The notes beneath the pieces were generated by a model. The model was not told where the DNA came from and made no database searches. It saw nothing but the letters and a program-made list of their open reading frames with translations. 64,000 bases of DNA, taken from the IMG/VR virus record IMGVR_UViG_3300027833_000017, one strand, 5' to 3'. Both the position numbers and the translations under genes were made by a program. This document shows, piece after piece, positions 1-64,000 of the stretch (position 1 is the stretch's first letter; each line of letters opens with the position of its first letter). The stretch comes from a virus.

Positions 1-2
1 AT

Positions 3-941
3 GTTGATCAAATTAAGTACAAATATATTGGAAGACAAGAAGCTGGTGATGATGGATTAGGTAACGTACATCCTAATGCTGCATTTTCACAATTGCACAA
101 TGCACAAAATGAGGCTGAAACACAAAAAATGAAATTAGAAGTTACTTTAAATTCATTTAATCCATCTTTATATAAGTATCAAAAGATTCCTGTTTTAATG
201 TATATTACTAACCCTAAAGCTATTCAACAAAACGAAAGAATTAAAGGTGATAAAAAAGAATTAGGTATGGATAAAGATGAGCCCTTTGGATTAGAAGAGG
301 CTAGCGAAGATTTAGCAGATGCTGGTAAAAATAGCCCAAGTCAAGCTTTAGATTCATTTTTATCAGGTTATTATATAATTGAAAGTATTATATATGAAGT
401 AGAAGGAGATGTCACAAAACAAACAATGACACTTCTTAGAAGAGAGTGGCCAACAAGAACAGAAAATCTAATTAATCCACCTGGACTTGAAGATGCAACA
501 GACGAGGAAAAAGCAGATAATGTGGCTGAAAATAGCCCTGAACCAGAACCAGAACCAACTCCAGAACCAACTCCAGAACCAACTCCAGAACCAACTCCAG
601 AACCAACTCCAGATGTTGAATTAGAAATAGAAATAGGATTTACTAAAACCACATCTGAACAAGATATTCAGGCTACATTTGCTAATAGCACATATGGTGT
701 ATTTGAAGGTACTTGGACTGCAAATAAAGAAGTTGCAGCATTTGATTTTTGGGAAGCAGATATAGATGATACATTAATTGGTCCATCTTATGGAATGTCA
801 GTTAAAAGTAATGGAACGTGGGTGTTGGATCTCTCACAAACAGGATCCTTTGACCCCCAAACATACGATCTTGCTATTACAATACGAGCAGAAGGTAAAA
901 CATTTACAAATACAACATCGGTTACCATTACTGATAAATAA
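3..941 (+). CDS. 5'-truncated virion protein, probably baseplate hub (gp27/gpD-like) C-terminus, followed by a PEPT linker and an appended beta-rich (Ig-like) domain
   Basis: Frame is open from base 3, so the ORF-track start at 93 is internal. LSGYYIIESIIYEVE...MTLLRREW resembles the terminal strands of baseplate hub proteins. It sits upstream of a gp5-like gene. Confidence 0.5.
   Translation, partial: VDQIKYKYIGRQEAGDDGLGNVHPNAAFSQLHNAQNEAETQKMKLEVTLNSFNPSLYKYQKIPVLMYITNPKAIQQNERIKGDKKELGMDKDEPFGLEEASEDLADAGKNSPSQALDSFLSGYYIIESIIYEVEGDVTKQTMTLLRREWPTRTENLINPPGLEDATDEEKADNVAENSPEPEPEPTPEPTPEPTPEPTPEPTPDVELEIEIGFTKTTSEQDIQATFANSTYGVFEGTWTANKEVAAFDFWEADIDDTLIGPSYGMSVKSNGTWVLDLSQTGSFDPQTYDLAITIRAEGKTFTNTTSVTITDK
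537..611 (+). repeat. 12-bp tandem repeat (CCAGAACCAACT x5) encoding a PEPT linker
   Basis: Seen directly at 549-608, with partial units on both sides. Confidence 0.95.
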
Positions 942-968
942 GGATAATAAAATAAAGATAAATAATAT

Positions 969-2396
969 ATGTCAGACTTTAAACATATTAACGAGTTCAG
1001 AAAAGGTTCTATTTTAAGTAAGATCAGTGAAGATCCAACTTATCTTAGTTTTTTCTTCATGTTTGACGGTGTAGATAGAGAGCATTCTCCTTTGTTAGCA
1101 GGTCCAGCGGAAGAGTATCTAGAAAAAATGGTAGATGCTAATATGGGTACAACGTATGCCAAAAAATTAGCTAATTTTAGAAAGGTGCTTTTTAAAATCA
1201 ATAAAGAAATGCCATGGTTTTGGCAAAGTGTTACGGGTTTGGAGTTAGTAGAAACTTACGGTAAAATGGACGAGCCATACAGAGGACAAGAACGCCCAAA
1301 GATAGAGATAGAATGTCTAGAAGAAAACGTAGAGTTAACTGCAGTCGCATTGATGACTTTATATAAGAACGCATGTTATGATTTTAGAAGATATGTAGAA
1401 ATATTACCAAAAAACTTAAGACACTTCAGAGTTTGGACTGTACTTTCAGAAGTTAGAACATTTCAACAAAATACTGTTGCGAGAGATTTAAATTTATATG
1501 GTGCTGAAATGCCTGGAAACGAATCAGGCTCTTCCGTCAATCTTATACCTAAAGCAAAAGGATATGAAACAGCCACCGGAAGAAATGCTGGCACATTTGA
1601 CACACCGCTAGTTAAACAATATACCGCTGATGCAAAACCACATGTTATGTTTGAGTTGGGTTTCTGTGAATGGGAAATAGACACAATTGCTGGGGTGTTT
1701 GCGGATCAATCTAAAAATCCAGAACGTAAAAAACCAAAAGTATCTTTTATATGGCAAACTGGTTTTATATCTGGTTCTAAGTTTGGTGAAAATATAGTTA
1801 CTGAGGAACAAAGTCCATTATTTCCAGCTGCAAAGCCAGATGATGGATTATATCCTAATCAACCATTCAATCCGCTAGCAATTGCACAAAATGCAATAAG
1901 TGATAAAGTTAATGGACTTGCAAGTGGTTTAGTGAATAGATTTAATAATTTAAAAAATAGTTTACCAGGATTTGGTAATAATCCTTTAGGTAGAGTTTAT
2001 CCAGAGGGTTTAACGGGAGCCGCGGCCGGTTTAGCAAATAGAGGTATGGATGCTGTAAAGGGGTTATTATTGGATAATGTGCATGGGAGTACAGGCTTCT
2101 TAGGAAGTTTAAGTGATATTAATAGTGCACTAGAAGCTGGAAGTGTAAACGCTATTTTAAATTTAGCTGGACAATTAAATCAAAATAATACTAACATTCC
2201 AAATAATGGAAATATTACACCTGTCGGCGTATACGATCCAGGAATTGATAGTTCTCCTGATTTGCCAATTAATCAAAAAGTGTATGATCCTATTGCACAA
2301 GAACCAGAAAGTCAAAACATTACACCTGGAAGAATTCATGAACCAGGTGTTGATAGTAGTCCAGATGATAACATTAACGAGAACGTACATTCATAA
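969..2396 (+). CDS. virion protein, possibly tail-tube initiator/baseplate (gp48/gp54-like) with a low-complexity C-terminal extension
   Basis: 475-aa ORF between hub-like and gp5-like genes, preceded by a late-type motif at 957. The C-terminus has a duplicated NITP..xPGxDSSPD segment. The family guess rests on context only. Confidence 0.35.
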   Translation: MSDFKHINEFRKGSILSKISEDPTYLSFFFMFDGVDREHSPLLAGPAEEYLEKMVDANMGTTYAKKLANFRKVLFKINKEMPWFWQSVTGLELVETYGKMDEPYRGQERPKIEIECLEENVELTAVALMTLYKNACYDFRRYVEILPKNLRHFRVWTVLSEVRTFQQNTVARDLNLYGAEMPGNESGSSVNLIPKAKGYETATGRNAGTFDTPLVKQYTADAKPHVMFELGFCEWEIDTIAGVFADQSKNPERKKPKVSFIWQTGFISGSKFGENIVTEEQSPLFPAAKPDDGLYPNQPFNPLAIAQNAISDKVNGLASGLVNRFNNLKNSLPGFGNNPLGRVYPEGLTGAAAGLANRGMDAVKGLLLDNVHGSTGFLGSLSDINSALEAGSVNAILNLAGQLNQNNTNIPNNGNITPVGVYDPGIDSSPDLPINQKVYDPIAQEPESQNITPGRIHEPGVDSSPDDNINENVHS

Positions 2397-2398
2397 GT

Positions 2399-3115
2399 AT
2401 GAATAATAAAGAATTAGTTGAAGATAATCTAAGAGAAACTCATTGGTTAGGAGAAGTTGTAGTAAACGAAGATCCTTTACTTAATGGTAGGTGTCGTGTA
2501 AAAGTTTATGGTAAATTTGATAAACTAACGGATGACGCTATTCCATGGGCAACTCCTATGAATAGAGATCAGGTTGGGGCACATGCTGTTCCGAGAGTTG
2601 GAGATATTGTTGCAGTTAGATTTGATAATGGTAACATATATCATCCAGAGTATTGGTTTCAAATAGATCAAAACACTGATTTAAAGACAGATGTTTTAGA
2701 AGCTTCTGATGCGCCGCACGATGTAATTAGTTTAGTGTATGACGCAGAAAGAAATGTTAGAATATATCATTCACCCGAAGATGGTTTAGTTATTACTCGA
2801 GGAAGTGGCGCTAAAGAAAGACCTATGATACAAATCGACGAGGAAGGTTTTATTAAGATAAGTACAGACGCAAAAATGTTTTTAGATTGTGGTGATATAT
2901 TTGTTTCAAATGAAGGTGAACCTGGTGCAGATGAGACAGAACCAGCAGTAAGGGGTCAATCTTTACAAGATTGGTTACAAACATGGTTAGATGACTATAA
3001 TGCACATATACACCCAACCGGAGTTGGACCTACTGGACCTCCAATGCCACCGACACCAGCTACTGTTGGTAAATTATCAAGTTCACATATTAAGTATCAA
3101 CAAAAGAATAAATAA
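2399..3115 (+). CDS. baseplate central spike, gp5/gpV-like (OB-fold plus HxH metal-binding tip)
   Basis: GEVVVNEDPLLNGRCRVKVYG...PWATPM...VPRVGDIVAVRF is the gp5 OB-fold pattern. The C-terminal HIHPTGVGPTGPP matches the gpV-type apex. Confidence 0.85.
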   Translation: MNNKELVEDNLRETHWLGEVVVNEDPLLNGRCRVKVYGKFDKLTDDAIPWATPMNRDQVGAHAVPRVGDIVAVRFDNGNIYHPEYWFQIDQNTDLKTDVLEASDAPHDVISLVYDAERNVRIYHSPEDGLVITRGSGAKERPMIQIDEEGFIKISTDAKMFLDCGDIFVSNEGEPGADETEPAVRGQSLQDWLQTWLDDYNAHIHPTGVGPTGPPMPPTPATVGKLSSSHIKYQQKNK

Positions 3116-3117
3116 TT

Positions 3118-4917
3118 ATGCCTGCACTTTGGCCAACATTTATACCAAACTTAGCAAGCGATATAGCTGGACGAGAATTTACAAAACCAGGTGGTGCTAT
3201 AGTTTCATATGCTCTCCCAAAAGTTGGTGTTAATCAAGTTCCTATTTTCCCTCCTTCCCAAGATTTAGTTAAATCTATTAAGCCTGGAAATCCGCTAAAC
3301 GTGTCATTAACAACAGATCCCACTGCAATGGTAAACGCTATTAATCTGGCACCTTTAAGTGGGAGATATGATTTTGGCGTAAGAGTTGCTGAAAGATATT
3401 TAGAAGCCGTAAAGGGTTTAGCAATGACACCTTTCGGTGCAACACATACTAATAATCCAGCCGCTGAGTTTTTACTAAAACAAGGATACGGTTTAGTATT
3501 TGAAAGATTATTAAAAGAAGGCGATATTCCATTGCAAGATCAATATGACGATGATGGTAATTTAACCGAAATGGGCAAAGAGTCACATCCAGATTACGCT
3601 GATTTTTGTCCAGATCCTGTTGAACAGCCAGATCCAGTTGAGGAACAAAAGAAACTTGATAAAAAATTTAGTAAATTTATAGAAGAATATAAGAATGATT
3701 CTACTATGGATTTAAAAAAGTTTAGATTTTTTGAATTTCCATGTCTAACTGGAAATGAAACACAAGATGACATAGAAAAGATATTTGCGTCTAGATTATT
3801 ACAACAATTTGAAAGGCTTTCAAATAAGAATACTAAATGGGAATTCTATATTTGGTTAGCATGTCTTGGTTCAGAAAATTATAATAATTCAAGTGGATTT
3901 GGTGGAGGGTGGTCTGGTATGCCATATCCTAATGTTAATACTAACGCTAGAAATGATATTGAAGATGCTGGTTATGATTGGAAACAACTAGTAGACAATG
4001 TTAGTGCTCTTTGTATTGAAGCGATCCATGAAGTACATCCAGCAGAAGAGGAAAATACATGGTCATTCTTTAATACTGCATTATTAAGAACGAGAATTAA
4101 AAAAGATCCAACTGGACCAATTACTTTACCATATGAATTAGATTGTCCATTGAATGAATATAAAATTCAAGTGGCTTATGATTATGAAACTGATAGTAAA
4201 AGACCTAAAATTTTAACGTCACATGTTATCGCAACATTTAGCTGGTATCCTGGGGTAAGAAGTGGATCATTTAGTGCAAATGCAGAAGGTGTTGTTATTA
4301 ATGCTCCTAAATTTACTAAAAATAATAATTGGGTTAAATCAATATATGGTGAACAAGAATTAAAAAATGGTTGGCGCAAAATTCCAAATGCAATGAGTAG
4401 TGCTAGAACGCCTGAAGATGTTATCGACATAAACCCAACTACAGGTGGAACTATATTTAAATTTCAAAGACATCAAGTGGTAGAAGCTAAGACTGCTGCA
4501 GAAGAATGTGATGCTGCAGAAGAAGATAGTAATATAGACTATACTTGGCCAGGTGGTGATCCATATGAAGAAATGGCAGAAATAACTATCGCATATTGGT
4601 ATGCGTGTTTAGTAAAACCATTTACACCATCTCCATCAGCTTTACCGGCGTTGATTCCCCCACCACTCACTGGGATCTATATTCCAATTTATTATGGTGG
4701 TAAAAAAAGATTGGCTAAAAATTTAAGAAGGGCATGGAACACTGGAAAAACGTTTTCAATTCTTCCCGCTCCAATGCCACCTGCACTGGCAGTTTCAACT
4801 GCTGTTGCTGCAGCCTATATGTTACACTTATTAGAATTTAAATTATTATATCTTGGTGGAATTCCCACACCTGTTGGACCCGTACCTATGGTTGGAATTG
4901 TACCGGTAGTATTCTAA
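3118..4917 (+). CDS. hypothetical virion protein
   Basis: 599-aa ORF coupled to the spike gene, with Pro-rich hydrophobic termini and no recognisable family. Confidence 0.5.
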   Translation: MPALWPTFIPNLASDIAGREFTKPGGAIVSYALPKVGVNQVPIFPPSQDLVKSIKPGNPLNVSLTTDPTAMVNAINLAPLSGRYDFGVRVAERYLEAVKGLAMTPFGATHTNNPAAEFLLKQGYGLVFERLLKEGDIPLQDQYDDDGNLTEMGKESHPDYADFCPDPVEQPDPVEEQKKLDKKFSKFIEEYKNDSTMDLKKFRFFEFPCLTGNETQDDIEKIFASRLLQQFERLSNKNTKWEFYIWLACLGSENYNNSSGFGGGWSGMPYPNVNTNARNDIEDAGYDWKQLVDNVSALCIEAIHEVHPAEEENTWSFFNTALLRTRIKKDPTGPITLPYELDCPLNEYKIQVAYDYETDSKRPKILTSHVIATFSWYPGVRSGSFSANAEGVVINAPKFTKNNNWVKSIYGEQELKNGWRKIPNAMSSARTPEDVIDINPTTGGTIFKFQRHQVVEAKTAAEECDAAEEDSNIDYTWPGGDPYEEMAEITIAYWYACLVKPFTPSPSALPALIPPPLTGIYIPIYYGGKKRLAKNLRRAWNTGKTFSILPAPMPPALAVSTAVAAAYMLHLLEFKLLYLGGIPTPVGPVPMVGIVPVVF

Positions 4918-4963
4918 AAAATAATAGGATATATATTATGTTACACCTTTAATATAAAAATAA

Positions 4964-6250
4964 ATGAACAACGAAAACAACAAAAGGATCAGAATTGGGG
5001 AAAAGACACCAAAAGAGACCGTGGTTGAAGAACTAGATGTAAAAATCGAAAACAAAGAAGTAGAAGAAGATGCTAATCAAGCATTTTATGATGAGAACGG
5101 GGAATTCATGTGGGATGCATATGAATCTACTTGCCCGTCAAGAACAAGAAAACCAAATCCACATATCAAAACACAGAACGGTGACAAAGTATTCTCTAGA
5201 GAAACTTATGCACAAGAAATGTATGACATGCTTACTGCACATGACAATAGCATAGGACAATTACTAACTGTAATTAATCCTGGAGAAATTCATGAAGGTA
5301 AAATTTATGCCATTAATTCTGAGTTTATTAGTATTGATATTGGTTATAGAGAATTGATCTACGTTAAGTACGATAAAGAACCTGCCGAAATTCAATCGCT
5401 AAAACCAGGTGATGAAACAGCTGTGCTAATTACACAATTGGGTAAAAACTCGCATGTTGTTGGTAGTATCAATGGTGGTGTTAAACACAAAGTGTTTATG
5501 GATCTTAGAGCTGCAGTTGAAGAAGGAAACACAGCTTGGGTTGGTACAGTTACAAATATGATTGAAAATGGAGGTTATATGGTAATGGTCCAGGGTATAG
5601 AATGTTTCATGCCGGGTTCTCTTGCCGGTATTAATAAGCTTCATGATTTTAGTTCTATTATTGGAACTGAAATATATGTTGTGCCTGTTAGTTTCTCACC
5701 AGACAGAGGAACGTTAGTAGTTTCACATAGAAAATATTTACAAGCACTAATACCTGGAGAACTAGAAAAATTAAAAGAAACACAAGGTGAAACTTTAACA
5801 GGTAATGTTACTGGTACTGCAAAATACGGTGTGTTTGTTGAGTTTAATAAGTGTTTAACTGGTATGATTCACAATAATGACTTAGATGAAGAAACTTTAG
5901 TTAAATTTAAAGCTAGAGAAATTAAACCAGGCGATGAAGTGTCGTTTATGGTAAAAGACATTATTAGTAATACTAAAATAACACTGACACAGAAAGCAAA
6001 CATAGTTATTAATCCATGGGTAGATATTATTTCTAGATATCAAATTCCATGTGTTGTTAATGCTACAGTTAAAACCAAAAAAGACTATGGTTTGTTTATT
6101 ACAATAGAAGAAGGTGTTACTGGTTTACTGCACGTAAGTGAATTAAGTGAAGAAGTAATGAGTGTTTTTAAATCAGGAGACCCTATCACTGTACAAGTTA
6201 CGAGAATCGATGTTGATTCTATGAAAGTGTTTTTAAAAATGCCACAATAA
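4964..6250 (+). CDS. rpsA: ribosomal protein bS1 homolog (four S1/OB domains)
   Basis: S1 repeats: GEIHEGKIYAINSEFISIDIG, GGYMVMVQGIECFMPGS...VVSHRK, GNVTGTAKYGVFVEF...GMIH, ATVKTKKDYGLFITIEEGVTGLLHVSELS. N-terminal EFMWDAYE resembles the Bacteroidota bS1 N-terminal segment. Confidence 0.85.
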   Translation: MNNENNKRIRIGEKTPKETVVEELDVKIENKEVEEDANQAFYDENGEFMWDAYESTCPSRTRKPNPHIKTQNGDKVFSRETYAQEMYDMLTAHDNSIGQLLTVINPGEIHEGKIYAINSEFISIDIGYRELIYVKYDKEPAEIQSLKPGDETAVLITQLGKNSHVVGSINGGVKHKVFMDLRAAVEEGNTAWVGTVTNMIENGGYMVMVQGIECFMPGSLAGINKLHDFSSIIGTEIYVVPVSFSPDRGTLVVSHRKYLQALIPGELEKLKETQGETLTGNVTGTAKYGVFVEFNKCLTGMIHNNDLDEETLVKFKAREIKPGDEVSFMVKDIISNTKITLTQKANIVINPWVDIISRYQIPCVVNATVKTKKDYGLFITIEEGVTGLLHVSELSEEVMSVFKSGDPITVQVTRIDVDSMKVFLKMPQ

Positions 6251-6268
6251 CTATTGCAACGAGAGTGT

Positions 6269-6277
6269 GATATATAA
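6269..6277 (+). promoter_or_regulatory. late-type promoter motif RATAWATA(A), representative copy
   Basis: Copies precede starts at 957, 4928, 6269, 8468, 20000, 29469, 34511, 35652, 40093, 42054, 45188, 47416, 49088, 50723 and 58177. It is analogous to the T4 late promoter TATAAATA. Confidence 0.7.
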
Positions 6278-6303
6278 TCAAACGGTAATATCATAATCTT
6301 AGT

Positions 6304-7614
6304 ATGCAAAAATTAACTATAGATTCTCCGAGAGAATCAATCCTAAACGCAGCACTCATGGGTGTTGAGTTTGAGTTCTATTCTAACCTCGATCTAGAAG
6401 TAACCAGAAAGTCTCTGGAAAAACTTCTAGATCGAAAGATTAGATTAGAAGATAAAGCACATTCTGATTTTCAACCATCTGCTGAAGAATTTAAAATTGA
6501 GCCGGACATGTCTGGTGGTAAAGGATTGGCAGAGTTGGTTACGGGACCTATCCCATATAGAAATGCCAGAATAGTGGTTATTAAGATGTTAAAATGGATA
6601 TCTGAAAATGGATATACTAATGATAGAGCATCAATTCATATAAATTTGTCTTTCGATAAAAAGTATCTCGAAGACAAAGATCTTATTTCTAAAATGAATG
6701 TTCTTAAGTTTATTTTAGAATTTGATGAGAAACAAATCTATAAGTTTTTCCCTGAACGTGAAAATTCTACATATGCAAAGAGTGTAAAATGGGTAATGCC
6801 GAAAATTGAAGCATTTCATTTTGATGGTAATCATATAGCATCAAACAATTTTAAATTTGCTGACACAAAATATTATGGAATTAATTTTTCTAAAAAAGAA
6901 AAGAATTACTTAGAATTTAGATATATTGGTGGAACTGACTATGAGAAAAGGTCAGATGATATTCTTTATCTAACTGAAAGATTTTTAATGCAAATGTGGA
7001 ATTCATGCAATGACCCTAGGTTTAATGATGAGAATAAAATAGAATTACAGAGAATTTTAAATAAAAATAAACCTATCTCAGATATACTAAAGGACTACTC
7101 TAAGGTATCTGAATATTATCCCGACATAACTATATTGGTGGATCTAGTGGATAACCCAGTTATCATTAAATTGCAATGGGAGAGGTTTAAGAATAGAGTA
7201 GTAGATCTTATAGTAAATGGATCTATGACTGCTGGTTTAATTAATTATGATTCTAATTATGGGGCCACACAAGTAAAAGATGGAAAGTTTCCAACTGTTT
7301 ATCAACTAGAAGATTTTGAATTTATAGATTGTGAAATAGCTGGAAATGTAACTAATTCTAGTTTTTATGGGTGTGAAATAACTGGATCTGCTATCATGTA
7401 TGGTAGTTTATATAAAGGCACTAAAGTAAAAGAATCAAAGGTAGAATCTAGTTATACACATGGTAGTTGTGAATTAATAAACTGTTATGTTGCGGGTAGA
7501 GATACTATGTTTAAAGGTAAAATGGTTGGAGGTATATTCAGAGAGGGTTTCAAAACAAAAGATGCTAGATTTGAAGATACTGAGATTGTTGTAAGTAAAA
7601 AAATAAGAGAATAA
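6304..7614 (+). CDS. putative amidoligase (COOH-NH2 ligase, glutamine-synthetase fold) with C-terminal beta-helix-like repeats
   Basis: Motifs GVEFEF, ELVTGP, SIHINLSF, KYYGINF and YLEFRYIGG occur in the expected order. Confidence 0.75.
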   Translation: MQKLTIDSPRESILNAALMGVEFEFYSNLDLEVTRKSLEKLLDRKIRLEDKAHSDFQPSAEEFKIEPDMSGGKGLAELVTGPIPYRNARIVVIKMLKWISENGYTNDRASIHINLSFDKKYLEDKDLISKMNVLKFILEFDEKQIYKFFPERENSTYAKSVKWVMPKIEAFHFDGNHIASNNFKFADTKYYGINFSKKEKNYLEFRYIGGTDYEKRSDDILYLTERFLMQMWNSCNDPRFNDENKIELQRILNKNKPISDILKDYSKVSEYYPDITILVDLVDNPVIIKLQWERFKNRVVDLIVNGSMTAGLINYDSNYGATQVKDGKFPTVYQLEDFEFIDCEIAGNVTNSSFYGCEITGSAIMYGSLYKGTKVKESKVESSYTHGSCELINCYVAGRDTMFKGKMVGGIFREGFKTKDARFEDTEIVVSKKIRE

Positions 7615-7615
7615 A

Positions 7616-8458
7616 ATGAGTGAAATTAGAAGCGGTTCAAACCAAGATTTAACCTCTGGTAGAAATTTCGATCCAAATTGTCTAAATACATTTTTAGAAG
7701 AAATAGGAGATGATATTACTGGGGCATGTATGGTACCTATTAATTTGCCACAAAAAGAGATTATTAATATAATCAAAAGAGCTAAAAAATGGTTTTATAA
7801 AAAATATGAATATTCTGTAAAAGAAAATTTATACCACATCCCGAATAGTGTATTTAGTACATCACACTTTAAAAGTCACAGAGCACTTACATTGCCTGGG
7901 CCAAGTGCAGATGGAGGTGGAGGTGTATATTCAGTATATGGTTTATATGACTTAGCTTCGGGCTGGAATGGAGGCGGAGGCGGAATGGATGTGAGATTCC
8001 AAGGAGGCTCTGACTTTTCAATGGAGCGAATGCTATTTAGAGGAATGTATGAGGGTTCAGGTATGGCTGAAGCCGCAGAAGAACTACAATATTATGTATT
8101 GAACGCTTCTATGGCAGATTTATCTAGACAAATACTTGAAAACCCTATTTCATTTCATTACTCTAGTTTAACTGGAGAATTAAAATTTATGGGTGATACA
8201 CCAAAGGGTGATGTTATTTTAGAAATATATGAAACTATCCCTGATTGTGCACTATATTCAGATGAAATATTCTTTAGATATGTGAGTGCAAAAATAAAAC
8301 AATCTATTGGTTCTAAATTAGCAATTTTTAAATTTGCCCTTCCTGGTAATGTTGATTTTGATTATGATGCTATTAAAAGTATGGGCGATGATGAGTTATC
8401 GGAGATTAACGAAGAGATTCAAGGAGACGAAGGTGTTGATTGGATGATGCATTCATAA
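7616..8458 (+). CDS. neck protein, T4 gp13-like
   Basis: PINLPQKEIINIIKRAKKWFY at the N-terminus and RYVSAKIKQSIGSKLAIFKFALPGNVDFD near the C-terminus match the gp13 pattern. Confidence 0.7.
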   Translation: MSEIRSGSNQDLTSGRNFDPNCLNTFLEEIGDDITGACMVPINLPQKEIINIIKRAKKWFYKKYEYSVKENLYHIPNSVFSTSHFKSHRALTLPGPSADGGGGVYSVYGLYDLASGWNGGGGGMDVRFQGGSDFSMERMLFRGMYEGSGMAEAAEELQYYVLNASMADLSRQILENPISFHYSSLTGELKFMGDTPKGDVILEIYETIPDCALYSDEIFFRYVSAKIKQSIGSKLAIFKFALPGNVDFDYDAIKSMGDDELSEINEEIQGDEGVDWMMHS

Positions 8459-8480
8459 ATAAAAGAAGATAAATAAATAA

Positions 8481-8837
8481 ATGGAATTATATATAAAATA
8501 TCCTAGCGATCCTAATTACGACGAAGATCAAGTTCAGACTAATGGTGAAATAGAAATGTTGATCACACAGATTCAAACAATTTTATTTACTAATAGCGGT
8601 GAAGTTATGGGGGATCATAAGTTTGGATGTGATTTAGAAACACTTATATATGATTTCAATTCTAGTGAACATAATATCAAATCGGTGATAGTAGATCAGA
8701 TTAATGCATATTGCCCATTAGCATCAAAATACAATGTTCAAGTAAACATTGACTTTGTTCGAGGCGAGGTTAGAGATATTGCGTTCATAGATATTACGAT
8801 AGATAGTAGATATGCTATAAAAATAAGCATGCTATAA
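8481..8837 (+). CDS. baseplate wedge protein, gp25-like
   Basis: ILFTNSGEVMGDHKFGCDLETLIYD is the gp25/GPW signature. Size is 118 aa and it lies directly before the gp6-like gene. Confidence 0.85.
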   Translation: MELYIKYPSDPNYDEDQVQTNGEIEMLITQIQTILFTNSGEVMGDHKFGCDLETLIYDFNSSEHNIKSVIVDQINAYCPLASKYNVQVNIDFVRGEVRDIAFIDITIDSRYAIKISML

Positions 8838-8854
8838 AAAAGTATACATAAATA

Positions 8855-10684
8855 ATGGCAGAATTAAAATTTTTAAGTACAATTAGAACGGGAGCAGAGT
8901 CTATTAAGGCTGATGCTAGAACTTATATTTCTAGGGTATACAATAGGGCTAACACTTTGTTTACTTTAGCTTCACCGTTTGCACAGATAATAAGTGTACT
9001 ATCAGAAATGATGGATCTTATTATGTATTATATTGAAGATTCTGTAGTAGAGCAAAACATATATACTGCACAACAACCGGAATCAATATATGGTATGGCA
9101 CGATTGACAGGTCATGATGCGACAAGAGGGTTTGCTTCTACTGGTGAAATTATATTTAGATGGAAGCCTGGTGCTGATATGGCAAAAATAGCAGGAAGTT
9201 TATTAAATATTAATGGTAGATCAGAAATTAAATTTGATGCTAACGGAATGACATATACTTTATTAAATTCTGTTGAATTATTTAAATTAGAAAAAACAAA
9301 TTATAACGCATTTAAAAGTGCAATAATTCAAGGTAAATTTGAATCACAAACCGTGACTTCTAACGGTGAAAAATTACAATCATTTAACATTAATACTGGT
9401 GGAATCACTGATCACAGTAAAGTTACCGTAAGTGTTAATGGTGAACAGTGGACGAAACATGAATCACTTTATGATCTGTTATCTGATGAGAAGGCGTATT
9501 TAATTAAAACAGGTATTAGCGGAGGTTTGGATCTTTATTTTGGAAATGGAAGTTTTGGAATGGTGCCACCTAATGGTGCTAGTATTAAAGTAGAATATGT
9601 AAAACATTCTGGAATTGCTGGTAATTTAGATGATTCACCTGATTTAACTATTAAGTGGGATGCAACTGGTTATGATTCTAATGGAACAGAACATGATTTA
9701 AATGAATTCTTAGATGTAACTGTTACATCATCTCCAAAAATGGGTAGCGATAGAGAGAATACTCAATTTACAAAAATAATGACACCACTTGCAAGTAAAT
9801 CATTTGTATTAGCTACACCCGATAACTATGAATACTTTCTGTCAAGATACAATATGTTCTCTTATATAGATGCATATAACACAACTGACGATCAATATTT
9901 AGATGACGATAATGTTATTTATATATTTGCAGTGCCAGATGTTAATAAGAAGTTAGCTAAAAATCAAGATTACTTTACTGTACCACAAGAAGAAATGTTC
10001 TTTGATCAAGGTGAGTATGATGCAATGTATAAGGTTTTAGAAGACAGTGGTCAACAAATGGTAACAACTGAAGTTGTTTTTGTTAGGCCGAAAATAAGAA
10101 AATATAGTATTGATATTAATATTAGATTCTTTGAAGGCTATACTAAGGATGAGATTTACACAGCGGTAAGAGAGAGAATGTCTACATACTTACTAAATAT
10201 AACGAGAAGAGATAAACTGCCTAAGTCTGATATTATTTATATCTTAGAAGAGGTTGCAGGTATTGACGCCGTGAATGTTAGATTTATTTCAGAGACGGAA
10301 GAGACTGCAAGAAGACTTGGTTATTATGAATCAATTACTACTACAGTAGTTCCACAAGAACCAGTAACATTGGAAACTGTAGGAAATGGAAAACAAAAAT
10401 ATGTTTTCTTTAAGAAAATAGAGGATGTAAAAGTGGTTCCAGTTGATGAAAATACTGTTATTCCTCCTAAGGTAAAAGGATTAGATCAATGGGGTGATAT
10501 TATAATGGAAAAAGAAGAAGTTGCTGTTTTTAGAGGCGGATGGTTAGATAGAGATGGTGACGTCATGGAAGACGATGTATTAATTAACGCTGAAGCTGCG
10601 GTAAGTATAAACTTTGAAGCAGATCCTGTACCTAGAACAATATACACTAGGGTACAAGCTGGAAATAGAAAGGCACTTAAATAA
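8855..10684 (+). CDS. baseplate wedge protein, gp6/J-like
   Basis: TAQQPESIYGMARLTGH, LYFGNGSFGMVPPNGASIKVEY and LATPDNYE follow the gp6 motif order. Confidence 0.8.
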   Translation: MAELKFLSTIRTGAESIKADARTYISRVYNRANTLFTLASPFAQIISVLSEMMDLIMYYIEDSVVEQNIYTAQQPESIYGMARLTGHDATRGFASTGEIIFRWKPGADMAKIAGSLLNINGRSEIKFDANGMTYTLLNSVELFKLEKTNYNAFKSAIIQGKFESQTVTSNGEKLQSFNINTGGITDHSKVTVSVNGEQWTKHESLYDLLSDEKAYLIKTGISGGLDLYFGNGSFGMVPPNGASIKVEYVKHSGIAGNLDDSPDLTIKWDATGYDSNGTEHDLNEFLDVTVTSSPKMGSDRENTQFTKIMTPLASKSFVLATPDNYEYFLSRYNMFSYIDAYNTTDDQYLDDDNVIYIFAVPDVNKKLAKNQDYFTVPQEEMFFDQGEYDAMYKVLEDSGQQMVTTEVVFVRPKIRKYSIDINIRFFEGYTKDEIYTAVRERMSTYLLNITRRDKLPKSDIIYILEEVAGIDAVNVRFISETEETARRLGYYESITTTVVPQEPVTLETVGNGKQKYVFFKKIEDVKVVPVDENTVIPPKVKGLDQWGDIIMEKEEVAVFRGGWLDRDGDVMEDDVLINAEAAVSINFEADPVPRTIYTRVQAGNRKALK

Positions 10685-10968
10685 TGGGTTTATTTACAAA
10701 TTTATTTAACTATAGACAACGTAGAAGATACGATTCTGTTAAATCTAGAAAGGATGATAGATTACATACGGGATTTAACTACGATGATGAGTTAGCTCCA
10801 GGGGAATTTATTAGCAGATCTTTGTCTGGTCACATTCAAAGAAATCAAACCATGCAACATTTTTTAATATTCTTAGATGACGCATTAAAGAATTTATTAA
10901 AAGGCGCAAGATATTTAAATAATTTTAAAAATTATACCGTTGACGAAAACACAAAGAAAACCAAATAA
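10684..10968 (+). CDS. small baseplate-region protein
   Basis: 94-aa ORF overlapping both neighbours through TAATG couplings. Confidence 0.55.
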   Translation: MGLFTNLFNYRQRRRYDSVKSRKDDRLHTGFNYDDELAPGEFISRSLSGHIQRNQTMQHFLIFLDDALKNLLKGARYLNNFKNYTVDENTKKTK

Positions 10969-13712
10969 TGTACGATAATTTAAGATTTTTTAAAGGATTA
11001 GAATATGATTTAAACTTCGTAAAGGATAACTCTGATGTTTATCAAGGAACCGTACATTTATCTGAGGTTTCTACTGGTTTATACGAAACTATTAATTTAT
11101 TTATATTAGAAGAGTGTGAATTATTCGGAGACCCTATTATAAATTTCCCAGTATCTGAAACACCAGACAACGATAAATTTATATTTGAATGGAGTGAAGA
11201 TACTAGATTTGGTAGTAAAGATATTACACTATATAATGTAGATCATTCTGGAAATCTTCCAGTAATTAAAGAGTTAAAATCTCAAACTATTGATCTAATA
11301 GATTTTAGTAAAGTTGCGGTATTCAATGACGGTACTAAAGCACTGTGGGAACAAGATAGTACAGCTATTCAAATTAATATAGCATTAAATTCATTAAAAG
11401 CTGGGCCACATGTTAGAAACTTACACGTTTATCATAGTGCGGCGGGTGTAAAAACACTTATAGCGGATATTGAAGTTTATGGTGAAGTAGTTGCTGAAGA
11501 TGAAAGAACTAAAATTCTTCTTCAAAATTTTGGGGCTACATTGGACGAATCTGATTTTATGTTATTCAAGGATCATGACATTAGTGAAATGTCACCTGAT
11601 TATAAATTACTGAATAAGAAAAGAAAGGAATTGCTTTTAGAATTACACAATATAAAACCATTTGTTGGTACATATAAAGCAATATTAAATGCAATAGATT
11701 TCTTTGGTTATGATAAAATAACATTAAAGGAATACTGGTTAAATGTTAATAATTCTGTTAAGAACTTTGGTAAATTATTTGCAGTTCCAGTTCCTAACTC
11801 GTCTGTTAGAGGTGAAAACACTAGAAAGAAATTAGCGTTTAAGCTTCCTTCTAGTACAATGAAAAAAACTAGTAAGTTTAGTCTTGTATACAGGTTAAAC
11901 GAGCCTAATGGAACGTTTGATCATTGGGATATTCCTAATGTTGATGAGGTTTTTGATTATACACCAGAAGAAGTACTTATTAAACTATATGGTTTAAAGG
12001 CAAAGTTACAAAAAGATTATTTACCACTTCAAGCAAAAATTATAGATATTACTGCTGAAGGAGATTATTTCGCTCAAAGAAATATAAACGTATGGAATAT
12101 TCAAAACGGTATTGATTTCTTTAGTGAAGGGCATAATATTAAGTTTAATGTATTTCCTAACGATAGACAGTTATTTATAGAAGACATGTCAATGGTCTTA
12201 AAACCATCGCTTGATCAAAATAATGATTCCAGTAATTATAATTTATTTTTAAATACTAAAAGTGGACAAGAGCATACGTTAACCCCAAATAATAGAACAG
12301 AATTAAAGAGTATATTTAGAGAGTTTTATGAAACATATCATAATCAAGAATTATATTCTTATAATCCTAATATTCCAATTGGATGTCCTGTATTATTAGA
12401 CGGTACAGAATCGTTTGATGATATTTGGGACGAGGCTAAATTTACTTGGGAAGATGCTCACAATCCAAATGATACATTGTTAGTTACATGGAATGATTGG
12501 TGGAAAACATGGGTTTATGAAATAGAGTGGATTGTTACAAGTAAAAATAAAGGGTATAACCAGACTTATAGAGGTGCGATAGATGATTATTTGATCCTTC
12601 CGTTGATATTACCGCATAATGACATATATACTGTCGAGATGAGAACATATGATCTCTTTGGACACAGATCTCATTATAGAATGAAAGATCTAATAGATGT
12701 AAAACTTAAAAATCTAGAATTATATGGCATATATAAGTGGCTAGAAGATGATTCATGGGATAATAAAGATTTGCCATGGCAAAAATCAGGTGGTTATTGG
12801 AATCAACCTCAAGATAATGTAACAACTATCGATGATGATATTGCTACTCTTTATTTAACATTAGACAGAGCCAATTACATTCATTTTGAAGAGGATCAAG
12901 GTGTTAGATTTTCAACTGTTAGTAGATATTTAGATATTTATTCTGAAACTGCATATAGTGAAACTACTGGACCATATACATGGGACGAATCAACTTTTGA
13001 TTGGAAAGACACTGAACATTTAGCGTGGCATTTCATGAGAGTTGGACCTGATTTAACTTCTAGTTTTAAAATAAACGATATACAACAAGGTGACACCTTA
13101 GTAATAACACACAAAGATCCAAAAACTGGAGAAATAAGCACAGGATCTCATCAAATAGTTAATGCTACGCCAACTACATTTAATGATGTAAACGGTTGGA
13201 CTCAAATAATGAATGAATTACAACAAAGTGAGGACTATGTTATTAGTAAATTTAATTATAATGCAATATTTGAAGATTCTGACGATAATGATGTAAGCGA
13301 TGTTTTTAAATTTATATTAGTTGTAGGAAAAGAATACTCAAAAACTTATGATTTTGAAGATGCTTCAATAATAAAAATTAATAATTCATCAAACGCTAAT
13401 ATTAGTGGTGAAATTCACGTACAACATTATAATCCAACATGGGACGACACCAGAGTATTTAATGATTATGCAGAGGTTGAAAGGTCTACACATGTTACGT
13501 TTTCAACAGATATTTCTAGATTTCCTGGAAGTAAAAATGCTAAATGGACTATCACAAATATAACTAACCCAAAAATCACTGATATATACTATAATAATAT
13601 GTGGCTTACATATATCTTTAAAGAACCTGGGTACTACAATATTCAGCTAGAAACTGAAGATACAAATGGAAATAAAAACCTTGTAAATAGGAACATGTTA
13701 AAAGTAAAATAA
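10968..13712 (+). CDS. baseplate wedge protein, gp7/I-like, with Trp repeats and a C-terminal PKD-like domain
   Basis: IKPFVGTYKAILNAIDFFGYDKITLKEYW resembles the gpI/gp7 KGT motif. YIFKEPGYYNIQLETED is PKD-like. Confidence 0.55.
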   Translation: MYDNLRFFKGLEYDLNFVKDNSDVYQGTVHLSEVSTGLYETINLFILEECELFGDPIINFPVSETPDNDKFIFEWSEDTRFGSKDITLYNVDHSGNLPVIKELKSQTIDLIDFSKVAVFNDGTKALWEQDSTAIQINIALNSLKAGPHVRNLHVYHSAAGVKTLIADIEVYGEVVAEDERTKILLQNFGATLDESDFMLFKDHDISEMSPDYKLLNKKRKELLLELHNIKPFVGTYKAILNAIDFFGYDKITLKEYWLNVNNSVKNFGKLFAVPVPNSSVRGENTRKKLAFKLPSSTMKKTSKFSLVYRLNEPNGTFDHWDIPNVDEVFDYTPEEVLIKLYGLKAKLQKDYLPLQAKIIDITAEGDYFAQRNINVWNIQNGIDFFSEGHNIKFNVFPNDRQLFIEDMSMVLKPSLDQNNDSSNYNLFLNTKSGQEHTLTPNNRTELKSIFREFYETYHNQELYSYNPNIPIGCPVLLDGTESFDDIWDEAKFTWEDAHNPNDTLLVTWNDWWKTWVYEIEWIVTSKNKGYNQTYRGAIDDYLILPLILPHNDIYTVEMRTYDLFGHRSHYRMKDLIDVKLKNLELYGIYKWLEDDSWDNKDLPWQKSGGYWNQPQDNVTTIDDDIATLYLTLDRANYIHFEEDQGVRFSTVSRYLDIYSETAYSETTGPYTWDESTFDWKDTEHLAWHFMRVGPDLTSSFKINDIQQGDTLVITHKDPKTGEISTGSHQIVNATPTTFNDVNGWTQIMNELQQSEDYVISKFNYNAIFEDSDDNDVSDVFKFILVVGKEYSKTYDFEDASIIKINNSSNANISGEIHVQHYNPTWDDTRVFNDYAEVERSTHVTFSTDISRFPGSKNAKWTITNITNPKITDIYYNNMWLTYIFKEPGYYNIQLETEDTNGNKNLVNRNMLKVK

Positions 13713-13726
13713 TAAAAACAATAAAA

Positions 13727-14293
13727 ATGGCAAACATTACTGAAATTTTAGGAACTGATTCAGTTTCTTCATCGAGACCGATCATCAATAGCAACTTTGA
13801 GTTGTTAAATGATGAGTTAGCATCTGTTACGGCCTTGTTAAACCCAACTACCTTAACTTTAAGTGGAATCGCTAGCGTATCTACTTCATCATTAACTGTT
13901 ACACAAAACGGTGCTAACTTATTGGTGGTAAATAATTTAGGTGCCGCGTTTAGCAATGCTGCAATTTTTAATTCATCCGTAAAAATAGATGGAGATTTAG
14001 TAAAAAGCGGAGTTTTAGGAACTGCTGCTACACCAACAACACAAGTTACACCAGTTTCAATAACTGCGGTTACTTACTTTATTGATAGTCACTTTACATT
14101 ACCGGAAGCGGCAGATGGACAAGAGGTAACAATTGTTAATGTTGACGGTAGTTCTAAATCAGTGTTATCTGGTACAGGAGCTACTTTAGGTGCTACATCA
14201 ATCACACTCGAAGGATTAAACTCAACAGTTACATTAAGATGTTTTGATAATAAATGGTATATCATCTCATCACACAACACAACAATAGTATAA
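13727..14293 (+). CDS. short tail fibre/baseplate appendage protein
   Basis: N-terminal ILGTDSVSSSRPIINSNFELL anchor motif. C-terminal TLPEAADGQEVTIVN...VTLRCFDNKWYII domain is typical of fibre tips. Confidence 0.6.
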   Translation: MANITEILGTDSVSSSRPIINSNFELLNDELASVTALLNPTTLTLSGIASVSTSSLTVTQNGANLLVVNNLGAAFSNAAIFNSSVKIDGDLVKSGVLGTAATPTTQVTPVSITAVTYFIDSHFTLPEAADGQEVTIVNVDGSSKSVLSGTGATLGATSITLEGLNSTVTLRCFDNKWYIISSHNTTIV

Positions 14294-14311
14294 ACAAAAC
14301 TTAAAGAATAG

Positions 14312-16249
14312 ATGGCAACTCCTCTAGTTAGAATACCGCAGCCAATGGGCGGCACAATGTATGCTTTCGCATCTTCTGCGAGAGACATGACTAGGGCTTT
14401 TAATAGTTCAGATTTAAATTTTGAGTTTAGTAAATACGCTTTATTAGATCTTCCAGATTTTACTGATTCTGTTAATGGTTCTAACACGATAGATTTTGAA
14501 TTAAATCTTAAACAACCTTCAGGTGATGGATATATTGCTGGAATGCCCAATGTGGATTTTGCACAAACATTCCAAAATTATGCACTTAACTTAGAAGAGC
14601 TGTTGTTAAAAGACGATGATTATGATCCAATAATATTGCAATCAGATTCTGAAAAGATATTTTTTAAGTGGTTAAGTTCTTTAGGTGCAGTAGATTTTAT
14701 TGCAGCTGATTCTAACCAAACACTTGTTGGTAATTATACCGAAAAAGTTAATGGTACATTTGCTAGTGATAACTATGATAGAGTTGTTAAATATTTAGGA
14801 ACAATAGATGCTGAAAATGATGTTGCATATCAAGGTAACACATATCATGAAGTCTATATTAATGTACCTACTTCAGTGGGTTATACTCCAACTGTTTTAT
14901 TTAAACCAACAAATTATAACACAACTGCAACAAAATTATACGCAAGTGATTATGTAGAGGGCAGAGAGGGACAAACACACCCTGATCCAAACATAAACAT
15001 GAATACTGTTGTTGATGAATATACGTCAAGCAGTGGAGCTTATTATAATATTCAAACTAATGCTACTAATAGCGTTGGAATTAATTTCGATGCAACTGCA
15101 TATGAAGAAATTAACAATGACGTTGAAGTAGAATCATTGTTAGATTTTGCTAAAAAAGGACAAAGGTTTACGTTTAATGCCATCCTTGTATACTATGATA
15201 TTTATAGCGAATCTATTTCTGCGAATAGAGCAACTAACTTATATGGAATATTAATTTTGGATGATATACAGGATGCTTATGGGCCTGGTTCTAAAATTAA
15301 CGAACAAATTAAATTTAAACCAAACGAAGTTACAGGTTTAAATGGTAATGCATTTTCTTTAAAATTAAATCTTAAATTTAATTCTTCATTAGATAATGTT
15401 GGTGTAGAAACAAGTGTAAATGATTTTACAACATTCTCTATGGATTTATTCATGGACACAACAACTGCCCTTGAAAATGCAACCGAATTATTAATACAAG
15501 CTAATAATAGATATGCTGCTATTGTAGAAAGATTAAATTCTATAGAAAATATTGTTTCTTCTACTGAAGACACAACTGCTTTATCAAAAAAGGTTAAAGT
15601 ATTAGAAGATGATTTTCAAAGTAGTTCTCTTCAATTAGCGGACTCAAATTCTCTTTTAGAATTAATAACTAAAGCACATGCTAAAATTAATTCTTTAATT
15701 GATGGGACTATTCCAGTAGAATTACAATACAACACAGATATTATATTTGCCGGAAAAGGTACAGAAGTTGATAAAACTATTCCTAATAAAATTAAAATTG
15801 ACAGCACAGTTGATGGTTATACACTAAATAGCCCATACCTGTGGAATATAGCAGCAAGAACAATCGCTACTAAATTATCTACAGCAACTCAATTTGATGC
15901 AGGAGTAGCGGGGAACGGATCTTCTAAATTTGCAATTTGGTCTAGACTTGAAGAGTTTTCAAACAGATTAAGTTTAAAAGGATTATTCTCATCTGAGCCT
16001 GAAAGTGACCTTAATATATACATTGACGATAGTTTAGTTTCGTGGAAAAACGGACAAACTTTCAAAATTACATTTGATGAAATAAATATGTCAGGAAATA
16101 ATATTAAATTTTGGACAAACTCAGTTGGAGGTTTTGATCAATTAATATTTAATGTTGACTCAACTCAATTAATAACAAATAAACCATATATTGAATTAGT
16201 GTGTATTGATTACGCTAACTATCAATTTGAAGCCGATATTTTAAGATAA
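14312..16249 (+). CDS. virion structural protein (baseplate/tail region)
   Basis: 645 aa with a central coiled coil, located in the structural operon. Confidence 0.55.
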   Translation: MATPLVRIPQPMGGTMYAFASSARDMTRAFNSSDLNFEFSKYALLDLPDFTDSVNGSNTIDFELNLKQPSGDGYIAGMPNVDFAQTFQNYALNLEELLLKDDDYDPIILQSDSEKIFFKWLSSLGAVDFIAADSNQTLVGNYTEKVNGTFASDNYDRVVKYLGTIDAENDVAYQGNTYHEVYINVPTSVGYTPTVLFKPTNYNTTATKLYASDYVEGREGQTHPDPNINMNTVVDEYTSSSGAYYNIQTNATNSVGINFDATAYEEINNDVEVESLLDFAKKGQRFTFNAILVYYDIYSESISANRATNLYGILILDDIQDAYGPGSKINEQIKFKPNEVTGLNGNAFSLKLNLKFNSSLDNVGVETSVNDFTTFSMDLFMDTTTALENATELLIQANNRYAAIVERLNSIENIVSSTEDTTALSKKVKVLEDDFQSSSLQLADSNSLLELITKAHAKINSLIDGTIPVELQYNTDIIFAGKGTEVDKTIPNKIKIDSTVDGYTLNSPYLWNIAARTIATKLSTATQFDAGVAGNGSSKFAIWSRLEEFSNRLSLKGLFSSEPESDLNIYIDDSLVSWKNGQTFKITFDEINMSGNNIKFWTNSVGGFDQLIFNVDSTQLITNKPYIELVCIDYANYQFEADILR

Positions 16250-16250
16250 T

Positions 16251-19200
16251 ATGAATACTAATAACTCTATTTCTAATTCGCTCAAGAAACTACTTGAAAT
16301 TAATTCAAATTCTTTAAAGACATTTGAAAGAATTAATGAGGCGATAACTACAGATCAAAAAGACGTACCTCTTGAATTACTAACTGAAGATGGAACCAAA
16401 ACGGTTTATGTGCCTTCATTTGGTTACATGAAAAGAGAATTAGAAAGATTAGATGTTAATTTAAAATCTTTAGCGGGTTTAGGAAAGGGAAATACTAGGA
16501 TTAAATTGCCAGATGGCACATATCAAAGTATTATTACAACACGATTAAAAACTCCTGCAAATGACATAACTAGTTTTGTTAGACCAGTTAATTTTGGTAC
16601 AAAACCTAATTATTTCTTTGAAGACTTTTTAAATCCTTTACTTACAACCAGTATTAATGTTAGTGGGCAAATTCCAAATGAAACTGAAAGAGTTTTAGTA
16701 AAACGAATTTTATTTGATTCTACAAGCGCAGTCACTGTTGAATATTTTAATACTAATTTTAAAAACAAAGAAAACCTAGACTATAACACTGTAATTAGAG
16801 ATATTGCAAATAATAGCCTAACATATATATTAGATGAAGATACTCGTGATCTTCCATATAGAACAGCACAATTTACTGGTAAATTCGATGTGTTAAAAAT
16901 TAGTAATTCTAAAAGAGAAGTTTTAGTTGATGGTGTTACTAAAAAGAAAGCTATAAAATTATATACGATAGATTCTTTAACGTACTCTGATTCTAACAAG
17001 GATCTAAAAGATACTGAAGCACTTAAAGTTGGAGATGAACTTATGGTTCAAAGCGGTGCTAGAAATACCAGGTATAAAATAACTAGAATTGATGGTTCGA
17101 CTAATCAGGTTGAACTATTAATAGTAGAAGGATATGAATCTATTAAGATTGGTGCTAATCAGCTGGGCATATATATAAACAATGAGGCTAACTTAAGCAT
17201 AGACATTAATGTAGGATTTAATGAAAGAACATTGGTTTTTGTTAAAGCCATAGATTCAGATTCTAAAATATTGGCTGAAAACTGGTCACCAGGCATTGGA
17301 TTTTATTCAAATGAATTAACATTAATTCAAGCCGATGGATCATCAATTAGATTAGATGATTATTACAAAGCGGAAGTTGCTGATTTTGGTAAATATATTA
17401 CTGCGCTTAAGGAAGATGCTATTCCTCCAGCTGCACAGGGTATTACGCCTGATGCACCTTCTTTAAATAATAATAACTTTAAAGTAGTTCAAATTAACTC
17501 TCACTTGACAGCTAATGATACTGCTGATAAAATCAAAAAGCTATCTGCTGATAAAATTAATGTAGAAGAAAAGATTAAGAAATTAGATGAAACTATTGTT
17601 AAGAAACGTTCTGAAATTTCTACTAAAAAATATGAATCTTCGATACAGCAGGATAAAGATAGAAATGAATTGAACTCACTTATTACAGAGAGAACTAGTG
17701 AAACTAGTTTATACAATAGTATCGTAAATCAAATTCAGTCATTAGCATCTGGAAGTAATGCTCCAAAAATTGCCCCTAAATATAGAGTTAGAGGTTTCTG
17801 GGAAATTCCAGTGGCAAAGAAAGTTGCTGATACATTGGATCAAAACATTGTGAGATTTGTTGTACAATATAGATATTTGTCAACTAGCGGAAAAGCAAGT
17901 GAAGTTACTCAACTGCCATTTACTGATGGAACAAGAGAAAAAACAGCAGTCTTTTCTAACTGGAATGAAATGGAAACTAAAGTTAGATCTAGATACAGAA
18001 ATTCTATCACTAGAAAATTTGAGTGGAAAGATAGTTTAGTAGAAGATGCACAAGAGGTAAACTTTAATCAATTAGATCTTGCAATTAACGAAGGTGAATT
18101 AGTTGAAATTAGAGTTAAATCAGTATCTGAAGCTGGATATCCTGCAAACCCAATATATTCTGATTGGTCAGAATCAATTACAATTGATTTTCCTATTACA
18201 GAAATTGACACTACTAACGTTGATGCATTGTTAATGTCAAACGCGGCTGAAACAGCGTCTGTTAAAATATCTCAAGAACTTACTTCTAAGGGTGTATTTA
18301 CACATATTGATGATTCATTTAGTGCTAATGAAAAATACTATGCACATAACGCAACATCAATTGCATCGGGATTCTTATCAGCTGAACAAAAACCTATCTC
18401 AGTATATGATAAAATTGCTGAGTTAGAATTACAAATTTCAGAACTTAAGGGTACTGTAGAAGTTGAAATAGGTGAATTAGTTGTTAAAATAATGGATGAA
18501 GACGGTACAGTTACCGTTATTAATAATAACACCAAAAACCAAATATTCGCTGGTTATTATACTGACGAGGTTGCGAGTCTTACTGTTAAAAAAGGACACA
18601 TTGTTACAAAGACATTTAAACTTCTATTAGAAAACACAAAAGCTACTAAACTTGAATTAGTTTCAAGATTAGTTGGAGATAGAAACTTGCCAGCATATAG
18701 ATCTAGTGCATCTGGTACTAGCATTGCTGATAATGGATTTGGTGTAAAATTAAATGATTTAGGAGTTGCTGATACAGATAACAAAATTTCGTCAGATAAT
18801 TATTATACATCTGAAGGTAAATATGATTTAGTTCCTATTCAGTTTCAAAACATAGACACCTCTTCTATTAATTCTTATGATTTATTAGCTGAAGCACCAT
18901 ATCAATCGGCTCAAAGACGTGGTCAATTTGTTTATTCTAGATTCATGGATGTTTCAAATCAAAATCCACTATATGTTACTGAATCATTACTTGGTAGTGG
19001 ACAGGCAAATTTTAATAGTTATGAATATGGTTTAGGATATGCTATATTTGAGGGTGATTCAAATGCAATCAGTATTAACCAACCAACTGGTAATGGTAAT
19101 TCAGTAGATTTTATCTGGACCGGAACGTTTGGCACACATAATAATTCTACAAATGCAGACTTAAGCGAAGGTTTTCAACCTGATAAAATAGATGTGTGTA

Positions 19201-19967
19201 GTATTGGAACTATAGGTGCTGCAAATTATAACAATGGCTTATATCTTCACAAGGACCATCCAGATTTAGAGAACATATATTCACATGTTTCTGAAACTGC
19301 ACCTAATTCAGGTAGTGTTTCTTTGGCAGATCAGAAAGCTAATTTACAAGATGTTGTAGATAATGCGCTTTATACAATGCCAATTACTTCTACATATGCA
19401 ACTGGAACAACATTTGTTTATAATAATCCACTGATAGGCTCAAGTTTTTCATCGCCGCTGGTGGATGCAGTTAAAGCTACAAAACAATTAGCGTTTCAAA
19501 AAACCACAGACGATTTTATTAAATCTGGAGATAGAACATTTAAAATGTCATTTGATGCAAATGATCAATTTCTTTTAGGTGGACGTTCATGCGCAGCATT
19601 CTTATTTTTGTCACCTATTAATTTAGATACTTTAAAGGTTGAAGGTGACGCTAAACAAAGCAGAAAAAGTATTAAAAAGAAAGTTGGTACTTTAGATAGT
19701 TCTAATGCTCTTTCAGTTGATATTATATTTCAGTATAGAATGACAGATTATTTTGGTAATGATCCTGATTCTGATATTGGTAGAGTAGGTGGTCAAGCTA
19801 AGTTAAGATTCCCAAATCTTACATACACTAAGAAAATAGGATTAGATATTTTTGACAAATATGATCAACAATTCTCATTTGATTTGGAAGTGTTTGCCAA
19901 ATATAGAGCTAAGGGTAAAAACTTAAATTCTATTAGAGCTGCGAAGCTAACTAGATTCGCTAGATAA
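16251..19967 (+). CDS. large virion structural protein
   Basis: 1238 aa with coiled-coil and FnIII-like (VEIRVKSVSEAGYP...SDWS) segments. Confidence 0.55.
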   Translation: MNTNNSISNSLKKLLEINSNSLKTFERINEAITTDQKDVPLELLTEDGTKTVYVPSFGYMKRELERLDVNLKSLAGLGKGNTRIKLPDGTYQSIITTRLKTPANDITSFVRPVNFGTKPNYFFEDFLNPLLTTSINVSGQIPNETERVLVKRILFDSTSAVTVEYFNTNFKNKENLDYNTVIRDIANNSLTYILDEDTRDLPYRTAQFTGKFDVLKISNSKREVLVDGVTKKKAIKLYTIDSLTYSDSNKDLKDTEALKVGDELMVQSGARNTRYKITRIDGSTNQVELLIVEGYESIKIGANQLGIYINNEANLSIDINVGFNERTLVFVKAIDSDSKILAENWSPGIGFYSNELTLIQADGSSIRLDDYYKAEVADFGKYITALKEDAIPPAAQGITPDAPSLNNNNFKVVQINSHLTANDTADKIKKLSADKINVEEKIKKLDETIVKKRSEISTKKYESSIQQDKDRNELNSLITERTSETSLYNSIVNQIQSLASGSNAPKIAPKYRVRGFWEIPVAKKVADTLDQNIVRFVVQYRYLSTSGKASEVTQLPFTDGTREKTAVFSNWNEMETKVRSRYRNSITRKFEWKDSLVEDAQEVNFNQLDLAINEGELVEIRVKSVSEAGYPANPIYSDWSESITIDFPITEIDTTNVDALLMSNAAETASVKISQELTSKGVFTHIDDSFSANEKYYAHNATSIASGFLSAEQKPISVYDKIAELELQISELKGTVEVEIGELVVKIMDEDGTVTVINNNTKNQIFAGYYTDEVASLTVKKGHIVTKTFKLLLENTKATKLELVSRLVGDRNLPAYRSSASGTSIADNGFGVKLNDLGVADTDNKISSDNYYTSEGKYDLVPIQFQNIDTSSINSYDLLAEAPYQSAQRRGQFVYSRFMDVSNQNPLYVTESLLGSGQANFNSYEYGLGYAIFEGDSNAISINQPTGNGNSVDFIWTGTFGTHNNSTNADLSEGFQPDKIDVCSIGTIGAANYNNGLYLHKDHPDLENIYSHVSETAPNSGSVSLADQKANLQDVVDNALYTMPITSTYATGTTFVYNNPLIGSSFSSPLVDAVKATKQLAFQKTTDDFIKSGDRTFKMSFDANDQFLLGGRSCAAFLFLSPINLDTLKVEGDAKQSRKSIKKKVGTLDSSNALSVDIIFQYRMTDYFGNDPDSDIGRVGGQAKLRFPNLTYTKKIGLDIFDKYDQQFSFDLEVFAKYRAKGKNLNSIRAAKLTRFAR

Positions 19968-20047
19968 ACCACGACATACGATAGTCTATAATAAATCTGG
20001 ATATATAATACAGACAAAAGTATTGTATGCAAAAAAGATTTTAATAG

Positions 20048-23000
20048 ATGGCAAATATTGTATTAAGAAATTCTAATAATGGTGCGGATCAAGCAGCTGA
20101 TCTGTGTTTTAGTGGTACTGATGGAATAGTATCTTTAAATTACACTGGAACATTAACTGCAAATGATGGTACAAATTCGGGAACATTCTTATATTCAGAT
20201 GTAGCTCAAACTCTTGCGTGGGACGGACAAGATAAATGGTATATTTCAGAACTAGGTTTATACGTATTAAGAATAGACTCAAATGGTGAAGTTAAAGAGC
20301 TATTCTCAAATGATACAAGTGGTGGCGCACCGTTTTGTACTCCTGTAATTACGTTAAATGGTAATAATCTTATTGATGATCACGAAGCAGGCACCACATA
20401 TACTGATCAAGGTGCTACTTTAGAAGAGGAGTATAGTACTGGTGGAACTATAAGCATAGACAATCAAGTAGATGACACCACTCCTGGTAGTTATACAGTA
20501 ACATATACATATCCTAACGCAGTTACGGTAATTAGAACTGTAAATGTAGTTCCGACTCCAACACCAGCTCCAACTGTACAACCAACACCAGTTCCAGATA
20601 CGGTTGCTCCCGTAATATCACTCACTGGTAATGCTATAGTAACTATCGAGGTAGATCCATTTTTTGCAGGTCCCTACATCGATCAAGGTGCTACTGCATC
20701 AGATGATGTAGATGGTGACATTTCTGGTAACATTGTTGTTTTCAATGATGTAGATCCAACCACTGTTGGTGTTTATACAATTACATATAATGTTAGTGAC
20801 GCCGCAGGAAACAATGCAGTTGAAGTTACTAGAGAAGTTCGTGTCGTAGATACTACAATACCTGAAATTGTACTTCAAGGAGATAATCCACTAAATATCA
20901 ATATTGGTGATCCATATAGCGATCCTGGTTTCGCGGCAACCGATAATTATGACAACAATGCAACTCTTACTGGTCTTGTAGTTGTAGGTGGTGATACAGT
21001 TGACAACACAACAGTTGGTCAATATAATATAACATATAACGTAACTGATTCAAATAATAATGACGCAGTAGAGGTAACTCGTGTTGTTAACGTAAATGAT
21101 ACTTCGGCTCCAGTTCCAGAAAACGAGGCATATGATATAAGTTGGAACGGATCGCTCTCTATTATATTAGAAGCTTCTGATAACGTGGACTCTTCTGGTG
21201 GTTTAACATATACTATAGTAGATCAGCCAACTAAAGGAACATTAGTCGCAGATGGCGGTGATCTCTTTACTTATACTCACACTGCAGCAGTATACGGACA
21301 GGATTCTTTTACTTTTACAGCAACCGATTCAGAAGGGAACGTTTCTCTTCCTGGTACAATAACAATAAACCCAATAAACTTTGCGCCTGTTTTAACAGAT
21401 CCTGGATTAATACAACTACAACAAAACTCAAGCGTTGTATTTAACGTTGGTATACAGGACGCTGATAACGACGCTATAACAATTATTGAAGATACTGCTG
21501 TTTCAAATGGTACAATTCAATTAATACAAACATCTAATAATCTAGAGGTAACATATACGCCTAATCTTGGTCATTTTGGTGGAGATACATGGGTCATCAT
21601 AGGCCAGGATAGTAAAGAAGAACAATCAGCTCCACTAACTATTAACTTTGCTATTGAGGCTGTTCCGTATTTCGAAATGGATGCATCATCGTTTGGTAGT
21701 GATCCAGATGCTATGTGTATCGCACCTGCAACTACAAATGTTTATGGTGGAACAACATATGCAAACAATACTAGTGAATTATCAATAGGTGACACAGTTT
21801 ATTATGATCAAAATTTAAATAATAAGGTTACAAGGCCAAGTAATACTGCAATATACATAAAGGTTTCTGATTCTAGTAAAACTAGAGTATTAGGTATCAA
21901 TGCTAACGGAGTGATCACTAGTATTAAAGATTGTGAAAGTAATGCTAATTCTATATCCACGGCCGTTAGGTATGCAAGTAGTGAAAATGCATATTGTGAC
22001 GATGATATACAGATTACAAATCTTTGGTATAATGGTGATAATGGTCCAAAAACTTTACTTGAATTAGTAAATGGTTCTATACAAATATTCTCTAACGAGT
22101 ATGACTCAGATTTATTCACTATCACTAATGTAGTACAGGGCTCAATAGAAAGCGGAGTTTATGGAGATACCGATATTGCTTTAGATGTATTTTATAAAAG
22201 ATCATCTAATAACACATGGGGAGAAAACAACAATGAACCAGCTGGATTTGAGTTTGAGTGTGAAAAAGAAGTTGCACAAGAAATAAAACAAATTATTGTT
22301 CAATATTTACCAAACTTTGATGATCCAAATTTAAATGAATTTTGTACAGGACAATATTCTGGTGAACTCGAAGACGTTGTTTTATGGTTTAGTAGAGATG
22401 TGGGTGCGCCTGCTATTACTACCTTATTAGAATTAGGAAAATCAAATATTGCAATATACAAATCTAGTCTAGGTGCACAAGGACAGGATCCATTGGATTT
22501 ATTTGAATCAAATATATTCGCAGTAGGAAACAGCGATGAATATTTAGCATGGGATAATTTAGGTGATGGTAAAAATTTAAATTGGTATGGTTATGATGTC
22601 AATAATAAGTTAGCGGTTGGAAATAATATTTTTGAACTGGGTTCTTGTTCAACATATAATAATAGGCCTGACATTAATATTTCAGATCTTATTGAAGGTG
22701 ACTCTGCTAAGAATAACTTTTATGCATTCTATTCTTATACTCCTGAAATCGAAGGACCCGAAGGGCCAGATGGCGGTTATACAACTGAAGATATATTTTG
22801 GCCAGTATATGTAATAGATGGTCTACATACAAATACATCAGGAGACACTGGTAGTCACATAAAAGATTTTATAGATGATTTAACGATAGGAAATGTAGTT
22901 GCGTCTAACAACACTGGAGAATGTTTATCATATGTTTCTAGAATTATTGCAGAAGACATAGATGATGCCGTGTTATTACTAAAAAATAATTTTAATGATT

Positions 23001-26000
23001 CTAAAATAAGACCCGTTGTTTCTAGTGGAATTGAACTAGGTTTTAGTAGCGAAGAGACTATTAACATTTATGAAAATAATGGTGCACCATGCGTTCTTGG
23101 TAGTGAAATTGAAATTAATAAAACATATACGTTTCCATTCGTTAGTGGTTATGATTCTGTTAAAGCTGGTCCAAATTTTAACACGGAAACTAATTATAAA
23201 CTAGATAATGTCGCCAAGCCTTTATTAAGAACTAATCCTAAATTATCTGGAAATATAAAAATAGTTACAGATTCTAGTGGTACGGTATATTTGGAGAGTA
23301 TAAGCGCCAGTGAAAAATTAGCGGGAATAAAATATAAAAAAAATCCTATTAATCCAAATGGAAATTATGCCAAAGACGTATCTTCTTTTTTTAGAGCTAC
23401 TGGAACTCCATCTGATTTAATATACTTAACAAAAAGAGTTAATTCTGATTTAACGGTACATGATTCTTATAATAAACAAGTAGAAGAGGAATATCAATAT
23501 GGAACTACTTATAATTATTCTAAAAATTATGATGAGAGTTATAAAATGTTTGCACCTATATGGGCAGATAATAATATGCCAAATAATTTTGTAATATTTA
23601 AAGTAAAAGATCCTAGTTTATTGGATTCTACTCATACGAATAGTAGCAACGCTGATAGAATTTCCAGCATGTTAAAAAATGCTGAGATAATTAAATCATT
23701 TGATTTATCAAAAGATTCAGATTTAGGAAAATATATTAGATCTCATGTTCAACAAGAAACTTTCCCTAAAGCACCGTTAACTGTTTCGTTTAACAAAAAT
23801 GAAAATACTAATTATAATGGTATAGATTTAAAATCAGGTGAATTAACTAGCAAGGGTGAATACATTTACAAAGATTTTGTAGAAACTGACAAACCCCTTA
23901 TTGAGGCCAATGATTTTATAACCGATGGTTTTAAAAGAAATGACATGTTATGTGCTAATATATTGAATTTGGAATTCTTATTTGACGATAACGAAGGGTC
24001 TGATTATAGTGTTAGTAGATATTTTGGATTATATGTTGATACTGTGGATTCTGGTGTAGGTGAAATTAATTCTGTTAGTAACAATGTAATTACTTTTGGT
24101 AAAATTGATTCATTAATTGATAGTACAAATTCAATTACGGCAATTCCTAGTTATAAACAAATGTCTACATCACCGACTTTAGGTTATGTAAAGATAAATG
24201 ATATTTTTTATAAGATATCAAACTCTGGTTTTTACAATCCTTCAAAATTAGAAGTTAAAGTAGACGGCAACAATGAAGTTATATCAAAAACCATAGGTAT
24301 TTCTCATGTTGGTAGATCTGTTAATTTAACTAGAAATGAAGATCAAGGTTTTGATTTTGTTAAAATGACAATAACAGGTGCACCTGATAGTGCTGATAAA
24401 ATAGCTGTATTAGAATCAAGAGAAGAATCATATAAGTTTACGTTTATTAAACACACGCCTGGAGAATTAATTAATATTAAAATAGAAGAAGATGGTGTCG
24501 AATCTGATTTGTTCGATAATGATATAGAATTAGGTGTTGATTTTGAGGCTACTGTAGCTAACATTATAGCTGCACCAAAAGATGCAAACTTAAACATTAC
24601 TTTTGATTATAATACTAAGTCTGTGACTATAACTGAAATTAAAACAAATCTAGGCAATCTTAATATGAGAGTTGTAGGTGCAATCAGTTCTATTGTTAGA
24701 GTTGATCAACTCCAATCTAATATTAATTTACAAGATAGAACATATGTTTCTAATTATACACTACCAAAAGGAACTTATAAAGGACAACAATTTTCTAATC
24801 AAGGAACTACTGGAGATATAGCATCCGCGTTGGCATCTGCGATACAAAACGATGAAGGTGAATTAGAGTCATATAATGTAGGGTCAGATGTTTTTGTAAA
24901 AACAAATGTACCTGGATATAGACTAAAACAACATGCTATATTGGTAAACAAAGAGAATGTTGCTGATTTTATTAAAGTAGAAAATGAAGATTTAAATAAT
25001 ATATTAAACCTCAAAAAAGGTGCCAATTCTATAAAAGAAAATTGGAGAGCTCATTATTTAAATGGAGGTAACACTCGTAACAGATCGGTGTTTGTTGATA
25101 ATACAACTTTAAGTGAAATATCAGTTGGTGATTATTTAGAAACTAATTATAAAGGTATTTACAACAAAGTTTTAGATATTGTCGAAGATATTGAGTCTGT
25201 TAACTCTACTAGATCTAAAATAATATTATCTTTAGATTCAGATATTAATGACGGAGAAGCAAGGGTCTTTAATAACAACATAGTACATGTTGGTTTGTTC
25301 TCGGCGTATGATCTATATGACATGGACTTTGATTTTTATGACACTTCAAATTCTAATTTAAAGGAACTTTCTTTAGAAACAAGAAGCAATATAAATTACG
25401 AACCATATGAAAACGCTATATTAAATATAGATCCAATCACAAGTGAATTTAATTCAATATTAGCTGCTAGTGACATATTTGATGATAATTATGCACTAGA
25501 ACCTGTTGATTATTTTTCTAATTTATCCGGAATATTATCTGAAGAAACTATCGACGAAGAATTATCTGAAAATATTACAAGTGAATTTGATAGATTAAAA
25601 GAAAACGAATTAAAAGAATTTGCTACTAAATCTAGAGTTGTTCCTAATATTAACAAGTGGGTTCTAAAAGATTCATTAAATGTTAAAGAACAACCATACT
25701 ATTTAAATACTAACGAAGCGTTTGGTAGAACTAATTTCTCCCCTGATTTAAGTGCAATTGGTCGTAATAAAAATGACATGACACATGAATGGTTTTACAT
25801 GGACAAAAATCCAAAGTATTTAAGATACGACGAATTAAACCAAGGTTTTTCATATGTAAACTTTATTGAAGATTTTGAATTAACATCTGATTTATTCAAA
25901 AGTACTAAAAATAATTATTTTGACAAATTTATGATTTCTGAAGGATTTGAAAAAAATCTAAATCAAGAAGATTTAGAATCTATATTTCAAAAATTCGGAG

Positions 26001-28087
26001 AATACACAGAGGGTTATTTAAACCCTGATGATATTAATAATACGTTCTTTAAAACAGAATTAAAGAAAAAATATACATTGATAGATGGCGGTGATACAAG
26101 TGCTTTTGCTAACACTATATTCAAAGGTTTAAAAGTTGTATTAAAAAATAGAAAAGAATTTGCAAATAAAACTGCACTTGATTTTGTTAAAAGTAGTGAA
26201 TTTAATGGTTATAAATTTAGTATTTTATTAAAAACAAATACTGACACCGAAACAAATGATATAGAATTTGAAGTTATTCAAAACAAGAAGTTTAAGTATG
26301 TAATCTTTTTTATTACAATGAATCTTAGCGATTATTGGGTGAAAGGAAACATGAATAGAAAACTATTATATGAATTAAATCACAAAATCGTATATGATCA
26401 TGCGGGTGAAGATTATATTTATGCCAACACTTCGTTTGATGGTGCGCTAAATTGGAACCAAGCTGATTTTTCAGGGGAATTACCATTTACAATAGAAGGT
26501 ATTCCTCATATTGACGGAAGCATGCCTAATTTCGATGATCAAATTTTATTAGGAGAAAATGGATTATATGGTGATGTTTTAATGGACTTATATCCTGAAA
26601 CTCCTGGAAATACAATTTATAAGTTTTCAATTTACACTGTAGAAGGTGATAATATTGTTAAAGTACAAGGGAAACCTGTAAATGTGAATGATCCATCTGA
26701 TATTCTAGATGTAGAGTTTTTACCCAACTATTTACAAAGTAAAATAAAATATTACTATAAAGATGGTGGAACAAATATACACAAAGTTCTTTTAGAAAAA
26801 CTATCTATCAATAGTGTTGCAGAAATGATAAACTTAAATGATGATAGTGTTAAATATACTACAGTAGAGGAAGATGGAGAAATAAACACAAATAGGTTTA
26901 CTATTAATTTTGAAGATGGAAATGAAATTATAAAATATGCGACCCTTTCTGTAGAAGAAGATAATGATAAACCAAAGAGTTTTAAATTATTTAAAGGTAT
27001 TATTGGTTATAATTTGATTAAATCAAATAATGCAGAATATTATCCATTCTTAATAAGACACAGTGGATCATATACTATAGGATTTAAACCTGTTGTTACA
27101 TTTACTGATATGTATACTCATTTTAAATCTAATAGAGTACAGGCTACAGTAGACAATAGAGAAGCTCAATTTGAGTCATTTTTATACAGGCATGCTATGA
27201 ATGATTCATATGAATTAAAAACTGCTAAATCATATTATAACAGATATAATAGATGTGGTACTACATTTAATGTGGGACTTATCATAGACAACAACATCCA
27301 TGATTCTAGTTGGGGTATTATAAAAAATCATTTTTATCACAAGGTAAATGAAATAAATCCAAACGGTATCACTAAACTATCAGAGTCTTCCGATAAATTA
27401 CCATTATATCCACGTATTAATGAAATTGCTATTTCTAAAAAAGATGTGAATGTATTTAGATCTTCGTGGGATGCAAATTATTACACTAGGGCACTATCTG
27501 GTGGTAAATCAGAAGATATACCGGGAACGCTAGATAACACTGAAGAAAAATCTTATCTTGGATCTACCACGATGAAAATTAAAAACGAGTATGACATTAC
27601 TTCTTTTACATATCAGAGCGTAGACAGCCAAGAAGACTTAGATTTTATTTTAAAGAATGGTATAAATAAAACTGAAGTAACTATGTTTGAGGATGAAAAA
27701 CAAATAGTTGCAGATTTTTATATTACTGATGCTGCCACTAGGTTGCTAAGAAATGACGGAGTGTTTGATGTAATAAATAAATATGTGAATGTTGAAGATT
27801 CAGCTGGAGATAAAACAACGTTAGTTGATGATGCAAACTTCTATATTAATAATAATATTATTGAAAAATTTGTGGTAGATTCTATATCGCTGTATACCAG
27901 GGATTTTAAAGGAAGACCTTCATCGATAATAAACATATATGAAGATATTCGTGCTGGTGGATTTACACCGGATAATAATTTTAGATTTAAATCTCATAAA
28001 CAAAAGCCTATGAATTTTAGATTGATATATAATAAAAGATTAGGATATTCTTACGACATTAAACCTATGATAAAAATAAAGTCATAA
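20048..28087 (+). CDS. giant virion protein with N-terminal DUF5011-type Ig repeats and cadherin/Big-like domains
   Basis: Repeated PVITLNG/PVISLTG/PEIVLQG...DQGATA..D..DG...VGxYTITYNVSDAAGN motifs, followed by DQPTKGTL...DSFTFTATD. Length is 2679 aa. Confidence 0.7.
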   Translation: MANIVLRNSNNGADQAADLCFSGTDGIVSLNYTGTLTANDGTNSGTFLYSDVAQTLAWDGQDKWYISELGLYVLRIDSNGEVKELFSNDTSGGAPFCTPVITLNGNNLIDDHEAGTTYTDQGATLEEEYSTGGTISIDNQVDDTTPGSYTVTYTYPNAVTVIRTVNVVPTPTPAPTVQPTPVPDTVAPVISLTGNAIVTIEVDPFFAGPYIDQGATASDDVDGDISGNIVVFNDVDPTTVGVYTITYNVSDAAGNNAVEVTREVRVVDTTIPEIVLQGDNPLNINIGDPYSDPGFAATDNYDNNATLTGLVVVGGDTVDNTTVGQYNITYNVTDSNNNDAVEVTRVVNVNDTSAPVPENEAYDISWNGSLSIILEASDNVDSSGGLTYTIVDQPTKGTLVADGGDLFTYTHTAAVYGQDSFTFTATDSEGNVSLPGTITINPINFAPVLTDPGLIQLQQNSSVVFNVGIQDADNDAITIIEDTAVSNGTIQLIQTSNNLEVTYTPNLGHFGGDTWVIIGQDSKEEQSAPLTINFAIEAVPYFEMDASSFGSDPDAMCIAPATTNVYGGTTYANNTSELSIGDTVYYDQNLNNKVTRPSNTAIYIKVSDSSKTRVLGINANGVITSIKDCESNANSISTAVRYASSENAYCDDDIQITNLWYNGDNGPKTLLELVNGSIQIFSNEYDSDLFTITNVVQGSIESGVYGDTDIALDVFYKRSSNNTWGENNNEPAGFEFECEKEVAQEIKQIIVQYLPNFDDPNLNEFCTGQYSGELEDVVLWFSRDVGAPAITTLLELGKSNIAIYKSSLGAQGQDPLDLFESNIFAVGNSDEYLAWDNLGDGKNLNWYGYDVNNKLAVGNNIFELGSCSTYNNRPDINISDLIEGDSAKNNFYAFYSYTPEIEGPEGPDGGYTTEDIFWPVYVIDGLHTNTSGDTGSHIKDFIDDLTIGNVVASNNTGECLSYVSRIIAEDIDDAVLLLKNNFNDSKIRPVVSSGIELGFSSEETINIYENNGAPCVLGSEIEINKTYTFPFVSGYDSVKAGPNFNTETNYKLDNVAKPLLRTNPKLSGNIKIVTDSSGTVYLESISASEKLAGIKYKKNPINPNGNYAKDVSSFFRATGTPSDLIYLTKRVNSDLTVHDSYNKQVEEEYQYGTTYNYSKNYDESYKMFAPIWADNNMPNNFVIFKVKDPSLLDSTHTNSSNADRISSMLKNAEIIKSFDLSKDSDLGKYIRSHVQQETFPKAPLTVSFNKNENTNYNGIDLKSGELTSKGEYIYKDFVETDKPLIEANDFITDGFKRNDMLCANILNLEFLFDDNEGSDYSVSRYFGLYVDTVDSGVGEINSVSNNVITFGKIDSLIDSTNSITAIPSYKQMSTSPTLGYVKINDIFYKISNSGFYNPSKLEVKVDGNNEVISKTIGISHVGRSVNLTRNEDQGFDFVKMTITGAPDSADKIAVLESREESYKFTFIKHTPGELINIKIEEDGVESDLFDNDIELGVDFEATVANIIAAPKDANLNITFDYNTKSVTITEIKTNLGNLNMRVVGAISSIVRVDQLQSNINLQDRTYVSNYTLPKGTYKGQQFSNQGTTGDIASALASAIQNDEGELESYNVGSDVFVKTNVPGYRLKQHAILVNKENVADFIKVENEDLNNILNLKKGANSIKENWRAHYLNGGNTRNRSVFVDNTTLSEISVGDYLETNYKGIYNKVLDIVEDIESVNSTRSKIILSLDSDINDGEARVFNNNIVHVGLFSAYDLYDMDFDFYDTSNSNLKELSLETRSNINYEPYENAILNIDPITSEFNSILAASDIFDDNYALEPVDYFSNLSGILSEETIDEELSENITSEFDRLKENELKEFATKSRVVPNINKWVLKDSLNVKEQPYYLNTNEAFGRTNFSPDLSAIGRNKNDMTHEWFYMDKNPKYLRYDELNQGFSYVNFIEDFELTSDLFKSTKNNYFDKFMISEGFEKNLNQEDLESIFQKFGEYTEGYLNPDDINNTFFKTELKKKYTLIDGGDTSAFANTIFKGLKVVLKNRKEFANKTALDFVKSSEFNGYKFSILLKTNTDTETNDIEFEVIQNKKFKYVIFFITMNLSDYWVKGNMNRKLLYELNHKIVYDHAGEDYIYANTSFDGALNWNQADFSGELPFTIEGIPHIDGSMPNFDDQILLGENGLYGDVLMDLYPETPGNTIYKFSIYTVEGDNIVKVQGKPVNVNDPSDILDVEFLPNYLQSKIKYYYKDGGTNIHKVLLEKLSINSVAEMINLNDDSVKYTTVEEDGEINTNRFTINFEDGNEIIKYATLSVEEDNDKPKSFKLFKGIIGYNLIKSNNAEYYPFLIRHSGSYTIGFKPVVTFTDMYTHFKSNRVQATVDNREAQFESFLYRHAMNDSYELKTAKSYYNRYNRCGTTFNVGLIIDNNIHDSSWGIIKNHFYHKVNEINPNGITKLSESSDKLPLYPRINEIAISKKDVNVFRSSWDANYYTRALSGGKSEDIPGTLDNTEEKSYLGSTTMKIKNEYDITSFTYQSVDSQEDLDFILKNGINKTEVTMFEDEKQIVADFYITDAATRLLRNDGVFDVINKYVNVEDSAGDKTTLVDDANFYINNNIIEKFVVDSISLYTRDFKGRPSSIINIYEDIRAGGFTPDNNFRFKSHKQKPMNFRLIYNKRLGYSYDIKPMIKIKS

Positions 28088-28088
28088 A

Positions 28089-29447
28089 ATGGCAATTAAC
28101 ATTCAAGAGATACTACACCCGAGTGATTCAGACTCTATTAAGTTTGAAAAAATCAACTATAACTTTGACCAGATATTGGCAAACGGAGGTGGACCTGTTG
28201 GTCCTAAAGGGCAAAAAGGAGATCAAGGTCAAGTTGGTTCTACAGGACAAAAAGGTGAAAAAGGTGAGATTGGTAATACTGGTCTAAAAGGAGATTCAGG
28301 AGCAACTGATAGTCCATGGTACAAAGTTGAATTAGATGCTAATTCAAATGGACAAAACGAGGTTACTATTCTAAAACCTAAAAGAGGAACTGATTTACAA
28401 CTTCCTATAATTTGGCTAGGAGATTCTACATTTGTAGAAGATTCTAATGACGGCGATGTTTCATCAAATGCAAGATTGACAATAGCAACTGATAGTGTTT
28501 TTGCAAATTATCTAAAATTGTTTCATGACTCAATTCATGGTTTAGTATTAACTAGTGAAGAAAGCGGAGCTTATAAAAGATTTGCTTTTAAAAATAATTT
28601 TGGTAGTAGCAATATAGAGTTTGGTGCAACTACCAATAAAATATCTTTGGTTGCTACTAGTTCTAATGCATATTTTCAAGGTGAAGGCGTAGCAATTAAA
28701 ACGACTGGATCAAACAACCTTAGTTTAGAAGCTTCAGGTAATGGTATATTAGATGTAGATATAAATGCCGAATTTAAAGGTTATGTAAGATTGCCTTATG
28801 GTGGAACTGGACAAAGACCAGTAAATCCACAAGTAGGTATGATAAGATTTAATAGTGATTTAGATATTGCTGAAGCTTATTATTATAATAGTGGTTCACC
28901 GGAATGGAGAGAATTATGTACAGATTGTGGTAGCGGAGTAGCAGATAGTATTGGAATTATAGGCGGAGACATTAATGCATATGCTGATGGAAGTCCAGTA
29001 ATAACTGACACTATTTCTATTGGAGGTGGAAACATTGATGCAAACAGTGACGGGTCACCAAGTTCAAATGTACCTGATCCGACTGCAACCCCAGTTCCAA
29101 CTAGTGGAAGTGGAAGTGGTTCAGGTCCAAGTCCAACAGCACAGCCAACCCCAGTTCCAACTAGTGGAAGTGGTTCAGGTCCAAGTCCAACAGCACAGCC
29201 AACCCCAGTTCCAACTAGTGGAAGTGGAAGTGGTTCAGGTCCAAGTCCAACAGTACAGCCAACCCCAGTTCCAACTAGTGGAAGTGGAAGTGGTTCAGGT
29301 CCAAGTCCAACAGCACAGCCAACGCCATCACCAACGGATAGCTCAGGAACTGGATCAGGAGGAACTAGTTCAGGAACTGGATCAGGAGGAACTAGCTCAG
29401 GAACTGGATCAGGAGAAACGAGTTCAGGAACTGGATCAGGATATTAA
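28089..29447 (+). CDS. collagen-like tail fibre with a Pro/Thr/Ser/Gly repeat tail
   Basis: N-terminal SDSDSIKFEKINYNFDQIL anchor, about 13 Gly-X-Y triplets, and the fibre motif RLPYGGTGQRP...GMIRFNSD. Confidence 0.75.
   Translation: MAINIQEILHPSDSDSIKFEKINYNFDQILANGGGPVGPKGQKGDQGQVGSTGQKGEKGEIGNTGLKGDSGATDSPWYKVELDANSNGQNEVTILKPKRGTDLQLPIIWLGDSTFVEDSNDGDVSSNARLTIATDSVFANYLKLFHDSIHGLVLTSEESGAYKRFAFKNNFGSSNIEFGATTNKISLVATSSNAYFQGEGVAIKTTGSNNLSLEASGNGILDVDINAEFKGYVRLPYGGTGQRPVNPQVGMIRFNSDLDIAEAYYYNSGSPEWRELCTDCGSGVADSIGIIGGDINAYADGSPVITDTISIGGGNIDANSDGSPSSNVPDPTATPVPTSGSGSGSGPSPTAQPTPVPTSGSGSGPSPTAQPTPVPTSGSGSGSGPSPTVQPTPVPTSGSGSGSGPSPTAQPTPSPTDSSGTGSGGTSSGTGSGGTSSGTGSGETSSGTGSGY
29087..29440 (+). 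repeat. four 54-60 bp units (PTPVPTSGSGSGSGPSPTAQ) followed by about four 27-bp units (SSGTGSGGT)
   Basis: Near-identical tandem DNA repeats seen directly. Confidence 0.95.
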
Positions 29448-29494
29448 AAGTACAAACACGATAAGTAAGATATATATAAAAAATAAACAAAACA

Positions 29495-31048
29495 ATGAGC
29501 TACGATTATACAAGAACTGTCTCAATTACACCAGTAAGTACATCCTATTCATGGGATGCTACTCCTAATTGGATTACTATAACAAGAGTTTCTGTTAACT
29601 CTGACGACTGGACAATTACACTAGAACAAAACAACGGTGCTGCGCGAAGCGCAACACTTACTGTTAGGCATGCTAATTCAACAACGATTGACACTATTAC
29701 TGTAAATCAAGCTGAAGGCGTGGGTGTACCTGATCCAACTGCAACGCCAGTCCCAACTTCGGTTCCGAATGCAACCCCAGTTCCAACGGCACAACCAACA
29801 CCAGTTCCAACGGCACAACCAACACCAGTTCCAACGGCACAACCAACGTTAGGTCCAACCCCAGCGTTCACGTTCGCAACTAATACAACATCTGGTAATA
29901 GATTTGTATTTACACCTCAGTCGCTTAGTACTGATGTAGCGTATACAATTGTAGCTGATGGTCAGACTAGTCCAGCGGCACCTAGTAATTTTAGTACTAC
30001 GGGTGTTAGTGGAACAAACTTATCTGGTCCAACTGTAACACAAGACTCTAATGTATTTAATGGAACGTATAGGTTTACTAAAACTTTTTCACCTATAAAT
30101 AATATGAATGTTGACTGTACTGTAAATGCACCTTATGGCACATCCGACACATGGTACTGTGTACTCGAAGCTAATTCGGGAAGCAATAAAACCCCAACTG
30201 CAACTCCATCTCCAACTAGTGGAAGTGGAAGTGGCTCAGGGCCAGCTCCAACTGCGATGCCGACACCAGTTCCATCTGCAACATCACAACCTTATTATTT
30301 TAGATCAGCTACGCCATGTGATGGAGGTACAGCTAAAATTTTAAGAAGTGTTAATATTCTATCAAACAAGACTGCTGGAACTACTAATTGTCCTGGCCAA
30401 TCCGGAACAATTTACGAATTTACTGGTACTCAGTATATAGGTGATTCACAAACACCGTTTGACTGTACATACATGAGCCCTGCATTATGTGGCGGCGGAG
30501 GCACAGGCGGCGGCGGATGTCACGTAGCTGGAGAATTACTTACATTAGCCAATGGAGAAACTAAAGCGGTAGAGAATATAGTTATAGGGGATGACCTATT
30601 ATCTATTAACTTCGATGGATTTAGTTTGGACGGAGAATGGCAAGAATGGAAAAGAAGAGAAGAAACTCTAGAACCTGAATATACAAGCACTGTCGTTACA
30701 GGCATCAATGTCTTGGATTTTGATAAATATTACAACTTTAATAATGGATTATTAAAAATAACAGAAGAGCATCCAGTTCTAGTAAAAGACATGGTAGGCG
30801 ATATTTACTTTAAACAAGTGAGAGATATTGTTAATTCAGATTGGCTGTTAAACGAAGACAATATATGGGTAGATATTACATCTATAGAACTGGTAACAGT
30901 TCCTGAAAGATTTACAACCTATTCGTTCAATGTTGAAGAATGTGATTTATACTTTGCAAATGGTATAGTTGTACACAATGTTGAAGATCTTGAAAAAGAT
31001 TCTGAAGGGACCGGCGACGACGAATTTGGAGACGAAGGCATATACTAA
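29495..31048 (+). CDS. BACON-domain virion protein with Pro/Thr linkers and a C-terminal Hint (BIL/intein-like) domain
   Basis: PNWITIT...NNGAARSATLTV...ITVNQ indicates BACON. CHVAGELLTLANG...ITEEHPVLV...YSFNVEECDLYFANGIVVHN gives Hint blocks A, B, F and G. Confidence 0.85.
   Translation: MSYDYTRTVSITPVSTSYSWDATPNWITITRVSVNSDDWTITLEQNNGAARSATLTVRHANSTTIDTITVNQAEGVGVPDPTATPVPTSVPNATPVPTAQPTPVPTAQPTPVPTAQPTLGPTPAFTFATNTTSGNRFVFTPQSLSTDVAYTIVADGQTSPAAPSNFSTTGVSGTNLSGPTVTQDSNVFNGTYRFTKTFSPINNMNVDCTVNAPYGTSDTWYCVLEANSGSNKTPTATPSPTSGSGSGSGPAPTAMPTPVPSATSQPYYFRSATPCDGGTAKILRSVNILSNKTAGTTNCPGQSGTIYEFTGTQYIGDSQTPFDCTYMSPALCGGGGTGGGGCHVAGELLTLANGETKAVENIVIGDDLLSINFDGFSLDGEWQEWKRREETLEPEYTSTVVTGINVLDFDKYYNFNNGLLKITEEHPVLVKDMVGDIYFKQVRDIVNSDWLLNEDNIWVDITSIELVTVPERFTTYSFNVEECDLYFANGIVVHNVEDLEKDSEGTGDDEFGDEGIY
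29777..29848 (+). repeat. 24-bp tandem repeat x3 (PVPTAQPT)
   Basis: CCAGTTCCAACGGCACAACCAAC units seen directly. Confidence 0.9.
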
Positions 31049-31059
31049 TAAAGTTAAAT

Positions 31060-31863
31060 ATGAGTTTTTTAAATAAAATAATAAGTAATAAGAACACCCT
31101 CACTTTTGTGTTGGGTGCTCTTTTCGTTTTAATGTTTTTAAAACAATGTGATAGTATATCTTCTTTAAAACAAGATATTAAATATGCAAGGGAAGACGCT
31201 AACATATCTTTAAATAATTTAAAGGCATCTCAAGATTCTATTTCTATTTTAAGAAATGACAACGGAGATCAATTAGCACAGATCAGGTCGTTTAAAGTAG
31301 ATTTATCTATTAAAGACAATAATCTTATTAAAATGACAAAAAAGTATAAAAATGCTTTAGATTTAAATGAAGATTTAAGTGATGTAAACTCTTTAATTTC
31401 TGCTGAGTTAGAAATTAAAGATAGCTTATTAGCAAATGCAAGTGTAACTCAAATAGATTCTACAACTGCTGAAGTTAAATACGAATCATTTAAGGATTAT
31501 GGTAATGGTAACAGCAGGAGTTTATTTGGAAAATCAACTTTAAAATATGATTTTGGTCAGTTCAAGGTTTTAGATAGTAAATTTGAATTAACACAAACAC
31601 TAAGTTTAATGGCAGCAATAGAAAATGTTGACGGTGCAGATAGGCTTAAATTAAGTACTACGTATCCGGGTCTAGAAATTAAAGATATAGAAAATATTAA
31701 CTTAATTAACACGAGATTAAACAGGAAAAGTCAAAAGAAAGGTGGGTGGGCCATTGGATTTGGCGTTGGGTATGGAATTAATTTAAATAATAATCAAGTG
31801 ATTAGTACTGGACCCTCTATTGGGATAGGATTATATTACTCACCTAAATTTTTAAGGTTTTAA
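31060..31863 (+). CDS. membrane-anchored coiled-coil protein with a C-terminal Gly/aromatic beta-hairpin; candidate spanin-type lysis protein
   Basis: N-terminal TM LTFVLGALFVLMFL followed by KQC, then a coiled coil and a C-terminal GWAIGFGVGYG...SIGIGLYY segment. Confidence 0.45.
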   Translation: MSFLNKIISNKNTLTFVLGALFVLMFLKQCDSISSLKQDIKYAREDANISLNNLKASQDSISILRNDNGDQLAQIRSFKVDLSIKDNNLIKMTKKYKNALDLNEDLSDVNSLISAELEIKDSLLANASVTQIDSTTAEVKYESFKDYGNGNSRSLFGKSTLKYDFGQFKVLDSKFELTQTLSLMAAIENVDGADRLKLSTTYPGLEIKDIENINLINTRLNRKSQKKGGWAIGFGVGYGINLNNNQVISTGPSIGIGLYYSPKFLRF

Positions 31864-31877
31864 AATAAAATAATTAA

Positions 31878-33941
31878 ATGGCACAATCATCAAGATATTT
31901 TTATTTAGATTCTGATATTTTATTAGAATTCATTTATCATGATCAAGGAAATCCTTCTAAGTATCAAATAGAGGTGGACGATAATGGTAGTGAGGTAAAA
32001 TTCCTAGATACTGTAAAAGGAGTTACTTCAGAAAAAAGGCACTTGATCAATGAGTTGGGTAGTGCTGTTGTAAACTTTGATATAACAGAAACTTCAGGAT
32101 ATTTATCGGTTGAAAACTTTGCATCAAGAACTTTACTTTTACAAAACGGAAAAACTTATAAATTTAATTTAAGTTTATTAACAGATCCTAGTTTGTTTGA
32201 AATCAGCGGAGCTTTAGGAATATACTCTTATTCTGATGTAACTAAGATCGCACAATTTACACCTAATCAAAATGGAATAATAGAATATTCTTATGAAGGT
32301 TTAATTGGAGGTAAAATAATAGTAGACACAAGAGCAAATCCATTATTTGCAAATCCAGATGAAAATACTGGTAATGATATTAATCAAACTATTGGAAGAT
32401 ATCATGCTGTAAAGTCTGGTACTACTGGTACTAAATATGCTCTATTGGGTTATGATTCAACAGGAGATTATGAAATGTTTAATTACGTTAATAATAATGT
32501 TGATTGGTCGGGTGGAAATGAAACCGATCTTTTAAATAGCCAAACCAATGCAACTGCAAATATTAATTATATCAAATATGATAGTATTAGATTACACCTT
32601 AGAAGCGGGTATAGTTTTGCTGCTAGAGGATATGAAGGGTTTTTATTTGAAATAGCAACTAAAAGAAATTCAGGTGTTAGAAACAATTTAACACAGTTAG
32701 TATACTTAAATACCAGTAACTACGAGTATGCTAATCCCAAGCCTTTTATTTTAGGTGAGACATTATATAGTAAATTTATTGATATTAAAGTTCCTACTCT
32801 TGTGGAACAGAATGAAGAATTTAATGATTTATTTTATGGAGATGGAAGCGTAGGCTCTAGTGATTTAGATCCAACTTCTAATTATGAAATGACGTTTAAG
32901 TTAATAGATACGCTACAAACTATTAATGGATTTGATTATTTCCTTACGGGTGAAGAGAATAGTTTTACTATTTCTAGAGAAGATGAATTTCAAGATTTTA
33001 CCGTGGTAGTAGAAGATGCTACTGATGGCGATTACTTTAAAATATATGGAGAAAAAGATAATTCTATAGGTGCATTTGAAGCATACATACTAAATCAAAT
33101 AACTAAAACTTCAGATGATATAGTTGTAATGTTTGATGTTGATATTTTCGAAACTATAGGAGGTGTTGATGTTAAAACATTCCAGACATCGTATACACAA
33201 TATGAAGATTTCAATACACCTATTGTTTTTAGGCCAGTAATTATCAATAGTAATACTGCTTCTAGTTTTTCAGTAGATGTAACTATGAGAATTTGGAATC
33301 AAACTGATAATACACAAATAGTAAAAAGAGCTAGTTTAACTTTAACACAAGCTGCAAAATATGGTAAAAGATTAAATAAATTAAAAATTAATTCCCCAAA
33401 TCAGTTGACTGAAGTTTATAATGTTTTGCCTGAATTATCTTCCAATAAAATTATAGAAGGAATATTTACAGACAACTTACCTAAAAGTATAAAGTATGTT
33501 CCTACGTTTATAGAGAGGCATAACGTTATTGCATCAAAATCAAAAATAGTGTTTGATTCTTCTAATGAAAATATAATGACACAGAGTATTACCGAGGTAG
33601 ATACTTCTGAATTTGTAAATGAAACAAAACTAAATATTGACATACCACCATTTACTTCATATTACAAATTTGTGATTGCTAAAAGAAAGGGTGATGATGT
33701 TGAATTTATTTCTTTTACAAATGCTGAAAATGTAATATTAACATTTGGCGATGGAAAACAAAAATTAAAATTTAATCATATATCAAACAAGGATATTGAT
33801 ATGGGTGAAGGTGAAGTTTTGTTTAAAATAAGCGAAGCTAATGCTAATACTATTAGGGGTATGAAAAACAATAAGTTTTATATTAGTGTTAATAATGGCA
33901 TTGATGAGAATATGATCATGTCTGGTAAATTTAAGAAATAA
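31878..33941 (+). CDS. virion structural protein, unknown family
   Basis: 687-aa beta-rich ORF in the structural block. Confidence 0.5.
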   Translation: MAQSSRYFYLDSDILLEFIYHDQGNPSKYQIEVDDNGSEVKFLDTVKGVTSEKRHLINELGSAVVNFDITETSGYLSVENFASRTLLLQNGKTYKFNLSLLTDPSLFEISGALGIYSYSDVTKIAQFTPNQNGIIEYSYEGLIGGKIIVDTRANPLFANPDENTGNDINQTIGRYHAVKSGTTGTKYALLGYDSTGDYEMFNYVNNNVDWSGGNETDLLNSQTNATANINYIKYDSIRLHLRSGYSFAARGYEGFLFEIATKRNSGVRNNLTQLVYLNTSNYEYANPKPFILGETLYSKFIDIKVPTLVEQNEEFNDLFYGDGSVGSSDLDPTSNYEMTFKLIDTLQTINGFDYFLTGEENSFTISREDEFQDFTVVVEDATDGDYFKIYGEKDNSIGAFEAYILNQITKTSDDIVVMFDVDIFETIGGVDVKTFQTSYTQYEDFNTPIVFRPVIINSNTASSFSVDVTMRIWNQTDNTQIVKRASLTLTQAAKYGKRLNKLKINSPNQLTEVYNVLPELSSNKIIEGIFTDNLPKSIKYVPTFIERHNVIASKSKIVFDSSNENIMTQSITEVDTSEFVNETKLNIDIPPFTSYYKFVIAKRKGDDVEFISFTNAENVILTFGDGKQKLKFNHISNKDIDMGEGEVLFKISEANANTIRGMKNNKFYISVNNGIDENMIMSGKFKK

Positions 33942-33950
33942 TAAAAAACG

Positions 33951-34505
33951 ATGATCTTAAATAGTAGAAATAATTCATTCGACTTTAGATTTCCAAGAGG
34001 ATTTGTACCTAAAGAAGTTGCTGATAAATATAAAAAATACATTAACAATGTGCCAGGTGGTTTATTATCTGAACCTGTGGATTTTATAAACTATAGCATT
34101 CAAGGTATTAATATACCAGGTGTTTCTTTTAATCCGTTAACACAAGAGGATAATGATGGCTCTATAAGGTATCACAGAGGTGCAATACCTATACAAAATA
34201 CAATTAATAGAGAATTTACAGTTAGTATGCAATTACTAGATGGGTTTATTAATTATTGGATCATGATGGATACACTTTTATGGTATTATGCTAGATCCAC
34301 TAAACAGTCTCATATAGAATCTCCATTAACTTTAAGAATATTAGATGCGGAAGGGGCATCAGTTGCATACATGGAATTTACAGATTGTATCATGAACTCT
34401 ATTAATGAATTAAATTTAAATTTTGCAGAAAACGTTGCATCTTTTCAAACATTTGAAGTTACGTTCTTTTACAATAGATTAAACCTTAGATTAGAATTAG
34501 AATAA
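33951..34505 (+). CDS. tail tube terminator/tube-fold protein (gp3/gp19-like)
   Basis: SFDFRFP...YSIQGINIPGVSF...EFTVSMQLLDGFINYW...FEVTFFY follows the tube-fold motif order. Confidence 0.65.
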   Translation: MILNSRNNSFDFRFPRGFVPKEVADKYKKYINNVPGGLLSEPVDFINYSIQGINIPGVSFNPLTQEDNDGSIRYHRGAIPIQNTINREFTVSMQLLDGFINYWIMMDTLLWYYARSTKQSHIESPLTLRILDAEGASVAYMEFTDCIMNSINELNLNFAENVASFQTFEVTFFYNRLNLRLELE

Positions 34506-34522
34506 AATAAGATATATAATAC

Positions 34523-34891
34523 ATGAAAACATTTAATACATATTTAATTGAAAACGCTGTTAACGAACAGGATTTAGAACTTATTAATGAGGGACTTCAA
34601 GAAACTTGGACTCCAGAGTTAGAAGAGAAAATAGATGCGGCGTTAGAATCTTTTGCCTTAGAATATCAAAACGAAGATGGTTCTTATGATATTGAGAGAC
34701 TTAATGAAGAGATGACTAATGAAGGTTTCTTTGGATCGATTATTGGTGGACTTACAGGTTTTGCTTTAGGGAAATCTATTGGTAAAATGCTAGCAAAAGT
34801 TCTTGGTATCCAAAAAGGTGTATTTTATGATTTACTAACTTCTAGACTTGTAGGTGCCGCATTAGGTGCTGCTCTAGGTAAAAAACTGTAA
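34523..34891 (+). CDS. capsid-targeted protein: acidic pro-region plus basic glycine-zipper C-terminal peptide
   Basis: MKTFNTYLIE start, several xNE sites, then GFFGSIIGGLTGFALG...LVGAALGAALGKKL. Late-type motif at 34511. Confidence 0.6.
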   Translation: MKTFNTYLIENAVNEQDLELINEGLQETWTPELEEKIDAALESFALEYQNEDGSYDIERLNEEMTNEGFFGSIIGGLTGFALGKSIGKMLAKVLGIQKGVFYDLLTSRLVGAALGAALGKKL

Positions 34892-35542
34892 ATGAATTAT
34901 TTAGCAGTAGATTTTTCTTTAAATTCTCCAGGTTTAGCCATATATAATGATAAAAAAAAGAGTTATCATTTTATTAGTTATATAAAACCTAAAACAGGAA
35001 CTAAAGCAGAACAAAGACTTCAAGAAGAGATTTCTCTATTAGAAGATGTCACTTTAGTTAATCAACCTGATTTTACAAACAATGAAGCTTTCTCAAGTGC
35101 CGAACTCTTAAAGGTAAAGAGATATGATAAAATGGCTGATGACTTAATCAACCTAATATTACAAAATTCTTTTGAGGGTGATGGTTTCACCATAGCATTC
35201 GAAGGTACATCATATGGTTCCAAAATGGGAACTAATAATATGATTGATATGGCAGCAGGAGCCGCAATCTTAAAGCTTAAACTTTTAAAGACCTTAAATC
35301 CAGAAGATTTACTTACTGTTGCTCCTACTACAATTAAGAAGTTTGCAGGTAAAGGTAACATGAATAAACTACAATTATTTGAAGCTTACCAGAAAAATGT
35401 GAACGAAGACCAAATCTTGGCTAAAAGCCCTTTGTGGAAAATAGTCAAAGACCTAGAAATTGGGAAGAAGATCCCGAAGCCATTAGATGACTTAGTGGAC
35501 GCTTATTTTCTAGCATCATACGTTTCAAACCTCCAAGCCTAA
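34892..35542 (+). CDS. RuvC-like Holliday junction resolvase
   Basis: YLAVDFSLNSPGLA, IAFEG, PTTIKKFAG and DDLVDAYF supply the RNase H-fold catalytic residues. Confidence 0.8.
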   Translation: MNYLAVDFSLNSPGLAIYNDKKKSYHFISYIKPKTGTKAEQRLQEEISLLEDVTLVNQPDFTNNEAFSSAELLKVKRYDKMADDLINLILQNSFEGDGFTIAFEGTSYGSKMGTNNMIDMAAGAAILKLKLLKTLNPEDLLTVAPTTIKKFAGKGNMNKLQLFEAYQKNVNEDQILAKSPLWKIVKDLEIGKKIPKPLDDLVDAYFLASYVSNLQA

Positions 35543-35688
35543 TCTAACTTCTGGCTTAACTAACATTTGTTATATACACTTACCGAAAAACTGTTTCATT
35601 TTATTTTAAAAAAAATTAAAATTAATCCCAGATGAAACAAATTAAAGGTTAGATATATAATAAGTATAATAACAAAAGTATAAATTAC

Positions 35689-35859
35689 ATGTTAGTTACA
35701 ACAGATTACCTTCGTTTATTAAACATCCTACAAAAAATGGTGATAGCGAACCAGCTTACTGAAAAGCAAGCGTCAGAGTTACTTCACAAATCAGGACTGA
35801 TTAAGTTAGAGGAGAATAAATGGAAGGAACCTTCTGGAGGAATCTTATCAATTAATTGA
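35689..35859 (+). CDS. small hypothetical protein (56 aa, not in the ORF track)
   Basis: MLVTTDYLRLLNILQKMVIANQLTEKQASELLHKSGLIKLEENKWKEPSGGILSIN, located directly after promoter motifs at 35634-35661. Confidence 0.55.
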   Translation: MLVTTDYLRLLNILQKMVIANQLTEKQASELLHKSGLIKLEENKWKEPSGGILSIN

Positions 35860-35950
35860 AACTATTTATTATTATACAATATAAAGAAACGAAAGAACAT
35901 TAAAGTAATTTCAAGGTAAACAATTTTAACAAACTAAACAATTTAAAGGT

Positions 35951-36871
35951 ATGAGTGATTCATTTGACATTTTTAACTTGGGCGTGGAAGACGTAGAAAC
36001 GCATCAAGTACAAGCAAGTAGTTCTACTAACGAGATCTACAAACCAACCGCAGACGACGGTAAAGACGGAACTTACAAAGCATTAATACGTTTTGTACCA
36101 AATCCAGAAAACCCTCGTAATTCCCTAATCCAAAAATACGTACACTGGTTAACAAACTCTAGTGGCGATGGTAAATTAGTTGATTCTCCAGCAACAATCG
36201 GAGAAAAATGCCCTATCGCAGATGTATTTTGGAAATTGCGTAAATCAGATTCAGCTGTAGATAGAAAATCTTCAGATAAACTGAAAAGACGCCAACAATA
36301 CTATTCTTTAGTAAAGATCGTAAAAGATCCACAAAATCCAGAACTAGAAGGTACTTACAAGGTATTTAAATTTGGATATAAGATTAAAGAAAAGATCGAC
36401 GCAGAATTAAAACCAAACTTTGGTGAACCAACACAAGTATTCGATTTGTTCGAAGGTAAAAACTTTGAGTTAGTTATCACTAGACAAGGTGAATATAATA
36501 ACTACGATACATCTAAATTTTCTTCTAGTAAGTCAGCTATTATTATGGGTGATGCTCCGGCAGAACGTAGTAAAGAAACTATGACTACTATCAAAGAAGA
36601 ATTAGAAGCGGCTCCTTCATTAAAAGGATATGATTATCAAGCATGGGACGAAGATACAAGATCATTTGTGAATGATGTATTAAGAATGTATCTTAATCCA
36701 GGTGATTCTATTGCATCGATGACATCGAGTACTCCAAAGGCAGCAACTAAAACTGCAACAGCAGTAAAAGAAAAGCCAGCAGCGGCACCTGTGACATCAA
36801 CGTCAGAATCAACTTCAAGTGTATCAACAGATGATGATCTAGATTCTTTCTTGAATGACCTCGACATCTAA
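35951..36871 (+). CDS. single-stranded DNA-binding protein, T4 gp32-like
   Basis: YKALIRFVP, KCPI, GKNFELVI...YNNYDTSKF, and the acidic tail DDDLDSFLNDL. Confidence 0.9.
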   Translation: MSDSFDIFNLGVEDVETHQVQASSSTNEIYKPTADDGKDGTYKALIRFVPNPENPRNSLIQKYVHWLTNSSGDGKLVDSPATIGEKCPIADVFWKLRKSDSAVDRKSSDKLKRRQQYYSLVKIVKDPQNPELEGTYKVFKFGYKIKEKIDAELKPNFGEPTQVFDLFEGKNFELVITRQGEYNNYDTSKFSSSKSAIIMGDAPAERSKETMTTIKEELEAAPSLKGYDYQAWDEDTRSFVNDVLRMYLNPGDSIASMTSSTPKAATKTATAVKEKPAAAPVTSTSESTSSVSTDDDLDSFLNDLDI

Positions 36872-37934
36872 TAACATAGAACTTACTGAAGAGTTAAAGG
36901 ATAAAATTAGATATGCACTTAAACAAGTAGTATCTCAAATACATTCCACTCCTAATAAGAAGCTACTAAAGGACATGCATGGGCGAATAACCTGTGCATG
37001 TCCATATTGTGGCGATTCTCATTCAGATGATACTAAGAAGAGGGGTAATATATTTTGGGATACATTACAATACCATTGCTATAATTGCAGTTATCACACT
37101 AATTTATATTCTTTTTTAAAGGATCATGATGTTAAGATGGACACATCTAATGACTCTTTTATGGTCATCGATTACATCAAACAAAACAAAATACAGGTAA
37201 ACCCAGAGTCTGTATTGAAACACCAAGCACTAGAAAAGATACATAATCTAGCAATTGATGTTGAAGAATTCAAGAAACATTTTAAAGCTAAAGTAATAGA
37301 ACCCGGTGATTGGATTTGGTTTCAATTAAAAGATAGGTTATTACATAATAGATCCGAAGAATTTCTATATTCAGATAAAGAGTTTCGCCTATGGATTCTT
37401 AATTATAGTACAGATGGTAAAATTATAGGCGCGCAGACACGTAGAATGAAAGGATATGGTCAAAGATATCTAACTTATGATTTACCAAAATTATATGAAG
37501 AAATGGGTAAGCCATTAGAAATGAGTAACGAGGAACTAAACACTCTTACAAAGATATCAACGCTTTTTGGAATTATGCAATTAAATTTCCAAAGACCTAT
37601 AACAATGTTCGAAGGACCATTAGATGCTAAATTTATGAATAACTCATTGGCTTTGGCAACTGCCGGTAGATCAACGGATGATTTTGATGAGATACCAACT
37701 GTTAGATACATGTTTGATAACGATGCAACAGGTAAAAAGAAGATGGCAGAAAAGCTAAAAAAAGGACGTCCTGTTTTCATGTGGACTAAATTTCTTAGTG
37801 AAAATAAACTAGATACATATAATATTAAGGATCTAAATGATTTAATATTGAAGTGTTTTGAGCTTAAAATCGATGCTCATAAAAAGATCGATAATTATTT
37901 CACTTCTAATCAATTAGATTTATGGTATGTATAG
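36855..37934 (+). CDS. DNA primase, T4 gp61-like
   Basis: Zn ribbon CPYCGDS...YHCYNC and TOPRIM motifs FEGPLDA and MFDND. Confidence 0.9.
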   Translation: MTSTSNNIELTEELKDKIRYALKQVVSQIHSTPNKKLLKDMHGRITCACPYCGDSHSDDTKKRGNIFWDTLQYHCYNCSYHTNLYSFLKDHDVKMDTSNDSFMVIDYIKQNKIQVNPESVLKHQALEKIHNLAIDVEEFKKHFKAKVIEPGDWIWFQLKDRLLHNRSEEFLYSDKEFRLWILNYSTDGKIIGAQTRRMKGYGQRYLTYDLPKLYEEMGKPLEMSNEELNTLTKISTLFGIMQLNFQRPITMFEGPLDAKFMNNSLALATAGRSTDDFDEIPTVRYMFDNDATGKKKMAEKLKKGRPVFMWTKFLSENKLDTYNIKDLNDLILKCFELKIDAHKKIDNYFTSNQLDLWYV

Positions 37935-38143
37935 AAACGATTAACGACATGGTTGAGGACAACTTTGATGAGTTCCAAAAAGACAGTGATAGATTTAAGG
38001 GTATGAAACTTTTGATAGATTTCAAGCCATTAGATCTTAGTGTCAATTCTCCAGAAATGGAAATGCCAAAACCTAAATTTAAGAAGAGGCAAATAACATC
38101 AAAATTTATTAAACCAAATCCTAACAAGAAATCATTATTTTAA
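37922..38143 (+). CDS. small hypothetical protein
   Basis: Fills the gap between primase and uvsY and ends in KKSLF. The start may instead be 37949. Confidence 0.5.
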   Translation: MVCIETINDMVEDNFDEFQKDSDRFKGMKLLIDFKPLDLSVNSPEMEMPKPKFKKRQITSKFIKPNPNKKSLF

Positions 38144-38144
38144 T

Positions 38145-38567
38145 ATGACTAAAGAAAACATACTAGCATTAGACGGAAAATTAAGCAGACAAAGAACTGA
38201 GTGGACAAATAATATAAAAAAATTGGCACAGAGTTTGAGAAACTTAAATTTAATGGAAGAAACAATTGCTGAAGTTTTATCTTCGCGTCAATCTCTAGTG
38301 GAACAAATGTCATATTTAAATATGAAGGTAAAAGAACAAAAAGCAAAAGTAGCCATCAGATATAGAGAAGCTTATATTAGATACTATGAATATGATTATA
38401 AACTCGGAGAAAAACAAAAAGAAAGATTTATAGAGACAGATTTAGCAGATGAAAATATGATACTGTCGCATCTAGAAAATCAAGTTGAGTTTTTTAGAGA
38501 TTCGGTAAAAACCCTAGATAATATGGGATTTGCCATTCGTAATAGACTAGCATTAAAAGATCTATAA
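38145..38567 (+). CDS. uvsY: recombination mediator UvsY-like
   Basis: 140-aa helical protein ending in VKTLDNMGFAIRNRL, immediately upstream of uvsW. Confidence 0.7.
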   Translation: MTKENILALDGKLSRQRTEWTNNIKKLAQSLRNLNLMEETIAEVLSSRQSLVEQMSYLNMKVKEQKAKVAIRYREAYIRYYEYDYKLGEKQKERFIETDLADENMILSHLENQVEFFRDSVKTLDNMGFAIRNRLALKDL

Positions 38568-38592
38568 CGAAAAATAAAAATGCTCTAACAAA

Positions 38593-40101
38593 GTGGAGCT
38601 TAGTTTAACTGAAAACAAACAGTTGCTGCGCATTGATGAAGCAACTGAATTAGAACTGGAACAACTCAATATTTCTTTAAATAGAAGAATTGATTCATGG
38701 CGATTTAATCCTTTGGTTAAAAAGGGTTTATGGGATGGATATGTTTCATATATAAAAGACGATAAATGGATTCCTTCAGGATTATGGAGAGAAGTCATGC
38801 AAATATGTAAAGAATATAAATTTGAGTTTAAACTCAATGGTATTACTGACATGTTTGATACCAATATTAATCAAGAAAAATTTACAAAATGGGCTTTAGA
38901 CTTTTTCGAAAAGTCAGAGATAACTCCAAGAGATTATCAAATAGAGGCAGCATTTAATATACTAAAATTTAGAAGATGTTTAAGTGAGCTTGCAACTTCT
39001 GCCGGTAAAACACTAATCTCATTCTTAACAGTATCATATTTACTAGAACAACAAAAAGCAAAAAAGATTTTATTTATTGTACCTAATGTATCATTAGTTC
39101 TACAGGCTAGTGAAGATTTTCTAGACTATAATTATAGAAACGCAATAGATATTAAAGTACAACAAATATACAGTGGTCAAAAATTAAGGGCGGGTAGAAA
39201 TGTCATTATTGGGACATATCAATCACTTGTTAAAAAAGATAAAGCATATTTTGAAGAATTTGATGCAGTAATTGTTGATGAAACACACAAAGCAAAATCA
39301 GCCTCTATTAAAACTATTTTACAAAAATGTATTAATGCAGATTATAAATATGGTTTATCTGGAACTATTCCAAAAGAAGGCACATTAGATAGATTAACGT
39401 TAATGGCATATACTGGTCCATTAATTACAGAAATAAGTGCACATTATTTACAAAACGAAGGACACATCGCAGGGTGTAAAGTAAAGGTAATTAAAATGGA
39501 CTATGCACCTCAATCTACAAAAGACGCATTTAGAGAAATGTCTCAGAATAGATATGAAAGTAAAGACGTTTTTAAATTTGAGCAAAACTATGTGATCAAT
39601 TCACCTGGAAGGCTTAATTTTATAACAAGTATTATATCCAGGGTTAAGGGTAATAGTTTAGTTCTTTTTCATAGAATTGAACATGGTAAAAAAATATATG
39701 AAAAGCTCAGACAGGAGAGTGATAAATCCGTTTATTATGTTGATGGTGGAATTGATAAAGATATTAGAGAAGAACACAAAAAGAAAATGGAAGCTGGAAA
39801 CCAAGTCGTCATTGTCGCTTCATATGGTACATTCTCAACTGGTATATCCATCAAAAAAATTCACAACATATTCTTCACAGAATCATTTAAATCAGAAGTA
39901 ATTATTAGACAATCTATTGGTAGGGGTTTAAGGCAACATAGCTCTAAAGACTCGGTTAATATTATAGATTTTGTAGATGATTTAAGTTCCCCTGATTGGG
40001 ATAATTACCTAATAAGACACTCCAAAGAAAGACAAAGGATCTACAAAGAACAGAAGTTTAAATATGATGTAAAAAATGTAGATTTTGAAGGAGATATATA
40101 A
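38593..40101 (+). CDS. uvsW: SF2 DNA helicase UvsW
   Basis: PRDYQ, ATSAGKT, DETH, GLSGT, ASYGTFSTGISI and QSIGRGLR motifs. Confidence 0.92.
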   Translation: MELSLTENKQLLRIDEATELELEQLNISLNRRIDSWRFNPLVKKGLWDGYVSYIKDDKWIPSGLWREVMQICKEYKFEFKLNGITDMFDTNINQEKFTKWALDFFEKSEITPRDYQIEAAFNILKFRRCLSELATSAGKTLISFLTVSYLLEQQKAKKILFIVPNVSLVLQASEDFLDYNYRNAIDIKVQQIYSGQKLRAGRNVIIGTYQSLVKKDKAYFEEFDAVIVDETHKAKSASIKTILQKCINADYKYGLSGTIPKEGTLDRLTLMAYTGPLITEISAHYLQNEGHIAGCKVKVIKMDYAPQSTKDAFREMSQNRYESKDVFKFEQNYVINSPGRLNFITSIISRVKGNSLVLFHRIEHGKKIYEKLRQESDKSVYYVDGGIDKDIREEHKKKMEAGNQVVIVASYGTFSTGISIKKIHNIFFTESFKSEVIIRQSIGRGLRQHSSKDSVNIIDFVDDLSSPDWDNYLIRHSKERQRIYKEQKFKYDVKNVDFEGDI

Positions 40102-40134
40102 TAAAATAATAACACATAAAAAAATAATATCATT

Positions 40135-42045
40135 ATGCATAAATTAAAATCTTTTGATCAGTTTTCAACTGAATCGCAAATCAATAGATCTAGACAAATA
40201 GAAGAAGAAAATTCTACTAAAAGAACTACTGAAGCAGAAACGTATAAAAATTTACTTAGTGAATTTAAAGTTACTTCTATCAAAGAATTAACCGAAGAGC
40301 AAAGAATTGAGTTTTTTACTAAATTAAGAGGCGCTGAGATTAATGAAGCTGTTGTTTTAATCGAAGAAGGAACTAGAGGACAAATTGGTAAAATTGACAA
40401 AAGAGGAAATATCACTTCTGTATACATGCATTATGATTCATATCCTGAAAACGTGTTACCACTTATTAAGAAAACATATTTAAAGGGTGGCTCACCACTA
40501 AACATTGTTCTTAAAAATGGAGATAATTCAGGTTTAGAAGCTGATCCAACAGGAATGAATTATTATGGAAACTTTACAGCATCTAAAGGTAAAGTTGCTA
40601 ATATATCTAAATATTTAAGAGATGTTGCAGATGGTGGCGGTGCCGAATTTGTATATTTATGGGATGAAGCTAATAAAGAATGGTTAATGGCAGATATTTA
40701 CGGTAAAGGATATGATGATGTTTATCCAGCATTTGAATCTTTAACTACTTCAGTAAATGAAGCTATTTCAGTTCAATATAAAAGAGACGCAAAAAAAGTT
40801 TTAACCGTCTATAAAAATTTATTTACTAAGAAACTAACAGATTTTGGTGCAATGGATAAAGTAGGCACATTAGGTTGTATTAAGTATCTTTTCGAAGAAG
40901 CAATGACAGATGCTAACTTTCATAGAGAAAAAGTTATATCTAAGAACATTAAAGGTAGAATAGGTTCATTTGAATTAAAAGTAGCGGGTTTAGGTAATCA
41001 CTTTTTAACAATCGGTGCTACTACTACAAAAAGAATTTTAGACAAACACTATAGTGATCTTGCAAATGCAGCTGGTTGGTCAGGAATTGGGATTGTTGAA
41101 GGTACTGCTCTTTATTTAGAGAGTATTAAAGAAGAAGCATCAGGTCAAGCTTTACTAAATGCATTTAATATGTTTGAGTCATTTGCATATGACGAAGGAG
41201 ATGCGCTTAATGAGAAATCATATAATAAAAAGTCTTTAATGAAAGCTATGAAAGCTGATGATGGTATGATTCAATTAGGAAACGGACAAGAGTATGTTAT
41301 TTATGCATATGGTAATGGCAACGATAGTAATGATGACATGTGGGGAGATAAAACAATCTTTGCATTGGACCAAGACGGAGAAGAACATGAAATTGAATAT
41401 TCTGATATTGTAAGTTATAATGAGGCTACTATTACTGAATCAGAAGCTGAAAACATTTTAGACGATCTTTTAGATGAGAGAGGCGGAGATATGGGAGAAT
41501 TACATGGAATGGAAATGGAAGATGCATTAGATACAGTCGAAGCATACGGACATAAAGGTTCTAAAGCAAAAAAGATTGCACAGGAATTACATTCTTTATG
41601 TAACGAATCAACAGTTACTGAAGCTAAATTCGTAAAAGACTTTGATAACGCGGTTTTAAAGGCAACTACAAAAGAAGAGGTTCTTGAAATTTATCCAAAC
41701 GCTGAATTCTTTATCGGTAAATCAGATCATTTCTTTGGAGAGTTTGATGAAAATTTATTCTTTAAAGCATATTATACAAAAGGACAAAAAGAATTTGAAA
41801 TCAAATCAGTTTATTCTGAGAAAAATAAAAATTATGTTCATTTATACAATGAATCAGTAGTTACTGAAGCTGAAGTTAATTCGGATGAAGAATTTGAAGA
41901 ATATGCGATAACTGTTTTGCAAAAAGCATTTGGAGAGGATTTTGACAAAACCAAAGCTAAAAAAGTTATAGACGGTATTTTATCTAAAGTAGATGGAGAT
42001 TATGGTACTGCAGTTGGTATGTTAACTAGCTCATTGGGACAATAA
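40135..42045 (+). CDS. capsid-targeted multidomain (poly)protein
   Basis: MHKLKSFDQFSTE start. Domains are separated by INE/VNE/LNE/ITE/VTE sites, and one is a GTRGQIG...SVYMHYDSYP phage domain. Confidence 0.6.
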   Translation: MHKLKSFDQFSTESQINRSRQIEEENSTKRTTEAETYKNLLSEFKVTSIKELTEEQRIEFFTKLRGAEINEAVVLIEEGTRGQIGKIDKRGNITSVYMHYDSYPENVLPLIKKTYLKGGSPLNIVLKNGDNSGLEADPTGMNYYGNFTASKGKVANISKYLRDVADGGGAEFVYLWDEANKEWLMADIYGKGYDDVYPAFESLTTSVNEAISVQYKRDAKKVLTVYKNLFTKKLTDFGAMDKVGTLGCIKYLFEEAMTDANFHREKVISKNIKGRIGSFELKVAGLGNHFLTIGATTTKRILDKHYSDLANAAGWSGIGIVEGTALYLESIKEEASGQALLNAFNMFESFAYDEGDALNEKSYNKKSLMKAMKADDGMIQLGNGQEYVIYAYGNGNDSNDDMWGDKTIFALDQDGEEHEIEYSDIVSYNEATITESEAENILDDLLDERGGDMGELHGMEMEDALDTVEAYGHKGSKAKKIAQELHSLCNESTVTEAKFVKDFDNAVLKATTKEEVLEIYPNAEFFIGKSDHFFGEFDENLFFKAYYTKGQKEFEIKSVYSEKNKNYVHLYNESVVTEAEVNSDEEFEEYAITVLQKAFGEDFDKTKAKKVIDGILSKVDGDYGTAVGMLTSSLGQ

Positions 42046-42065
42046 TAAAACAAGATAAATACCTT

Positions 42066-43349
42066 ATGAAGATCTTTACTAATTTTAATGAATTTATAAC
42101 TGAACGACTACATATTAGTGTACCAGAATCTCTTATTTTAGAAGGTGGTGCAGCAGGTCACATGTCACATCCATTTGATGAGAAAGATTTAACATTTAGT
42201 GATTTTAAGAAAATTATTGAAGCAGGATTATATGGTGAACTAAACTTCGAAGAAGAAGCAACTGAAAAAACTGACGGTCAAAATGTATTTGCAACAGTTC
42301 AAGATGGAGAAGTAAAATTTGCCAGAAATAAAACTGAATTAGCAAATCCAATGGACCTTGCTACTTTTAAGAATAAGTTTGAAGGACATGCTAGTCCATT
42401 AGTACAAGATACTTTTCAATTTGCTGCAGAAGATTTAGCAAGCTCGTTAAATAAATTATCCCCTAAAGATTTAGAAGTTTTTGATAATGGTAAAAACTTT
42501 ATGAATATGGAGTTAATTTACTCTAAGAATCCTAACGTAATCTATTATGATCGTGATGTTATTCAATTTCATGGTATAAAGAAAACTGACGGTGAAGGTA
42601 ATACTATTGGAGATGATAACAAACCAGCAAGATCAATCGCTAAAGCAATGCAAGATCTTAAAATTAATGTTGGTAAAACATTTACAGTAATTCCACCTCA
42701 AGTTATTAAAATAGGAAAAGATTTAGATTTTGAAAAGAACAAAGCTAAATTTATCAAACAGGTAGAATCACTAAGAGATCGTTATGGTTTATCAGATGAT
42801 GATCAAGTTTCAAGATATCACGAAATGTGGTGGAGAGAAACTATTGATACAAACTTTTCTGATTTAGAACAAGATCATAAAGAAGGACTTCTTTTAAGAT
42901 GGGCGTATGGTGATAAAAAGACACTAAACTTAAGATCATTAGACAAAGATTTAGGTAAAGATAAAGCATCTCTTATTAAGAAATTTGATAAAGAAGATGT
43001 TAAGAAAAAATACAAGGAAAACATTAGACCATTTGAGGATTTATTCTTAGAATTGGGTTCTATTATCCTTAAGAATGCTTCTAATTTTGTTGCAGCAAAC
43101 CCAGATGCTGAAATGCAAAGGTTGCACGATCAAATAAGAACAGAAGCTGAAGGTATTAAGAAAACAGGAGGTGCAGCTCAGATCGCAAAGGTTGAAGCTG
43201 AACTTGCTAGGTTAGACAGAATTGGAGGAATAGAATCTATTATACCAACTGAAGGAATAGTTTTTGTGTACAAAGGAAAAACAATGAAATTAACAGGTAC
43301 GTTTGCAGCCATTAATCAATTAATGGGTATCATAAAATACGGAAGATAA
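42066..43349 (+). CDS. ligase-fold covalent nucleotidyltransferase (DUF6267-like), capsid-targeted
   Basis: MKIFTNFNEFITE start and GGAAGHMSHPFD. Ligase motifs: I EKTDG, III NMEL, IIIa IQFH, IV EGIV, V MKLTG. Confidence 0.65.
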   Translation: MKIFTNFNEFITERLHISVPESLILEGGAAGHMSHPFDEKDLTFSDFKKIIEAGLYGELNFEEEATEKTDGQNVFATVQDGEVKFARNKTELANPMDLATFKNKFEGHASPLVQDTFQFAAEDLASSLNKLSPKDLEVFDNGKNFMNMELIYSKNPNVIYYDRDVIQFHGIKKTDGEGNTIGDDNKPARSIAKAMQDLKINVGKTFTVIPPQVIKIGKDLDFEKNKAKFIKQVESLRDRYGLSDDDQVSRYHEMWWRETIDTNFSDLEQDHKEGLLLRWAYGDKKTLNLRSLDKDLGKDKASLIKKFDKEDVKKKYKENIRPFEDLFLELGSIILKNASNFVAANPDAEMQRLHDQIRTEAEGIKKTGGAAQIAKVEAELARLDRIGGIESIIPTEGIVFVYKGKTMKLTGTFAAINQLMGIIKYGR

Positions 43350-45196
43350 TGGCATTACAAAATTTAAGAACATATTTTCAATCAACCAACATTAATGATT
43401 TTAATTCAATGTTGAAATTAACATGTGTTGTATCAGAAAAAATACAAGCATCTTCGTTTCATGTTAAAAGCACTAGTACTGGTTATGAATATTTTAAAAG
43501 TGGTTCTAAACATAAAATGGATAAAGTAGATAGAACTATGGTAAGATACTATGAAAATGGTATCAATTACTTTAAAGCTATTCCTAAAGATGTAAAAGAA
43601 GATATGCCACATGATTGGAAATTCGGATTTGACTACATGATTGACAACAAGACAGTAGATATCGAATATGAAAGTCTTCCTAAAAATCACTTAATACTAA
43701 CACACATACAAATATTAAATCCTAAAAATCCCACACAAATCAAAAAAGTTATTAGAGATCCACAGATCTTAAATAAGTGGTCAGAATTATTAGGTGTTCA
43801 AAAACCTCCGGTTATATTTCAAGGAGTTTTACAATCAAATCAAAAAGATGACTTAATTAGATTACTAGAACTTTCTGATTCTGATTTTAAAATCAAATTC
43901 AAAGATCAATCTTTTACAAGAGCTATATTTAATATATTTAACATAGGTCTTAATAATCCAACGTTAAATTCTAATTTAGATAATGATATAGATGGTTTAA
44001 TAGTAAACTTCTATGAAGGTAAAAATCCAAAAAGTTTTAAACTTGAAAGATTTGACAGGAATGATGTTAAAAAAAGAGAGCCATCTGACATGTATCAGAT
44101 TGCAATATTAGATTTAGTAGAGTATATTACAGAGTTTAATCTTGAAGAAATTTCTTTAGAATCAGAAGATTCAGCAGAACGATATATTGAATTAATTTCA
44201 CACATCTTTAATGCATACATTGAAAAGAATGCTTCTAAATATGTAGGAGCTAGTTTTAATTCTGCGGATTTTTCAGAAAACAAAAGTTTTAAATTAAATC
44301 CAGTTTTTATTACAAATGAAAAAACACTATCATTAATACAGAATGACGTTTTATCAGAATTGTATAAAATAGCATTGGGTAGTTTTAGAAAAAAGAGAAA
44401 CAAAGAAACAGATATTATTAATAAAGATTTAATGTCGCAGATCAATGAAATAGTTGATAGTATAGATGCAATAGTAATGGCAAAAACAAATGAAAATGAT
44501 GTTCTTAATTTTAAGTCATATCTGTTAAATCAAAAATTACAATATAATGAATCTCCTGTTTTAGAAGCATTAAAGGTAGATTACCCAGAACATGGTAAGA
44601 AATTAGTTAATATGTTTGTTGGTAGATTTCAGCCTTTTACGTTGGGCCATGCTAAAGTAGTTGAAACTATTCATAAGCAAAATGGTCACCCGGTCGTAAT
44701 CTTATTAGTAAAGGCTAAGAAAAAGAAAAAAGAAGATGCATTTAAAAGACCTTATGATGAGGACACTCAAGTTGCAATGATTGATAGATTAAAATCTAAA
44801 TATCCAATTGAAGAAGTTTTTGTAATTCCAACGGGCGGTATTGACACTATGTTCAATGCAATGAGGCCAAAATACGAACCAGTGTTATGGGGAACCGGAA
44901 GTGACAGAATGAAAACTTATGGATTTCAAGTAGATAAACCAGAATATAGAGAAGATCTTGGAGTTAGAACTGATTTTGGACTTTATGAAATACCAAGAAC
45001 TGGCAAGAATATATCAGCAACACAAGTAAGAAATGCAATGTTAGATGGTGATGAGAAGCTATTTAAGAAGCTAACACCAAAACCGATACATGATATGTAT
45101 AATGAATTAAAATCTAAATTAGAAGATTCTATGGGTGTTGTAGCAGAATCAGATTCTAACACAATGACTTTCGATCAATTTTTAAAGAATATATAA
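43349..45196 (+). CDS. degenerate ligase-fold domain fused to an HxGH (cytidylyltransferase/NMNAT-like) nucleotidyltransferase
   Basis: N-part SEKIQASSF...DGLIV...FKL. C-part GRFQPFTLGH, GSDR and ISATQVR. Confidence 0.75.
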   Translation: MALQNLRTYFQSTNINDFNSMLKLTCVVSEKIQASSFHVKSTSTGYEYFKSGSKHKMDKVDRTMVRYYENGINYFKAIPKDVKEDMPHDWKFGFDYMIDNKTVDIEYESLPKNHLILTHIQILNPKNPTQIKKVIRDPQILNKWSELLGVQKPPVIFQGVLQSNQKDDLIRLLELSDSDFKIKFKDQSFTRAIFNIFNIGLNNPTLNSNLDNDIDGLIVNFYEGKNPKSFKLERFDRNDVKKREPSDMYQIAILDLVEYITEFNLEEISLESEDSAERYIELISHIFNAYIEKNASKYVGASFNSADFSENKSFKLNPVFITNEKTLSLIQNDVLSELYKIALGSFRKKRNKETDIINKDLMSQINEIVDSIDAIVMAKTNENDVLNFKSYLLNQKLQYNESPVLEALKVDYPEHGKKLVNMFVGRFQPFTLGHAKVVETIHKQNGHPVVILLVKAKKKKKEDAFKRPYDEDTQVAMIDRLKSKYPIEEVFVIPTGGIDTMFNAMRPKYEPVLWGTGSDRMKTYGFQVDKPEYREDLGVRTDFGLYEIPRTGKNISATQVRNAMLDGDEKLFKKLTPKPIHDMYNELKSKLEDSMGVVAESDSNTMTFDQFLKNI

Positions 45197-45216
45197 TAAA
45201 ATAATACAACAATAAA

Positions 45217-47403
45217 ATGGCAAAAATATTTTACGTAAGAGAAAGATCTGGAGATTATGCTCAGGTTAATTTTTTTAAAACAGAAAAAGAAGCATTAAAC
45301 TACGGTATATCTGAATGGTCAGACTTCGATATGTTCGGTGATGAAGAAGACGAAGACGATTCATATGACATGGATAATGATGCATGGTGGGTTGGAGACT
45401 CAATAGACTTTAAGAACGGTATTTTAATTTCGTTCGAAGAAGGACAGGTTTATGTTCAAGGAATGGACGATGCCGCTGCAAGAGAATATGTTAAAGAAGA
45501 AGTTGGAGAATATGGCGCTGCTATGTTCTTTGCTAGTTTCAGAAAAGGAATGTACGGTTACTTAGGTAATGGCGCAGATGGAAGAGGTTTCAAATGGGAC
45601 TGGGACGGTATAGAATTAAATGAATCTATAGAAGAAAGAAATATAATTGTTAAAAGAAAGTATACTGAAAACCATCCAGCAAAAGCTGTTGGTAAAGCTG
45701 CTAAAATTAGAAATAAAGTATTAGAAGCTGTTAAAGATGGTAAAATTTCCCAAGAAGAATTTAAAAGTATTGTTAAAGAAATGACAACTGATTCTACAAG
45801 GTGGTTAAGAAGAAACACAGCATATTTTAACGTAAGTGAAGATGGTATCTCTCTTTCTAAAACAGGTAAAAGAGTTTTAAATGAATTAGCACCGGTAAAC
45901 GAAGGTTTGTCTGTATTTGATGAAAGACATTTTGGTAAAAAAGGTATCATCATTATGATAGATGATAATGGTAAAAAAGTATCAGCAGTATTCAAAGACA
46001 AAAAGAATGCAGATAAGTACGACAGAAATAAAGAATCTGATTTAAAGACACTTTTAGATTTGGCAAAGAAAACTTCATATCCAAAGGCAATCGATGAATC
46101 AAAAATTAATGAAAAAGCTTCGGCATTTAAACAAGCAAATGTTATGGCGGAAGAAATGTTTGGAGAATTTGGAGTAGCAACTTTAGATTATGACGATTTA
46201 TCTAAAGTAATAGACATTAAAAAAGCAGATAGATTATCTAAAAAGTATGGAGAAAATAGTTTTATGTCATTAACTGAAATAGACATGGAAGAGCTTTTGA
46301 ATAAAAATCCAAAATTAGTAAAAGAAAATACATCAAATATAAAAATGGAAACACCAAAAAACAAAACAACATTTATTTACGAATCATTTAGCGAGTTTGT
46401 TAACTCTTTAAACGAATCAACAGTTAATGAAGCGTTCGGTTCACAGAGACTTGCTCAATTATTTATGGGAACTAATGGCAAACTAGATAAACATTTAGCT
46501 AAAGCTTTTTATGGTTCTACTAAAGTTGCTATGGATAAAGTACAAGATGAAGATATTATCAGTACTGATCCGCAAACAGCGTATAAAGCAAAACAAACAA
46601 ACACTATTGTTTTTTATATCTCAGATAATGAAAAAGAAAATCCACATGCACCCTATGATGCATATCATTCTAATAAAGTTATTCCAGGCGGAGGTTACTT
46701 ATTAGCAGTTACTTCTGGTGGTAATAAATTCTATGATCAAGTTTGGTCATCATCTAGTAGATATAGTAGTAGAAAAAACAATGATAGAAACCTTAAAATG
46801 GTAGATAATAATCCAACTGACTCTATTGGTATTAGTAAAAAATACAAAGGATGGGATGCAACTGGACTTTACAACGTAAAAAGAATTGCTGAAGTCGCAG
46901 ATAGAGCTATTGTTATTAATGTTGATTTATTGCAACAAAAGTATTCAACTGCAAACAAAAGAAATGATAGAGCCGCTGCAAAATCAGGAGCTGCTGCATT
47001 TAAATCACATGCTGATTTTAAACAAGAAAACAAGACAAGATACGAACAGATATTAGCAACTAAAGCTGCTGCATTACCATTAGATAAAATGGTCGCAGAT
47101 GCTATTGACACATTAACTCAACAAATTAAAGATGGTTTATCTAAAGGTGAAAAGACCAAATACGGAGAAATCTCTATTGGAACTAACAGAAAAGGTAACC
47201 ACGTAAAAATGAAGGATGCCTCTAACCACATGTCAAGTATTTTAGATGATTATTCTAGATATTGTGATTATGTTCAACAAGAAGAAGAATCCGATAAAAG
47301 ATACGGATCATCTGAATCATGGTACCAAAGAGAAGTTAAAAACTATGCAAAACGTATCAAAGATGGTGTTAATAAAATTGAATCTTTTGATTACGCTTGG
47401 TAA
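45217..47403 (+). CDS. capsid-targeted multidomain (poly)protein
   Basis: Internal FIYESFSEFVNSLNESTVNE signal-like segment and many LNE/VNE/INE sites between apparent domains. Confidence 0.55.
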   Translation: MAKIFYVRERSGDYAQVNFFKTEKEALNYGISEWSDFDMFGDEEDEDDSYDMDNDAWWVGDSIDFKNGILISFEEGQVYVQGMDDAAAREYVKEEVGEYGAAMFFASFRKGMYGYLGNGADGRGFKWDWDGIELNESIEERNIIVKRKYTENHPAKAVGKAAKIRNKVLEAVKDGKISQEEFKSIVKEMTTDSTRWLRRNTAYFNVSEDGISLSKTGKRVLNELAPVNEGLSVFDERHFGKKGIIIMIDDNGKKVSAVFKDKKNADKYDRNKESDLKTLLDLAKKTSYPKAIDESKINEKASAFKQANVMAEEMFGEFGVATLDYDDLSKVIDIKKADRLSKKYGENSFMSLTEIDMEELLNKNPKLVKENTSNIKMETPKNKTTFIYESFSEFVNSLNESTVNEAFGSQRLAQLFMGTNGKLDKHLAKAFYGSTKVAMDKVQDEDIISTDPQTAYKAKQTNTIVFYISDNEKENPHAPYDAYHSNKVIPGGGYLLAVTSGGNKFYDQVWSSSSRYSSRKNNDRNLKMVDNNPTDSIGISKKYKGWDATGLYNVKRIAEVADRAIVINVDLLQQKYSTANKRNDRAAAKSGAAAFKSHADFKQENKTRYEQILATKAAALPLDKMVADAIDTLTQQIKDGLSKGEKTKYGEISIGTNRKGNHVKMKDASNHMSSILDDYSRYCDYVQQEEESDKRYGSSESWYQREVKNYAKRIKDGVNKIESFDYAW

Positions 47404-47452
47404 TTAATAAAAACGAATATATAATCTAATATTACAAAAATTAAACAAAAAT

Positions 47453-47962
47453 ATGAAACATTTAAAATTATTCGAAGCATTTGTAGCTTCACAGAAATTA
47501 AACGAAGATACAGATTGGGATGCCTGTGAAGGAGCTCAGAAAGATAAGTTTGCACAAGTATGTAAAGCTTTAAAATGTGAATACAGTGATTTAGTATTTT
47601 TTGAGCTGCTACACAACGAACTAGATTATTATACTAGTGAAGAGTATGACTACGCCTTTGAAAAGGACCAAGAAATACCCTTTACTAAGAAAGATCTTGT
47701 TTTAAAATCAATAGGTGATGAAGACCCACATCTCAACATGGATGGTGTTATAGTTAGTATTAAAGGCACTAAACTTAAATATTTTTATTTCGATAGCGAT
47801 ATGAATTACTCTGGTACCGTTTGCTCAGAGAAAGACATAAAGGCATTAGAAGAATTTTATTTAGATGGACAAAAAGCAAGTACTAAAGACGGGATTAAAA
47901 ATCCCACTTCAATGTTTGATGTTTACGGTGAATATTGTATGGACATGGGCTTTGAAAATTAA
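47453..47962 (+). CDS. internal-head-protein-like, acidic
   Basis: MKHLKLFEAFVASQKLNE leader, with a late-type motif at 47416. Confidence 0.6.
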   Translation: MKHLKLFEAFVASQKLNEDTDWDACEGAQKDKFAQVCKALKCEYSDLVFFELLHNELDYYTSEEYDYAFEKDQEIPFTKKDLVLKSIGDEDPHLNMDGVIVSIKGTKLKYFYFDSDMNYSGTVCSEKDIKALEEFYLDGQKASTKDGIKNPTSMFDVYGEYCMDMGFEN

Positions 47963-47978
47963 ACAAACAAAAACAATT

Positions 47979-48635
47979 ATGAAACACTTACAGTTATTTG
48001 AGCAATTTGTAAACGAGTCAGTGTCTTTTGGTAAAAAAGGAATTAAAGCTAAATTAGAAGACAAGCTTAGGCTTGCTAAAATAGCAGTAGAAAAATGGGG
48101 AGATTCATACAGCGGGATTTTAAACGATGTTGAATCTACTTTAAAATCAGGTAAATTACCAAGTTATAAAGAACCATTAAGGGTACAAGGTGATACTGCA
48201 AAAGATTCTTACGACATTTTTCAGGGCAGAAACGCTGTAAAACTAGCAGAAGCTATTTCTAAAGTTATTAAGAAATATAAAAAATATGAAACTGAGGAAT
48301 CTTCAGTCCCTGCAGCAGGCGGATGGTCTGGAACAATGAGATCTACTGTTGGTGGACAAATTCAAGGCAGATCAAACTTTAACCCGGGTGGTAGAAGAAC
48401 ATTTTTAATTGCAGTCACATGTGGTAGTGGAATTGATTCAAAAATTAAAGATAAAATGTTTCAAGAAATTTATGAATTAATGTTTGTACTAGATGAATAT
48501 AATTCATCAGACGGTGGTGTTATGTTTGACTATTCATCAGGTACTAATTATAGTACAATTGGATTAACAAACTCAAGCTATTCTTTTAATAATGGAACAG
48601 CTAATAATTTAATAGATATAATGAACAATCACTAA
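47979..48635 (+). CDS. internal-head-protein-like
   Basis: True start placed at 47979 (MKHLQLFEQFVNE). The ORF-track start at 47865 overlaps the previous gene. Confidence 0.6.
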   Translation: MKHLQLFEQFVNESVSFGKKGIKAKLEDKLRLAKIAVEKWGDSYSGILNDVESTLKSGKLPSYKEPLRVQGDTAKDSYDIFQGRNAVKLAEAISKVIKKYKKYETEESSVPAAGGWSGTMRSTVGGQIQGRSNFNPGGRRTFLIAVTCGSGIDSKIKDKMFQEIYELMFVLDEYNSSDGGVMFDYSSGTNYSTIGLTNSSYSFNNGTANNLIDIMNNH

Positions 48636-48636
48636 A

Positions 48637-49080
48637 ATGAAACATGTAAAGTTATTTAAACAATATGTTAACGAGAAAATAGAATATTCATATTCTACTA
48701 TTAATGGCAAAAAAATAGAATCTGATTGGGCAGGCTCTGCAGATAGCCTAAAAGATTTTATTAAGCTAATAAAAGGAATACCTGAAACTTTAGAATCTAT
48801 TAAAGTTCAAACAGGTACTTCTTCCTTTAACCCCGCATCAACAGAGATTAAAGGCCCTTTTAATTCTTCAAAAATTAATAAGGTGGTTAAATTGGTTAAA
48901 GATGCAGATAAAGCATTTGATAAGAACGGCGAAGTAATACACACTTATTTGTTATCATCATACTATGGAGCTGGTGGTAGAAACCACAACTCCGATCCTG
49001 CATATATTTCATATAGAACTGAACGTAGCGATAATTTTGGAAAAGCAATGTCTTCAGGAAAACATGGATCACTAGATTAA
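48637..49080 (+). CDS. internal-head-protein-like
   Basis: MKHVKLFKQYVNE leader. Confidence 0.6.
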   Translation: MKHVKLFKQYVNEKIEYSYSTINGKKIESDWAGSADSLKDFIKLIKGIPETLESIKVQTGTSSFNPASTEIKGPFNSSKINKVVKLVKDADKAFDKNGEVIHTYLLSSYYGAGGRNHNSDPAYISYRTERSDNFGKAMSSGKHGSLD

Positions 49081-49122
49081 TAAAACAAATATATAATCTA
49101 ATAAAACATAAAAACATATAAA

Positions 49123-49662
49123 ATGAAACATTTACAATTATTTGAAGAATTTTTAAACGAGAAGTCATATAGAATGACCGGTATCTATGCCGCAAAAGGT
49201 TTGGTGGGCAAAGTAATGCAAGCGTTTAGACAAGAAATTAAAACAGTAAAATACGAAGGTATTAATGTAGTGACTCAAGAAGAAGTCAATAAAGAATGGG
49301 CTAAGTTTGAAGATACAGCTAAGAAGATTATTTTAGATCAAGTAGAAAAAGGAGCAGGTGGCATGGACGGTGTGCTATATGTTACTGCTAATCTTTTTAA
49401 TGGATTCGCCATAGATGAGGTTAATGGTTTAAATAATTCAGATTCAGATACATTATATCTTTCATACGAAGTAGTAATTAATGTGGGCTTTATGGATGAT
49501 TTTAATGGTAAAAAAGTTGCTAGAAAAATCGATAAGACTGGAATGATGAATTCCCCGTTAGCAGGTAAGAGAGATCTTATTTATGGTGAATATGATGCAT
49601 CAGTTGGTAATAACAATCTTGAAATTAGAGATAACGAACATATCCAAATAGACGGAAAATAA
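49123..49662 (+). CDS. internal-head-protein-like
   Basis: MKHLQLFEEFLNE leader, with a late-type motif at 49088. Confidence 0.6.
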   Translation: MKHLQLFEEFLNEKSYRMTGIYAAKGLVGKVMQAFRQEIKTVKYEGINVVTQEEVNKEWAKFEDTAKKIILDQVEKGAGGMDGVLYVTANLFNGFAIDEVNGLNNSDSDTLYLSYEVVINVGFMDDFNGKKVARKIDKTGMMNSPLAGKRDLIYGEYDASVGNNNLEIRDNEHIQIDGK

Positions 49663-49663
49663 T

Positions 49664-50284
49664 ATGCCTTCTGTAAGCAAGTCACAACAAAGATTAATGG
49701 GCATGGCATACGCTTTAAAAAAGGGTGAACTAGATCCAAAAGATGCTAGTGCCGAAGTACAAGAATTAGCAGATTCAATGACTCTTAAACAACTCAAAGA
49801 TTTTGCAAGTACAAAACACGATGGCCTTCCACAATATGTAGAAGAAAATATTGGAATAGCTAATGTTTCTGGAATGGGACCAATCGTATTACCTGGAAAT
49901 GGAACAATAGGTTCAGGTGATGTGCCAGCTGGCCAAGGTGATGCCGAAGAAGAATACAAGAAGAAAAAGAAAAGAAATAAAAAAATGAAACATTTAAAAA
50001 CATTTGAGGCATTTAGCTTTGATTACGAGGGTATCGATATTAAAAATCCGTTTACTGACGAAACAGCAAGACAAGATGTAGATCCTAATAGTTACTATGG
50101 AAAGGATTATGCAAAATCAGATATTAAAAAAATAGTAGATGCAAGTGAAGCCTTTATTGCTAAGTACACAGAGTGGAAAGATATGCAACCTTTAGATACT
50201 GATGATGATTTACATGCAGATTTCGGAGAGCATGTTAGCAAATCTCTAGATGAATTAACAAAAATAGTTAAGAAACACGGATAA
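49664..50284 (+). CDS. DUF3008-like protein fused in frame to an MKHLKTFEAF-led domain
   Basis: MPSVSKSQQRLMGMAYALKKGE...SMTLKQLKDFAST matches DUF3008. An internal leader begins at 49985. Confidence 0.6.
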   Translation: MPSVSKSQQRLMGMAYALKKGELDPKDASAEVQELADSMTLKQLKDFASTKHDGLPQYVEENIGIANVSGMGPIVLPGNGTIGSGDVPAGQGDAEEEYKKKKKRNKKMKHLKTFEAFSFDYEGIDIKNPFTDETARQDVDPNSYYGKDYAKSDIKKIVDASEAFIAKYTEWKDMQPLDTDDDLHADFGEHVSKSLDELTKIVKKHG

Positions 50285-50310
50285 TTGTTCGTAACTTTAT
50301 TAAAATAACT

Positions 50311-50341
50311 AGCCAAACATTTTTTTGTTTGGCTTTTTTTT
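50311..50341 (+). terminator. intrinsic terminator closing the internal-protein array
   Basis: AGCCAAACA-TTTTTT-TGTTTGGCT stem-loop followed by a T run. Confidence 0.75.
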
Positions 50342-50393
50342 GTTATATTAGTAGTATACTAATCGAGGTTAATACCTCATAAAACAATCAAGC

Positions 50394-50612
50394 ATGAGTA
50401 ATCCACACCATGAACACCAGTTATTTCTTAACAAAACAAGATACGGATCAGTAAGAGCATCCAAATATCCTAATGGCTACACGCCAAAGATTGAATATTA
50501 TCAAGCCCAATTGTCAAGTGCAGTTGACAATCTTGATGTAGAACAAATCAAATATTTTACTACCAAGTTAGAATGGTTTATAAAACGACAATCTGAAAAT
50601 AAACTATATTAA
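50394..50612 (+). CDS. small hypothetical protein
   Basis: 72-aa ORF with an A-rich leader, located after the terminator. Confidence 0.55.
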   Translation: MSNPHHEHQLFLNKTRYGSVRASKYPNGYTPKIEYYQAQLSSAVDNLDVEQIKYFTTKLEWFIKRQSENKLY

Positions 50613-50775
50613 TATAAGTTCACCAGTGATCTGTAACACAGTAATAAACATAATCATAGTAATATGCATTTAAGTAATCATTAATCATGGGAGCATCTCT
50701 GTGTCGCACCCAAATTAAACCGAATATATAATTAAACAAATTTAAGCTTGTGTGTATAACTACTAAACGTTTTAT

Positions 50776-51084
50776 ATGTCTAAAAAGAAAACAAACATCC
50801 TATCTGAAGCTAACGAAATAGTAAACAATCGCTCAGAAGAAAAATCACGTCAATACGGTCCATTCGAAGAAGGTATGCGAAGAGCTGCTATGATTTTTAA
50901 TGGCATGACAGGTAAAGAACTAAACGGCTCAGATATGTATGCTGCACTTGTGGCACTTAAACTAAGTCGACACTCTTATAATTATAAACAAGACAATCTG
51001 CTAGATGCAGTTGCATATTTAGGTGCACTAGATAACTATGTTGAAAAGCACGGTTATAAAGACACTGAAGATCCAATAAAATAA
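50776..51084 (+). CDS. DUF6378-like all-alpha nucleotide pyrophosphatase-type protein
   Basis: RSEEKSRQYG...ALKLSR...DNLLDAVAY pattern. It is the first gene after a GAAAC-N17-type promoter. Confidence 0.65.
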   Translation: MSKKKTNILSEANEIVNNRSEEKSRQYGPFEEGMRRAAMIFNGMTGKELNGSDMYAALVALKLSRHSYNYKQDNLLDAVAYLGALDNYVEKHGYKDTEDPIK

Positions 51085-51087
51085 ATT

Positions 51088-52149
51088 ATGACAGAACTAA
51101 CATTTTTTACAGAAAAGGAAACCGACAAATCGATTAGAGTAGGTATATGCGCATTAGTCGGTAAGATTAGCCCTAAAATCTCATCACATAAAGGCGCATG
51201 GGCCCACATGCTATATAATCAATTACAAAACGCAGGGTATTCTAATGCAGAAGTAATCACATCTAACCAAACTGATTGGAATGACTATGACGCAATTCTA
51301 ATTGATCATGGTATGGAATTTAAAGGCACCTTCAATATATTCGGAGGATCTAATGATGATTTATATCACCAATTAATGAGGTTATTTTCCCCCGTTAAAA
51401 AATATTCTTTACATCATGATATGCCAGATATTGGTAATTTGATTCAAACTAGACTCAATGCGGGAACTGATTTATTTAAAACACTTGAAACTAGAATTGA
51501 AGAAGCAACCGAACTATGTAAAAATATACATCGTGTAGATCACATAGATAAAACAGAAAAACTATGTTTTGGTGATAGTCACTCTTTTGGAATGTATCAA
51601 GCAGGATATATGTGTCAAAGACACGATGGATTAACTATGCACGGTGCATTAAAAAGAGGTTTACAAAGTTATGTATATCCATGGGTTAAAAGTCTAACAG
51701 TTTATATGGGTAATATTGATGTAAGACATCATTTGATGCGCCAATCTAATCCTTCAGATTCTGTAAAAACACTTCTAAAAAAATATGAAGATGAACTTAT
51801 TAGTTTGGGTATTAGTGACATTGAGATTGTACATGTTTTGCCAATTGAAAACGAATCTAGACCATTGCCAAAAACAGGTTATTACAAAGGAACGCCATTT
51901 GCTGGAACATGGTCAGAACGTAATGTTCTTGTAAATGAAATTAATTTAGGCATTGATGATATGGCTAAAAGAAATAACTGGAAAGTTTATAAACACCCAG
52001 AAGTTTATTTTAATGCAAAAGAAGAATTAACATTTGATGTTATGGAAAAGCCTAAATCAGTTCATATTTCTAGAGAGTATTACAGATGGAACATGGAAAC
52101 AAATCAACCAAATAAAAATTTAATTAAACAAACACTATCTTTATTTTAA
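51088..52149 (+). CDS. predicted DNA-modifying chimera: beta-glucosyltransferase-like N-domain plus SGNH acyl-hydrolase/transferase domain
   Basis: DWNDYDAILI...FNIFGG...YSLHHDMP resembles the T4 BGT N-domain. FGDSHS, MGNID and SVH are SGNH blocks I, III and V. Confidence 0.5.
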   Translation: MTELTFFTEKETDKSIRVGICALVGKISPKISSHKGAWAHMLYNQLQNAGYSNAEVITSNQTDWNDYDAILIDHGMEFKGTFNIFGGSNDDLYHQLMRLFSPVKKYSLHHDMPDIGNLIQTRLNAGTDLFKTLETRIEEATELCKNIHRVDHIDKTEKLCFGDSHSFGMYQAGYMCQRHDGLTMHGALKRGLQSYVYPWVKSLTVYMGNIDVRHHLMRQSNPSDSVKTLLKKYEDELISLGISDIEIVHVLPIENESRPLPKTGYYKGTPFAGTWSERNVLVNEINLGIDDMAKRNNWKVYKHPEVYFNAKEELTFDVMEKPKSVHISREYYRWNMETNQPNKNLIKQTLSLF

Positions 52150-52152
52150 TAT

Positions 52153-52305
52153 ATGAAAGAATACCAAATAATAATAACACCATTAAATGCCAACGATGCT
52201 AGCTACATATTAGTAATTGAATCTGATAGAATAGAGTGGTCGATGGAACAATACCAAAGAAACCGAGATGCTTTCGATTGGAAAATCAAAGAAGTGAATG
52301 AGTAA
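52153..52305 (+). CDS. small hypothetical protein (50 aa, not in the ORF track)
   Basis: MKEYQIIITPLNANDASYILVIESDRIEWSMEQYQRNRDAFDWKIKEVNE fills the gap exactly and overlaps the next start. Confidence 0.5.
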   Translation: MKEYQIIITPLNANDASYILVIESDRIEWSMEQYQRNRDAFDWKIKEVNE

Positions 52306-53518
52306 CAAAGTTCAAATTAAGACAACTAAATATTATGATGAGTTTATCAGATATTATGACCTGGCATTAAAGCAACAAGAGCTTTCTAATTTAGGAATGG
52401 TCCCTCATGCTGAAAGTGGCATGAATGACCCATTAATGGAACACATTGAATTATATGATGTTGTAGAAAGAAAATATGCTGGGTTTAGTCAAATCGTAAA
52501 TGATTGTTTTTATGGATGGACAGATAAACATCCATATTGGGAACACATGCAAGCTGGTAAAATTTACCCCCAAAGAGAAGAGGTTGCAAAAAATTGGACT
52601 AGTCGTCAAGATGTTTTCGGATTAGAAGAGTGGCTTTATATTTTTATTTTACATAGAGTTTGTGGCTCTGCAATTAATTACGCAACTAAACCATCAGGCT
52701 ATCACAACACAATCTTATTCGATTTATATGATTGCAATACTATTGAAGATATGTGTGAAAAGGTAAAATATCATCCAACTCCATTTTATACTTCAGTAGG
52801 ATACCAATTTCCTGCCTTTCCGAAGCCACCTAAACCAAATGTTAACGAAGATTCATTCGTAGGCATGTCTAATTTTACTGAACCAGAATATGTGTATAAA
52901 AGAGGAGGAGATTATTTCTTATGTGAATTTGCACCAAGAATGGCCAGAGACATGGCAAACTTCTTAAGAACAGATGGTAAAAAAGATTTAAGAGAATTAG
53001 GTGAATGGATGTTTAAATGGAATGCTGATAATGGATTAAGAGCATATAGATTTCAATACGCCGCAGTTATTGCAGATGTATGTGACTGGTACCCAGAATT
53101 TATGAACAGAGAATCAATGTTTTATTATGGCACTAACGCAGTAGAATGTATTGGTTATCTTGCAGACCCTATAGAAAAAAAGGGTAAGAAGTCTGAAGAA
53201 TTTTTAGATGCAGTTATGACTAAAATTTACGAAGACACAGGTTCATTACCATATAACGCAGAAGATGTTGCATGTGATTTTATCAGATGGATTGAAAATT
53301 ATTTAAAACCAGGACCTGATTATGCACACATCAACATGGATGCTTTATGGAATTCATCTTCGATCACAGATCATCCATATGGTCGTCAAAAAGCAATGTT
53401 AGATTTAGGTCTAGTAGAAACCTTTAATGGAATGTCACAATTTCCATCGGACGATAAGATTTTACAAAGCGCAGGAGTTTCAGTTGAAGAATATAAAAAA
53501 ATGGTAAGCAAATTATGA
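52298..53518 (+). CDS. HhH-fold DNA hypermodification enzyme (aGPT-Pplase/amino-acid:DNA transferase-like), paralog 1
   Basis: YDVVERKY...FQYAAVIADV...GTNAVECI...AEDVACDFIRW resembles the ExxxC(E/D)FxK/R C-terminal motif. A PLP enzyme and a dNTPase are neighbours. Confidence 0.55.
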   Translation: MSNKVQIKTTKYYDEFIRYYDLALKQQELSNLGMVPHAESGMNDPLMEHIELYDVVERKYAGFSQIVNDCFYGWTDKHPYWEHMQAGKIYPQREEVAKNWTSRQDVFGLEEWLYIFILHRVCGSAINYATKPSGYHNTILFDLYDCNTIEDMCEKVKYHPTPFYTSVGYQFPAFPKPPKPNVNEDSFVGMSNFTEPEYVYKRGGDYFLCEFAPRMARDMANFLRTDGKKDLRELGEWMFKWNADNGLRAYRFQYAAVIADVCDWYPEFMNRESMFYYGTNAVECIGYLADPIEKKGKKSEEFLDAVMTKIYEDTGSLPYNAEDVACDFIRWIENYLKPGPDYAHINMDALWNSSSITDHPYGRQKAMLDLGLVETFNGMSQFPSDDKILQSAGVSVEEYKKMVSKL

Positions 53519-54657
53519 GTAACAAACAAGATATAATTAGAGAACCTCGACTTAAAATTGAACACAACCCAAAAACAGGTTCATATGTGTCAGATTTTTT
53601 ACAAAAAAAACTATTTGAATTAGAGGGTGAAAAAGAAACCAATTACAACAATATACAATATCCTAACACTAACTTAGATATCGAATTTAAAAAGAAGAAA
53701 CCTAAAGAGAGTTGGATGAAAGATTGGACTCAAGAGGAACGTTTTGATAAATTCTTTGAATTCTGCGATGCATTCGATAAGAGGCAAGACAAATTATTAT
53801 TAGAAGATTATCAGATATTTTCACATAGATTACACTGGCATGAACATCCATATTGTTATATGATGCAACATGAAACCGATTTAGAAAAACTATTATATTA
53901 TACAATTGTATTTTCTTTTAGTAATGAGCACTGGGGAACAATTATGAGATTGATCAATGATGGTGAAGAAAAAACACGTGAGCACTTTAAAGAGAATCGA
54001 CATGCTCGTAACGATCTATTTCAGATCTATTATCCTAAAGGCACTCAAGTAAAAGATTGGTTATTAGAAGGTCCAAAAAAAGCGGCTAAAGATATGGTTC
54101 ATATTTTAGAAGATTTAAAAAGACCATATACAATGATGGAATTTGCTAAATTATTAGAGGCTTATTTTAAAGAACATCAAAACTTTAGATCACCATTATA
54201 TCCATGTAAGAACACTGCAAGATATGTGGCTATGAGTCGACCAGATTTAGTAGATCCTGAATCTATCTTATTCGGTGGCACTGGACATTTTGATGGAATG
54301 CAACAGATATTTGGAGGTCCAAACCTAAATGGTAAAGTAAAATATAGTATTGATACAGATGGTCAATTTATAGCAGAAAATGCACATGCTCAAACATGGA
54401 TTGATCAGATGAACATTTTAGCAAATCACCCAAATAATCCAATGACTAGTCAAAAGATGTTGAACGTAGAGGATAAAACATGTTTTTTTTATAAGCACAT
54501 TGCAATTAGTCATGGTATTAAATCACCAACAAAAAGAATTCCATATACTTGGATATTCGAAGGTAATTTTAATTTAGCTAAACATCCAACTGAAGATGTT
54601 GTAGTTAATGCAGACACAACAAGACATTTATGGGGTAGAGAATATCCAAACGAGTAA
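53515..54657 (+). CDS. HhH-fold DNA hypermodification enzyme-like, paralog 2
   Basis: YPCKNTARYVAMSRPDLVDPES...GTGHFDGM...VEDKTCFFYKH is collinear with paralog 1. Confidence 0.5.
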   Translation: MSNKQDIIREPRLKIEHNPKTGSYVSDFLQKKLFELEGEKETNYNNIQYPNTNLDIEFKKKKPKESWMKDWTQEERFDKFFEFCDAFDKRQDKLLLEDYQIFSHRLHWHEHPYCYMMQHETDLEKLLYYTIVFSFSNEHWGTIMRLINDGEEKTREHFKENRHARNDLFQIYYPKGTQVKDWLLEGPKKAAKDMVHILEDLKRPYTMMEFAKLLEAYFKEHQNFRSPLYPCKNTARYVAMSRPDLVDPESILFGGTGHFDGMQQIFGGPNLNGKVKYSIDTDGQFIAENAHAQTWIDQMNILANHPNNPMTSQKMLNVEDKTCFFYKHIAISHGIKSPTKRIPYTWIFEGNFNLAKHPTEDVVVNADTTRHLWGREYPNE

Positions 54658-54661
54658 AATA

Positions 54662-55330
54662 ATGAAGATGAAAAATAAGGCAGAAGACGCATGGCAAATA
54701 CTTAGAATTCAGGGTGAATTCACTAAAGGATTTGACACATTTAATCAATTAGAAGGATCATATGTATCAGTTTTTGGAAGTGCAAGAACATTAAGTACTA
54801 ATTCAATTTATAAAGAAGCAGAAAAACTAGGTAAATTATTAGTTGAATCAGGCTTTGGCGTAATTACAGGAGGTGGACCAGGAATTATGGAGGCTGCCAA
54901 TAAAGGAGCCCATGAAGCTGGAGGACAATCAATAGGAGTTGGCATTGAATTGCCATTTGAGGCTAGTATGAATGAATACGTAGATCTTGGCGTAGAGAAC
55001 AGATATTTCTTTACTCGTAAAGTAATGTTCTTAAAATATTCACAAGCGTTTGTGATATTTCCAGGTGGGGTTGGAACATTAGATGAATTGTTTGAAGCTA
55101 TTACGTTAGCACAATGCGGACATAATGTAAAATATCCAATTGTTCTAGTAGGTAAAAAATACTGGGAAGGATTAATTGATTGGATGCAAAATACACTATG
55201 GGAACACGGTGCAATAAGTCAAAAAGACTTTGATTTATTTAGAGTTGTAGATACTGCAGAAGAAGCCGTTGCAAAAATTACAGATTATCACAACAAATAT
55301 AAAGATAATAATTCAAAAACAAACTTTTAA
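54662..55330 (+). CDS. LOG-family nucleotide phosphoribohydrolase (TIGR00730-like)
   Basis: VSVFGSAR, ITGGGPGIMEAANKGA, FFTRKVMF and PGGVGTLDE. Start moved from 54608 to 54662 to remove the overlap. Confidence 0.9.
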   Translation: MKMKNKAEDAWQILRIQGEFTKGFDTFNQLEGSYVSVFGSARTLSTNSIYKEAEKLGKLLVESGFGVITGGGPGIMEAANKGAHEAGGQSIGVGIELPFEASMNEYVDLGVENRYFFTRKVMFLKYSQAFVIFPGGVGTLDELFEAITLAQCGHNVKYPIVLVGKKYWEGLIDWMQNTLWEHGAISQKDFDLFRVVDTAEEAVAKITDYHNKYKDNNSKTNF

Positions 55331-56227
55331 ATGGCCCATAATAAACACACAACAAGTACAATGAATCAGGATTTAAATCTAATGATGCCAAATAGACAAG
55401 CTTGGTTAGATTTAGCTGGAGATTGGCAAGATCCACTAGATGATCCAATTATTGTGAATCATGAAGGATTTAATGTAGTAAGAGATGACATGATGGGCTT
55501 TGGATCTAAATGTAGATTTGGAGATATCTTAGTACAGAAAGCACCGACCGACACATTAGTATATGTACAGCCCAGATTTGGATTCGCAGGAATTTCTCTT
55601 GCGTACTTAGCAAAAAAATACAATAAGAAGTTAGTATTATTTATGCCATCTGGTAAAGTAATATCAGATCACCAAGCCATATGCATTGAAAGAGGTGCTA
55701 TTGCTAAATTTAGAAGAATCGCAGCAATGCCTAATTTAAATAGAATTGCAAAACAATGGGCAGAAGATAATAACGCTACATTTATTCCGTTAGGACTTAA
55801 ACATGAATTGGTAACTGCAGCTGCGGTAAAAGTTGCATATGATGTAGCAGAAAAACATGGATATCCAGAAGAAGTATGGTCAGCAATATCAACTGGAGTT
55901 TTACAACGCTCTTTACAAATTGCATGGCCAGATGCTGAATTTAATGCAGTTGCAGTTTCTAGAAATATTCAGAACGGTGAATTGGGTAGAGCTAAAGTTT
56001 GGTCTCATCCAAAGGCATTTGCATCAGATGTAAAACCAGAATTTGCCCCTCCATTTCCATCAGCAATGAACTACGATGCAAAGGCTTGGGAATTTATGGT
56101 TAAGCACGGAAATCAAGGGGCTTGGTTTTGGAATGTAGGTGGACAACCTTACCCAGAATCAGAAGAAACTAAAGAAAAAACAAATTCAAAAAGAGAATGG
56201 GGAGAAGTTTTAGAAATGGACCTATAA
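55331..56227 (+). CDS. PLP-dependent enzyme (fold type II), of the type found in phage base-hypermodification clusters
   Basis: VVRDD...GSKCR (PLP lysine), GFAGISLAY, SAISTGVL, NYDAKAW and FWNVG. Confidence 0.75.
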   Translation: MAHNKHTTSTMNQDLNLMMPNRQAWLDLAGDWQDPLDDPIIVNHEGFNVVRDDMMGFGSKCRFGDILVQKAPTDTLVYVQPRFGFAGISLAYLAKKYNKKLVLFMPSGKVISDHQAICIERGAIAKFRRIAAMPNLNRIAKQWAEDNNATFIPLGLKHELVTAAAVKVAYDVAEKHGYPEEVWSAISTGVLQRSLQIAWPDAEFNAVAVSRNIQNGELGRAKVWSHPKAFASDVKPEFAPPFPSAMNYDAKAWEFMVKHGNQGAWFWNVGGQPYPESEETKEKTNSKREWGEVLEMDL

Positions 56228-56279
56228 AAACTGAAACTTTAAATTAAAATATCATATTAATAGTATAACAAATTAAATT

Positions 56280-56747
56280 ATGGCAAACATCGATAACGAA
56301 TGTAAAGATCTAGAAGTTAAAGATTTTTACGACCAATCAACAACACACCTTGCAGACATCATGGAAAACCAAAAGAAGATGCAAGAGCAAACTTATGGTA
56401 TTAACTTTGATAATATGACCATCCGAGAAATTATGGATTTCTGGCATGTTAACACACACTCGCTAATGGATGAAGTTCATGAAATGACAGATGCTCTCGG
56501 TGGAATTAAAGACGGTAGTGGAAACGCAGTATGGAAATACTGGAAGAAAGACTTTACAAAATATAATACATTAAAAATTTCTGACATGTCCGAAGGAGAC
56601 AAGAAGGAATTGTATATGGAATGGGTAGATATTCTACACTTCTTTATCAATTATGCATCTTCAATTGGGCTTGATGCCAAAACAGCTTACAATTACTACT
56701 TTGCAAAAGCTGAAGAGAATGTTAACCGTCAGAAAAACAATTATTAA
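56280..56747 (+). CDS. dCTP/dUTP pyrophosphatase, T4 gp56-like
   Basis: NEC, DEVHEM, AVWKYWK, ELYMEWVDILHF and YYFAKAEENVNRQKNNY are collinear with gp56. Confidence 0.8.
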   Translation: MANIDNECKDLEVKDFYDQSTTHLADIMENQKKMQEQTYGINFDNMTIREIMDFWHVNTHSLMDEVHEMTDALGGIKDGSGNAVWKYWKKDFTKYNTLKISDMSEGDKKELYMEWVDILHFFINYASSIGLDAKTAYNYYFAKAEENVNRQKNNY

Positions 56748-58150
56748 TGCTATTAGACATTGAACAAACTAGTAATGAACTAATTATTTCTTATTATAAT
56801 AAAGAAGGTAAAGTTTCATTTAAAAGATACGGAGTTAATCAATTCCAAAATTGGGTAGTCACCAAAGAAACAGACAAACACAAAGATAAAACATATAGAA
56901 ACTGGGACGATCGTCCTCTTAAAAGAGGTTTTGCTAAATCGTTTAACAAGTTTAGCTTGCTTTATTTTATGGACTCTTTACCAGAGGCTGATAAAGAAGA
57001 GATTTATGAATTCAATATGCCAAGAACATATTTTGTCGATATTGAAACAGAAATTGTAGATGGTTTCCCAAAACCAGAAGAAGCAAAATCACGTATATTG
57101 TCATTCTCTATTATTACACCAGAGCGTAAAGCTATTGTTTTAGGTCTAGAAGATATGCCTCATGATAAAGTTAAAAAAATCAATGATGATACTAACAAAT
57201 ATCTAAAAAATTATGATCAAGATTGGGAATTCTCTTATCATAAGTTTGACGACGAGTATAATATGTTATATACATTTCTACATAAGTTTTTACCTAAATT
57301 CCCAATGATGACAGGGTGGAACTTTATAAACTATGATTGGCAGTATATAGTTAATAGATGTAAACGATTACAAATAGACCTGACTGACGTGGCAATCACT
57401 GGATCATTAGATAGAAACGATAGTAGACCACTTCACATGGGTATTCTCGATTATATGCAATTATATGATAAATATGATCGTTCAGTTGCAGTAAAAGAAT
57501 CAAACTCATTAGATTTTGTTTCAGGCGCAGTATTAGATATTAATAAAATTAAATATAGTGGATCATTGCAGGATTTATATGAAAATGATTTTACTAAATA
57601 TATTTATTATAATGTAATTGATTCATGTTTAGTATATTATATTGATCAACAATTAAGATCAATGGAAGTTCTTTTAACATTAGCAACTATTACTAGAATG
57701 CCTCTTTATAAAGCTTCTTCACCCGTGGCTATCACAGAATCTTTATTGGCAAGAAAATTAGCTGAAACTAATAAGAAAATAGGTGTAGAATATGGAAAGG
57801 CAGATTCTCTTAAAGAAGGTAAATTCGAAGGCGCATTTGTAAAACAACCAATTGTAGGGTATTATTCTGGAGTAAGTGCATTTGATTTTGCTTCACTATA
57901 TCCATCAATAATGAGACAGTTTAACATTTCACCAGAATCTTTCGTTGAACAGGTAACTGAACCTGAAATTAACGAAAGAAGAAAGGATGAAAACGTAATT
58001 GTTTGTGAGAATGGTGTTGTCTATAAAAAAGAAGATTCAATCTTAAAAAAGATTTTAAGTGATTTATATTCTCAAAGAAAGGATTACAAAAAGACTTCAT
58101 ATGCGTATTATGAGAAGGCTTATGAACTAGAAAAAAAAATAAAAAAATAA
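56747..58150 (+). CDS. family B DNA polymerase, N-terminal subunit (exonuclease plus palm motif A; gp43A-like)
   Basis: DIETE, GWNFINYDW, YNVID and DFASLYPSIM. The protein ends in the first fingers helix. Confidence 0.9.
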   Translation: MLLDIEQTSNELIISYYNKEGKVSFKRYGVNQFQNWVVTKETDKHKDKTYRNWDDRPLKRGFAKSFNKFSLLYFMDSLPEADKEEIYEFNMPRTYFVDIETEIVDGFPKPEEAKSRILSFSIITPERKAIVLGLEDMPHDKVKKINDDTNKYLKNYDQDWEFSYHKFDDEYNMLYTFLHKFLPKFPMMTGWNFINYDWQYIVNRCKRLQIDLTDVAITGSLDRNDSRPLHMGILDYMQLYDKYDRSVAVKESNSLDFVSGAVLDINKIKYSGSLQDLYENDFTKYIYYNVIDSCLVYYIDQQLRSMEVLLTLATITRMPLYKASSPVAITESLLARKLAETNKKIGVEYGKADSLKEGKFEGAFVKQPIVGYYSGVSAFDFASLYPSIMRQFNISPESFVEQVTEPEINERRKDENVIVCENGVVYKKEDSILKKILSDLYSQRKDYKKTSYAYYEKAYELEKKIKK

Positions 58151-58207
58151 TTTAACAAGAGACTAGTAATTCAACTGATATATAAATTACTAAAAATAAA
58201 CAACAAT

Positions 58208-59188
58208 ATGAATAAGAACATCTTTTCACCAAGAGTTAGCATTTTACCTTACGAGTACCCACAATTATTAGCATACAAAGATGCTATTAGACATTCATAT
58301 TGGATTCATACTGAATTTAATTTTACAACAGACATAGATGATTTTAAAACTAAAGTTTCTGACTCAGAAAGAGAAGTTATTAAAAGAGCTATGCTTGCGA
58401 TTGCTCAAATAGAGGTTAATGTGAAAACTTTTTGGGCTGATCTCTATAAGAGAATGCCTATCACAGAAGTAGGTGATGTAGGTATGACATTTGCAGAATC
58501 AGAAGTAAGACATAAAGATGCGTATGCACAATTACTCAGAGTACTAGGACTAGAAAAAGAATTTCAAAATGTCGTAGAAATACCAGCAATAAAAGATAGA
58601 ATATCATATTTAAAAAAATATTTAGACGGAACAAGATCTAGAGATGATAAAATGTATACTAAATCAGTGTTATTATTTTCTTTATTTATAGAACATGTTA
58701 GTTTATTTAGCCAATTTCTAATTATGATGTCGTTTAACAAAGAGAAAAATCTATTTAAAGGTATTTCTAATGTAGTTGAAGCAACCTCTAAAGAAGAAGA
58801 AATTCATGGTAATTTTGGATCTGAAATTATCAACATTATTAAATCTGAAAACCCAGAATGGTTCGACGAAGAATTTGAAAAACTTATCGATTCTGCGTGT
58901 AAAAAAGCATATGCTGCGGAAGTTAAAATTCTAGATTGGATTTTTGAAAAAGGAGAATTAGAATTCCTTTCTAAAAAAACTATCGAAAACTTTATACAAA
59001 ATAGATTTAATAATTCATTAACAAGAATAGGAATGAAACCTGTATTTGACGTTGACCTTAGTGAAATTGAAAAAACACTATGGTTCGATGTAGAAATTAC
59101 AGCAACAAAAGAAGGAGACTTCTTTTACAAGAAACAAGTTGACTATAACAAAAAGAGTAAGTCAATTACAGAAGACGATTTATTTTAA
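58208..59188 (+). CDS. nrdB: ribonucleotide reductase class I beta subunit
   Basis: QIEVNV, ESEVRHKDAY, FIEHVSLF and KEEEIHG metal ligands, with a C-terminal DFF...DY...DDLF. Confidence 0.95.
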   Translation: MNKNIFSPRVSILPYEYPQLLAYKDAIRHSYWIHTEFNFTTDIDDFKTKVSDSEREVIKRAMLAIAQIEVNVKTFWADLYKRMPITEVGDVGMTFAESEVRHKDAYAQLLRVLGLEKEFQNVVEIPAIKDRISYLKKYLDGTRSRDDKMYTKSVLLFSLFIEHVSLFSQFLIMMSFNKEKNLFKGISNVVEATSKEEEIHGNFGSEIINIIKSENPEWFDEEFEKLIDSACKKAYAAEVKILDWIFEKGELEFLSKKTIENFIQNRFNNSLTRIGMKPVFDVDLSEIEKTLWFDVEITATKEGDFFYKKQVDYNKKSKSITEDDLF

Positions 59189-59209
59189 ACTAACTAAAGA
59201 ATTTACAAT

Positions 59210-60889
59210 ATGAAAGAAGCCGGAACACCTCTCGCAGAGAAACCTGTCGCGAATAAAAACAATGAATTAAGACCAAAGTATTATTGGTTAAACGATGACA
59301 GCAGATTGTTTTTGTCACGAGGATACATCACTGAAACACCAGAACAACGAATCAAGGATATTGCAAACACAGCAGAAAGGTATTTAAAAATCGAAGGATT
59401 TGCAAAGAAATTTGAAGATTACATGGCAAGAGGTTTTTACAGTATGTCCACTCCGGTTTGGATTAACTTCGGTAAAGATAAAGGTCTTCCTATAAGTTGT
59501 TACGGTTCTAATGTAGATGACACATTAGACAGTATTTTAAATGGTTCAAGAGAAATTGGCATGATGTCAAAATATGGAGGAGGAACTTCTATTTATTTAG
59601 GAAACATTAGAGAAAGAGGCGCAACTATTTCTACAGGAGGAACAGCAGATGGACCAGTACACTATGCTAGAATGTATGACACAACAGTTGATGTGTGTAA
59701 ACAATCAGAAGCAAGAAGAGGTGCATGTGCAGCATGGCTACCAGTAGAACATAATGATATTCTAGAATTTCTAGAAATAGGTACAGAAGGAAATCCTATT
59801 CAAAATTTACAATACGGTGTTACAGTTACTGATCAGTGGATTCAAGAAATGAAAGACGGTGATGCAGATAAACGTAAAATTTGGGCTAAAGTTATTCAAA
59901 GAAGAAACGAATTCGGTTATCCATATATTATGTTTAAAGATAACTCAAATAATAATTCTCCGTACAAAAAATTAGGTTTAGAAATTACAGCATCAAACTT
60001 ATGTTCAGAGATTCAACTACCAACTGATTCATTTAATTCTTTTGTATGTTGTTTAGGTTCTATTAACCTATTACACTGGGACGAATTAAAAGATACAGAT
60101 GCAATTGAAACGTATACTTTATTTTTAAATGCAGTAATGGATGAGTTTGTAAAAAAATCTTATAACTTACCAGGAATGGCAAGAGCTCACAGATTTGCTG
60201 AGCAACATAGAGCACTTGGAGTTGGTGTTCTAGGATATCATTCTTATTTTCAATCTAAAAGAGTTGTATTTGAATCATTAGAGGCAAAACAATTAAATCA
60301 CCAAATATTTAAAACTCTTAAAGAAAGAACAGAAGAAGCATCTAAGTGGTTACATGATGAAAAAGGATATAAATCATTAAGAAGCGGATTTGCTAATACA
60401 ACATTAATTGCAATTGCACCAACCAAATCAAGTTCATTTATTCACGGAGCAGTAAGTATGGGTATTGAGCCAATTAAATCTAATTACTTTATTAAAGATT
60501 TAGCTAAATCAAAAACAATTTATAAAAATCCATTCTTAGAAGAAGAATTAGAAAAATATGGATTAAATACACCAGCGGTATGGGCTGAAATCTTAAAAAA
60601 AGATGGAAGTGTACAACACTTAGATTTTCCTACTAAAGAAGTATTTAAATCATTTATTGAAATTTCTCCAAGTGAATTGATATTACAAGCAGGACAGAGA
60701 CAAGAATTTATTGATCAATCACAATCACTAAATTTAATGATTCACCCAAGCGTTTCAGCAAAAGATATTAATAAACTTTACTTAAATGCACATGAATCTG
60801 GTGTTAAAACACTTTACTATCAATTTAGTCAAAGTTCCGCACAATCATTTTCTAGAAATATTTTAGAATGTGCTTCATGTGAAGGTTAA
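59210..60889 (+). CDS. nrdA: ribonucleotide reductase class I alpha subunit (no ATP cone)
   Basis: LPISC, SNLCSEI, AIAPTKSSS, DQSQS, KTLYY and C-terminal CASCEG. Confidence 0.95.
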   Translation: MKEAGTPLAEKPVANKNNELRPKYYWLNDDSRLFLSRGYITETPEQRIKDIANTAERYLKIEGFAKKFEDYMARGFYSMSTPVWINFGKDKGLPISCYGSNVDDTLDSILNGSREIGMMSKYGGGTSIYLGNIRERGATISTGGTADGPVHYARMYDTTVDVCKQSEARRGACAAWLPVEHNDILEFLEIGTEGNPIQNLQYGVTVTDQWIQEMKDGDADKRKIWAKVIQRRNEFGYPYIMFKDNSNNNSPYKKLGLEITASNLCSEIQLPTDSFNSFVCCLGSINLLHWDELKDTDAIETYTLFLNAVMDEFVKKSYNLPGMARAHRFAEQHRALGVGVLGYHSYFQSKRVVFESLEAKQLNHQIFKTLKERTEEASKWLHDEKGYKSLRSGFANTTLIAIAPTKSSSFIHGAVSMGIEPIKSNYFIKDLAKSKTIYKNPFLEEELEKYGLNTPAVWAEILKKDGSVQHLDFPTKEVFKSFIEISPSELILQAGQRQEFIDQSQSLNLMIHPSVSAKDINKLYLNAHESGVKTLYYQFSQSSAQSFSRNILECASCEG

Positions 60890-60897
60890 AATTTCCG

Positions 60898-60984
60898 GTG
60901 GTATGAAATAAGACCACATTTTAGGACCGTTATTCGTAACGGCTTGGGCAGAGAAGTTTCGCTACTATCTCTGCCCTTTTTTTT
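60898..60984 (+). terminator. three-hairpin structured element ending in an intrinsic terminator
   Basis: GTGGT/ACCAC stem, CCGTTA-TTCG-TAACGG, and GGGCAGAGA...TCTCTGCCC followed by T8. Confidence 0.75.
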
Positions 60985-60998
60985 GTTCACTAATTATT

Positions 60999-61026
60999 GA
61001 AACTATTTCAAATAACACGGTATAAT
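60999..61026 (+). promoter_or_regulatory. GAAAC-N17-TATAAT promoter, representative copy
   Basis: The same 17-nt spacing occurs at 35634, 35858, 50733 (TAAAC), 56233, 60999 and 63370, all upstream of DNA-metabolism operons. Confidence 0.7.
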
Positions 61027-61058
61027 ATTCAAATATCATTATCTAAAAATAACAAATT

Positions 61059-61802
61059 ATGAAATTAAAAATTGATCGCATTGACCAACATGCACTAACA
61101 GAGTTTATCAATCGTGTTAAACTTATTGACTCTTTTATTTATATGAAAATCAAAGAGGGACAAATTCATTCAACTGTTTATCTTCCACAAAGAGATGCTG
61201 TAAAACATCATTCTATTCAAGTGGATAAAATATTTCAGGTAAGCGAATGGCCGGACACTGATAAAGAAATGAAAATTGCATTCTTTGAAGGTAACAAAGT
61301 TATTGAAGCAATTAAGCATTTTGATCATGATGCAATTAAAGGAGAATTAGAATTTATTGAAAACGATGAAGAATTCGTTGCATCTACATTACGTATATTC
61401 AATGACGAATTAGAAATTACACTTTCATGTTCAGAGCCTTCATTAGGATTTAAAGATCTTTCACAAGATCAGCGCGATGCAATCTTTGCAAGATCAGATT
61501 CTAAATTTGATTTTACACTTGATACACATTCTATTGGTAAAGTTAAAAACCTATTCTCCCTTGATAAAGATGAAACATTCGGTATCAATTCAGATGTACA
61601 GGGAATCAATGTAAATGGAAAATCATTTAACGTAGTTCTTACACCTGATACAAGCGGAAATGGTAAAGTTACTGTTTACAAAAAGTATTTAAATTTATTA
61701 GACAAAGAAGAGCAAACTGTATATGTGTCAGACTCAAAGGTGGTATTTGAATCAAACGATTCAGAAACTTTATTGACAATCTCAACTTGTCAAACTGCAT
61801 AA
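61059..61802 (+). CDS. sliding clamp, gp45/PCNA-like
   Basis: 247-aa acidic alpha/beta two-domain pattern directly upstream of the polymerase C-half. Assignment is by size, composition and context. Confidence 0.6.
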   Translation: MKLKIDRIDQHALTEFINRVKLIDSFIYMKIKEGQIHSTVYLPQRDAVKHHSIQVDKIFQVSEWPDTDKEMKIAFFEGNKVIEAIKHFDHDAIKGELEFIENDEEFVASTLRIFNDELEITLSCSEPSLGFKDLSQDQRDAIFARSDSKFDFTLDTHSIGKVKNLFSLDKDETFGINSDVQGINVNGKSFNVVLTPDTSGNGKVTVYKKYLNLLDKEEQTVYVSDSKVVFESNDSETLLTISTCQTA

Positions 61803-61805
61803 TAA

Positions 61806-63014
61806 ATGACAATAGAAGAGTTAGAACAAAAATCAATTGAACAACTTACAGATGATGAGGCAAAGCTGCTTGTAGACCACTACAAGCAGCTGTCTGCCAA
61901 ATTCACAGCATACGAGCAAGCTGTTAAGTTAACTCTTAATTCTATTTATGGAGCATTCGGTAATAAGTGGTTTCACTTTTTTAATCTTGACATTGCTGAA
62001 TCAATTACCAAACAAGGTAAGAATGCAATTCTTTATTCCGAAACAATTCTTAACAAATATGTTAATGATTTTTGGCACAAAGATACTGCAGTTCATGAGA
62101 AATTTAACATCAAAGTAAAAGGTAAAATTGAAAAACCTGCAGTAATTTATATTGATACCGATTCATGTTATGTGCAGTTTCAAGATTTATATGAATCTAT
62201 AATCTGGTCAGAAGAAGATAAAAAATTACCAATTGATGAATTTATTTTAGCGTTTTATGCATTTAGATTAAAAGATTACATATCTAAAACCATGGAAAAA
62301 TATGCAGAGAAAAGAAACACAGATAATTTCTTATTCTTTGAACTAGAATCATTGGCGTATAATGGTATTTGGATGTCTAAAAAGAAATACATTCAAAATC
62401 TAGCATGGGATGATAAATTAGAAGTAACTGAACGCCACCCTTCATTGAAAAAAGTAAAAACTATTGGATTTGATACAATTCAATCTTCAACCCCTAAGTT
62501 TGCTAGAGAGAAATTAGTAGAAGCACTTAGAATTTTATTTTCATCAGAGATTCAACCATCAGCAAAAGAATTACAACAATTGGTTGAGTTTATGAAGCAG
62601 TGTAAAAAGGAATTTAAATTAGCAGGCATTGATGATATTGCGTTTAATAAAAGAACTAATAATATTGACAAATATATCATCGATGATCAAGAAGAATTAC
62701 AAATAGGTTTAAAATGTCCAGCTAATGTAAAAGCCGCAGGATATTACAATTATATTTTAAATAACAATAAAAAATATAAAAACAAATATAAACTTATTGC
62801 TAATGGTGAAAAACTTAAAATATACAATTGTATAGGACAAATTAGTGAAGTATATGCTTTTATGCCAAACGAACACCCTTATGAAATAGCACCCAAAGTA
62901 GATTATGATACTCAATTTGAAAAGGCGATGATTGACCCTCTAAATAGAGTACTCACCGCAATAGGTTTACAAACACTAGATACTAATCTAATATATGCTT
63001 CGGCATTATTTTAA
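61806..63014 (+). CDS. family B DNA polymerase, C-terminal subunit (motifs B and C, thumb; gp43B-like)
   Basis: KLTLNSIYG, YIDTDS, KKKY and SSTP, ending in YASALF. Confidence 0.9.
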   Translation: MTIEELEQKSIEQLTDDEAKLLVDHYKQLSAKFTAYEQAVKLTLNSIYGAFGNKWFHFFNLDIAESITKQGKNAILYSETILNKYVNDFWHKDTAVHEKFNIKVKGKIEKPAVIYIDTDSCYVQFQDLYESIIWSEEDKKLPIDEFILAFYAFRLKDYISKTMEKYAEKRNTDNFLFFELESLAYNGIWMSKKKYIQNLAWDDKLEVTERHPSLKKVKTIGFDTIQSSTPKFAREKLVEALRILFSSEIQPSAKELQQLVEFMKQCKKEFKLAGIDDIAFNKRTNNIDKYIIDDQEELQIGLKCPANVKAAGYYNYILNNNKKYKNKYKLIANGEKLKIYNCIGQISEVYAFMPNEHPYEIAPKVDYDTQFEKAMIDPLNRVLTAIGLQTLDTNLIYASALF

Positions 63015-63024
63015 AAACATTATT

Positions 63025-63183
63025 ATGAATACACCAACATTTTACGAAACAATTAAAAGCTTAATAAAACAATATCCTAATGATATGGAATTAGGAAGTG
63101 CAGTTAGGCATTTAGATTGGAAAATTGAAGAATCAAATCAAAAAGATCCAAATCAATTAGAAATACAATTTCCAAATAATTAA
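63025..63183 (+). CDS. small hypothetical protein (YPNDMELG motif)
   Basis: The ATG at 63025 avoids overlap with the polymerase gene. Confidence 0.5.
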   Translation: MNTPTFYETIKSLIKQYPNDMELGSAVRHLDWKIEESNQKDPNQLEIQFPNN

Positions 63184-63186
63184 TGC

Positions 63187-63384
63187 ATGAACATTAAGTT
63201 AACTCCAAAACAACAAGAATATGTTGATGCATATAATGCGATTCTTAATAGAATAAATGGCATTCAATTAAAAATTGATAAACTTAAGGATGAAGCTGCT
63301 GAAGCTCTTACTGAACTAAATAGACTTAGAAGAGAAGAGCAGTTGATGTTTCCAGAAAACAATACAGAAGAAACAAACGATTAG
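63187..63384 (+). CDS. small coiled-coil hypothetical protein
   Basis: 65-aa ORF in operon position. Confidence 0.55.
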   Translation: MNIKLTPKQQEYVDAYNAILNRINGIQLKIDKLKDEAAEALTELNRLRREEQLMFPENNTEETND

Positions 63385-63417
63385 TTTGTGGTATAATATA
63401 AAAATACAACAATAAAC

Positions 63418-64000
63418 ATGGCAAAGAAAGATTTTAGTTTTGACGATATAAACGCAGAGTTAAAGACATTAAATCCAATGGGATCAATTATGGCTGACTC
63501 TACATTTAGTGAAGTTACAGAATGGATTGACACTGGTAACTATCACTTAAACGCATGTGTTAGTGGTTCACTATTTGGTGGATGGCCTAACAGTAGAACA
63601 TGTTCAATAGCAGGACCATCAGGAACAGGTAAAACATTCTTAGTGTTGAATTCTGTTAGAAAGGCAATCGAAATGGGGTATAATGTAATATACTTTGATT
63701 CTGAAGCAGCTGTTGATAAAGATCAGATGGAAAAGTTTGGAATTGACGTAACAAAAGTTAATTACCAACCAATTAACACTGTTCAAGAATTTAGAACATC
63801 AGTTACTACACTTACTAGCAAAATGCAAGAAGTAAAACGTAATGGTGGAAAAACACCAAAGATCATGATGATCCTTGATTCTGCAGGTAACTTAGCAACT
63901 CAAAAAGAAATCGATGACGCTAGATCAGGATCTGAAAAAGCAGATATGACAAGATCTAAGGTTCTAAAATCTATTTTTAGAATCATCATGACACCATTGG
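63418..64000 (+). CDS. uvsX: RecA-like recombinase UvsX (3'-truncated by the window)
   Basis: Translated by hand: WIDTGNYHLNACVSGSLFGG...AGPSGTGKT...YFDSE...ILDSAGNL. Confidence 0.92.
   Translation, partial: MAKKDFSFDDINAELKTLNPMGSIMADSTFSEVTEWIDTGNYHLNACVSGSLFGGWPNSRTCSIAGPSGTGKTFLVLNSVRKAIEMGYNVIYFDSEAAVDKDQMEKFGIDVTKVNYQPINTVQEFRTSVTTLTSKMQEVKRNGGKTPKIMMILDSAGNLATQKEIDDARSGSEKADMTRSKVLKSIFRIIMTPL

What the first reader, a model, noticed from the sequence alone, without database searches (positions are those of the whole stretch)
50776..56747. DNA hypermodification cluster with an unfamiliar enzyme set, predicting an uncharacterised base
Seen: one tightly coupled operon of DUF6378-like, BGT-N/SGNH chimera, 50-aa ORF, two HhH aGPT-Pplase-like paralogs, LOG and PLP enzyme, followed by a gp56-like dNTPase overlapping the polymerase start. 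Established: in ViI/M6/SP10/phiW-14-type pathways, a 5hmU DNA kinase activates the base, aGPT-Pplase/AADT enzymes add an amino acid or amine, and PLP enzymes tailor it. No kinase or hydroxymethylase is visible in this window; an SGNH chimera and LOG appear instead, and gp56 and BGT are hmC-pathway components in T4. Inference: a different activation or tailoring route, possibly on cytosine, giving an acylated or amino-acid-derived base.
Basis: partly seen in the sequence, partly recalled or inferred. Interest (0 to 1): 0.85.

Follow-up and report, generated by a model that had tools for sequence, protein, structure and literature searches.

The report
Kinase-less cytosine DNA hypermodification operon
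Just upstream of its DNA polymerase, an uncultured marine T4-like phage carries distant relatives of the enzymes that attach amino acids to thymine in other phages' DNA; its relatives link the set to hydroxymethylcytosine, and an esterase-fold protein sits where the usual DNA kinase would be, so the virion DNA probably carries a decorated cytosine that I did not find described in the papers I could search.

Summary
Window 50776-56747 is one co-directional, overlapping gene string. It runs DUF6378, a two-domain SGNH protein (p353), a conserved 50-aa ORF, two amino-acid:DNA-transferase (AADT)-like proteins (p406, p380), LOG, a PLP enzyme and a gp56-like dNTPase that abuts the split PolB.

- **p406:** it folds like PaMx11 gp46, a solved AADT (Z 9.4). 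Both p406 and p380 keep that enzyme's catalytic motif as E-D-x-x-C, where thymidine AADTs have E-T-x-x-C.
- **PLP enzyme:** it belongs to phrog_7093, the family of the characterised decarboxylase M6 gp52, and its lysine aligns with M6 K36.
- **Co-occurrence:** p353, p406 and PLP are together in 44 of 44 related loci with full flanks. p380 (29 of 44) and LOG (14 of 44) are accessory.
- **Fusions:** natural p353-p406 fusion proteins exist.
- **Kinase:** no 5-hmdU DNA kinase was found.
- **Base:** relatives carry thymidylate-synthase homologues with the dCMP-hydroxymethylase signature, in several lineages directly beside the cassette.

Best reading: post-replicative hypermodification of 5-hydroxymethylcytosine, with p353 taking the kinase's activating role. 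That last step is inferred. The product is unknown, and the window's own genome could not be searched. This scan reached the same reading earlier on related phage DNA.

The parts
50311..50334 (+). Terminator-like hairpin that closes the upstream block; the 5' boundary of the unit
   Evidence: 9-bp stem, 4 G-C pairs, then a T-run. An A/T-rich TATATAAT-containing spacer lies at 50613-50775.
50776..51084 (+). DUF6378 protein (102 aa), function unknown, tied to the hydroxymethylase/p353 pair
   Evidence: PF19905 7e-12. Present in 41 of 44 loci. It is 62-72% identical even in distant lineages, where it sits between the TS-like gene and p353.
51088..52149 (+). p353: N-terminal alpha/beta domain (about 1-150, possibly BGT-N-like) plus a C-terminal SGNH esterase/acyltransferase-fold domain (about 154-342). 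Proposed activating enzyme.
   Evidence: Model pLDDT 90.5. SGNH hits: Foldseek 1e-5, VIA Z 12.8. S164, G186, N209 and H326 invariant. Natural fusions to p406. hhalign to a BGT-like protein: probability 38%, E 3e-4.
52153..52305 (+). Conserved 50-aa ORF, function unknown
   Evidence: tblastn matches in 36 of 44 loci. Translation.
52298..53518 (+). p406: AADT-like HhH-fold transferase with an E322-D323-x-x-C326 motif. Core enzyme.
   Evidence: Model pLDDT 93.5. Top solved match is 8z2m_A, PaMx11 gp46, Z 9.4 over 211 residues. In BFVD the top hit is a 57%-identical 'Amino acid:DNA transferase domain-containing protein'. E and C of the motif are invariant in 46 of 46 sequences.
53515..54657 (+). 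p380: second, divergent AADT-superfamily protein with an E319-D320-K-T-C323 motif. Accessory.
   Evidence: hhalign to the p406 family: probability 94.5%, E 7.7e-8. Motif invariant in 19 of 19 sequences. Nearest ESM Atlas clusters carry PF18723/PF18724. Present in 29 of 44 loci.
54608..55330 (+). LOG-family nucleotide 5'-monophosphate N-glycosidase (probable start near 54662). Accessory.
   Evidence: PF03641 2e-36, TIGR00730 1e-48. Present in 14 of 44 loci. An 87%-identical copy lies beside thyA in relative G002.
55331..56227 (+). Fold-type-II PLP enzyme of the M6 gp52 family; proposed decarboxylase of the DNA-bound amino acid
   Evidence: phrog_7093 4e-39. M6 gp52 hits the same PHROG at 3.6e-159. 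K60 aligns with M6 K36, and the C-terminal PFP..YD.KAW..FWN.G motif is shared. Present in 44 of 44 loci.
56280..56747 (+). gp56-like dCTPase/dUTPase (all-alpha NTP pyrophosphatase)
   Evidence: phrog_173 3e-13. tblastn 31-37% identity, E about 1e-17, to annotated gp56 of T4-like phages. Present in 42 of 44 loci.
56747..58150 (+). N-terminal half of a split family-B DNA polymerase; the 3' neighbour of the cassette
   Evidence: PF00136 and PF03104. The C-terminal half lies at 61806-63014.

Best explanation
This is a post-replicative DNA base hypermodification cassette that most likely works on 5-hydroxymethylcytosine (5hmC).

Step 1 is inferred from relatives. A T4 gp42-type dCMP hydroxymethylase encoded elsewhere in the genome, helped by the gp56-like dCTPase encoded here, puts 5hmC into phage DNA during replication.

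Step 2 is inferred. p353 binds the hydroxymethyl base and uses its SGNH serine-esterase/acyltransferase domain to convert the poor hydroxyl leaving group into an ester. That is the job done by the 5-hmdU DNA kinase in thymidine pathways.

Step 3 rests on fold and motif. p406, and p380 where present, attack C6 of the flipped base with their conserved cysteine, expel the leaving group, and add a nucleophile, probably an amino acid joined through its side chain. Their Asp, in place of the Thr of thymidine enzymes, would suit the cytosine N4 amino group.

Step 4 rests on family membership. The M6 gp52-type PLP enzyme decarboxylates the appended amino acid to an amine.

LOG is an accessory nucleotide-pool enzyme. 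The roles of DUF6378 and the 50-aa protein are unknown.
For: - **p406 fold:** the confident model (pLDDT 93.5) matches best the solved AADT PaMx11 gp46 (Z 9.4). A 57%-identical viral protein is named an AADT-domain protein.
- **Catalytic motif:** PaMx11 gp46 uses E243, T244 and the nucleophile C247 (PMC11472151). M6 gp51 and PhiW-14 gp109 have E-T-x-x-C. p406 and p380 have invariant E-D-x-x-C with the same spacing.
- **p380:** related to p406 by hhalign (94.5%). Its nearest ESM Atlas clusters carry PF18723/PF18724.
- **PLP enzyme:** same PHROG as the experimentally characterised decarboxylase M6 gp52 (PMC8989533), with the lysine aligned.
- **Co-occurrence:** p353, p406 and PLP are together in 44 of 44 loci.
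- **Fusions:** p353 and p406 are fused in natural proteins of 640-790 aa. 5-HMUDK/AADT fusions are reported in thymidine systems (PMC8989533).
- **Cytosine link:** the TS-like genes of relatives best match T4 dCMP hydroxymethylase (2.7e-20 and 1e-75). They carry the residues given in PMC13326640 for 5hmdCMP synthases: the catalytic Cys, L143D, D169 kept, N177D. In L078, L101, L175, L171 and L179 they lie within about 1-2 kb of the cassette. A canonical ThyA is also present in G002 (signature confirmed) and a strong ThyA match in G005.
- **No kinase:** no PF18723 or PF18724 match in five related records of 126-212 kb.
Against: - The window's own genome is not held, so its hydroxymethylase was not seen. 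The related records are 43-76% complete, so a kinase could have been missed.
- The Pfam AADT models do not match p406 or p380. hhalign against three canonical AADTs found nothing, though that is a weak test.
- No acyl donor, and no precedent for an SGNH enzyme acting on DNA, is known to me.
- The SGNH domain lacks the usual Asp of the triad.
- The TS-like gene of relative G002 carries a 1-nt insertion.
- gp56 homologues can be plain dUTPases.
- No chemistry was measured.
Confidence: 0.6

Rival explanations
1. The cassette and the target base are as proposed, but p353 is not the activator. The AADT-like enzymes substitute the hydroxyl of 5hmC directly through the C6-thiol adduct. The SGNH domain instead tailors the product, for example by hydrolysing or transferring an ester on the appended group, or it delivers an ester-bound donor.
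For: - SGNH enzymes are mostly esterases.
- No acyl-donor gene is evident in the operon.
- In the sister cassette p353 is kept while the tailoring genes differ. That fits any step common to all the cassettes.
- From my own knowledge, C5-methyltransferases can exchange the hydroxyl of 5hmC with thiols without prior activation.
Against: - The p353-p406 fusions, and the fact that p353 sits next to the hydroxymethylase even where PLP is absent, fit an early shared step better than late tailoring.
- Known AADTs need a phosphate leaving group (PMC8989533, PMC11472151).
Confidence: 0.22
2. The cassette modifies thymidine through 5-hydroxymethyluracil, as in ViI and M6. The dUMP hydroxymethylase and the DNA kinase are encoded outside the stretches examined.
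For: - Every characterised AADT and gp52-type PLP enzyme acts on 5-hmdU derivatives (PMC8989533).
- dCMP deaminase genes lie near the cassette in L078, L101 and L175.
- The related records are incomplete.
Against: - Every cassette-linked TS-like gene has Asp at the N177 position, which gives dCMP specificity. The ThyA of G002 has the canonical TS signature; G005 also has a strong ThyA match.
- No PF18723 kinase was found in 126-212 kb of five relatives.
- The T-to-D change in the AADT motif is invariant in p380 (19 of 19) and near-invariant in p406 (42 of 46).
- T4 itself also encodes a dCMP deaminase.
Confidence: 0.1
3. This is not a DNA modification system. The HhH-fold proteins are DNA glycosylases or nucleotide-salvage hydrolases (Qng1-like), working with LOG and the dNTPase on nucleotide pools or on repair.
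For: Qng1/DUF2419 and many DNA glycosylases score Z 5-8.9 against the p406 model. LOG and two pyrophosphatase-like genes lie in the operon.
Against: - The best structural match is an AADT.
- The invariant E-[TD]-x-x-C motif matches the catalytic motif described for PaMx11 gp46 and is also present in M6 gp51 and PhiW-14 gp109.
- A gp52-family PLP enzyme always accompanies p406.
- LOG is dispensable, present in 14 of 44 loci.
Confidence: 0.05

Closest known systems
Thymidine hypermodification pathways of phages M6, ViI, PaMx11 and PhiW-14 (dUMP hydroxymethylase, 5-hmdU DNA kinase, AADT/aGPT-Pplase2, PLP decarboxylase; PMC8989533, PMC11472151)
   Same: An HhH-fold transferase with a catalytic Cys in an E-x-x-x-C motif. 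A PLP enzyme of the same PHROG as M6 gp52, with the lysine aligned. The genes are clustered near replication genes. Pathway enzymes occur as natural fusions.
   Different: - No P-loop 5-HMUDK. An SGNH two-domain protein is the constant partner and the fusion partner instead.
- The motif is E-D-x-x-C, not E-T-x-x-C.
- The linked thymidylate-synthase homologue has the dCMP signature, not the dUMP one, and a normal ThyA is present.
- Pfam's AADT models do not recognise the proteins.
- There are two divergent transferases in tandem.
T4 hydroxymethylcytosine pathway (gp42 dCMP hydroxymethylase, gp56 dCTPase, alpha/beta-glucosyltransferases)
   Same: A gp56 homologue sits in the operon. gp42-type genes are in relatives, adjacent to the cassette in L078. 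The phage is T4-like (gp32, UvsW, UvsX, PolB). The p353 N-domain may resemble the BGT acceptor domain.
   Different: There is no glucosyltransferase in this cassette. The decoration step uses AADT-like and PLP enzymes instead of sugar transfer.
Sister cassette in related marine phages
   Same: It fills the same slot between DUF6378-p353 and the gp56-like gene and PolB. It has the same p353 partner and a helical PF18723-superfamily protein.
   Different: It carries an inositol-1-phosphate-synthase-like gene, an FkbM methyltransferase and, in L104, a T4 BGT-like gene. It has no p406/p380 and no PLP gene. This implies another substituent.
Aeromonas phage 44RR2.8t ORF233c (795 aa; phrog_17781) and homologues in phages 31, 25, Aes012 and IME13
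   Same: The N-terminal 335 aa are homologous to p353 (31-36% identity). The C-terminus gives a weak PF18723 hit (0.0036). The phage has both ThyA and a second TS-like gene.
   Different: The C-terminal domain is not recognised by the p406 or p380 profiles. No gp52-type PLP neighbour is present. A sodium:solute symporter gene lies next door.

Membership tests
Amino acid:DNA transferase (AADT / aGPT-Pplase2, PF18724) | HhH-glycosylase-derived helical fold like the solved PaMx11 gp46 | tested here: met
   In the wide VIA search, the p406 model's top hit among 48,161 chains is 8z2m_A: Z 9.4, rmsd 4.0, 211 residues. HhH glycosylases follow. p380 is linked to p406 by hhalign at 94.5%.
Amino acid:DNA transferase (AADT / aGPT-Pplase2, PF18724) | Catalytic E-T-x-x-C motif with the C6-attacking cysteine (PaMx11 E243/T244/C247) | tested here: met
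   The spacing, the Glu and the Cys are invariant in both families. Thr is replaced by Asp: p406 E322-D323-V-A-C326, p380 E319-D320-K-T-C323.
Amino acid:DNA transferase (AADT / aGPT-Pplase2, PF18724) | Match to the Pfam model above its gathering score | tested here: not met
   Neither p406 nor p380 hits at E <= 0.1. One of 46 relatives hits PF18724 at 1e-3, and one hits PF18723 at 0.01.
Amino acid:DNA transferase (AADT / aGPT-Pplase2, PF18724) | Works with a 5-hmdU DNA kinase that supplies a phosphorylated base | tested here: not met
   No PF18723 or PF18724 match in the window's operon or in five related records of 126-212 kb. Those records are incomplete, so absence is not proven.
Amino acid:DNA transferase (AADT / aGPT-Pplase2, PF18724) | Transfers a free amino acid or amine to C5-methylene of a pyrimidine in DNA | not testable with these tools
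   Needs biochemistry.
M6 gp52 / ViI gp226 type PLP-dependent decarboxylase (phrog_7093) | Family profile match and aligned Schiff-base lysine | tested here: met
   Window protein 4.4e-39, M6 gp52 3.6e-159, both to phrog_7093. K60 aligns with M6 K36. The C-terminal motif is shared.
M6 gp52 / ViI gp226 type PLP-dependent decarboxylase (phrog_7093) | Decarboxylates an amino acid attached to a DNA base | not testable with these tools
   Inferred from family membership only.
SGNH/GDSL hydrolase superfamily (p353 C-domain) | SGNH fold with the Ser, Gly, Asn and His block residues | tested here: met
   Foldseek 1e-5 to 3p94; VIA Z 12.8. S164, G186, N209 and H326 are invariant in 22 of 22 sequences.
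SGNH/GDSL hydrolase superfamily (p353 C-domain) | Asp of the D-x-x-H block completing the triad | tested here: not met
   The position three residues before H326 is Lys or Gln. An invariant E320 lies six residues before it.
T4 beta-glucosyltransferase N-terminal (acceptor) domain (PF09198), for the p353 N-domain | Sequence or profile similarity to BGT | tested here: inconclusive
   No Pfam or PDB sequence hit. hhalign of the p353 family against a phage PF09198 protein aligns residues 16-111 with 1-106, including FNxFGG: probability 38%, E 3e-4. The domain could not be folded and searched alone.
T4 gp56 dCTPase/dUTPase | Homology to annotated gp56 of T4-like phages | tested here: met
   tblastn 31-37% identity, E down to 9e-18, over 81-98% of the protein. 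phrog_173 3e-13. Substrate preference not testable.
LOG / TIGR00730 nucleotide N-glycosidase | Full-length family match | tested here: met
   PF03641 covers positions 1-131 of 131 at 2e-36. TIGR00730 scores 165 bits against a cut-off of 96.
T4 gp42-type dCMP hydroxymethylase (in relatives) | Catalytic Cys, acidic residue at ThyA L143, Asp at N177, Asp169 kept (PMC13326640) | tested here: met
   All four residues are present in the TS-like genes of L083, L084, L096, L078, L101, L118, L146, L150, L169, L171, L175, L178 and L179. The best PDB hit is 1b49. The window's own genome is not held.

The most novel reading that the evidence does not exclude
Phage DNA is activated for base substitution without a kinase. 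A protein that joins a glucosyltransferase-like hmC-binding domain to an SGNH acyltransferase domain esterifies 5-hydroxymethylcytosine in DNA. Cysteine-dependent AADT-like enzymes then displace the ester with different nucleophiles. Swappable cassettes in one genomic slot (amino acid plus PLP decarboxylase here; inositol-phosphate-synthase, methyltransferase and BGT-like genes in sister phages) would give a family of undescribed cytosine hypermodifications in abundant marine phages.
Probability: 0.3. Interest if true: 0.9.

Novelty: new variant of a known kind. Interest (0 to 1): 0.8.

Why it matters
All characterised amino-acid-type DNA hypermodifications are built on thymidine and need a DNA kinase. 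A cytosine-based, kinase-less version would add a new base chemistry and possibly a new way of activating DNA bases.

It would also explain a gene set found in hundreds of marine phage contigs: 937 database proteins for p406 alone.

New enzymes that write on 5hmC would interest people working on phage anti-restriction and on epigenetic sequencing chemistry.

The hypothesis is directly testable, because hmC DNA is easy to make with T4 enzymes, and cultured Aeromonas phages carry the p353-type partner.

Tried and rejected
- **Phage GenBank collection:** blastn of the region, and tblastn of p406 and p380, found nothing.
- **Own genome:** the window's assembly is not held, and the nearest record G001 lacks the region.
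- **p406 against p380 by BLASTP:** no similarity. Only profiles link them.
- **PDB sequence searches:** searches with p406, p380, DUF6378, the p353 N-domain and profiles A1 and A4 were empty or gave chance-level hits only.
- **Foldseek against PDB for p406:** nothing significant. VIA-align was needed.
- **hhalign of A1 and A2 against a 3-sequence canonical AADT alignment:** no hit. I regard this as a weak test, not a refutation.
- **A1 profile against the ViI, M6, PhiW-14 and SP10 genomes:** no real hit.
- **Window PLP protein against those four genomes:** no hit in the loose search. Pairwise BLASTP and the PHROG profile do link it to M6 gp52.
- **44RR ORF233c C-terminus:** it does not match the p406 or p380 HMMs.
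- **ESM Atlas for the p353 N-domain:** no usable hit.
- **5-hydroxycytosine synthase reading of the TS-like genes:** rejected, because the diagnostic D169N change is absent.
- **Literature:** I found no paper describing this gene set. Iyer et al. 2013 is not in the library.

Full report
**Context.** The window comes from an uncultured, low-GC (about 31%) T4-like phage. It encodes gp32, UvsW and UvsX-like proteins and ribonucleotide reductase. Its family-B polymerase is split into two genes, with nrdB and nrdA between them. The nearest polymerases in GenBank phages are only 33-47% identical. They belong to uncultured huge phages, Sphingomonas phage PAU and Chryseobacterium phages. Homologues of the cassette proteins are abundant in marine metagenomes, including Tara samples. 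The window's own assembly is not held.

**The observation.** ORFs lie at 50776-51084, 51088-52149, 52153-52305, 52298-53518, 53515-54657, 54608-55330, 55331-56227 and 56280-56747, all on the + strand. They overlap or abut one another, and the last shares one base with the polymerase start at 56747. A strong terminator-like hairpin at 50311-50334 closes the preceding block, and there is no good terminator inside the string. The gene string is real and tightly coupled.

**What each gene is.**
- **DUF6378:** matches PF19905 at 7e-12.
- **LOG:** a full-length LOG/TIGR00730 protein.
- **155-aa protein:** a homologue of T4-type gp56 dCTPase/dUTPase, 31-37% identical, E about 1e-17.
- **p353, p406 and p380:** none has a Pfam or NCBIfam hit.

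**p406.**
- *Model:* a profile search gave 142 representatives at 50% clustering. With 46 of them the AlphaFold model reached pLDDT 93.5.
- *Solved structures:* Foldseek found nothing significant among solved structures. The exhaustive VIA search ranks PaMx11 gp46, the solved 5-PmdU glycinyltransferase, first (Z 9.4, 211 residues). Qng1 and a long series of HhH DNA glycosylases follow.
- *Predicted viral structures:* the top hit is a 57%-identical protein that UniProt names as carrying an amino-acid:DNA-transferase domain. Pplase1 and 5-hmdU-kinase helical-domain proteins follow.
- *Pfam:* one of the 46 relatives hits PF18724 at 1e-3 and another hits PF18723 at 0.01.

**p380.** BLASTP shows no similarity to p406. 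Profile-profile comparison aligns its C-terminal 128 columns with p406 at 94.5% probability, E 7.7e-8. The nearest ESM Atlas clusters carry PF18723/PF18724.

**The shared catalytic motif.** The structural paper on PaMx11 gp46 identifies E243 and T244 at the metal/O4 site and C247 as the nucleophile that attacks C6 (PMC11472151).
- M6 gp51 and PhiW-14 gp109 have E-T-x-x-C.
- p406 has E322-D323-V-A-C326. E and C are invariant in 46 of 46 sequences, and D is present in 42 of 46.
- p380 has E319-D320-K-T-C323, invariant in 19 of 19 sequences.

So both proteins keep the catalytic apparatus of an AADT, with a systematic Thr-to-Asp change.

**The PLP enzyme.** It matches PF00291 only weakly, at 1e-4, but phrog_7093 at 4e-39. 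M6 gp52, shown experimentally to decarboxylate the amino acid on DNA (PMC8989533), matches the same PHROG at 3.6e-159. In an alignment, K60 of the window protein falls on M6 K36, the predicted Schiff-base lysine. A C-terminal motif, PFP..YD.KAW..FWN.G, is shared.

**p353.**
- *C-terminal domain:* the model (pLDDT 90.5) has an SGNH domain at residues 154-342, with Foldseek 1e-5 and VIA Z up to 12.8. Ser164, Gly186, Asn209 and His326 are invariant, but the usual triad Asp is missing.
- *N-terminal domain:* the alpha/beta domain has no sequence match to solved BGT structures. The family profile aligns residues 16-111 with the first 106 residues of a phage protein that does match PF09198, the T4 beta-glucosyltransferase family. 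The alignment includes the FNxFGG loop, at 38% probability and E 3e-4. This is a lead, not a demonstration.

**Comparative genomics.**
- *Co-occurrence:* among 44 IMG/VR loci with enough flank, p353 and the PLP gene accompany p406 in all 44. The gp56-like gene is present in 42, DUF6378 in 41, the 50-aa ORF in 36, p380 in 29 and LOG in 14.
- *LOG:* in relative G002 an 87%-identical LOG lies beside thyA instead. LOG is therefore a roaming accessory gene, not a core member.
- *Fusions:* natural proteins of 640-790 aa join a p353-like half (40% identity, 2e-76) to a p406-like half that has the E-D-x-x-C motif.
- *L078-L080:* in this more distant lineage the order is p406, p380, PLP, p353.

**Which base.** No thymidylate-synthase homologue lies in the window.
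- *G005, G002 and G017:* relatives G005, G002 and G017 each carry a second, divergent TS-like gene. The G005 copy best matches T4 dCMP hydroxymethylase in the PDB, at 2.7e-20. G002 and G005 also carry a strong ThyA match, and the G002 copy has the canonical TS signature.
- *L078:* a 1e-75 homologue of T4 gp42 and a dCMP deaminase sit immediately upstream of p406.
- *Fusion-type loci:* L101 and L175 show the order TS-like, DUF6378, fusion, PLP, dCMP deaminase. L118, L146, L150, L169 and L178 also have a TS-like gene within 10 kb.
- *Signature residues:* PMC13326640 gives three residues. N177D gives dCMP specificity. L143D/E goes with a hydroxymethyl rather than a methyl product. D169N is diagnostic of 5-hydroxycytosine synthases. 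Every cassette-linked gene has the catalytic Cys, Asp at 143, Asp at 177 and Asp kept at 169. That is the 5hmdCMP-synthase pattern.
- *Kinase:* no PF18723 or PF18724 match was found in five related records of 126-212 kb.

Cytosine is therefore the likelier substrate. The Thr-to-Asp change in the transferase motif parallels the Asn-to-Asp change that switches thymidylate synthases to cytosine. That parallel is my inference.

**Mechanism.**
- *Shown by fold, motif and family:* Cys-dependent transferases and a gp52-type PLP enzyme act together.
- *Inferred from context:* the substrate is 5hmC in DNA.
- *Inferred from position only:* p353 replaces the kinase as the activator. Two observations suggest this. 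It is the constant partner and the fusion partner of the transferase. It also stays next to the hydroxymethylase and DUF6378 in sister phages where the rest of the cassette differs. The most economical chemistry is O-acylation of the hydroxymethyl group by the SGNH serine. I found no acyl donor and no precedent.
- *Inferred from PLP chemistry:* PLP enzymes need a free alpha-amine (PMC8989533), and no radical-SAM isomerase is present. The appended amino acid is therefore probably linked through its side chain, as serine is in ViI.

**A modular slot.** In a sister clade (L104-L177) the same slot lies between DUF6378-p353 and the gp56-like gene and PolB. There it holds:
- an inositol-1-phosphate-synthase-like gene;
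- a 132-aa ORF;
- an FkbM methyltransferase;
- a PF09198 BGT-like gene, in L104 only;
- a protein matching PF18723 above threshold, at 32-47 bits.

This supports reading p353 plus a helical transferase as the common core, with interchangeable tailoring sets.

**Cultured handles.** T4-like Aeromonas phages (44RR2.8t, 31, 25, Aes012 and others) and Stenotrophomonas phage IME13 carry p353 homologues. In 44RR2.8t the p353 homologue is the N-terminus of the 795-aa ORF233c. Its C-terminus gives a weak PF18723 hit (0.0036), and a sodium:solute symporter gene lies beside it. 44RR2.8t has both ThyA and a second TS-like gene.

**Limits.**
- No chemistry was measured.
- The window's own genome was not available, and the related records are fragments.
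- The p353 N-domain could not be folded alone.
- I found no paper describing this gene set, and one key early paper is not in the library.

After I had reached these conclusions, the scan's own index showed that other agents had reached the same 'kinase-less hydroxymethylcytosine cassette' reading on related phage DNA. That is not independent evidence.

Noticed in passing
L104:9673-16364, L137:9739-15184, L171:8263-14306: Sister phages fill the same slot with another cassette. It runs DUF6378, p353, an inositol-1-phosphate-synthase-like gene, a 132-aa ORF, an FkbM methyltransferase, a T4 BGT-like gene (L104 only) and a PF18723 helical-domain protein, followed in L104 and L137 by the gp56-like gene and PolB. 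The gp56-like gene was not found in L171. This suggests a different, possibly cyclitol- or sugar-derived, base decoration.
   Followed up: partly
L093:5375-9355 (Aeromonas phage 44RR2.8t ORF234c and ORF233c): A cultured T4-like phage has a 795-aa protein whose N-terminus is p353-like and whose C-terminus gives a weak PF18723 hit. A sodium:solute symporter gene lies beside it. The phage also has a second TS-like gene. Its DNA modification is, as far as I could find, uncharacterised.
   Followed up: partly
L084:1486-2341 (relative G002): The dCMP-hydroxymethylase-like gene of G002 carries a 1-nt insertion relative to G005, just after the catalytic motifs. It splits the gene into 187-aa and 114-aa frames. 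This could be an assembly error or a pseudogene.
   Followed up: partly
L083:319-3619 and L084:112-3409: In relatives the TS-like gene lies between ClpB-like AAA+ and ClpP protease genes, an unusual neighbourhood for a phage nucleotide-metabolism gene.
   Followed up: no
window 56747-58150 and 61806-63014: The family-B DNA polymerase is split into two genes 3.6 kb apart. nrdB, nrdA and a 247-aa ORF lie between them.
   Followed up: no
window 43349-45196: A 615-aa ORF has a C-terminal cytidylyltransferase-like (HxGH nucleotidyltransferase) domain, PF01467 1e-8. Large ORFs without Pfam matches surround it.
   Followed up: no
window 29495-31048: A 517-aa ORF gives sub-threshold Pfam hits to a BACON domain (1e-4, 22.4 bits against a cut-off of 25) and to an intein-splicing model (0.004). 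The BACON hit hints at a Bacteroidota host.
   Followed up: no
L078:87-509: A GNAT acetyltransferase gene lies just upstream of the gp42-like gene and the cassette in the distant lineage. It is a possible tailoring enzyme, comparable to PaMx11 gp48.
   Followed up: no
window 53515-53665: Most p380 homologues are about 330 aa and lack the first 50 or so residues of the window's 380-aa ORF. Only the closest relatives share the extension, so the true start is uncertain.
   Followed up: no

What the first reader, a model, noticed from the sequence alone, without database searches (positions are those of the whole stretch)
51088..52149. Chimeric enzyme: T4 beta-glucosyltransferase acceptor domain joined to an SGNH catalytic domain
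Seen: residues ~16-115 (RVGICALVG...DWNDYDAILIDHG..FNIFGG...KYSLHHDMP) parallel T4 BGT as recalled from memory (KIAIINMG...DVNDYDRLIVVN..NFFGG...IYYLFTDIRLP). This includes the NxFGG base-flipping loop (N83) and an Asp (D111) at the catalytic-base position. The UDP-glucose-binding half is replaced by an SGNH domain (G162-D-S164, GNID, H326), and the tail is a clamp-like QTLSLF. Inference: a base-flipping DNA O-acyl (or aminoacyl) transferase or esterase acting on hydroxymethylpyrimidine through a Ser acyl-enzyme. I know of no described enzyme with this architecture.
Basis: partly seen in the sequence, partly recalled or inferred. Interest (0 to 1): 0.85.

Follow-up and report, generated by a model that had tools for sequence, protein, structure and literature searches.

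The report
Glucosyltransferase-esterase hybrid DNA-modifying phage enzyme
A jumbo-phage gene encodes a hybrid enzyme: the DNA-gripping half of phage T4's DNA glucosyltransferase joined to an esterase/acyltransferase-type catalytic half. It always sits beside DNA base-modification genes, so it probably decorates hydroxymethylated cytosine in the phage's DNA in a way not yet described.

Summary
ORF 51088-52149 (+, 353 aa) is real and has two confidently modelled domains (AlphaFold2 pLDDT 96.8).

- **N-domain (residues 16-150).** It is homologous to the N-terminal DNA/acceptor domain of T4 beta-glucosyltransferase (BGT). Profile-profile E is 6.6e-12, and BGT entries are the top three structural matches (Z 6.7-7.8). 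The NxFGG loop is included.
- **C-domain (154-342).** It is an SGNH fold (Z 12-13) with blocks I-III and the block V His conserved across 115 diverse relatives. It shows no relation to BGT's UDP-glucose domain (0.8%).
- **Tail.** QTLSLF resembles the phage's own polymerase tail (SALF), consistent with clamp binding.

The family has about 400 clusters at 50% identity, all unannotated. In 50 of 50 testable loci it lies next to a helical partner protein, and it occurs fused to either partner type; one type carries the 5-hmdU DNA kinase helical domain but no kinase. Relatives sit beside gp42-type (cytosine-type) hydroxymethylases and in T4's beta-gt slot. Members occur in Aeromonas phages 44RR, 31 and 25, which have gene 42 but no glucosyltransferase.

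The chemistry is inferred, not shown. My best guess is a Ser-acyl-enzyme acting at the 5-hydroxymethyl group.

This scan has met the same cassette before on other DNA. I found no paper describing the enzyme.

The parts
51088..52149 (+). Whole ORF, 353 aa: BGT-N/SGNH chimera
   Evidence: ORF list. AlphaFold2 model pLDDT 96.8, pTM 0.93. Member of PHROG 13881/17781, unknown function.
51133..51537 (+). N-domain (residues 16-150), homologous to the T4 beta-glucosyltransferase N-terminal (DNA/acceptor) domain
   Evidence: hhalign N vs N 97.5%, E 6.6e-12. VIA top PDB hits are BGT: 1qkj Z 7.8 over 120 aa, 1j39 Z 7.2, 1c3j Z 6.7; T4 alpha-GT is 4th. Sub-threshold PF09198 hits in 4 of 115 members.
51184..51189 (+). 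S33-H34, near-invariant pair; H34 aligns with BGT's family-invariant E22
   Evidence: S in 107 and H in 110 of 115. Alignment. E22 is invariant in the BGT family.
51334..51348 (+). N83-I-F-G-G loop, aligned with BGT N70-F-F-G-G
   Evidence: N83 in 107, G86 in 96, G87 in 103 of 115. N70, G73 and G74 are invariant in the BGT family. Aligned.
51412..51426 (+). H109-H-D111-M-P113 segment, aligned with BGT F98-T-D100-I-R; the acid is only partly conserved
   Evidence: Position 111: D 19, E 18, P 42 of 115. Position 109: D 50, E 13. P113 in 87. Alignment.
51547..52113 (+). SGNH-fold catalytic domain (residues 154-342)
   Evidence: Foldseek probability 1.0 to GDSL/SGNH esterases. VIA Z 12-13 with 150-170 residues aligned at about 3 A. 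Sub-threshold GDSL/SGNH Pfam hits in up to 10 of 115 members.
51571..51582 (+). Block I, G162-D-S164-H165: predicted Ser nucleophile directly after strand 1
   Evidence: G 113, D 115, S 114, H 115 of 115. Secondary structure.
51634..51645 (+). Block II, T183-M-H-G186
   Evidence: T 111, L/M 114, G 99 of 115.
51709..51741 (+). Block III, G208-N-I-D211, followed by the conserved basic R213-H-H-x-x-R218
   Evidence: G 111, N 99 (S 12), I 108, D 115, R213 114, H214 104, H215 112, R218 111 of 115.
52045..52065 (+). Block V region: invariant E320 and S324-V-H326 (predicted general base). No Asp at His-3.
   Evidence: E320 115, S324 107, H326 113 of 115; position 323 is variable.
52129..52146 (+). 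C-terminal tail QTLSLF: likely sliding-clamp-binding peptide
   Evidence: pLDDT falls to about 51 at the end. About 60 of the 80 closest loci end in [ST/A][LM/x][SA]LF. The window's polymerase C-half ends SALF. T4 gp43 ends SLDFLFG and the 44RR family member ends SLDGLFAI.
50776..51084 (+). Upstream DUF6378 gene, co-located in 46 of 50 testable loci
   Evidence: Pfam PF19905, 7e-12. Co-occurrence.
52298..53518 (+). Helical partner A (406 aa); found fused to the chimera in other phages
   Evidence: Fusions P0125, P0136, P0141, P0197, P0192, P0200 and L075. Present in 38 of 50 loci. Atlas look-alike clusters carry HMUDK_hel in 11-36% of members and ADDT in 12% (lead only).
53515..54657 (+). 380-aa probable paralogue of partner A
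   Evidence: hhalign 34%, E 4e-4, with a shared ED..C motif. BLASTP of P0192 to both proteins.
54608..56747 (+). LOG-family protein, PLP-dependent (fold type II-like) protein and MazG-like NTP pyrophosphatase completing the cluster
   Evidence: Pfam, NCBIfam and PHROG hits.

Best explanation
The protein is a post-replicative DNA base-modifying enzyme. It is the constant core of a modular phage pathway that further modifies 5-hydroxymethylcytosine.

**Shown**
- Its N-domain descends from the DNA/acceptor domain of T4 beta-glucosyltransferase.
- Its C-domain is an SGNH fold with the Ser164 nucleophile, the Gly186 and Asn209 oxyanion-hole residues and His326 conserved.
- BGT's UDP-sugar domain is absent.
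- It always lies next to a helical partner protein or is fused to one.

**Inferred**
- The BGT-like domain binds duplex DNA and presents a flipped-out 5-hydroxymethylpyrimidine in the inter-domain cleft.
- The C-terminal xLSLF tail holds the enzyme on the sliding clamp behind the fork.
- Ser164 takes an acyl group from a phosphate-bearing donor. The invariant Arg213, Arg218, Arg258, Arg278 and His214/215 suggest an anionic ligand.
- The acyl group is passed to the 5-CH2OH.

**Most likely role**
The resulting ester is a leaving group. The adjacent or fused helical transferase (HMUDK_hel/AADT-like) then replaces it with the final substituent: amino-acid-derived in this window's clade (a PLP enzyme is present) and inositol- or sugar-derived in others. 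On this reading the chimera does the job that the P-loop 5-hmdU DNA kinase does in thymidine hypermodification.

**Rough odds**
- Architecture: 0.95.
- Acts on hm-pyrimidine DNA: 0.7.
- Acyl activation in place of the kinase: 0.35.
For: **Architecture**
-.
- Catalytic residues conserved in 99-115 of 115 sequences.

**Link to hm-pyrimidine DNA chemistry**
- P0140 is FkbM methyltransferase + HMUDK_hel (PF18723, 4.5e-11) + this domain. 44RR ORF233c is this domain + an HMUDK_hel-like half.
- Seven fusions to the 406-aa neighbour family.
- 50 of 50 loci with enough flank carry a helical partner within 6 kb.

**No kinase**
- No credible Walker A in the partners: one lone match in L070 is not conserved in 44RR.

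**Cytosine type**
- Adjacent thymidylate-synthase homologues have Asp where T4 gp42 has D179 and ThyA has Asn.

**T4 slot**
- Polymerase 43 - this gene - MIPS - FkbM - HMUDK_hel - uvsX - 41.

**Cultured phages**
- 44RR and phage 25 have gp42 at 55-57% identity and no BGT.
- Petrov 2010 (PMC2993671) records that 44RR, 31 and 25 have genes 42 and 56 but no gt genes, with the modification unknown.

**Tail**
-.

**Precedent**
- SGNH O-acyltransferases working through a Ser-acyl intermediate, such as PatB (PMC12148441) and the SGNH review PMC9487903 (listed).
Against: - No biochemical or structural-complex evidence exists. I could not get model coordinates, so I did not show that Ser164/His326 face the N83 loop.
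- The acid corresponding to BGT's D100 is only partly conserved, and the SGNH triad Asp is missing.
- No acyl-donor-making gene is consistently present.
- Some clusters contain glycosyltransferase-type genes: TAGT in L077, and UDP-galactopyranose mutase in phage 25. These need a free hydroxymethyl group, which fits a tailoring role better than an activating one.
- The relation of partner A to AADT/HMUDK_hel rests only on Atlas look-alikes. My profile comparison was not significant.
- No gp42-like gene lies in this 64-kb window. It was found only on a related contig.
Confidence: 0.4

Rival explanations
1. It is a tailoring enzyme, not an activator. The chimera binds already-decorated hmC DNA and O-acylates or de-acylates the appended group (sugar, inositol or amino-acid side chain), as most SGNH enzymes do with carbohydrates. 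The helical partner or a glycosyltransferase attaches that group first.
For: - SGNH enzymes typically add or remove acetyl groups on carbohydrate hydroxyls (PMC9487903, listed). Six members give sub-threshold hits to the AT3-associated acyltransferase-type SGNH family PF19040.
- Sugar or cyclitol genes occur beside family members: MIPS-like, TAGT, UDP-galactopyranose mutase and an SSF symporter.
Against: - The chimera is the one constant gene across clusters whose appended group must differ (amino-acid-type, inositol-type, sugar-type). That fits a step on the common hmC better than a step on variable decorations.
- This window's cluster has no sugar or cyclitol gene.
- The retained BGT acceptor-site residues (N83 loop, H34) suggest the same acceptor, the hydroxymethyl base.
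Confidence: 0.25
2. It is a DNA-directed esterase that removes a group. Examples would be unmasking a precursor incorporated as an esterified hydroxymethyl nucleotide, or editing or erasing a modification. The BGT-like domain and the clamp tail serve only to bring it to DNA.
For: - Most characterised SGNH proteins are hydrolases.
- The top fold matches are esterases.
- The Ser-His pair without a triad Asp is compatible with simple hydrolysis.
Against: - No gene that would make an esterified nucleotide is evident.
- Obligate pairing and fusion with transferase-like partners points to a biosynthetic step.
- A hydrolase would not need to replace the donor-binding domain of a transferase so precisely.
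Confidence: 0.15
3. The SGNH-like domain does phosphoryl or phosphodiester chemistry. It would link a phosphate-bearing group (for example inositol phosphate or a phosphoribosyl unit) to the hydroxymethyl group through a phospho-Ser or direct transfer. This would make it a true functional analogue of the kinase.
For: - An unusually dense set of invariant Arg/His lies around the active-site blocks: R213, H214, H215, R218, R258, R278.
- Neighbours that make or handle phosphorylated small molecules: MIPS-like, LOG, and CitG-like in L005.
- The domain takes the place of a kinase domain next to HMUDK_hel.
Against: - I know of no precedent for phosphotransfer by an SGNH fold.
- The basic residues could equally bind the DNA backbone.
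- The oxyanion-hole residues typical of acyl chemistry are kept.
Confidence: 0.1
4. It is not a DNA enzyme. It would be an ordinary esterase acting on nucleotides, lipids or cell-envelope glycans, and the BGT-like fold would be a generic Rossmann-like appendage.
For: - Foldseek alone sees only CheY/flavodoxin-like matches for the N-domain.
- Structural Z scores of 6.7-7.8 are modest.
Against: - The N-domain to BGT relation is significant at the sequence-profile level, with clean negative controls, and includes BGT's invariant motif.
- The gene lies among replication genes, not in lysis or tail modules.
- Fusions to HMUDK_hel-type proteins, the beta-gt slot position and the polymerase-like tail all point to DNA.
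Confidence: 0.05

Closest known systems
T4 beta-glucosyltransferase (BGT; Pfam PF09198; PDB 1c3j, 1qkj, 1j39)
   Same: The N-terminal Rossmann-like DNA/acceptor domain is homologous, including the N-x-F-G-G loop and the strand order of the first ~100 residues. It is a phage enzyme tied to hydroxymethylcytosine, and in T4-like relatives the gene occupies the same genomic slot between genes 43 and uvsX.
   Different: The whole UDP-glucose-binding C-terminal domain (R191, R195, R269) is absent and is replaced by an unrelated SGNH fold. BGT's invariant E22 is His here. The D100 acid is only partly kept. A clamp-type C-terminal tail is added. It cannot be a Leloir glycosyltransferase.
SGNH/GDSL hydrolases and O-acyltransferases (TesA, sialate O-acetylesterases, PatB, OatA)
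   Same: The fold and the order of blocks I, II, III and V match, with the Ser nucleophile, the Gly and Asn oxyanion-hole residues and the His base conserved. PatB and OatA are a precedent for transfer to a polymer hydroxyl through a Ser-acyl intermediate.
   Different: No curated SGNH model reaches threshold. There is no triad Asp at His-3. Block I reads GDSH with an invariant His. Extra invariant Arg/His residues are present. The domain is cytoplasmic, fused to a DNA-binding domain, and no membrane acyl-donor partner (MBOAT/AT3) is present.
5-hmdU DNA kinase (5-HMUDK) of phages M6, ViI, PaMx11, SP10 (PMC5889632, PMC8989533)
   Same: It is found joined to or beside an HMUDK_hel-type helical protein, in a cluster with a transferase-like protein and a PLP enzyme, downstream of a pyrimidine hydroxymethylase. 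It plausibly supplies the leaving group on the hydroxymethyl carbon.
   Different: There is no P-loop kinase domain anywhere in the module. The fold and the probable chemistry differ (acyl rather than phosphoryl). The associated hydroxymethylases are cytosine-type, not uracil-type.
TET-associated glycosyltransferases and other hmC-decorating phage enzymes (TAGT, RB69 arabinosylation; PMC6024577)
   Same: They are post-replicative decoration of hmC in phages that lack the T4 glucosyltransferases. One relative's cluster (L077) even contains a TAGT.
   Different: Those are sugar transferases that use nucleotide sugars. This enzyme has no nucleotide-sugar-binding domain.

Membership tests
T4 beta-glucosyltransferase family (PF09198) | N-terminal acceptor/DNA-binding domain with the invariant N70-x-x-G-G loop | tested here: met
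   hhalign N vs N 97.5%, E 6.6e-12. Whole-profile comparison 96.3%, E 1.6e-9. VIA ranks 1-3 are BGT, Z 6.7-7.8. N83, G86 and G87 are conserved.
T4 beta-glucosyltransferase family (PF09198) | C-terminal UDP-glucose-binding Rossmann domain (invariant R191, R195, R269) | tested here: not met
   hhalign C vs C 0.8%. The C-domain fold matches SGNH esterases at Z 12-13. A lone BLASTP patch (E 0.005 for one pair) is not upheld by the profiles.
T4 beta-glucosyltransferase family (PF09198) | Catalytic acid at the D100 position (invariant in the BGT family) | tested here: inconclusive
   The window protein has D111 aligned to D100. In the family, position 111 is D/E in only 37 of 115, while position 109 is D/E in 63 of 115.
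T4 beta-glucosyltransferase family (PF09198) | Reaches the curated Pfam score | tested here: not met
   The window protein has no Pfam hit at E<=1. Four of 115 members give sub-threshold PF09198 hits, best 0.011.
SGNH/GDSL hydrolase superfamily | Five-stranded alpha/beta/alpha SGNH fold | tested here: met
   Foldseek probability 1.0, TM up to 0.63 on the target. VIA Z 12-13, 150-170 residues at about 3 A.
SGNH/GDSL hydrolase superfamily | Block I GDS with the Ser nucleophile after strand 1 | tested here: met
   G162-D163-S164: 113, 115 and 114 of 115. It follows strand 158-162.
SGNH/GDSL hydrolase superfamily | Block II Gly and block III GxND Asn (oxyanion hole) | tested here: met
   G186 in 99 of 115. 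G208-N209-I-D211 with N in 99 (S in 12) and D in 115.
SGNH/GDSL hydrolase superfamily | Block V DxxH (His base with Asp three residues before) | tested here: inconclusive
   H326 in 113 of 115, but position 323 is R/Q/K/G. Invariant E320 may substitute. Geometry could not be checked without coordinates.
SGNH/GDSL hydrolase superfamily | Reaches a curated family model | tested here: not met
   No Pfam or NCBIfam hit for the window protein. Sub-threshold Lipase_GDSL_2, Lipase_GDSL and PF19040 hits in 10, 9 and 6 of 115 members. hhalign to E. coli TesA aligns only the GDS block, not significantly.
5-hmdU DNA kinase (5-HMUDK) | P-loop kinase domain | tested here: not met
   No conserved Walker A motif in the chimera's partners or fusions; one match in L070, not kept in 44RR. 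The fold is SGNH.
5-hmdU DNA kinase (5-HMUDK) | HMUDK_hel helical domain (PF18723) | tested here: not met
   Absent from the window protein itself. It is present in fusion partners (P0140 4.5e-11) and in neighbours of relatives (L070 3.4e-7). The window's own neighbour reaches it only through Atlas look-alikes.
Sliding-clamp-binding proteins of T4-like phages | Short hydrophobic motif at the extreme, disordered C-terminus, shared with the phage's polymerase | tested here: met
   Tail LSLF compared with the polymerase C-half SALF. Conserved in most of the 80 close loci. Low pLDDT tail. T4 gp43 ends SLDFLFG and the 44RR member ends SLDGLFAI. Binding itself cannot be tested here.

The most novel reading that the evidence does not exclude
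This is a previously unrecognised class of DNA-modifying enzyme: a clamp-riding SGNH acyltransferase built on the BGT DNA-binding domain. It esterifies 5-hydroxymethylcytosine in newly replicated DNA, giving a kinase-independent, ATP-independent way to activate the base. Interchangeable helical transferases then install amino-acid-, inositol- or sugar-derived groups. If so, a large family of marine and freshwater phages, together with Aeromonas phages 44RR, 31 and 25, would carry several cytosine hypermodifications that have never been chemically described.
Probability: 0.3. Interest if true: 0.9.

Novelty: new variant of a known kind. Interest (0 to 1): 0.8.

Why it matters
**An open question becomes testable.** Petrov et al. 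(2010) noted that Aeromonas phages 44RR, 31 and 25 make hydroxymethyl-dCMP but have no glucosyltransferase, and that it was unknown whether they modify it further. This family is present in exactly those cultured phages, which makes the question directly testable.

**A new entry route into hypermodification.** All characterised hydroxymethylpyrimidine hypermodification starts from either a nucleotide-sugar transfer or a DNA kinase. An SGNH-fold enzyme acting on a DNA base would be a new route, and an example of domain swapping that turns a glycosyltransferase into a different transferase.

**Breadth.** The family is large (about 400 clusters at 50% identity) and entirely unannotated. A function would therefore annotate many phage genomes and predict new DNA chemistries relevant to restriction evasion, sequencing artefacts and hmC-labelling tools.

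Tried and rejected
**Searches that found nothing for the window protein**
- Pfam, NCBIfam and PDB sequence searches.
- A family-profile hmmsearch of all PDB sequences did not reach BGT at E<=10. The BGT relation needed a targeted profile-profile comparison.
- Foldseek on the N-domain gave only weak CheY/flavodoxin matches, and BGT was not in its top 50. The exhaustive VIA search was needed.
- Megablast of 24 kb of the window against phage records: no match.
- The window's own assembly is not held. The nearest record is a 27%-complete fragment without a thymidylate-synthase homologue.

**Ideas considered and rejected**
- That the SGNH-like domain is a diverged BGT C-domain. A BLASTP patch aligns GDSH with BGT's GGSFR loop (E 0.005), but the profile comparison gives 0.8% and the fold matches are all SGNH.
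- That the partner proteins contain a hidden kinase. No conserved Walker A was found.

**Attempts to link the 406-aa neighbour to HMUDK_hel/AADT**
- hhalign against one sequence and against a 7-member alignment: not significant.
- A first attempt was confounded by the fused chimera domain in both alignments and was discarded.
- PDB profile search: nothing.
- Pfam at E<=10: nothing.
- Only Atlas look-alikes support the link.

**Other**
- hhalign to E. coli TesA was not significant beyond the GDS block.
- Literature searches for an SGNH enzyme in phage DNA modification found none.
Full report
**1. The object**

The window is low-GC (about 31%) with nearly all genes on the + strand. It carries tail and fibre genes followed by a replication module: SSB, primase, helicase, ribonucleotide reductase and a split DNA polymerase. 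Related contigs are estimated at 43-64% complete at 126-183 kb, so the phage genome is roughly 285 kb.

Pfam, NCBIfam and a PDB sequence search give nothing for the protein. It belongs to PHROGs 13881/17781, 'unknown function'.

**2. Size and spread of the family**

A word-indexed search found 842 relatives. An exhaustive search of 1.84 billion representatives found 407 clusters at 50% identity, 189 of them below 1e-30, nearly all covering residues ~17-340. So the two-domain architecture is the family norm, not a one-off fusion. No source names any of them.

In the GenBank phage collection, members occur in 43 records. These include the T4-like Aeromonas phages 44RR2.8t, 31, 25, Aes508 and phiAS4, Stenotrophomonas phage IME13 and Tenacibaculum phages. 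All are annotated 'hypothetical'.

**3. Structure**

With a 115-sequence alignment (A1), AlphaFold2 gives pLDDT 96.8 and pTM 0.93. Only the last ~8 residues are disordered.

Residues 154-342 match SGNH/GDSL esterases and acyltransferases:
- Foldseek probability 1.0.
- VIA Z 12-13 with 150-170 residues at about 3 A, in an unbiased scan of 48,161 chains.

The SGNH blocks sit where they should relative to the strands and are conserved across the 115 diverse sequences:

| Block | Residues | Count of 115 |
|---|---|---|
| I | G162 / D163 / S164 / H165 | 113 / 115 / 114 / 115 |
| II | T183 / G186 | 111 / 99 |
| III | G208 / N209 / D211 | 111 / 99 (S in 12) / 115 |
| V | S324 / H326 | 107 / 113 |

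The usual Asp three residues before the His is missing; E320 is invariant. There is also an unusual set of invariant or near-invariant basic residues: R213, H214, H215, R218, R258 and R278.

**4. The BGT claim**

I fetched T4 b-gt from NC_000866.
- Against a BGT family alignment spanning 29-61% identity (A4), where N70, G73, G74 and D100 are invariant, the match rises to 96.3%, E 1.6e-9.
- With each family split into halves, N vs N gives 97.5%, E 6.6e-12. C vs C gives 0.8% and the two cross comparisons give 0.1-0.2%.

I then modelled the N-domain alone (33 sequences, pLDDT 90.6).
- Foldseek saw only weak CheY/flavodoxin matches.
- The exhaustive VIA scan ranked T4 BGT (1c3j) first of 48,161 chains: Z 6.7, 104 residues, 2.9 A, model 16-150 on BGT 1-135. 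T4 alpha-glucosyltransferase came 14th.
- On the second look, BGT entries took ranks 1-3 (1qkj Z 7.8 over 120 residues; 1j39 Z 7.2; 1c3j Z 6.7) and alpha-GT took rank 4.

The Z values are modest on their own. The sequence and structure evidence agree on the same protein and the same register.

Curated models add support. Across all 115 members, the only Pfam families hit by more than one member are Lipase_GDSL_2 (10), Lipase_GDSL (9), the AT3-associated SGNH family (6) and T4-Gluco-transf (4), all below threshold.

- D111 is not conserved in the family.
- H34 is near-invariant and aligns with BGT's invariant E22. From memory of the BGT papers, E22 and D100 were the proposed catalytic residues and N70 sits in the DNA-contacting loop. 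I could not check this in the held library.

**5. Context**

Synteny across 80 related viral contigs is strong. Of 50 loci with at least 4.5 kb downstream:
- all 50 carry a helical partner within 6 kb;
- 38 carry the window's 406-aa type, here called A (21 also carry the 380-aa paralogue);
- 12 carry an HMUDK_hel-type partner, here called B;
- 46 carry the upstream DUF6378 gene and 34 the PLP gene;
- all 12 type-B loci carry a myo-inositol-1-phosphate-synthase-like gene.

Both partner types also occur fused to the chimera.
- Type A: P0125, P0136, P0141, P0197, P0192, P0200 and L075.
- Type B: 44RR ORF233c, and P0140, which is FkbM methyltransferase + HMUDK_hel (PF18723, 4.5e-11) + chimera.

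The partners have no conserved Walker A motif (a lone match in L070 is not kept in 44RR), so these modules contain the helical domain of the 5-hmdU DNA kinase without its kinase.

The link of type A to HMUDK_hel/AADT is only a lead. Atlas look-alike clusters carry PF18723 in 11-36% of members and PF18724 in 12%. My profile comparisons were not significant.

**6. Which base?**

In the type-B clades a thymidylate-synthase homologue lies two genes upstream. When aligned with T4 gp42 and a canonical ThyA, these homologues, and the divergent one on a contig of the window's own clade (L087), have Asp at the position of gp42 D179, where ThyA has Asn. They also keep the catalytic Cys. The meaning of that position as the cytosine/uracil discriminator is established knowledge of the TS/gp42 family, recalled rather than re-derived here.

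In one T4-like contig the order is regA ... polymerase 43 - chimera - MIPS - FkbM - HMUDK_hel - uvsX - 41. In T4, that interval holds imm, 42 and b-gt.

Aeromonas phages 44RR and 25 encode gp42 at 55-57% identity and have no detectable BGT. Petrov et al. 2010 (PMC2993671) state that 44RR, 31 and 25 have genes 42 and 56 but no glucosyltransferase genes, and that it is unknown whether they modify Hm-dCMP further. All of this points to hydroxymethylcytosine. No gp42-like gene lies within this 64-kb window itself.

**7. The tail**

- The last residues (QTLSLF) are disordered in the model.
- About 60 of the 80 closest homologues end in x[LM][SA]LF or xALF.
- A looser hydrophobic xLF or FF end recurs in perhaps a quarter to a third of the diverse family.
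- In this window the polymerase C-half ends ...YASALF, and a 73-aa replication-module ORF ends ...KKSLF.
- T4 gp43 ends ...KASLDFLFG, which I recall as its gp45-binding tail. The 44RR fusion ends ...CSLDGLFAI.
- A 247-aa gene beside the polymerase has Atlas look-alikes in a 'sliding clamp' cluster (lead only).

Clamp tethering is therefore a reasonable inference.

**8. Mechanism**

Shown: the architecture, the conservation and the genomic linkage. Inferred: everything chemical.

The BGT-derived domain should bind DNA and present the hydroxymethyl base. The donor-binding half of a glycosyltransferase has been replaced by a Ser-His acyl-transfer domain, so the donor is no longer a nucleotide sugar. 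SGNH enzymes such as PatB transfer acyl groups to polymer hydroxyls through a Ser-acyl intermediate (PMC12148441, PMC9487903; listed).

The chimera is the constant element beside interchangeable partners and accessory genes. It also stands where the kinase domain stands in 5-HMUDK. For both reasons I favour a common first step on hmC: esterification that makes the 5-methylene carbon substitutable by the helical transferase.

The main rival is tailoring of an already attached group. It gains weight from glycosyl-type neighbours: TAGT in L077 and UDP-galactopyranose mutase in phage 25.

**9. Novelty**

Searches of the held literature for an SGNH/GDSL enzyme in phage DNA modification, and for cytosine pathways using amino-acid:DNA-transferase-like enzymes, found nothing. 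The thymidine hypermodification papers do not mention such a protein.

This scan has already flagged the same cassette on other genomes. Earlier follow-ups called it a kinase-less hydroxymethylcytosine hypermodification cassette with a glucosyltransferase-esterase hybrid. I re-tested those claims independently here. They agree with my results, except that the AADT-like nature of the partner remains unproven in my hands.

Noticed in passing
L082:3764-5945 (Aeromonas phage 25, NC_008208): Directly upstream of phage 25's family member lie a UDP-galactopyranose mutase gene (Pfam GLF, 5e-54) and a 358-aa gene with no family. This hints at a furanose sugar in that phage's DNA modification.
   Followed up: partly
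L081:4375-5898 (Aeromonas phage 44RR2.8t, NC_005135): A phage-encoded sodium:solute symporter (SSF, 6e-53) sits immediately upstream of the chimera-HMUDK_hel fusion ORF233c. It could import the small molecule that is attached to DNA.
   Followed up: partly
L005:9213-10010: In a close relative (89% identical chimera), a CitG-like gene (ATP:dephospho-CoA triphosphoribosyl transferase, PF01874, 8e-11) is inserted between the chimera and its helical partner, where the window has only a 50-aa ORF. It is a possible clue to a CoA-derived or phosphoribosyl donor.
   Followed up: no
L070:9059-14992 and L077:9059-12626: Other clades pair the chimera with a myo-inositol-1-phosphate-synthase-like gene, an FkbM methyltransferase and an HMUDK_hel protein. 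L070 adds a C5 DNA-methylase-like gene and an NAD epimerase. L077 adds a TET-associated glycosyltransferase (PF20691, 1.3e-8).
   Followed up: partly
window 56747-58150 and 61806-63014: The DNA polymerase is split into two genes separated by the ribonucleotide reductase small and large subunit genes and a 247-aa gene (61059-61802). That gene's Atlas look-alikes include a gp45-type sliding-clamp cluster.
   Followed up: partly
window 37922-38143: A 73-aa ORF between primase and helicase ends in ...KKSLF, the same kind of C-terminal tail as the polymerase C-half and the chimera. It may be another clamp-binding protein.
   Followed up: no
window 47453-50284: Several consecutive ORFs begin with near-identical leaders (MKHLKLFEAF, MKHVKLFKQY, MKHLQLFEEF), and the same motif recurs inside the DUF3008 gene product. 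I did not examine it.
   Followed up: no
window 43349-45196: This 615-aa protein has a cytidylyltransferase-like domain (PF01467, 1e-8) and a weak citrate-lyase-ligase C-terminal hit (PF08218, 0.0016). Given the CitG-like gene in L005, it might relate to donor synthesis, but this is untested.
   Followed up: no
L087:1291-2154 and L084:1495-2556 (contig of L052): A relative of the window phage carries both a canonical ThyA (3e-94) and a divergent gp42-type homologue with Asp at the specificity position. It would therefore make both dTMP and a hydroxymethyl-dCMP-type nucleotide.
   Followed up: partly
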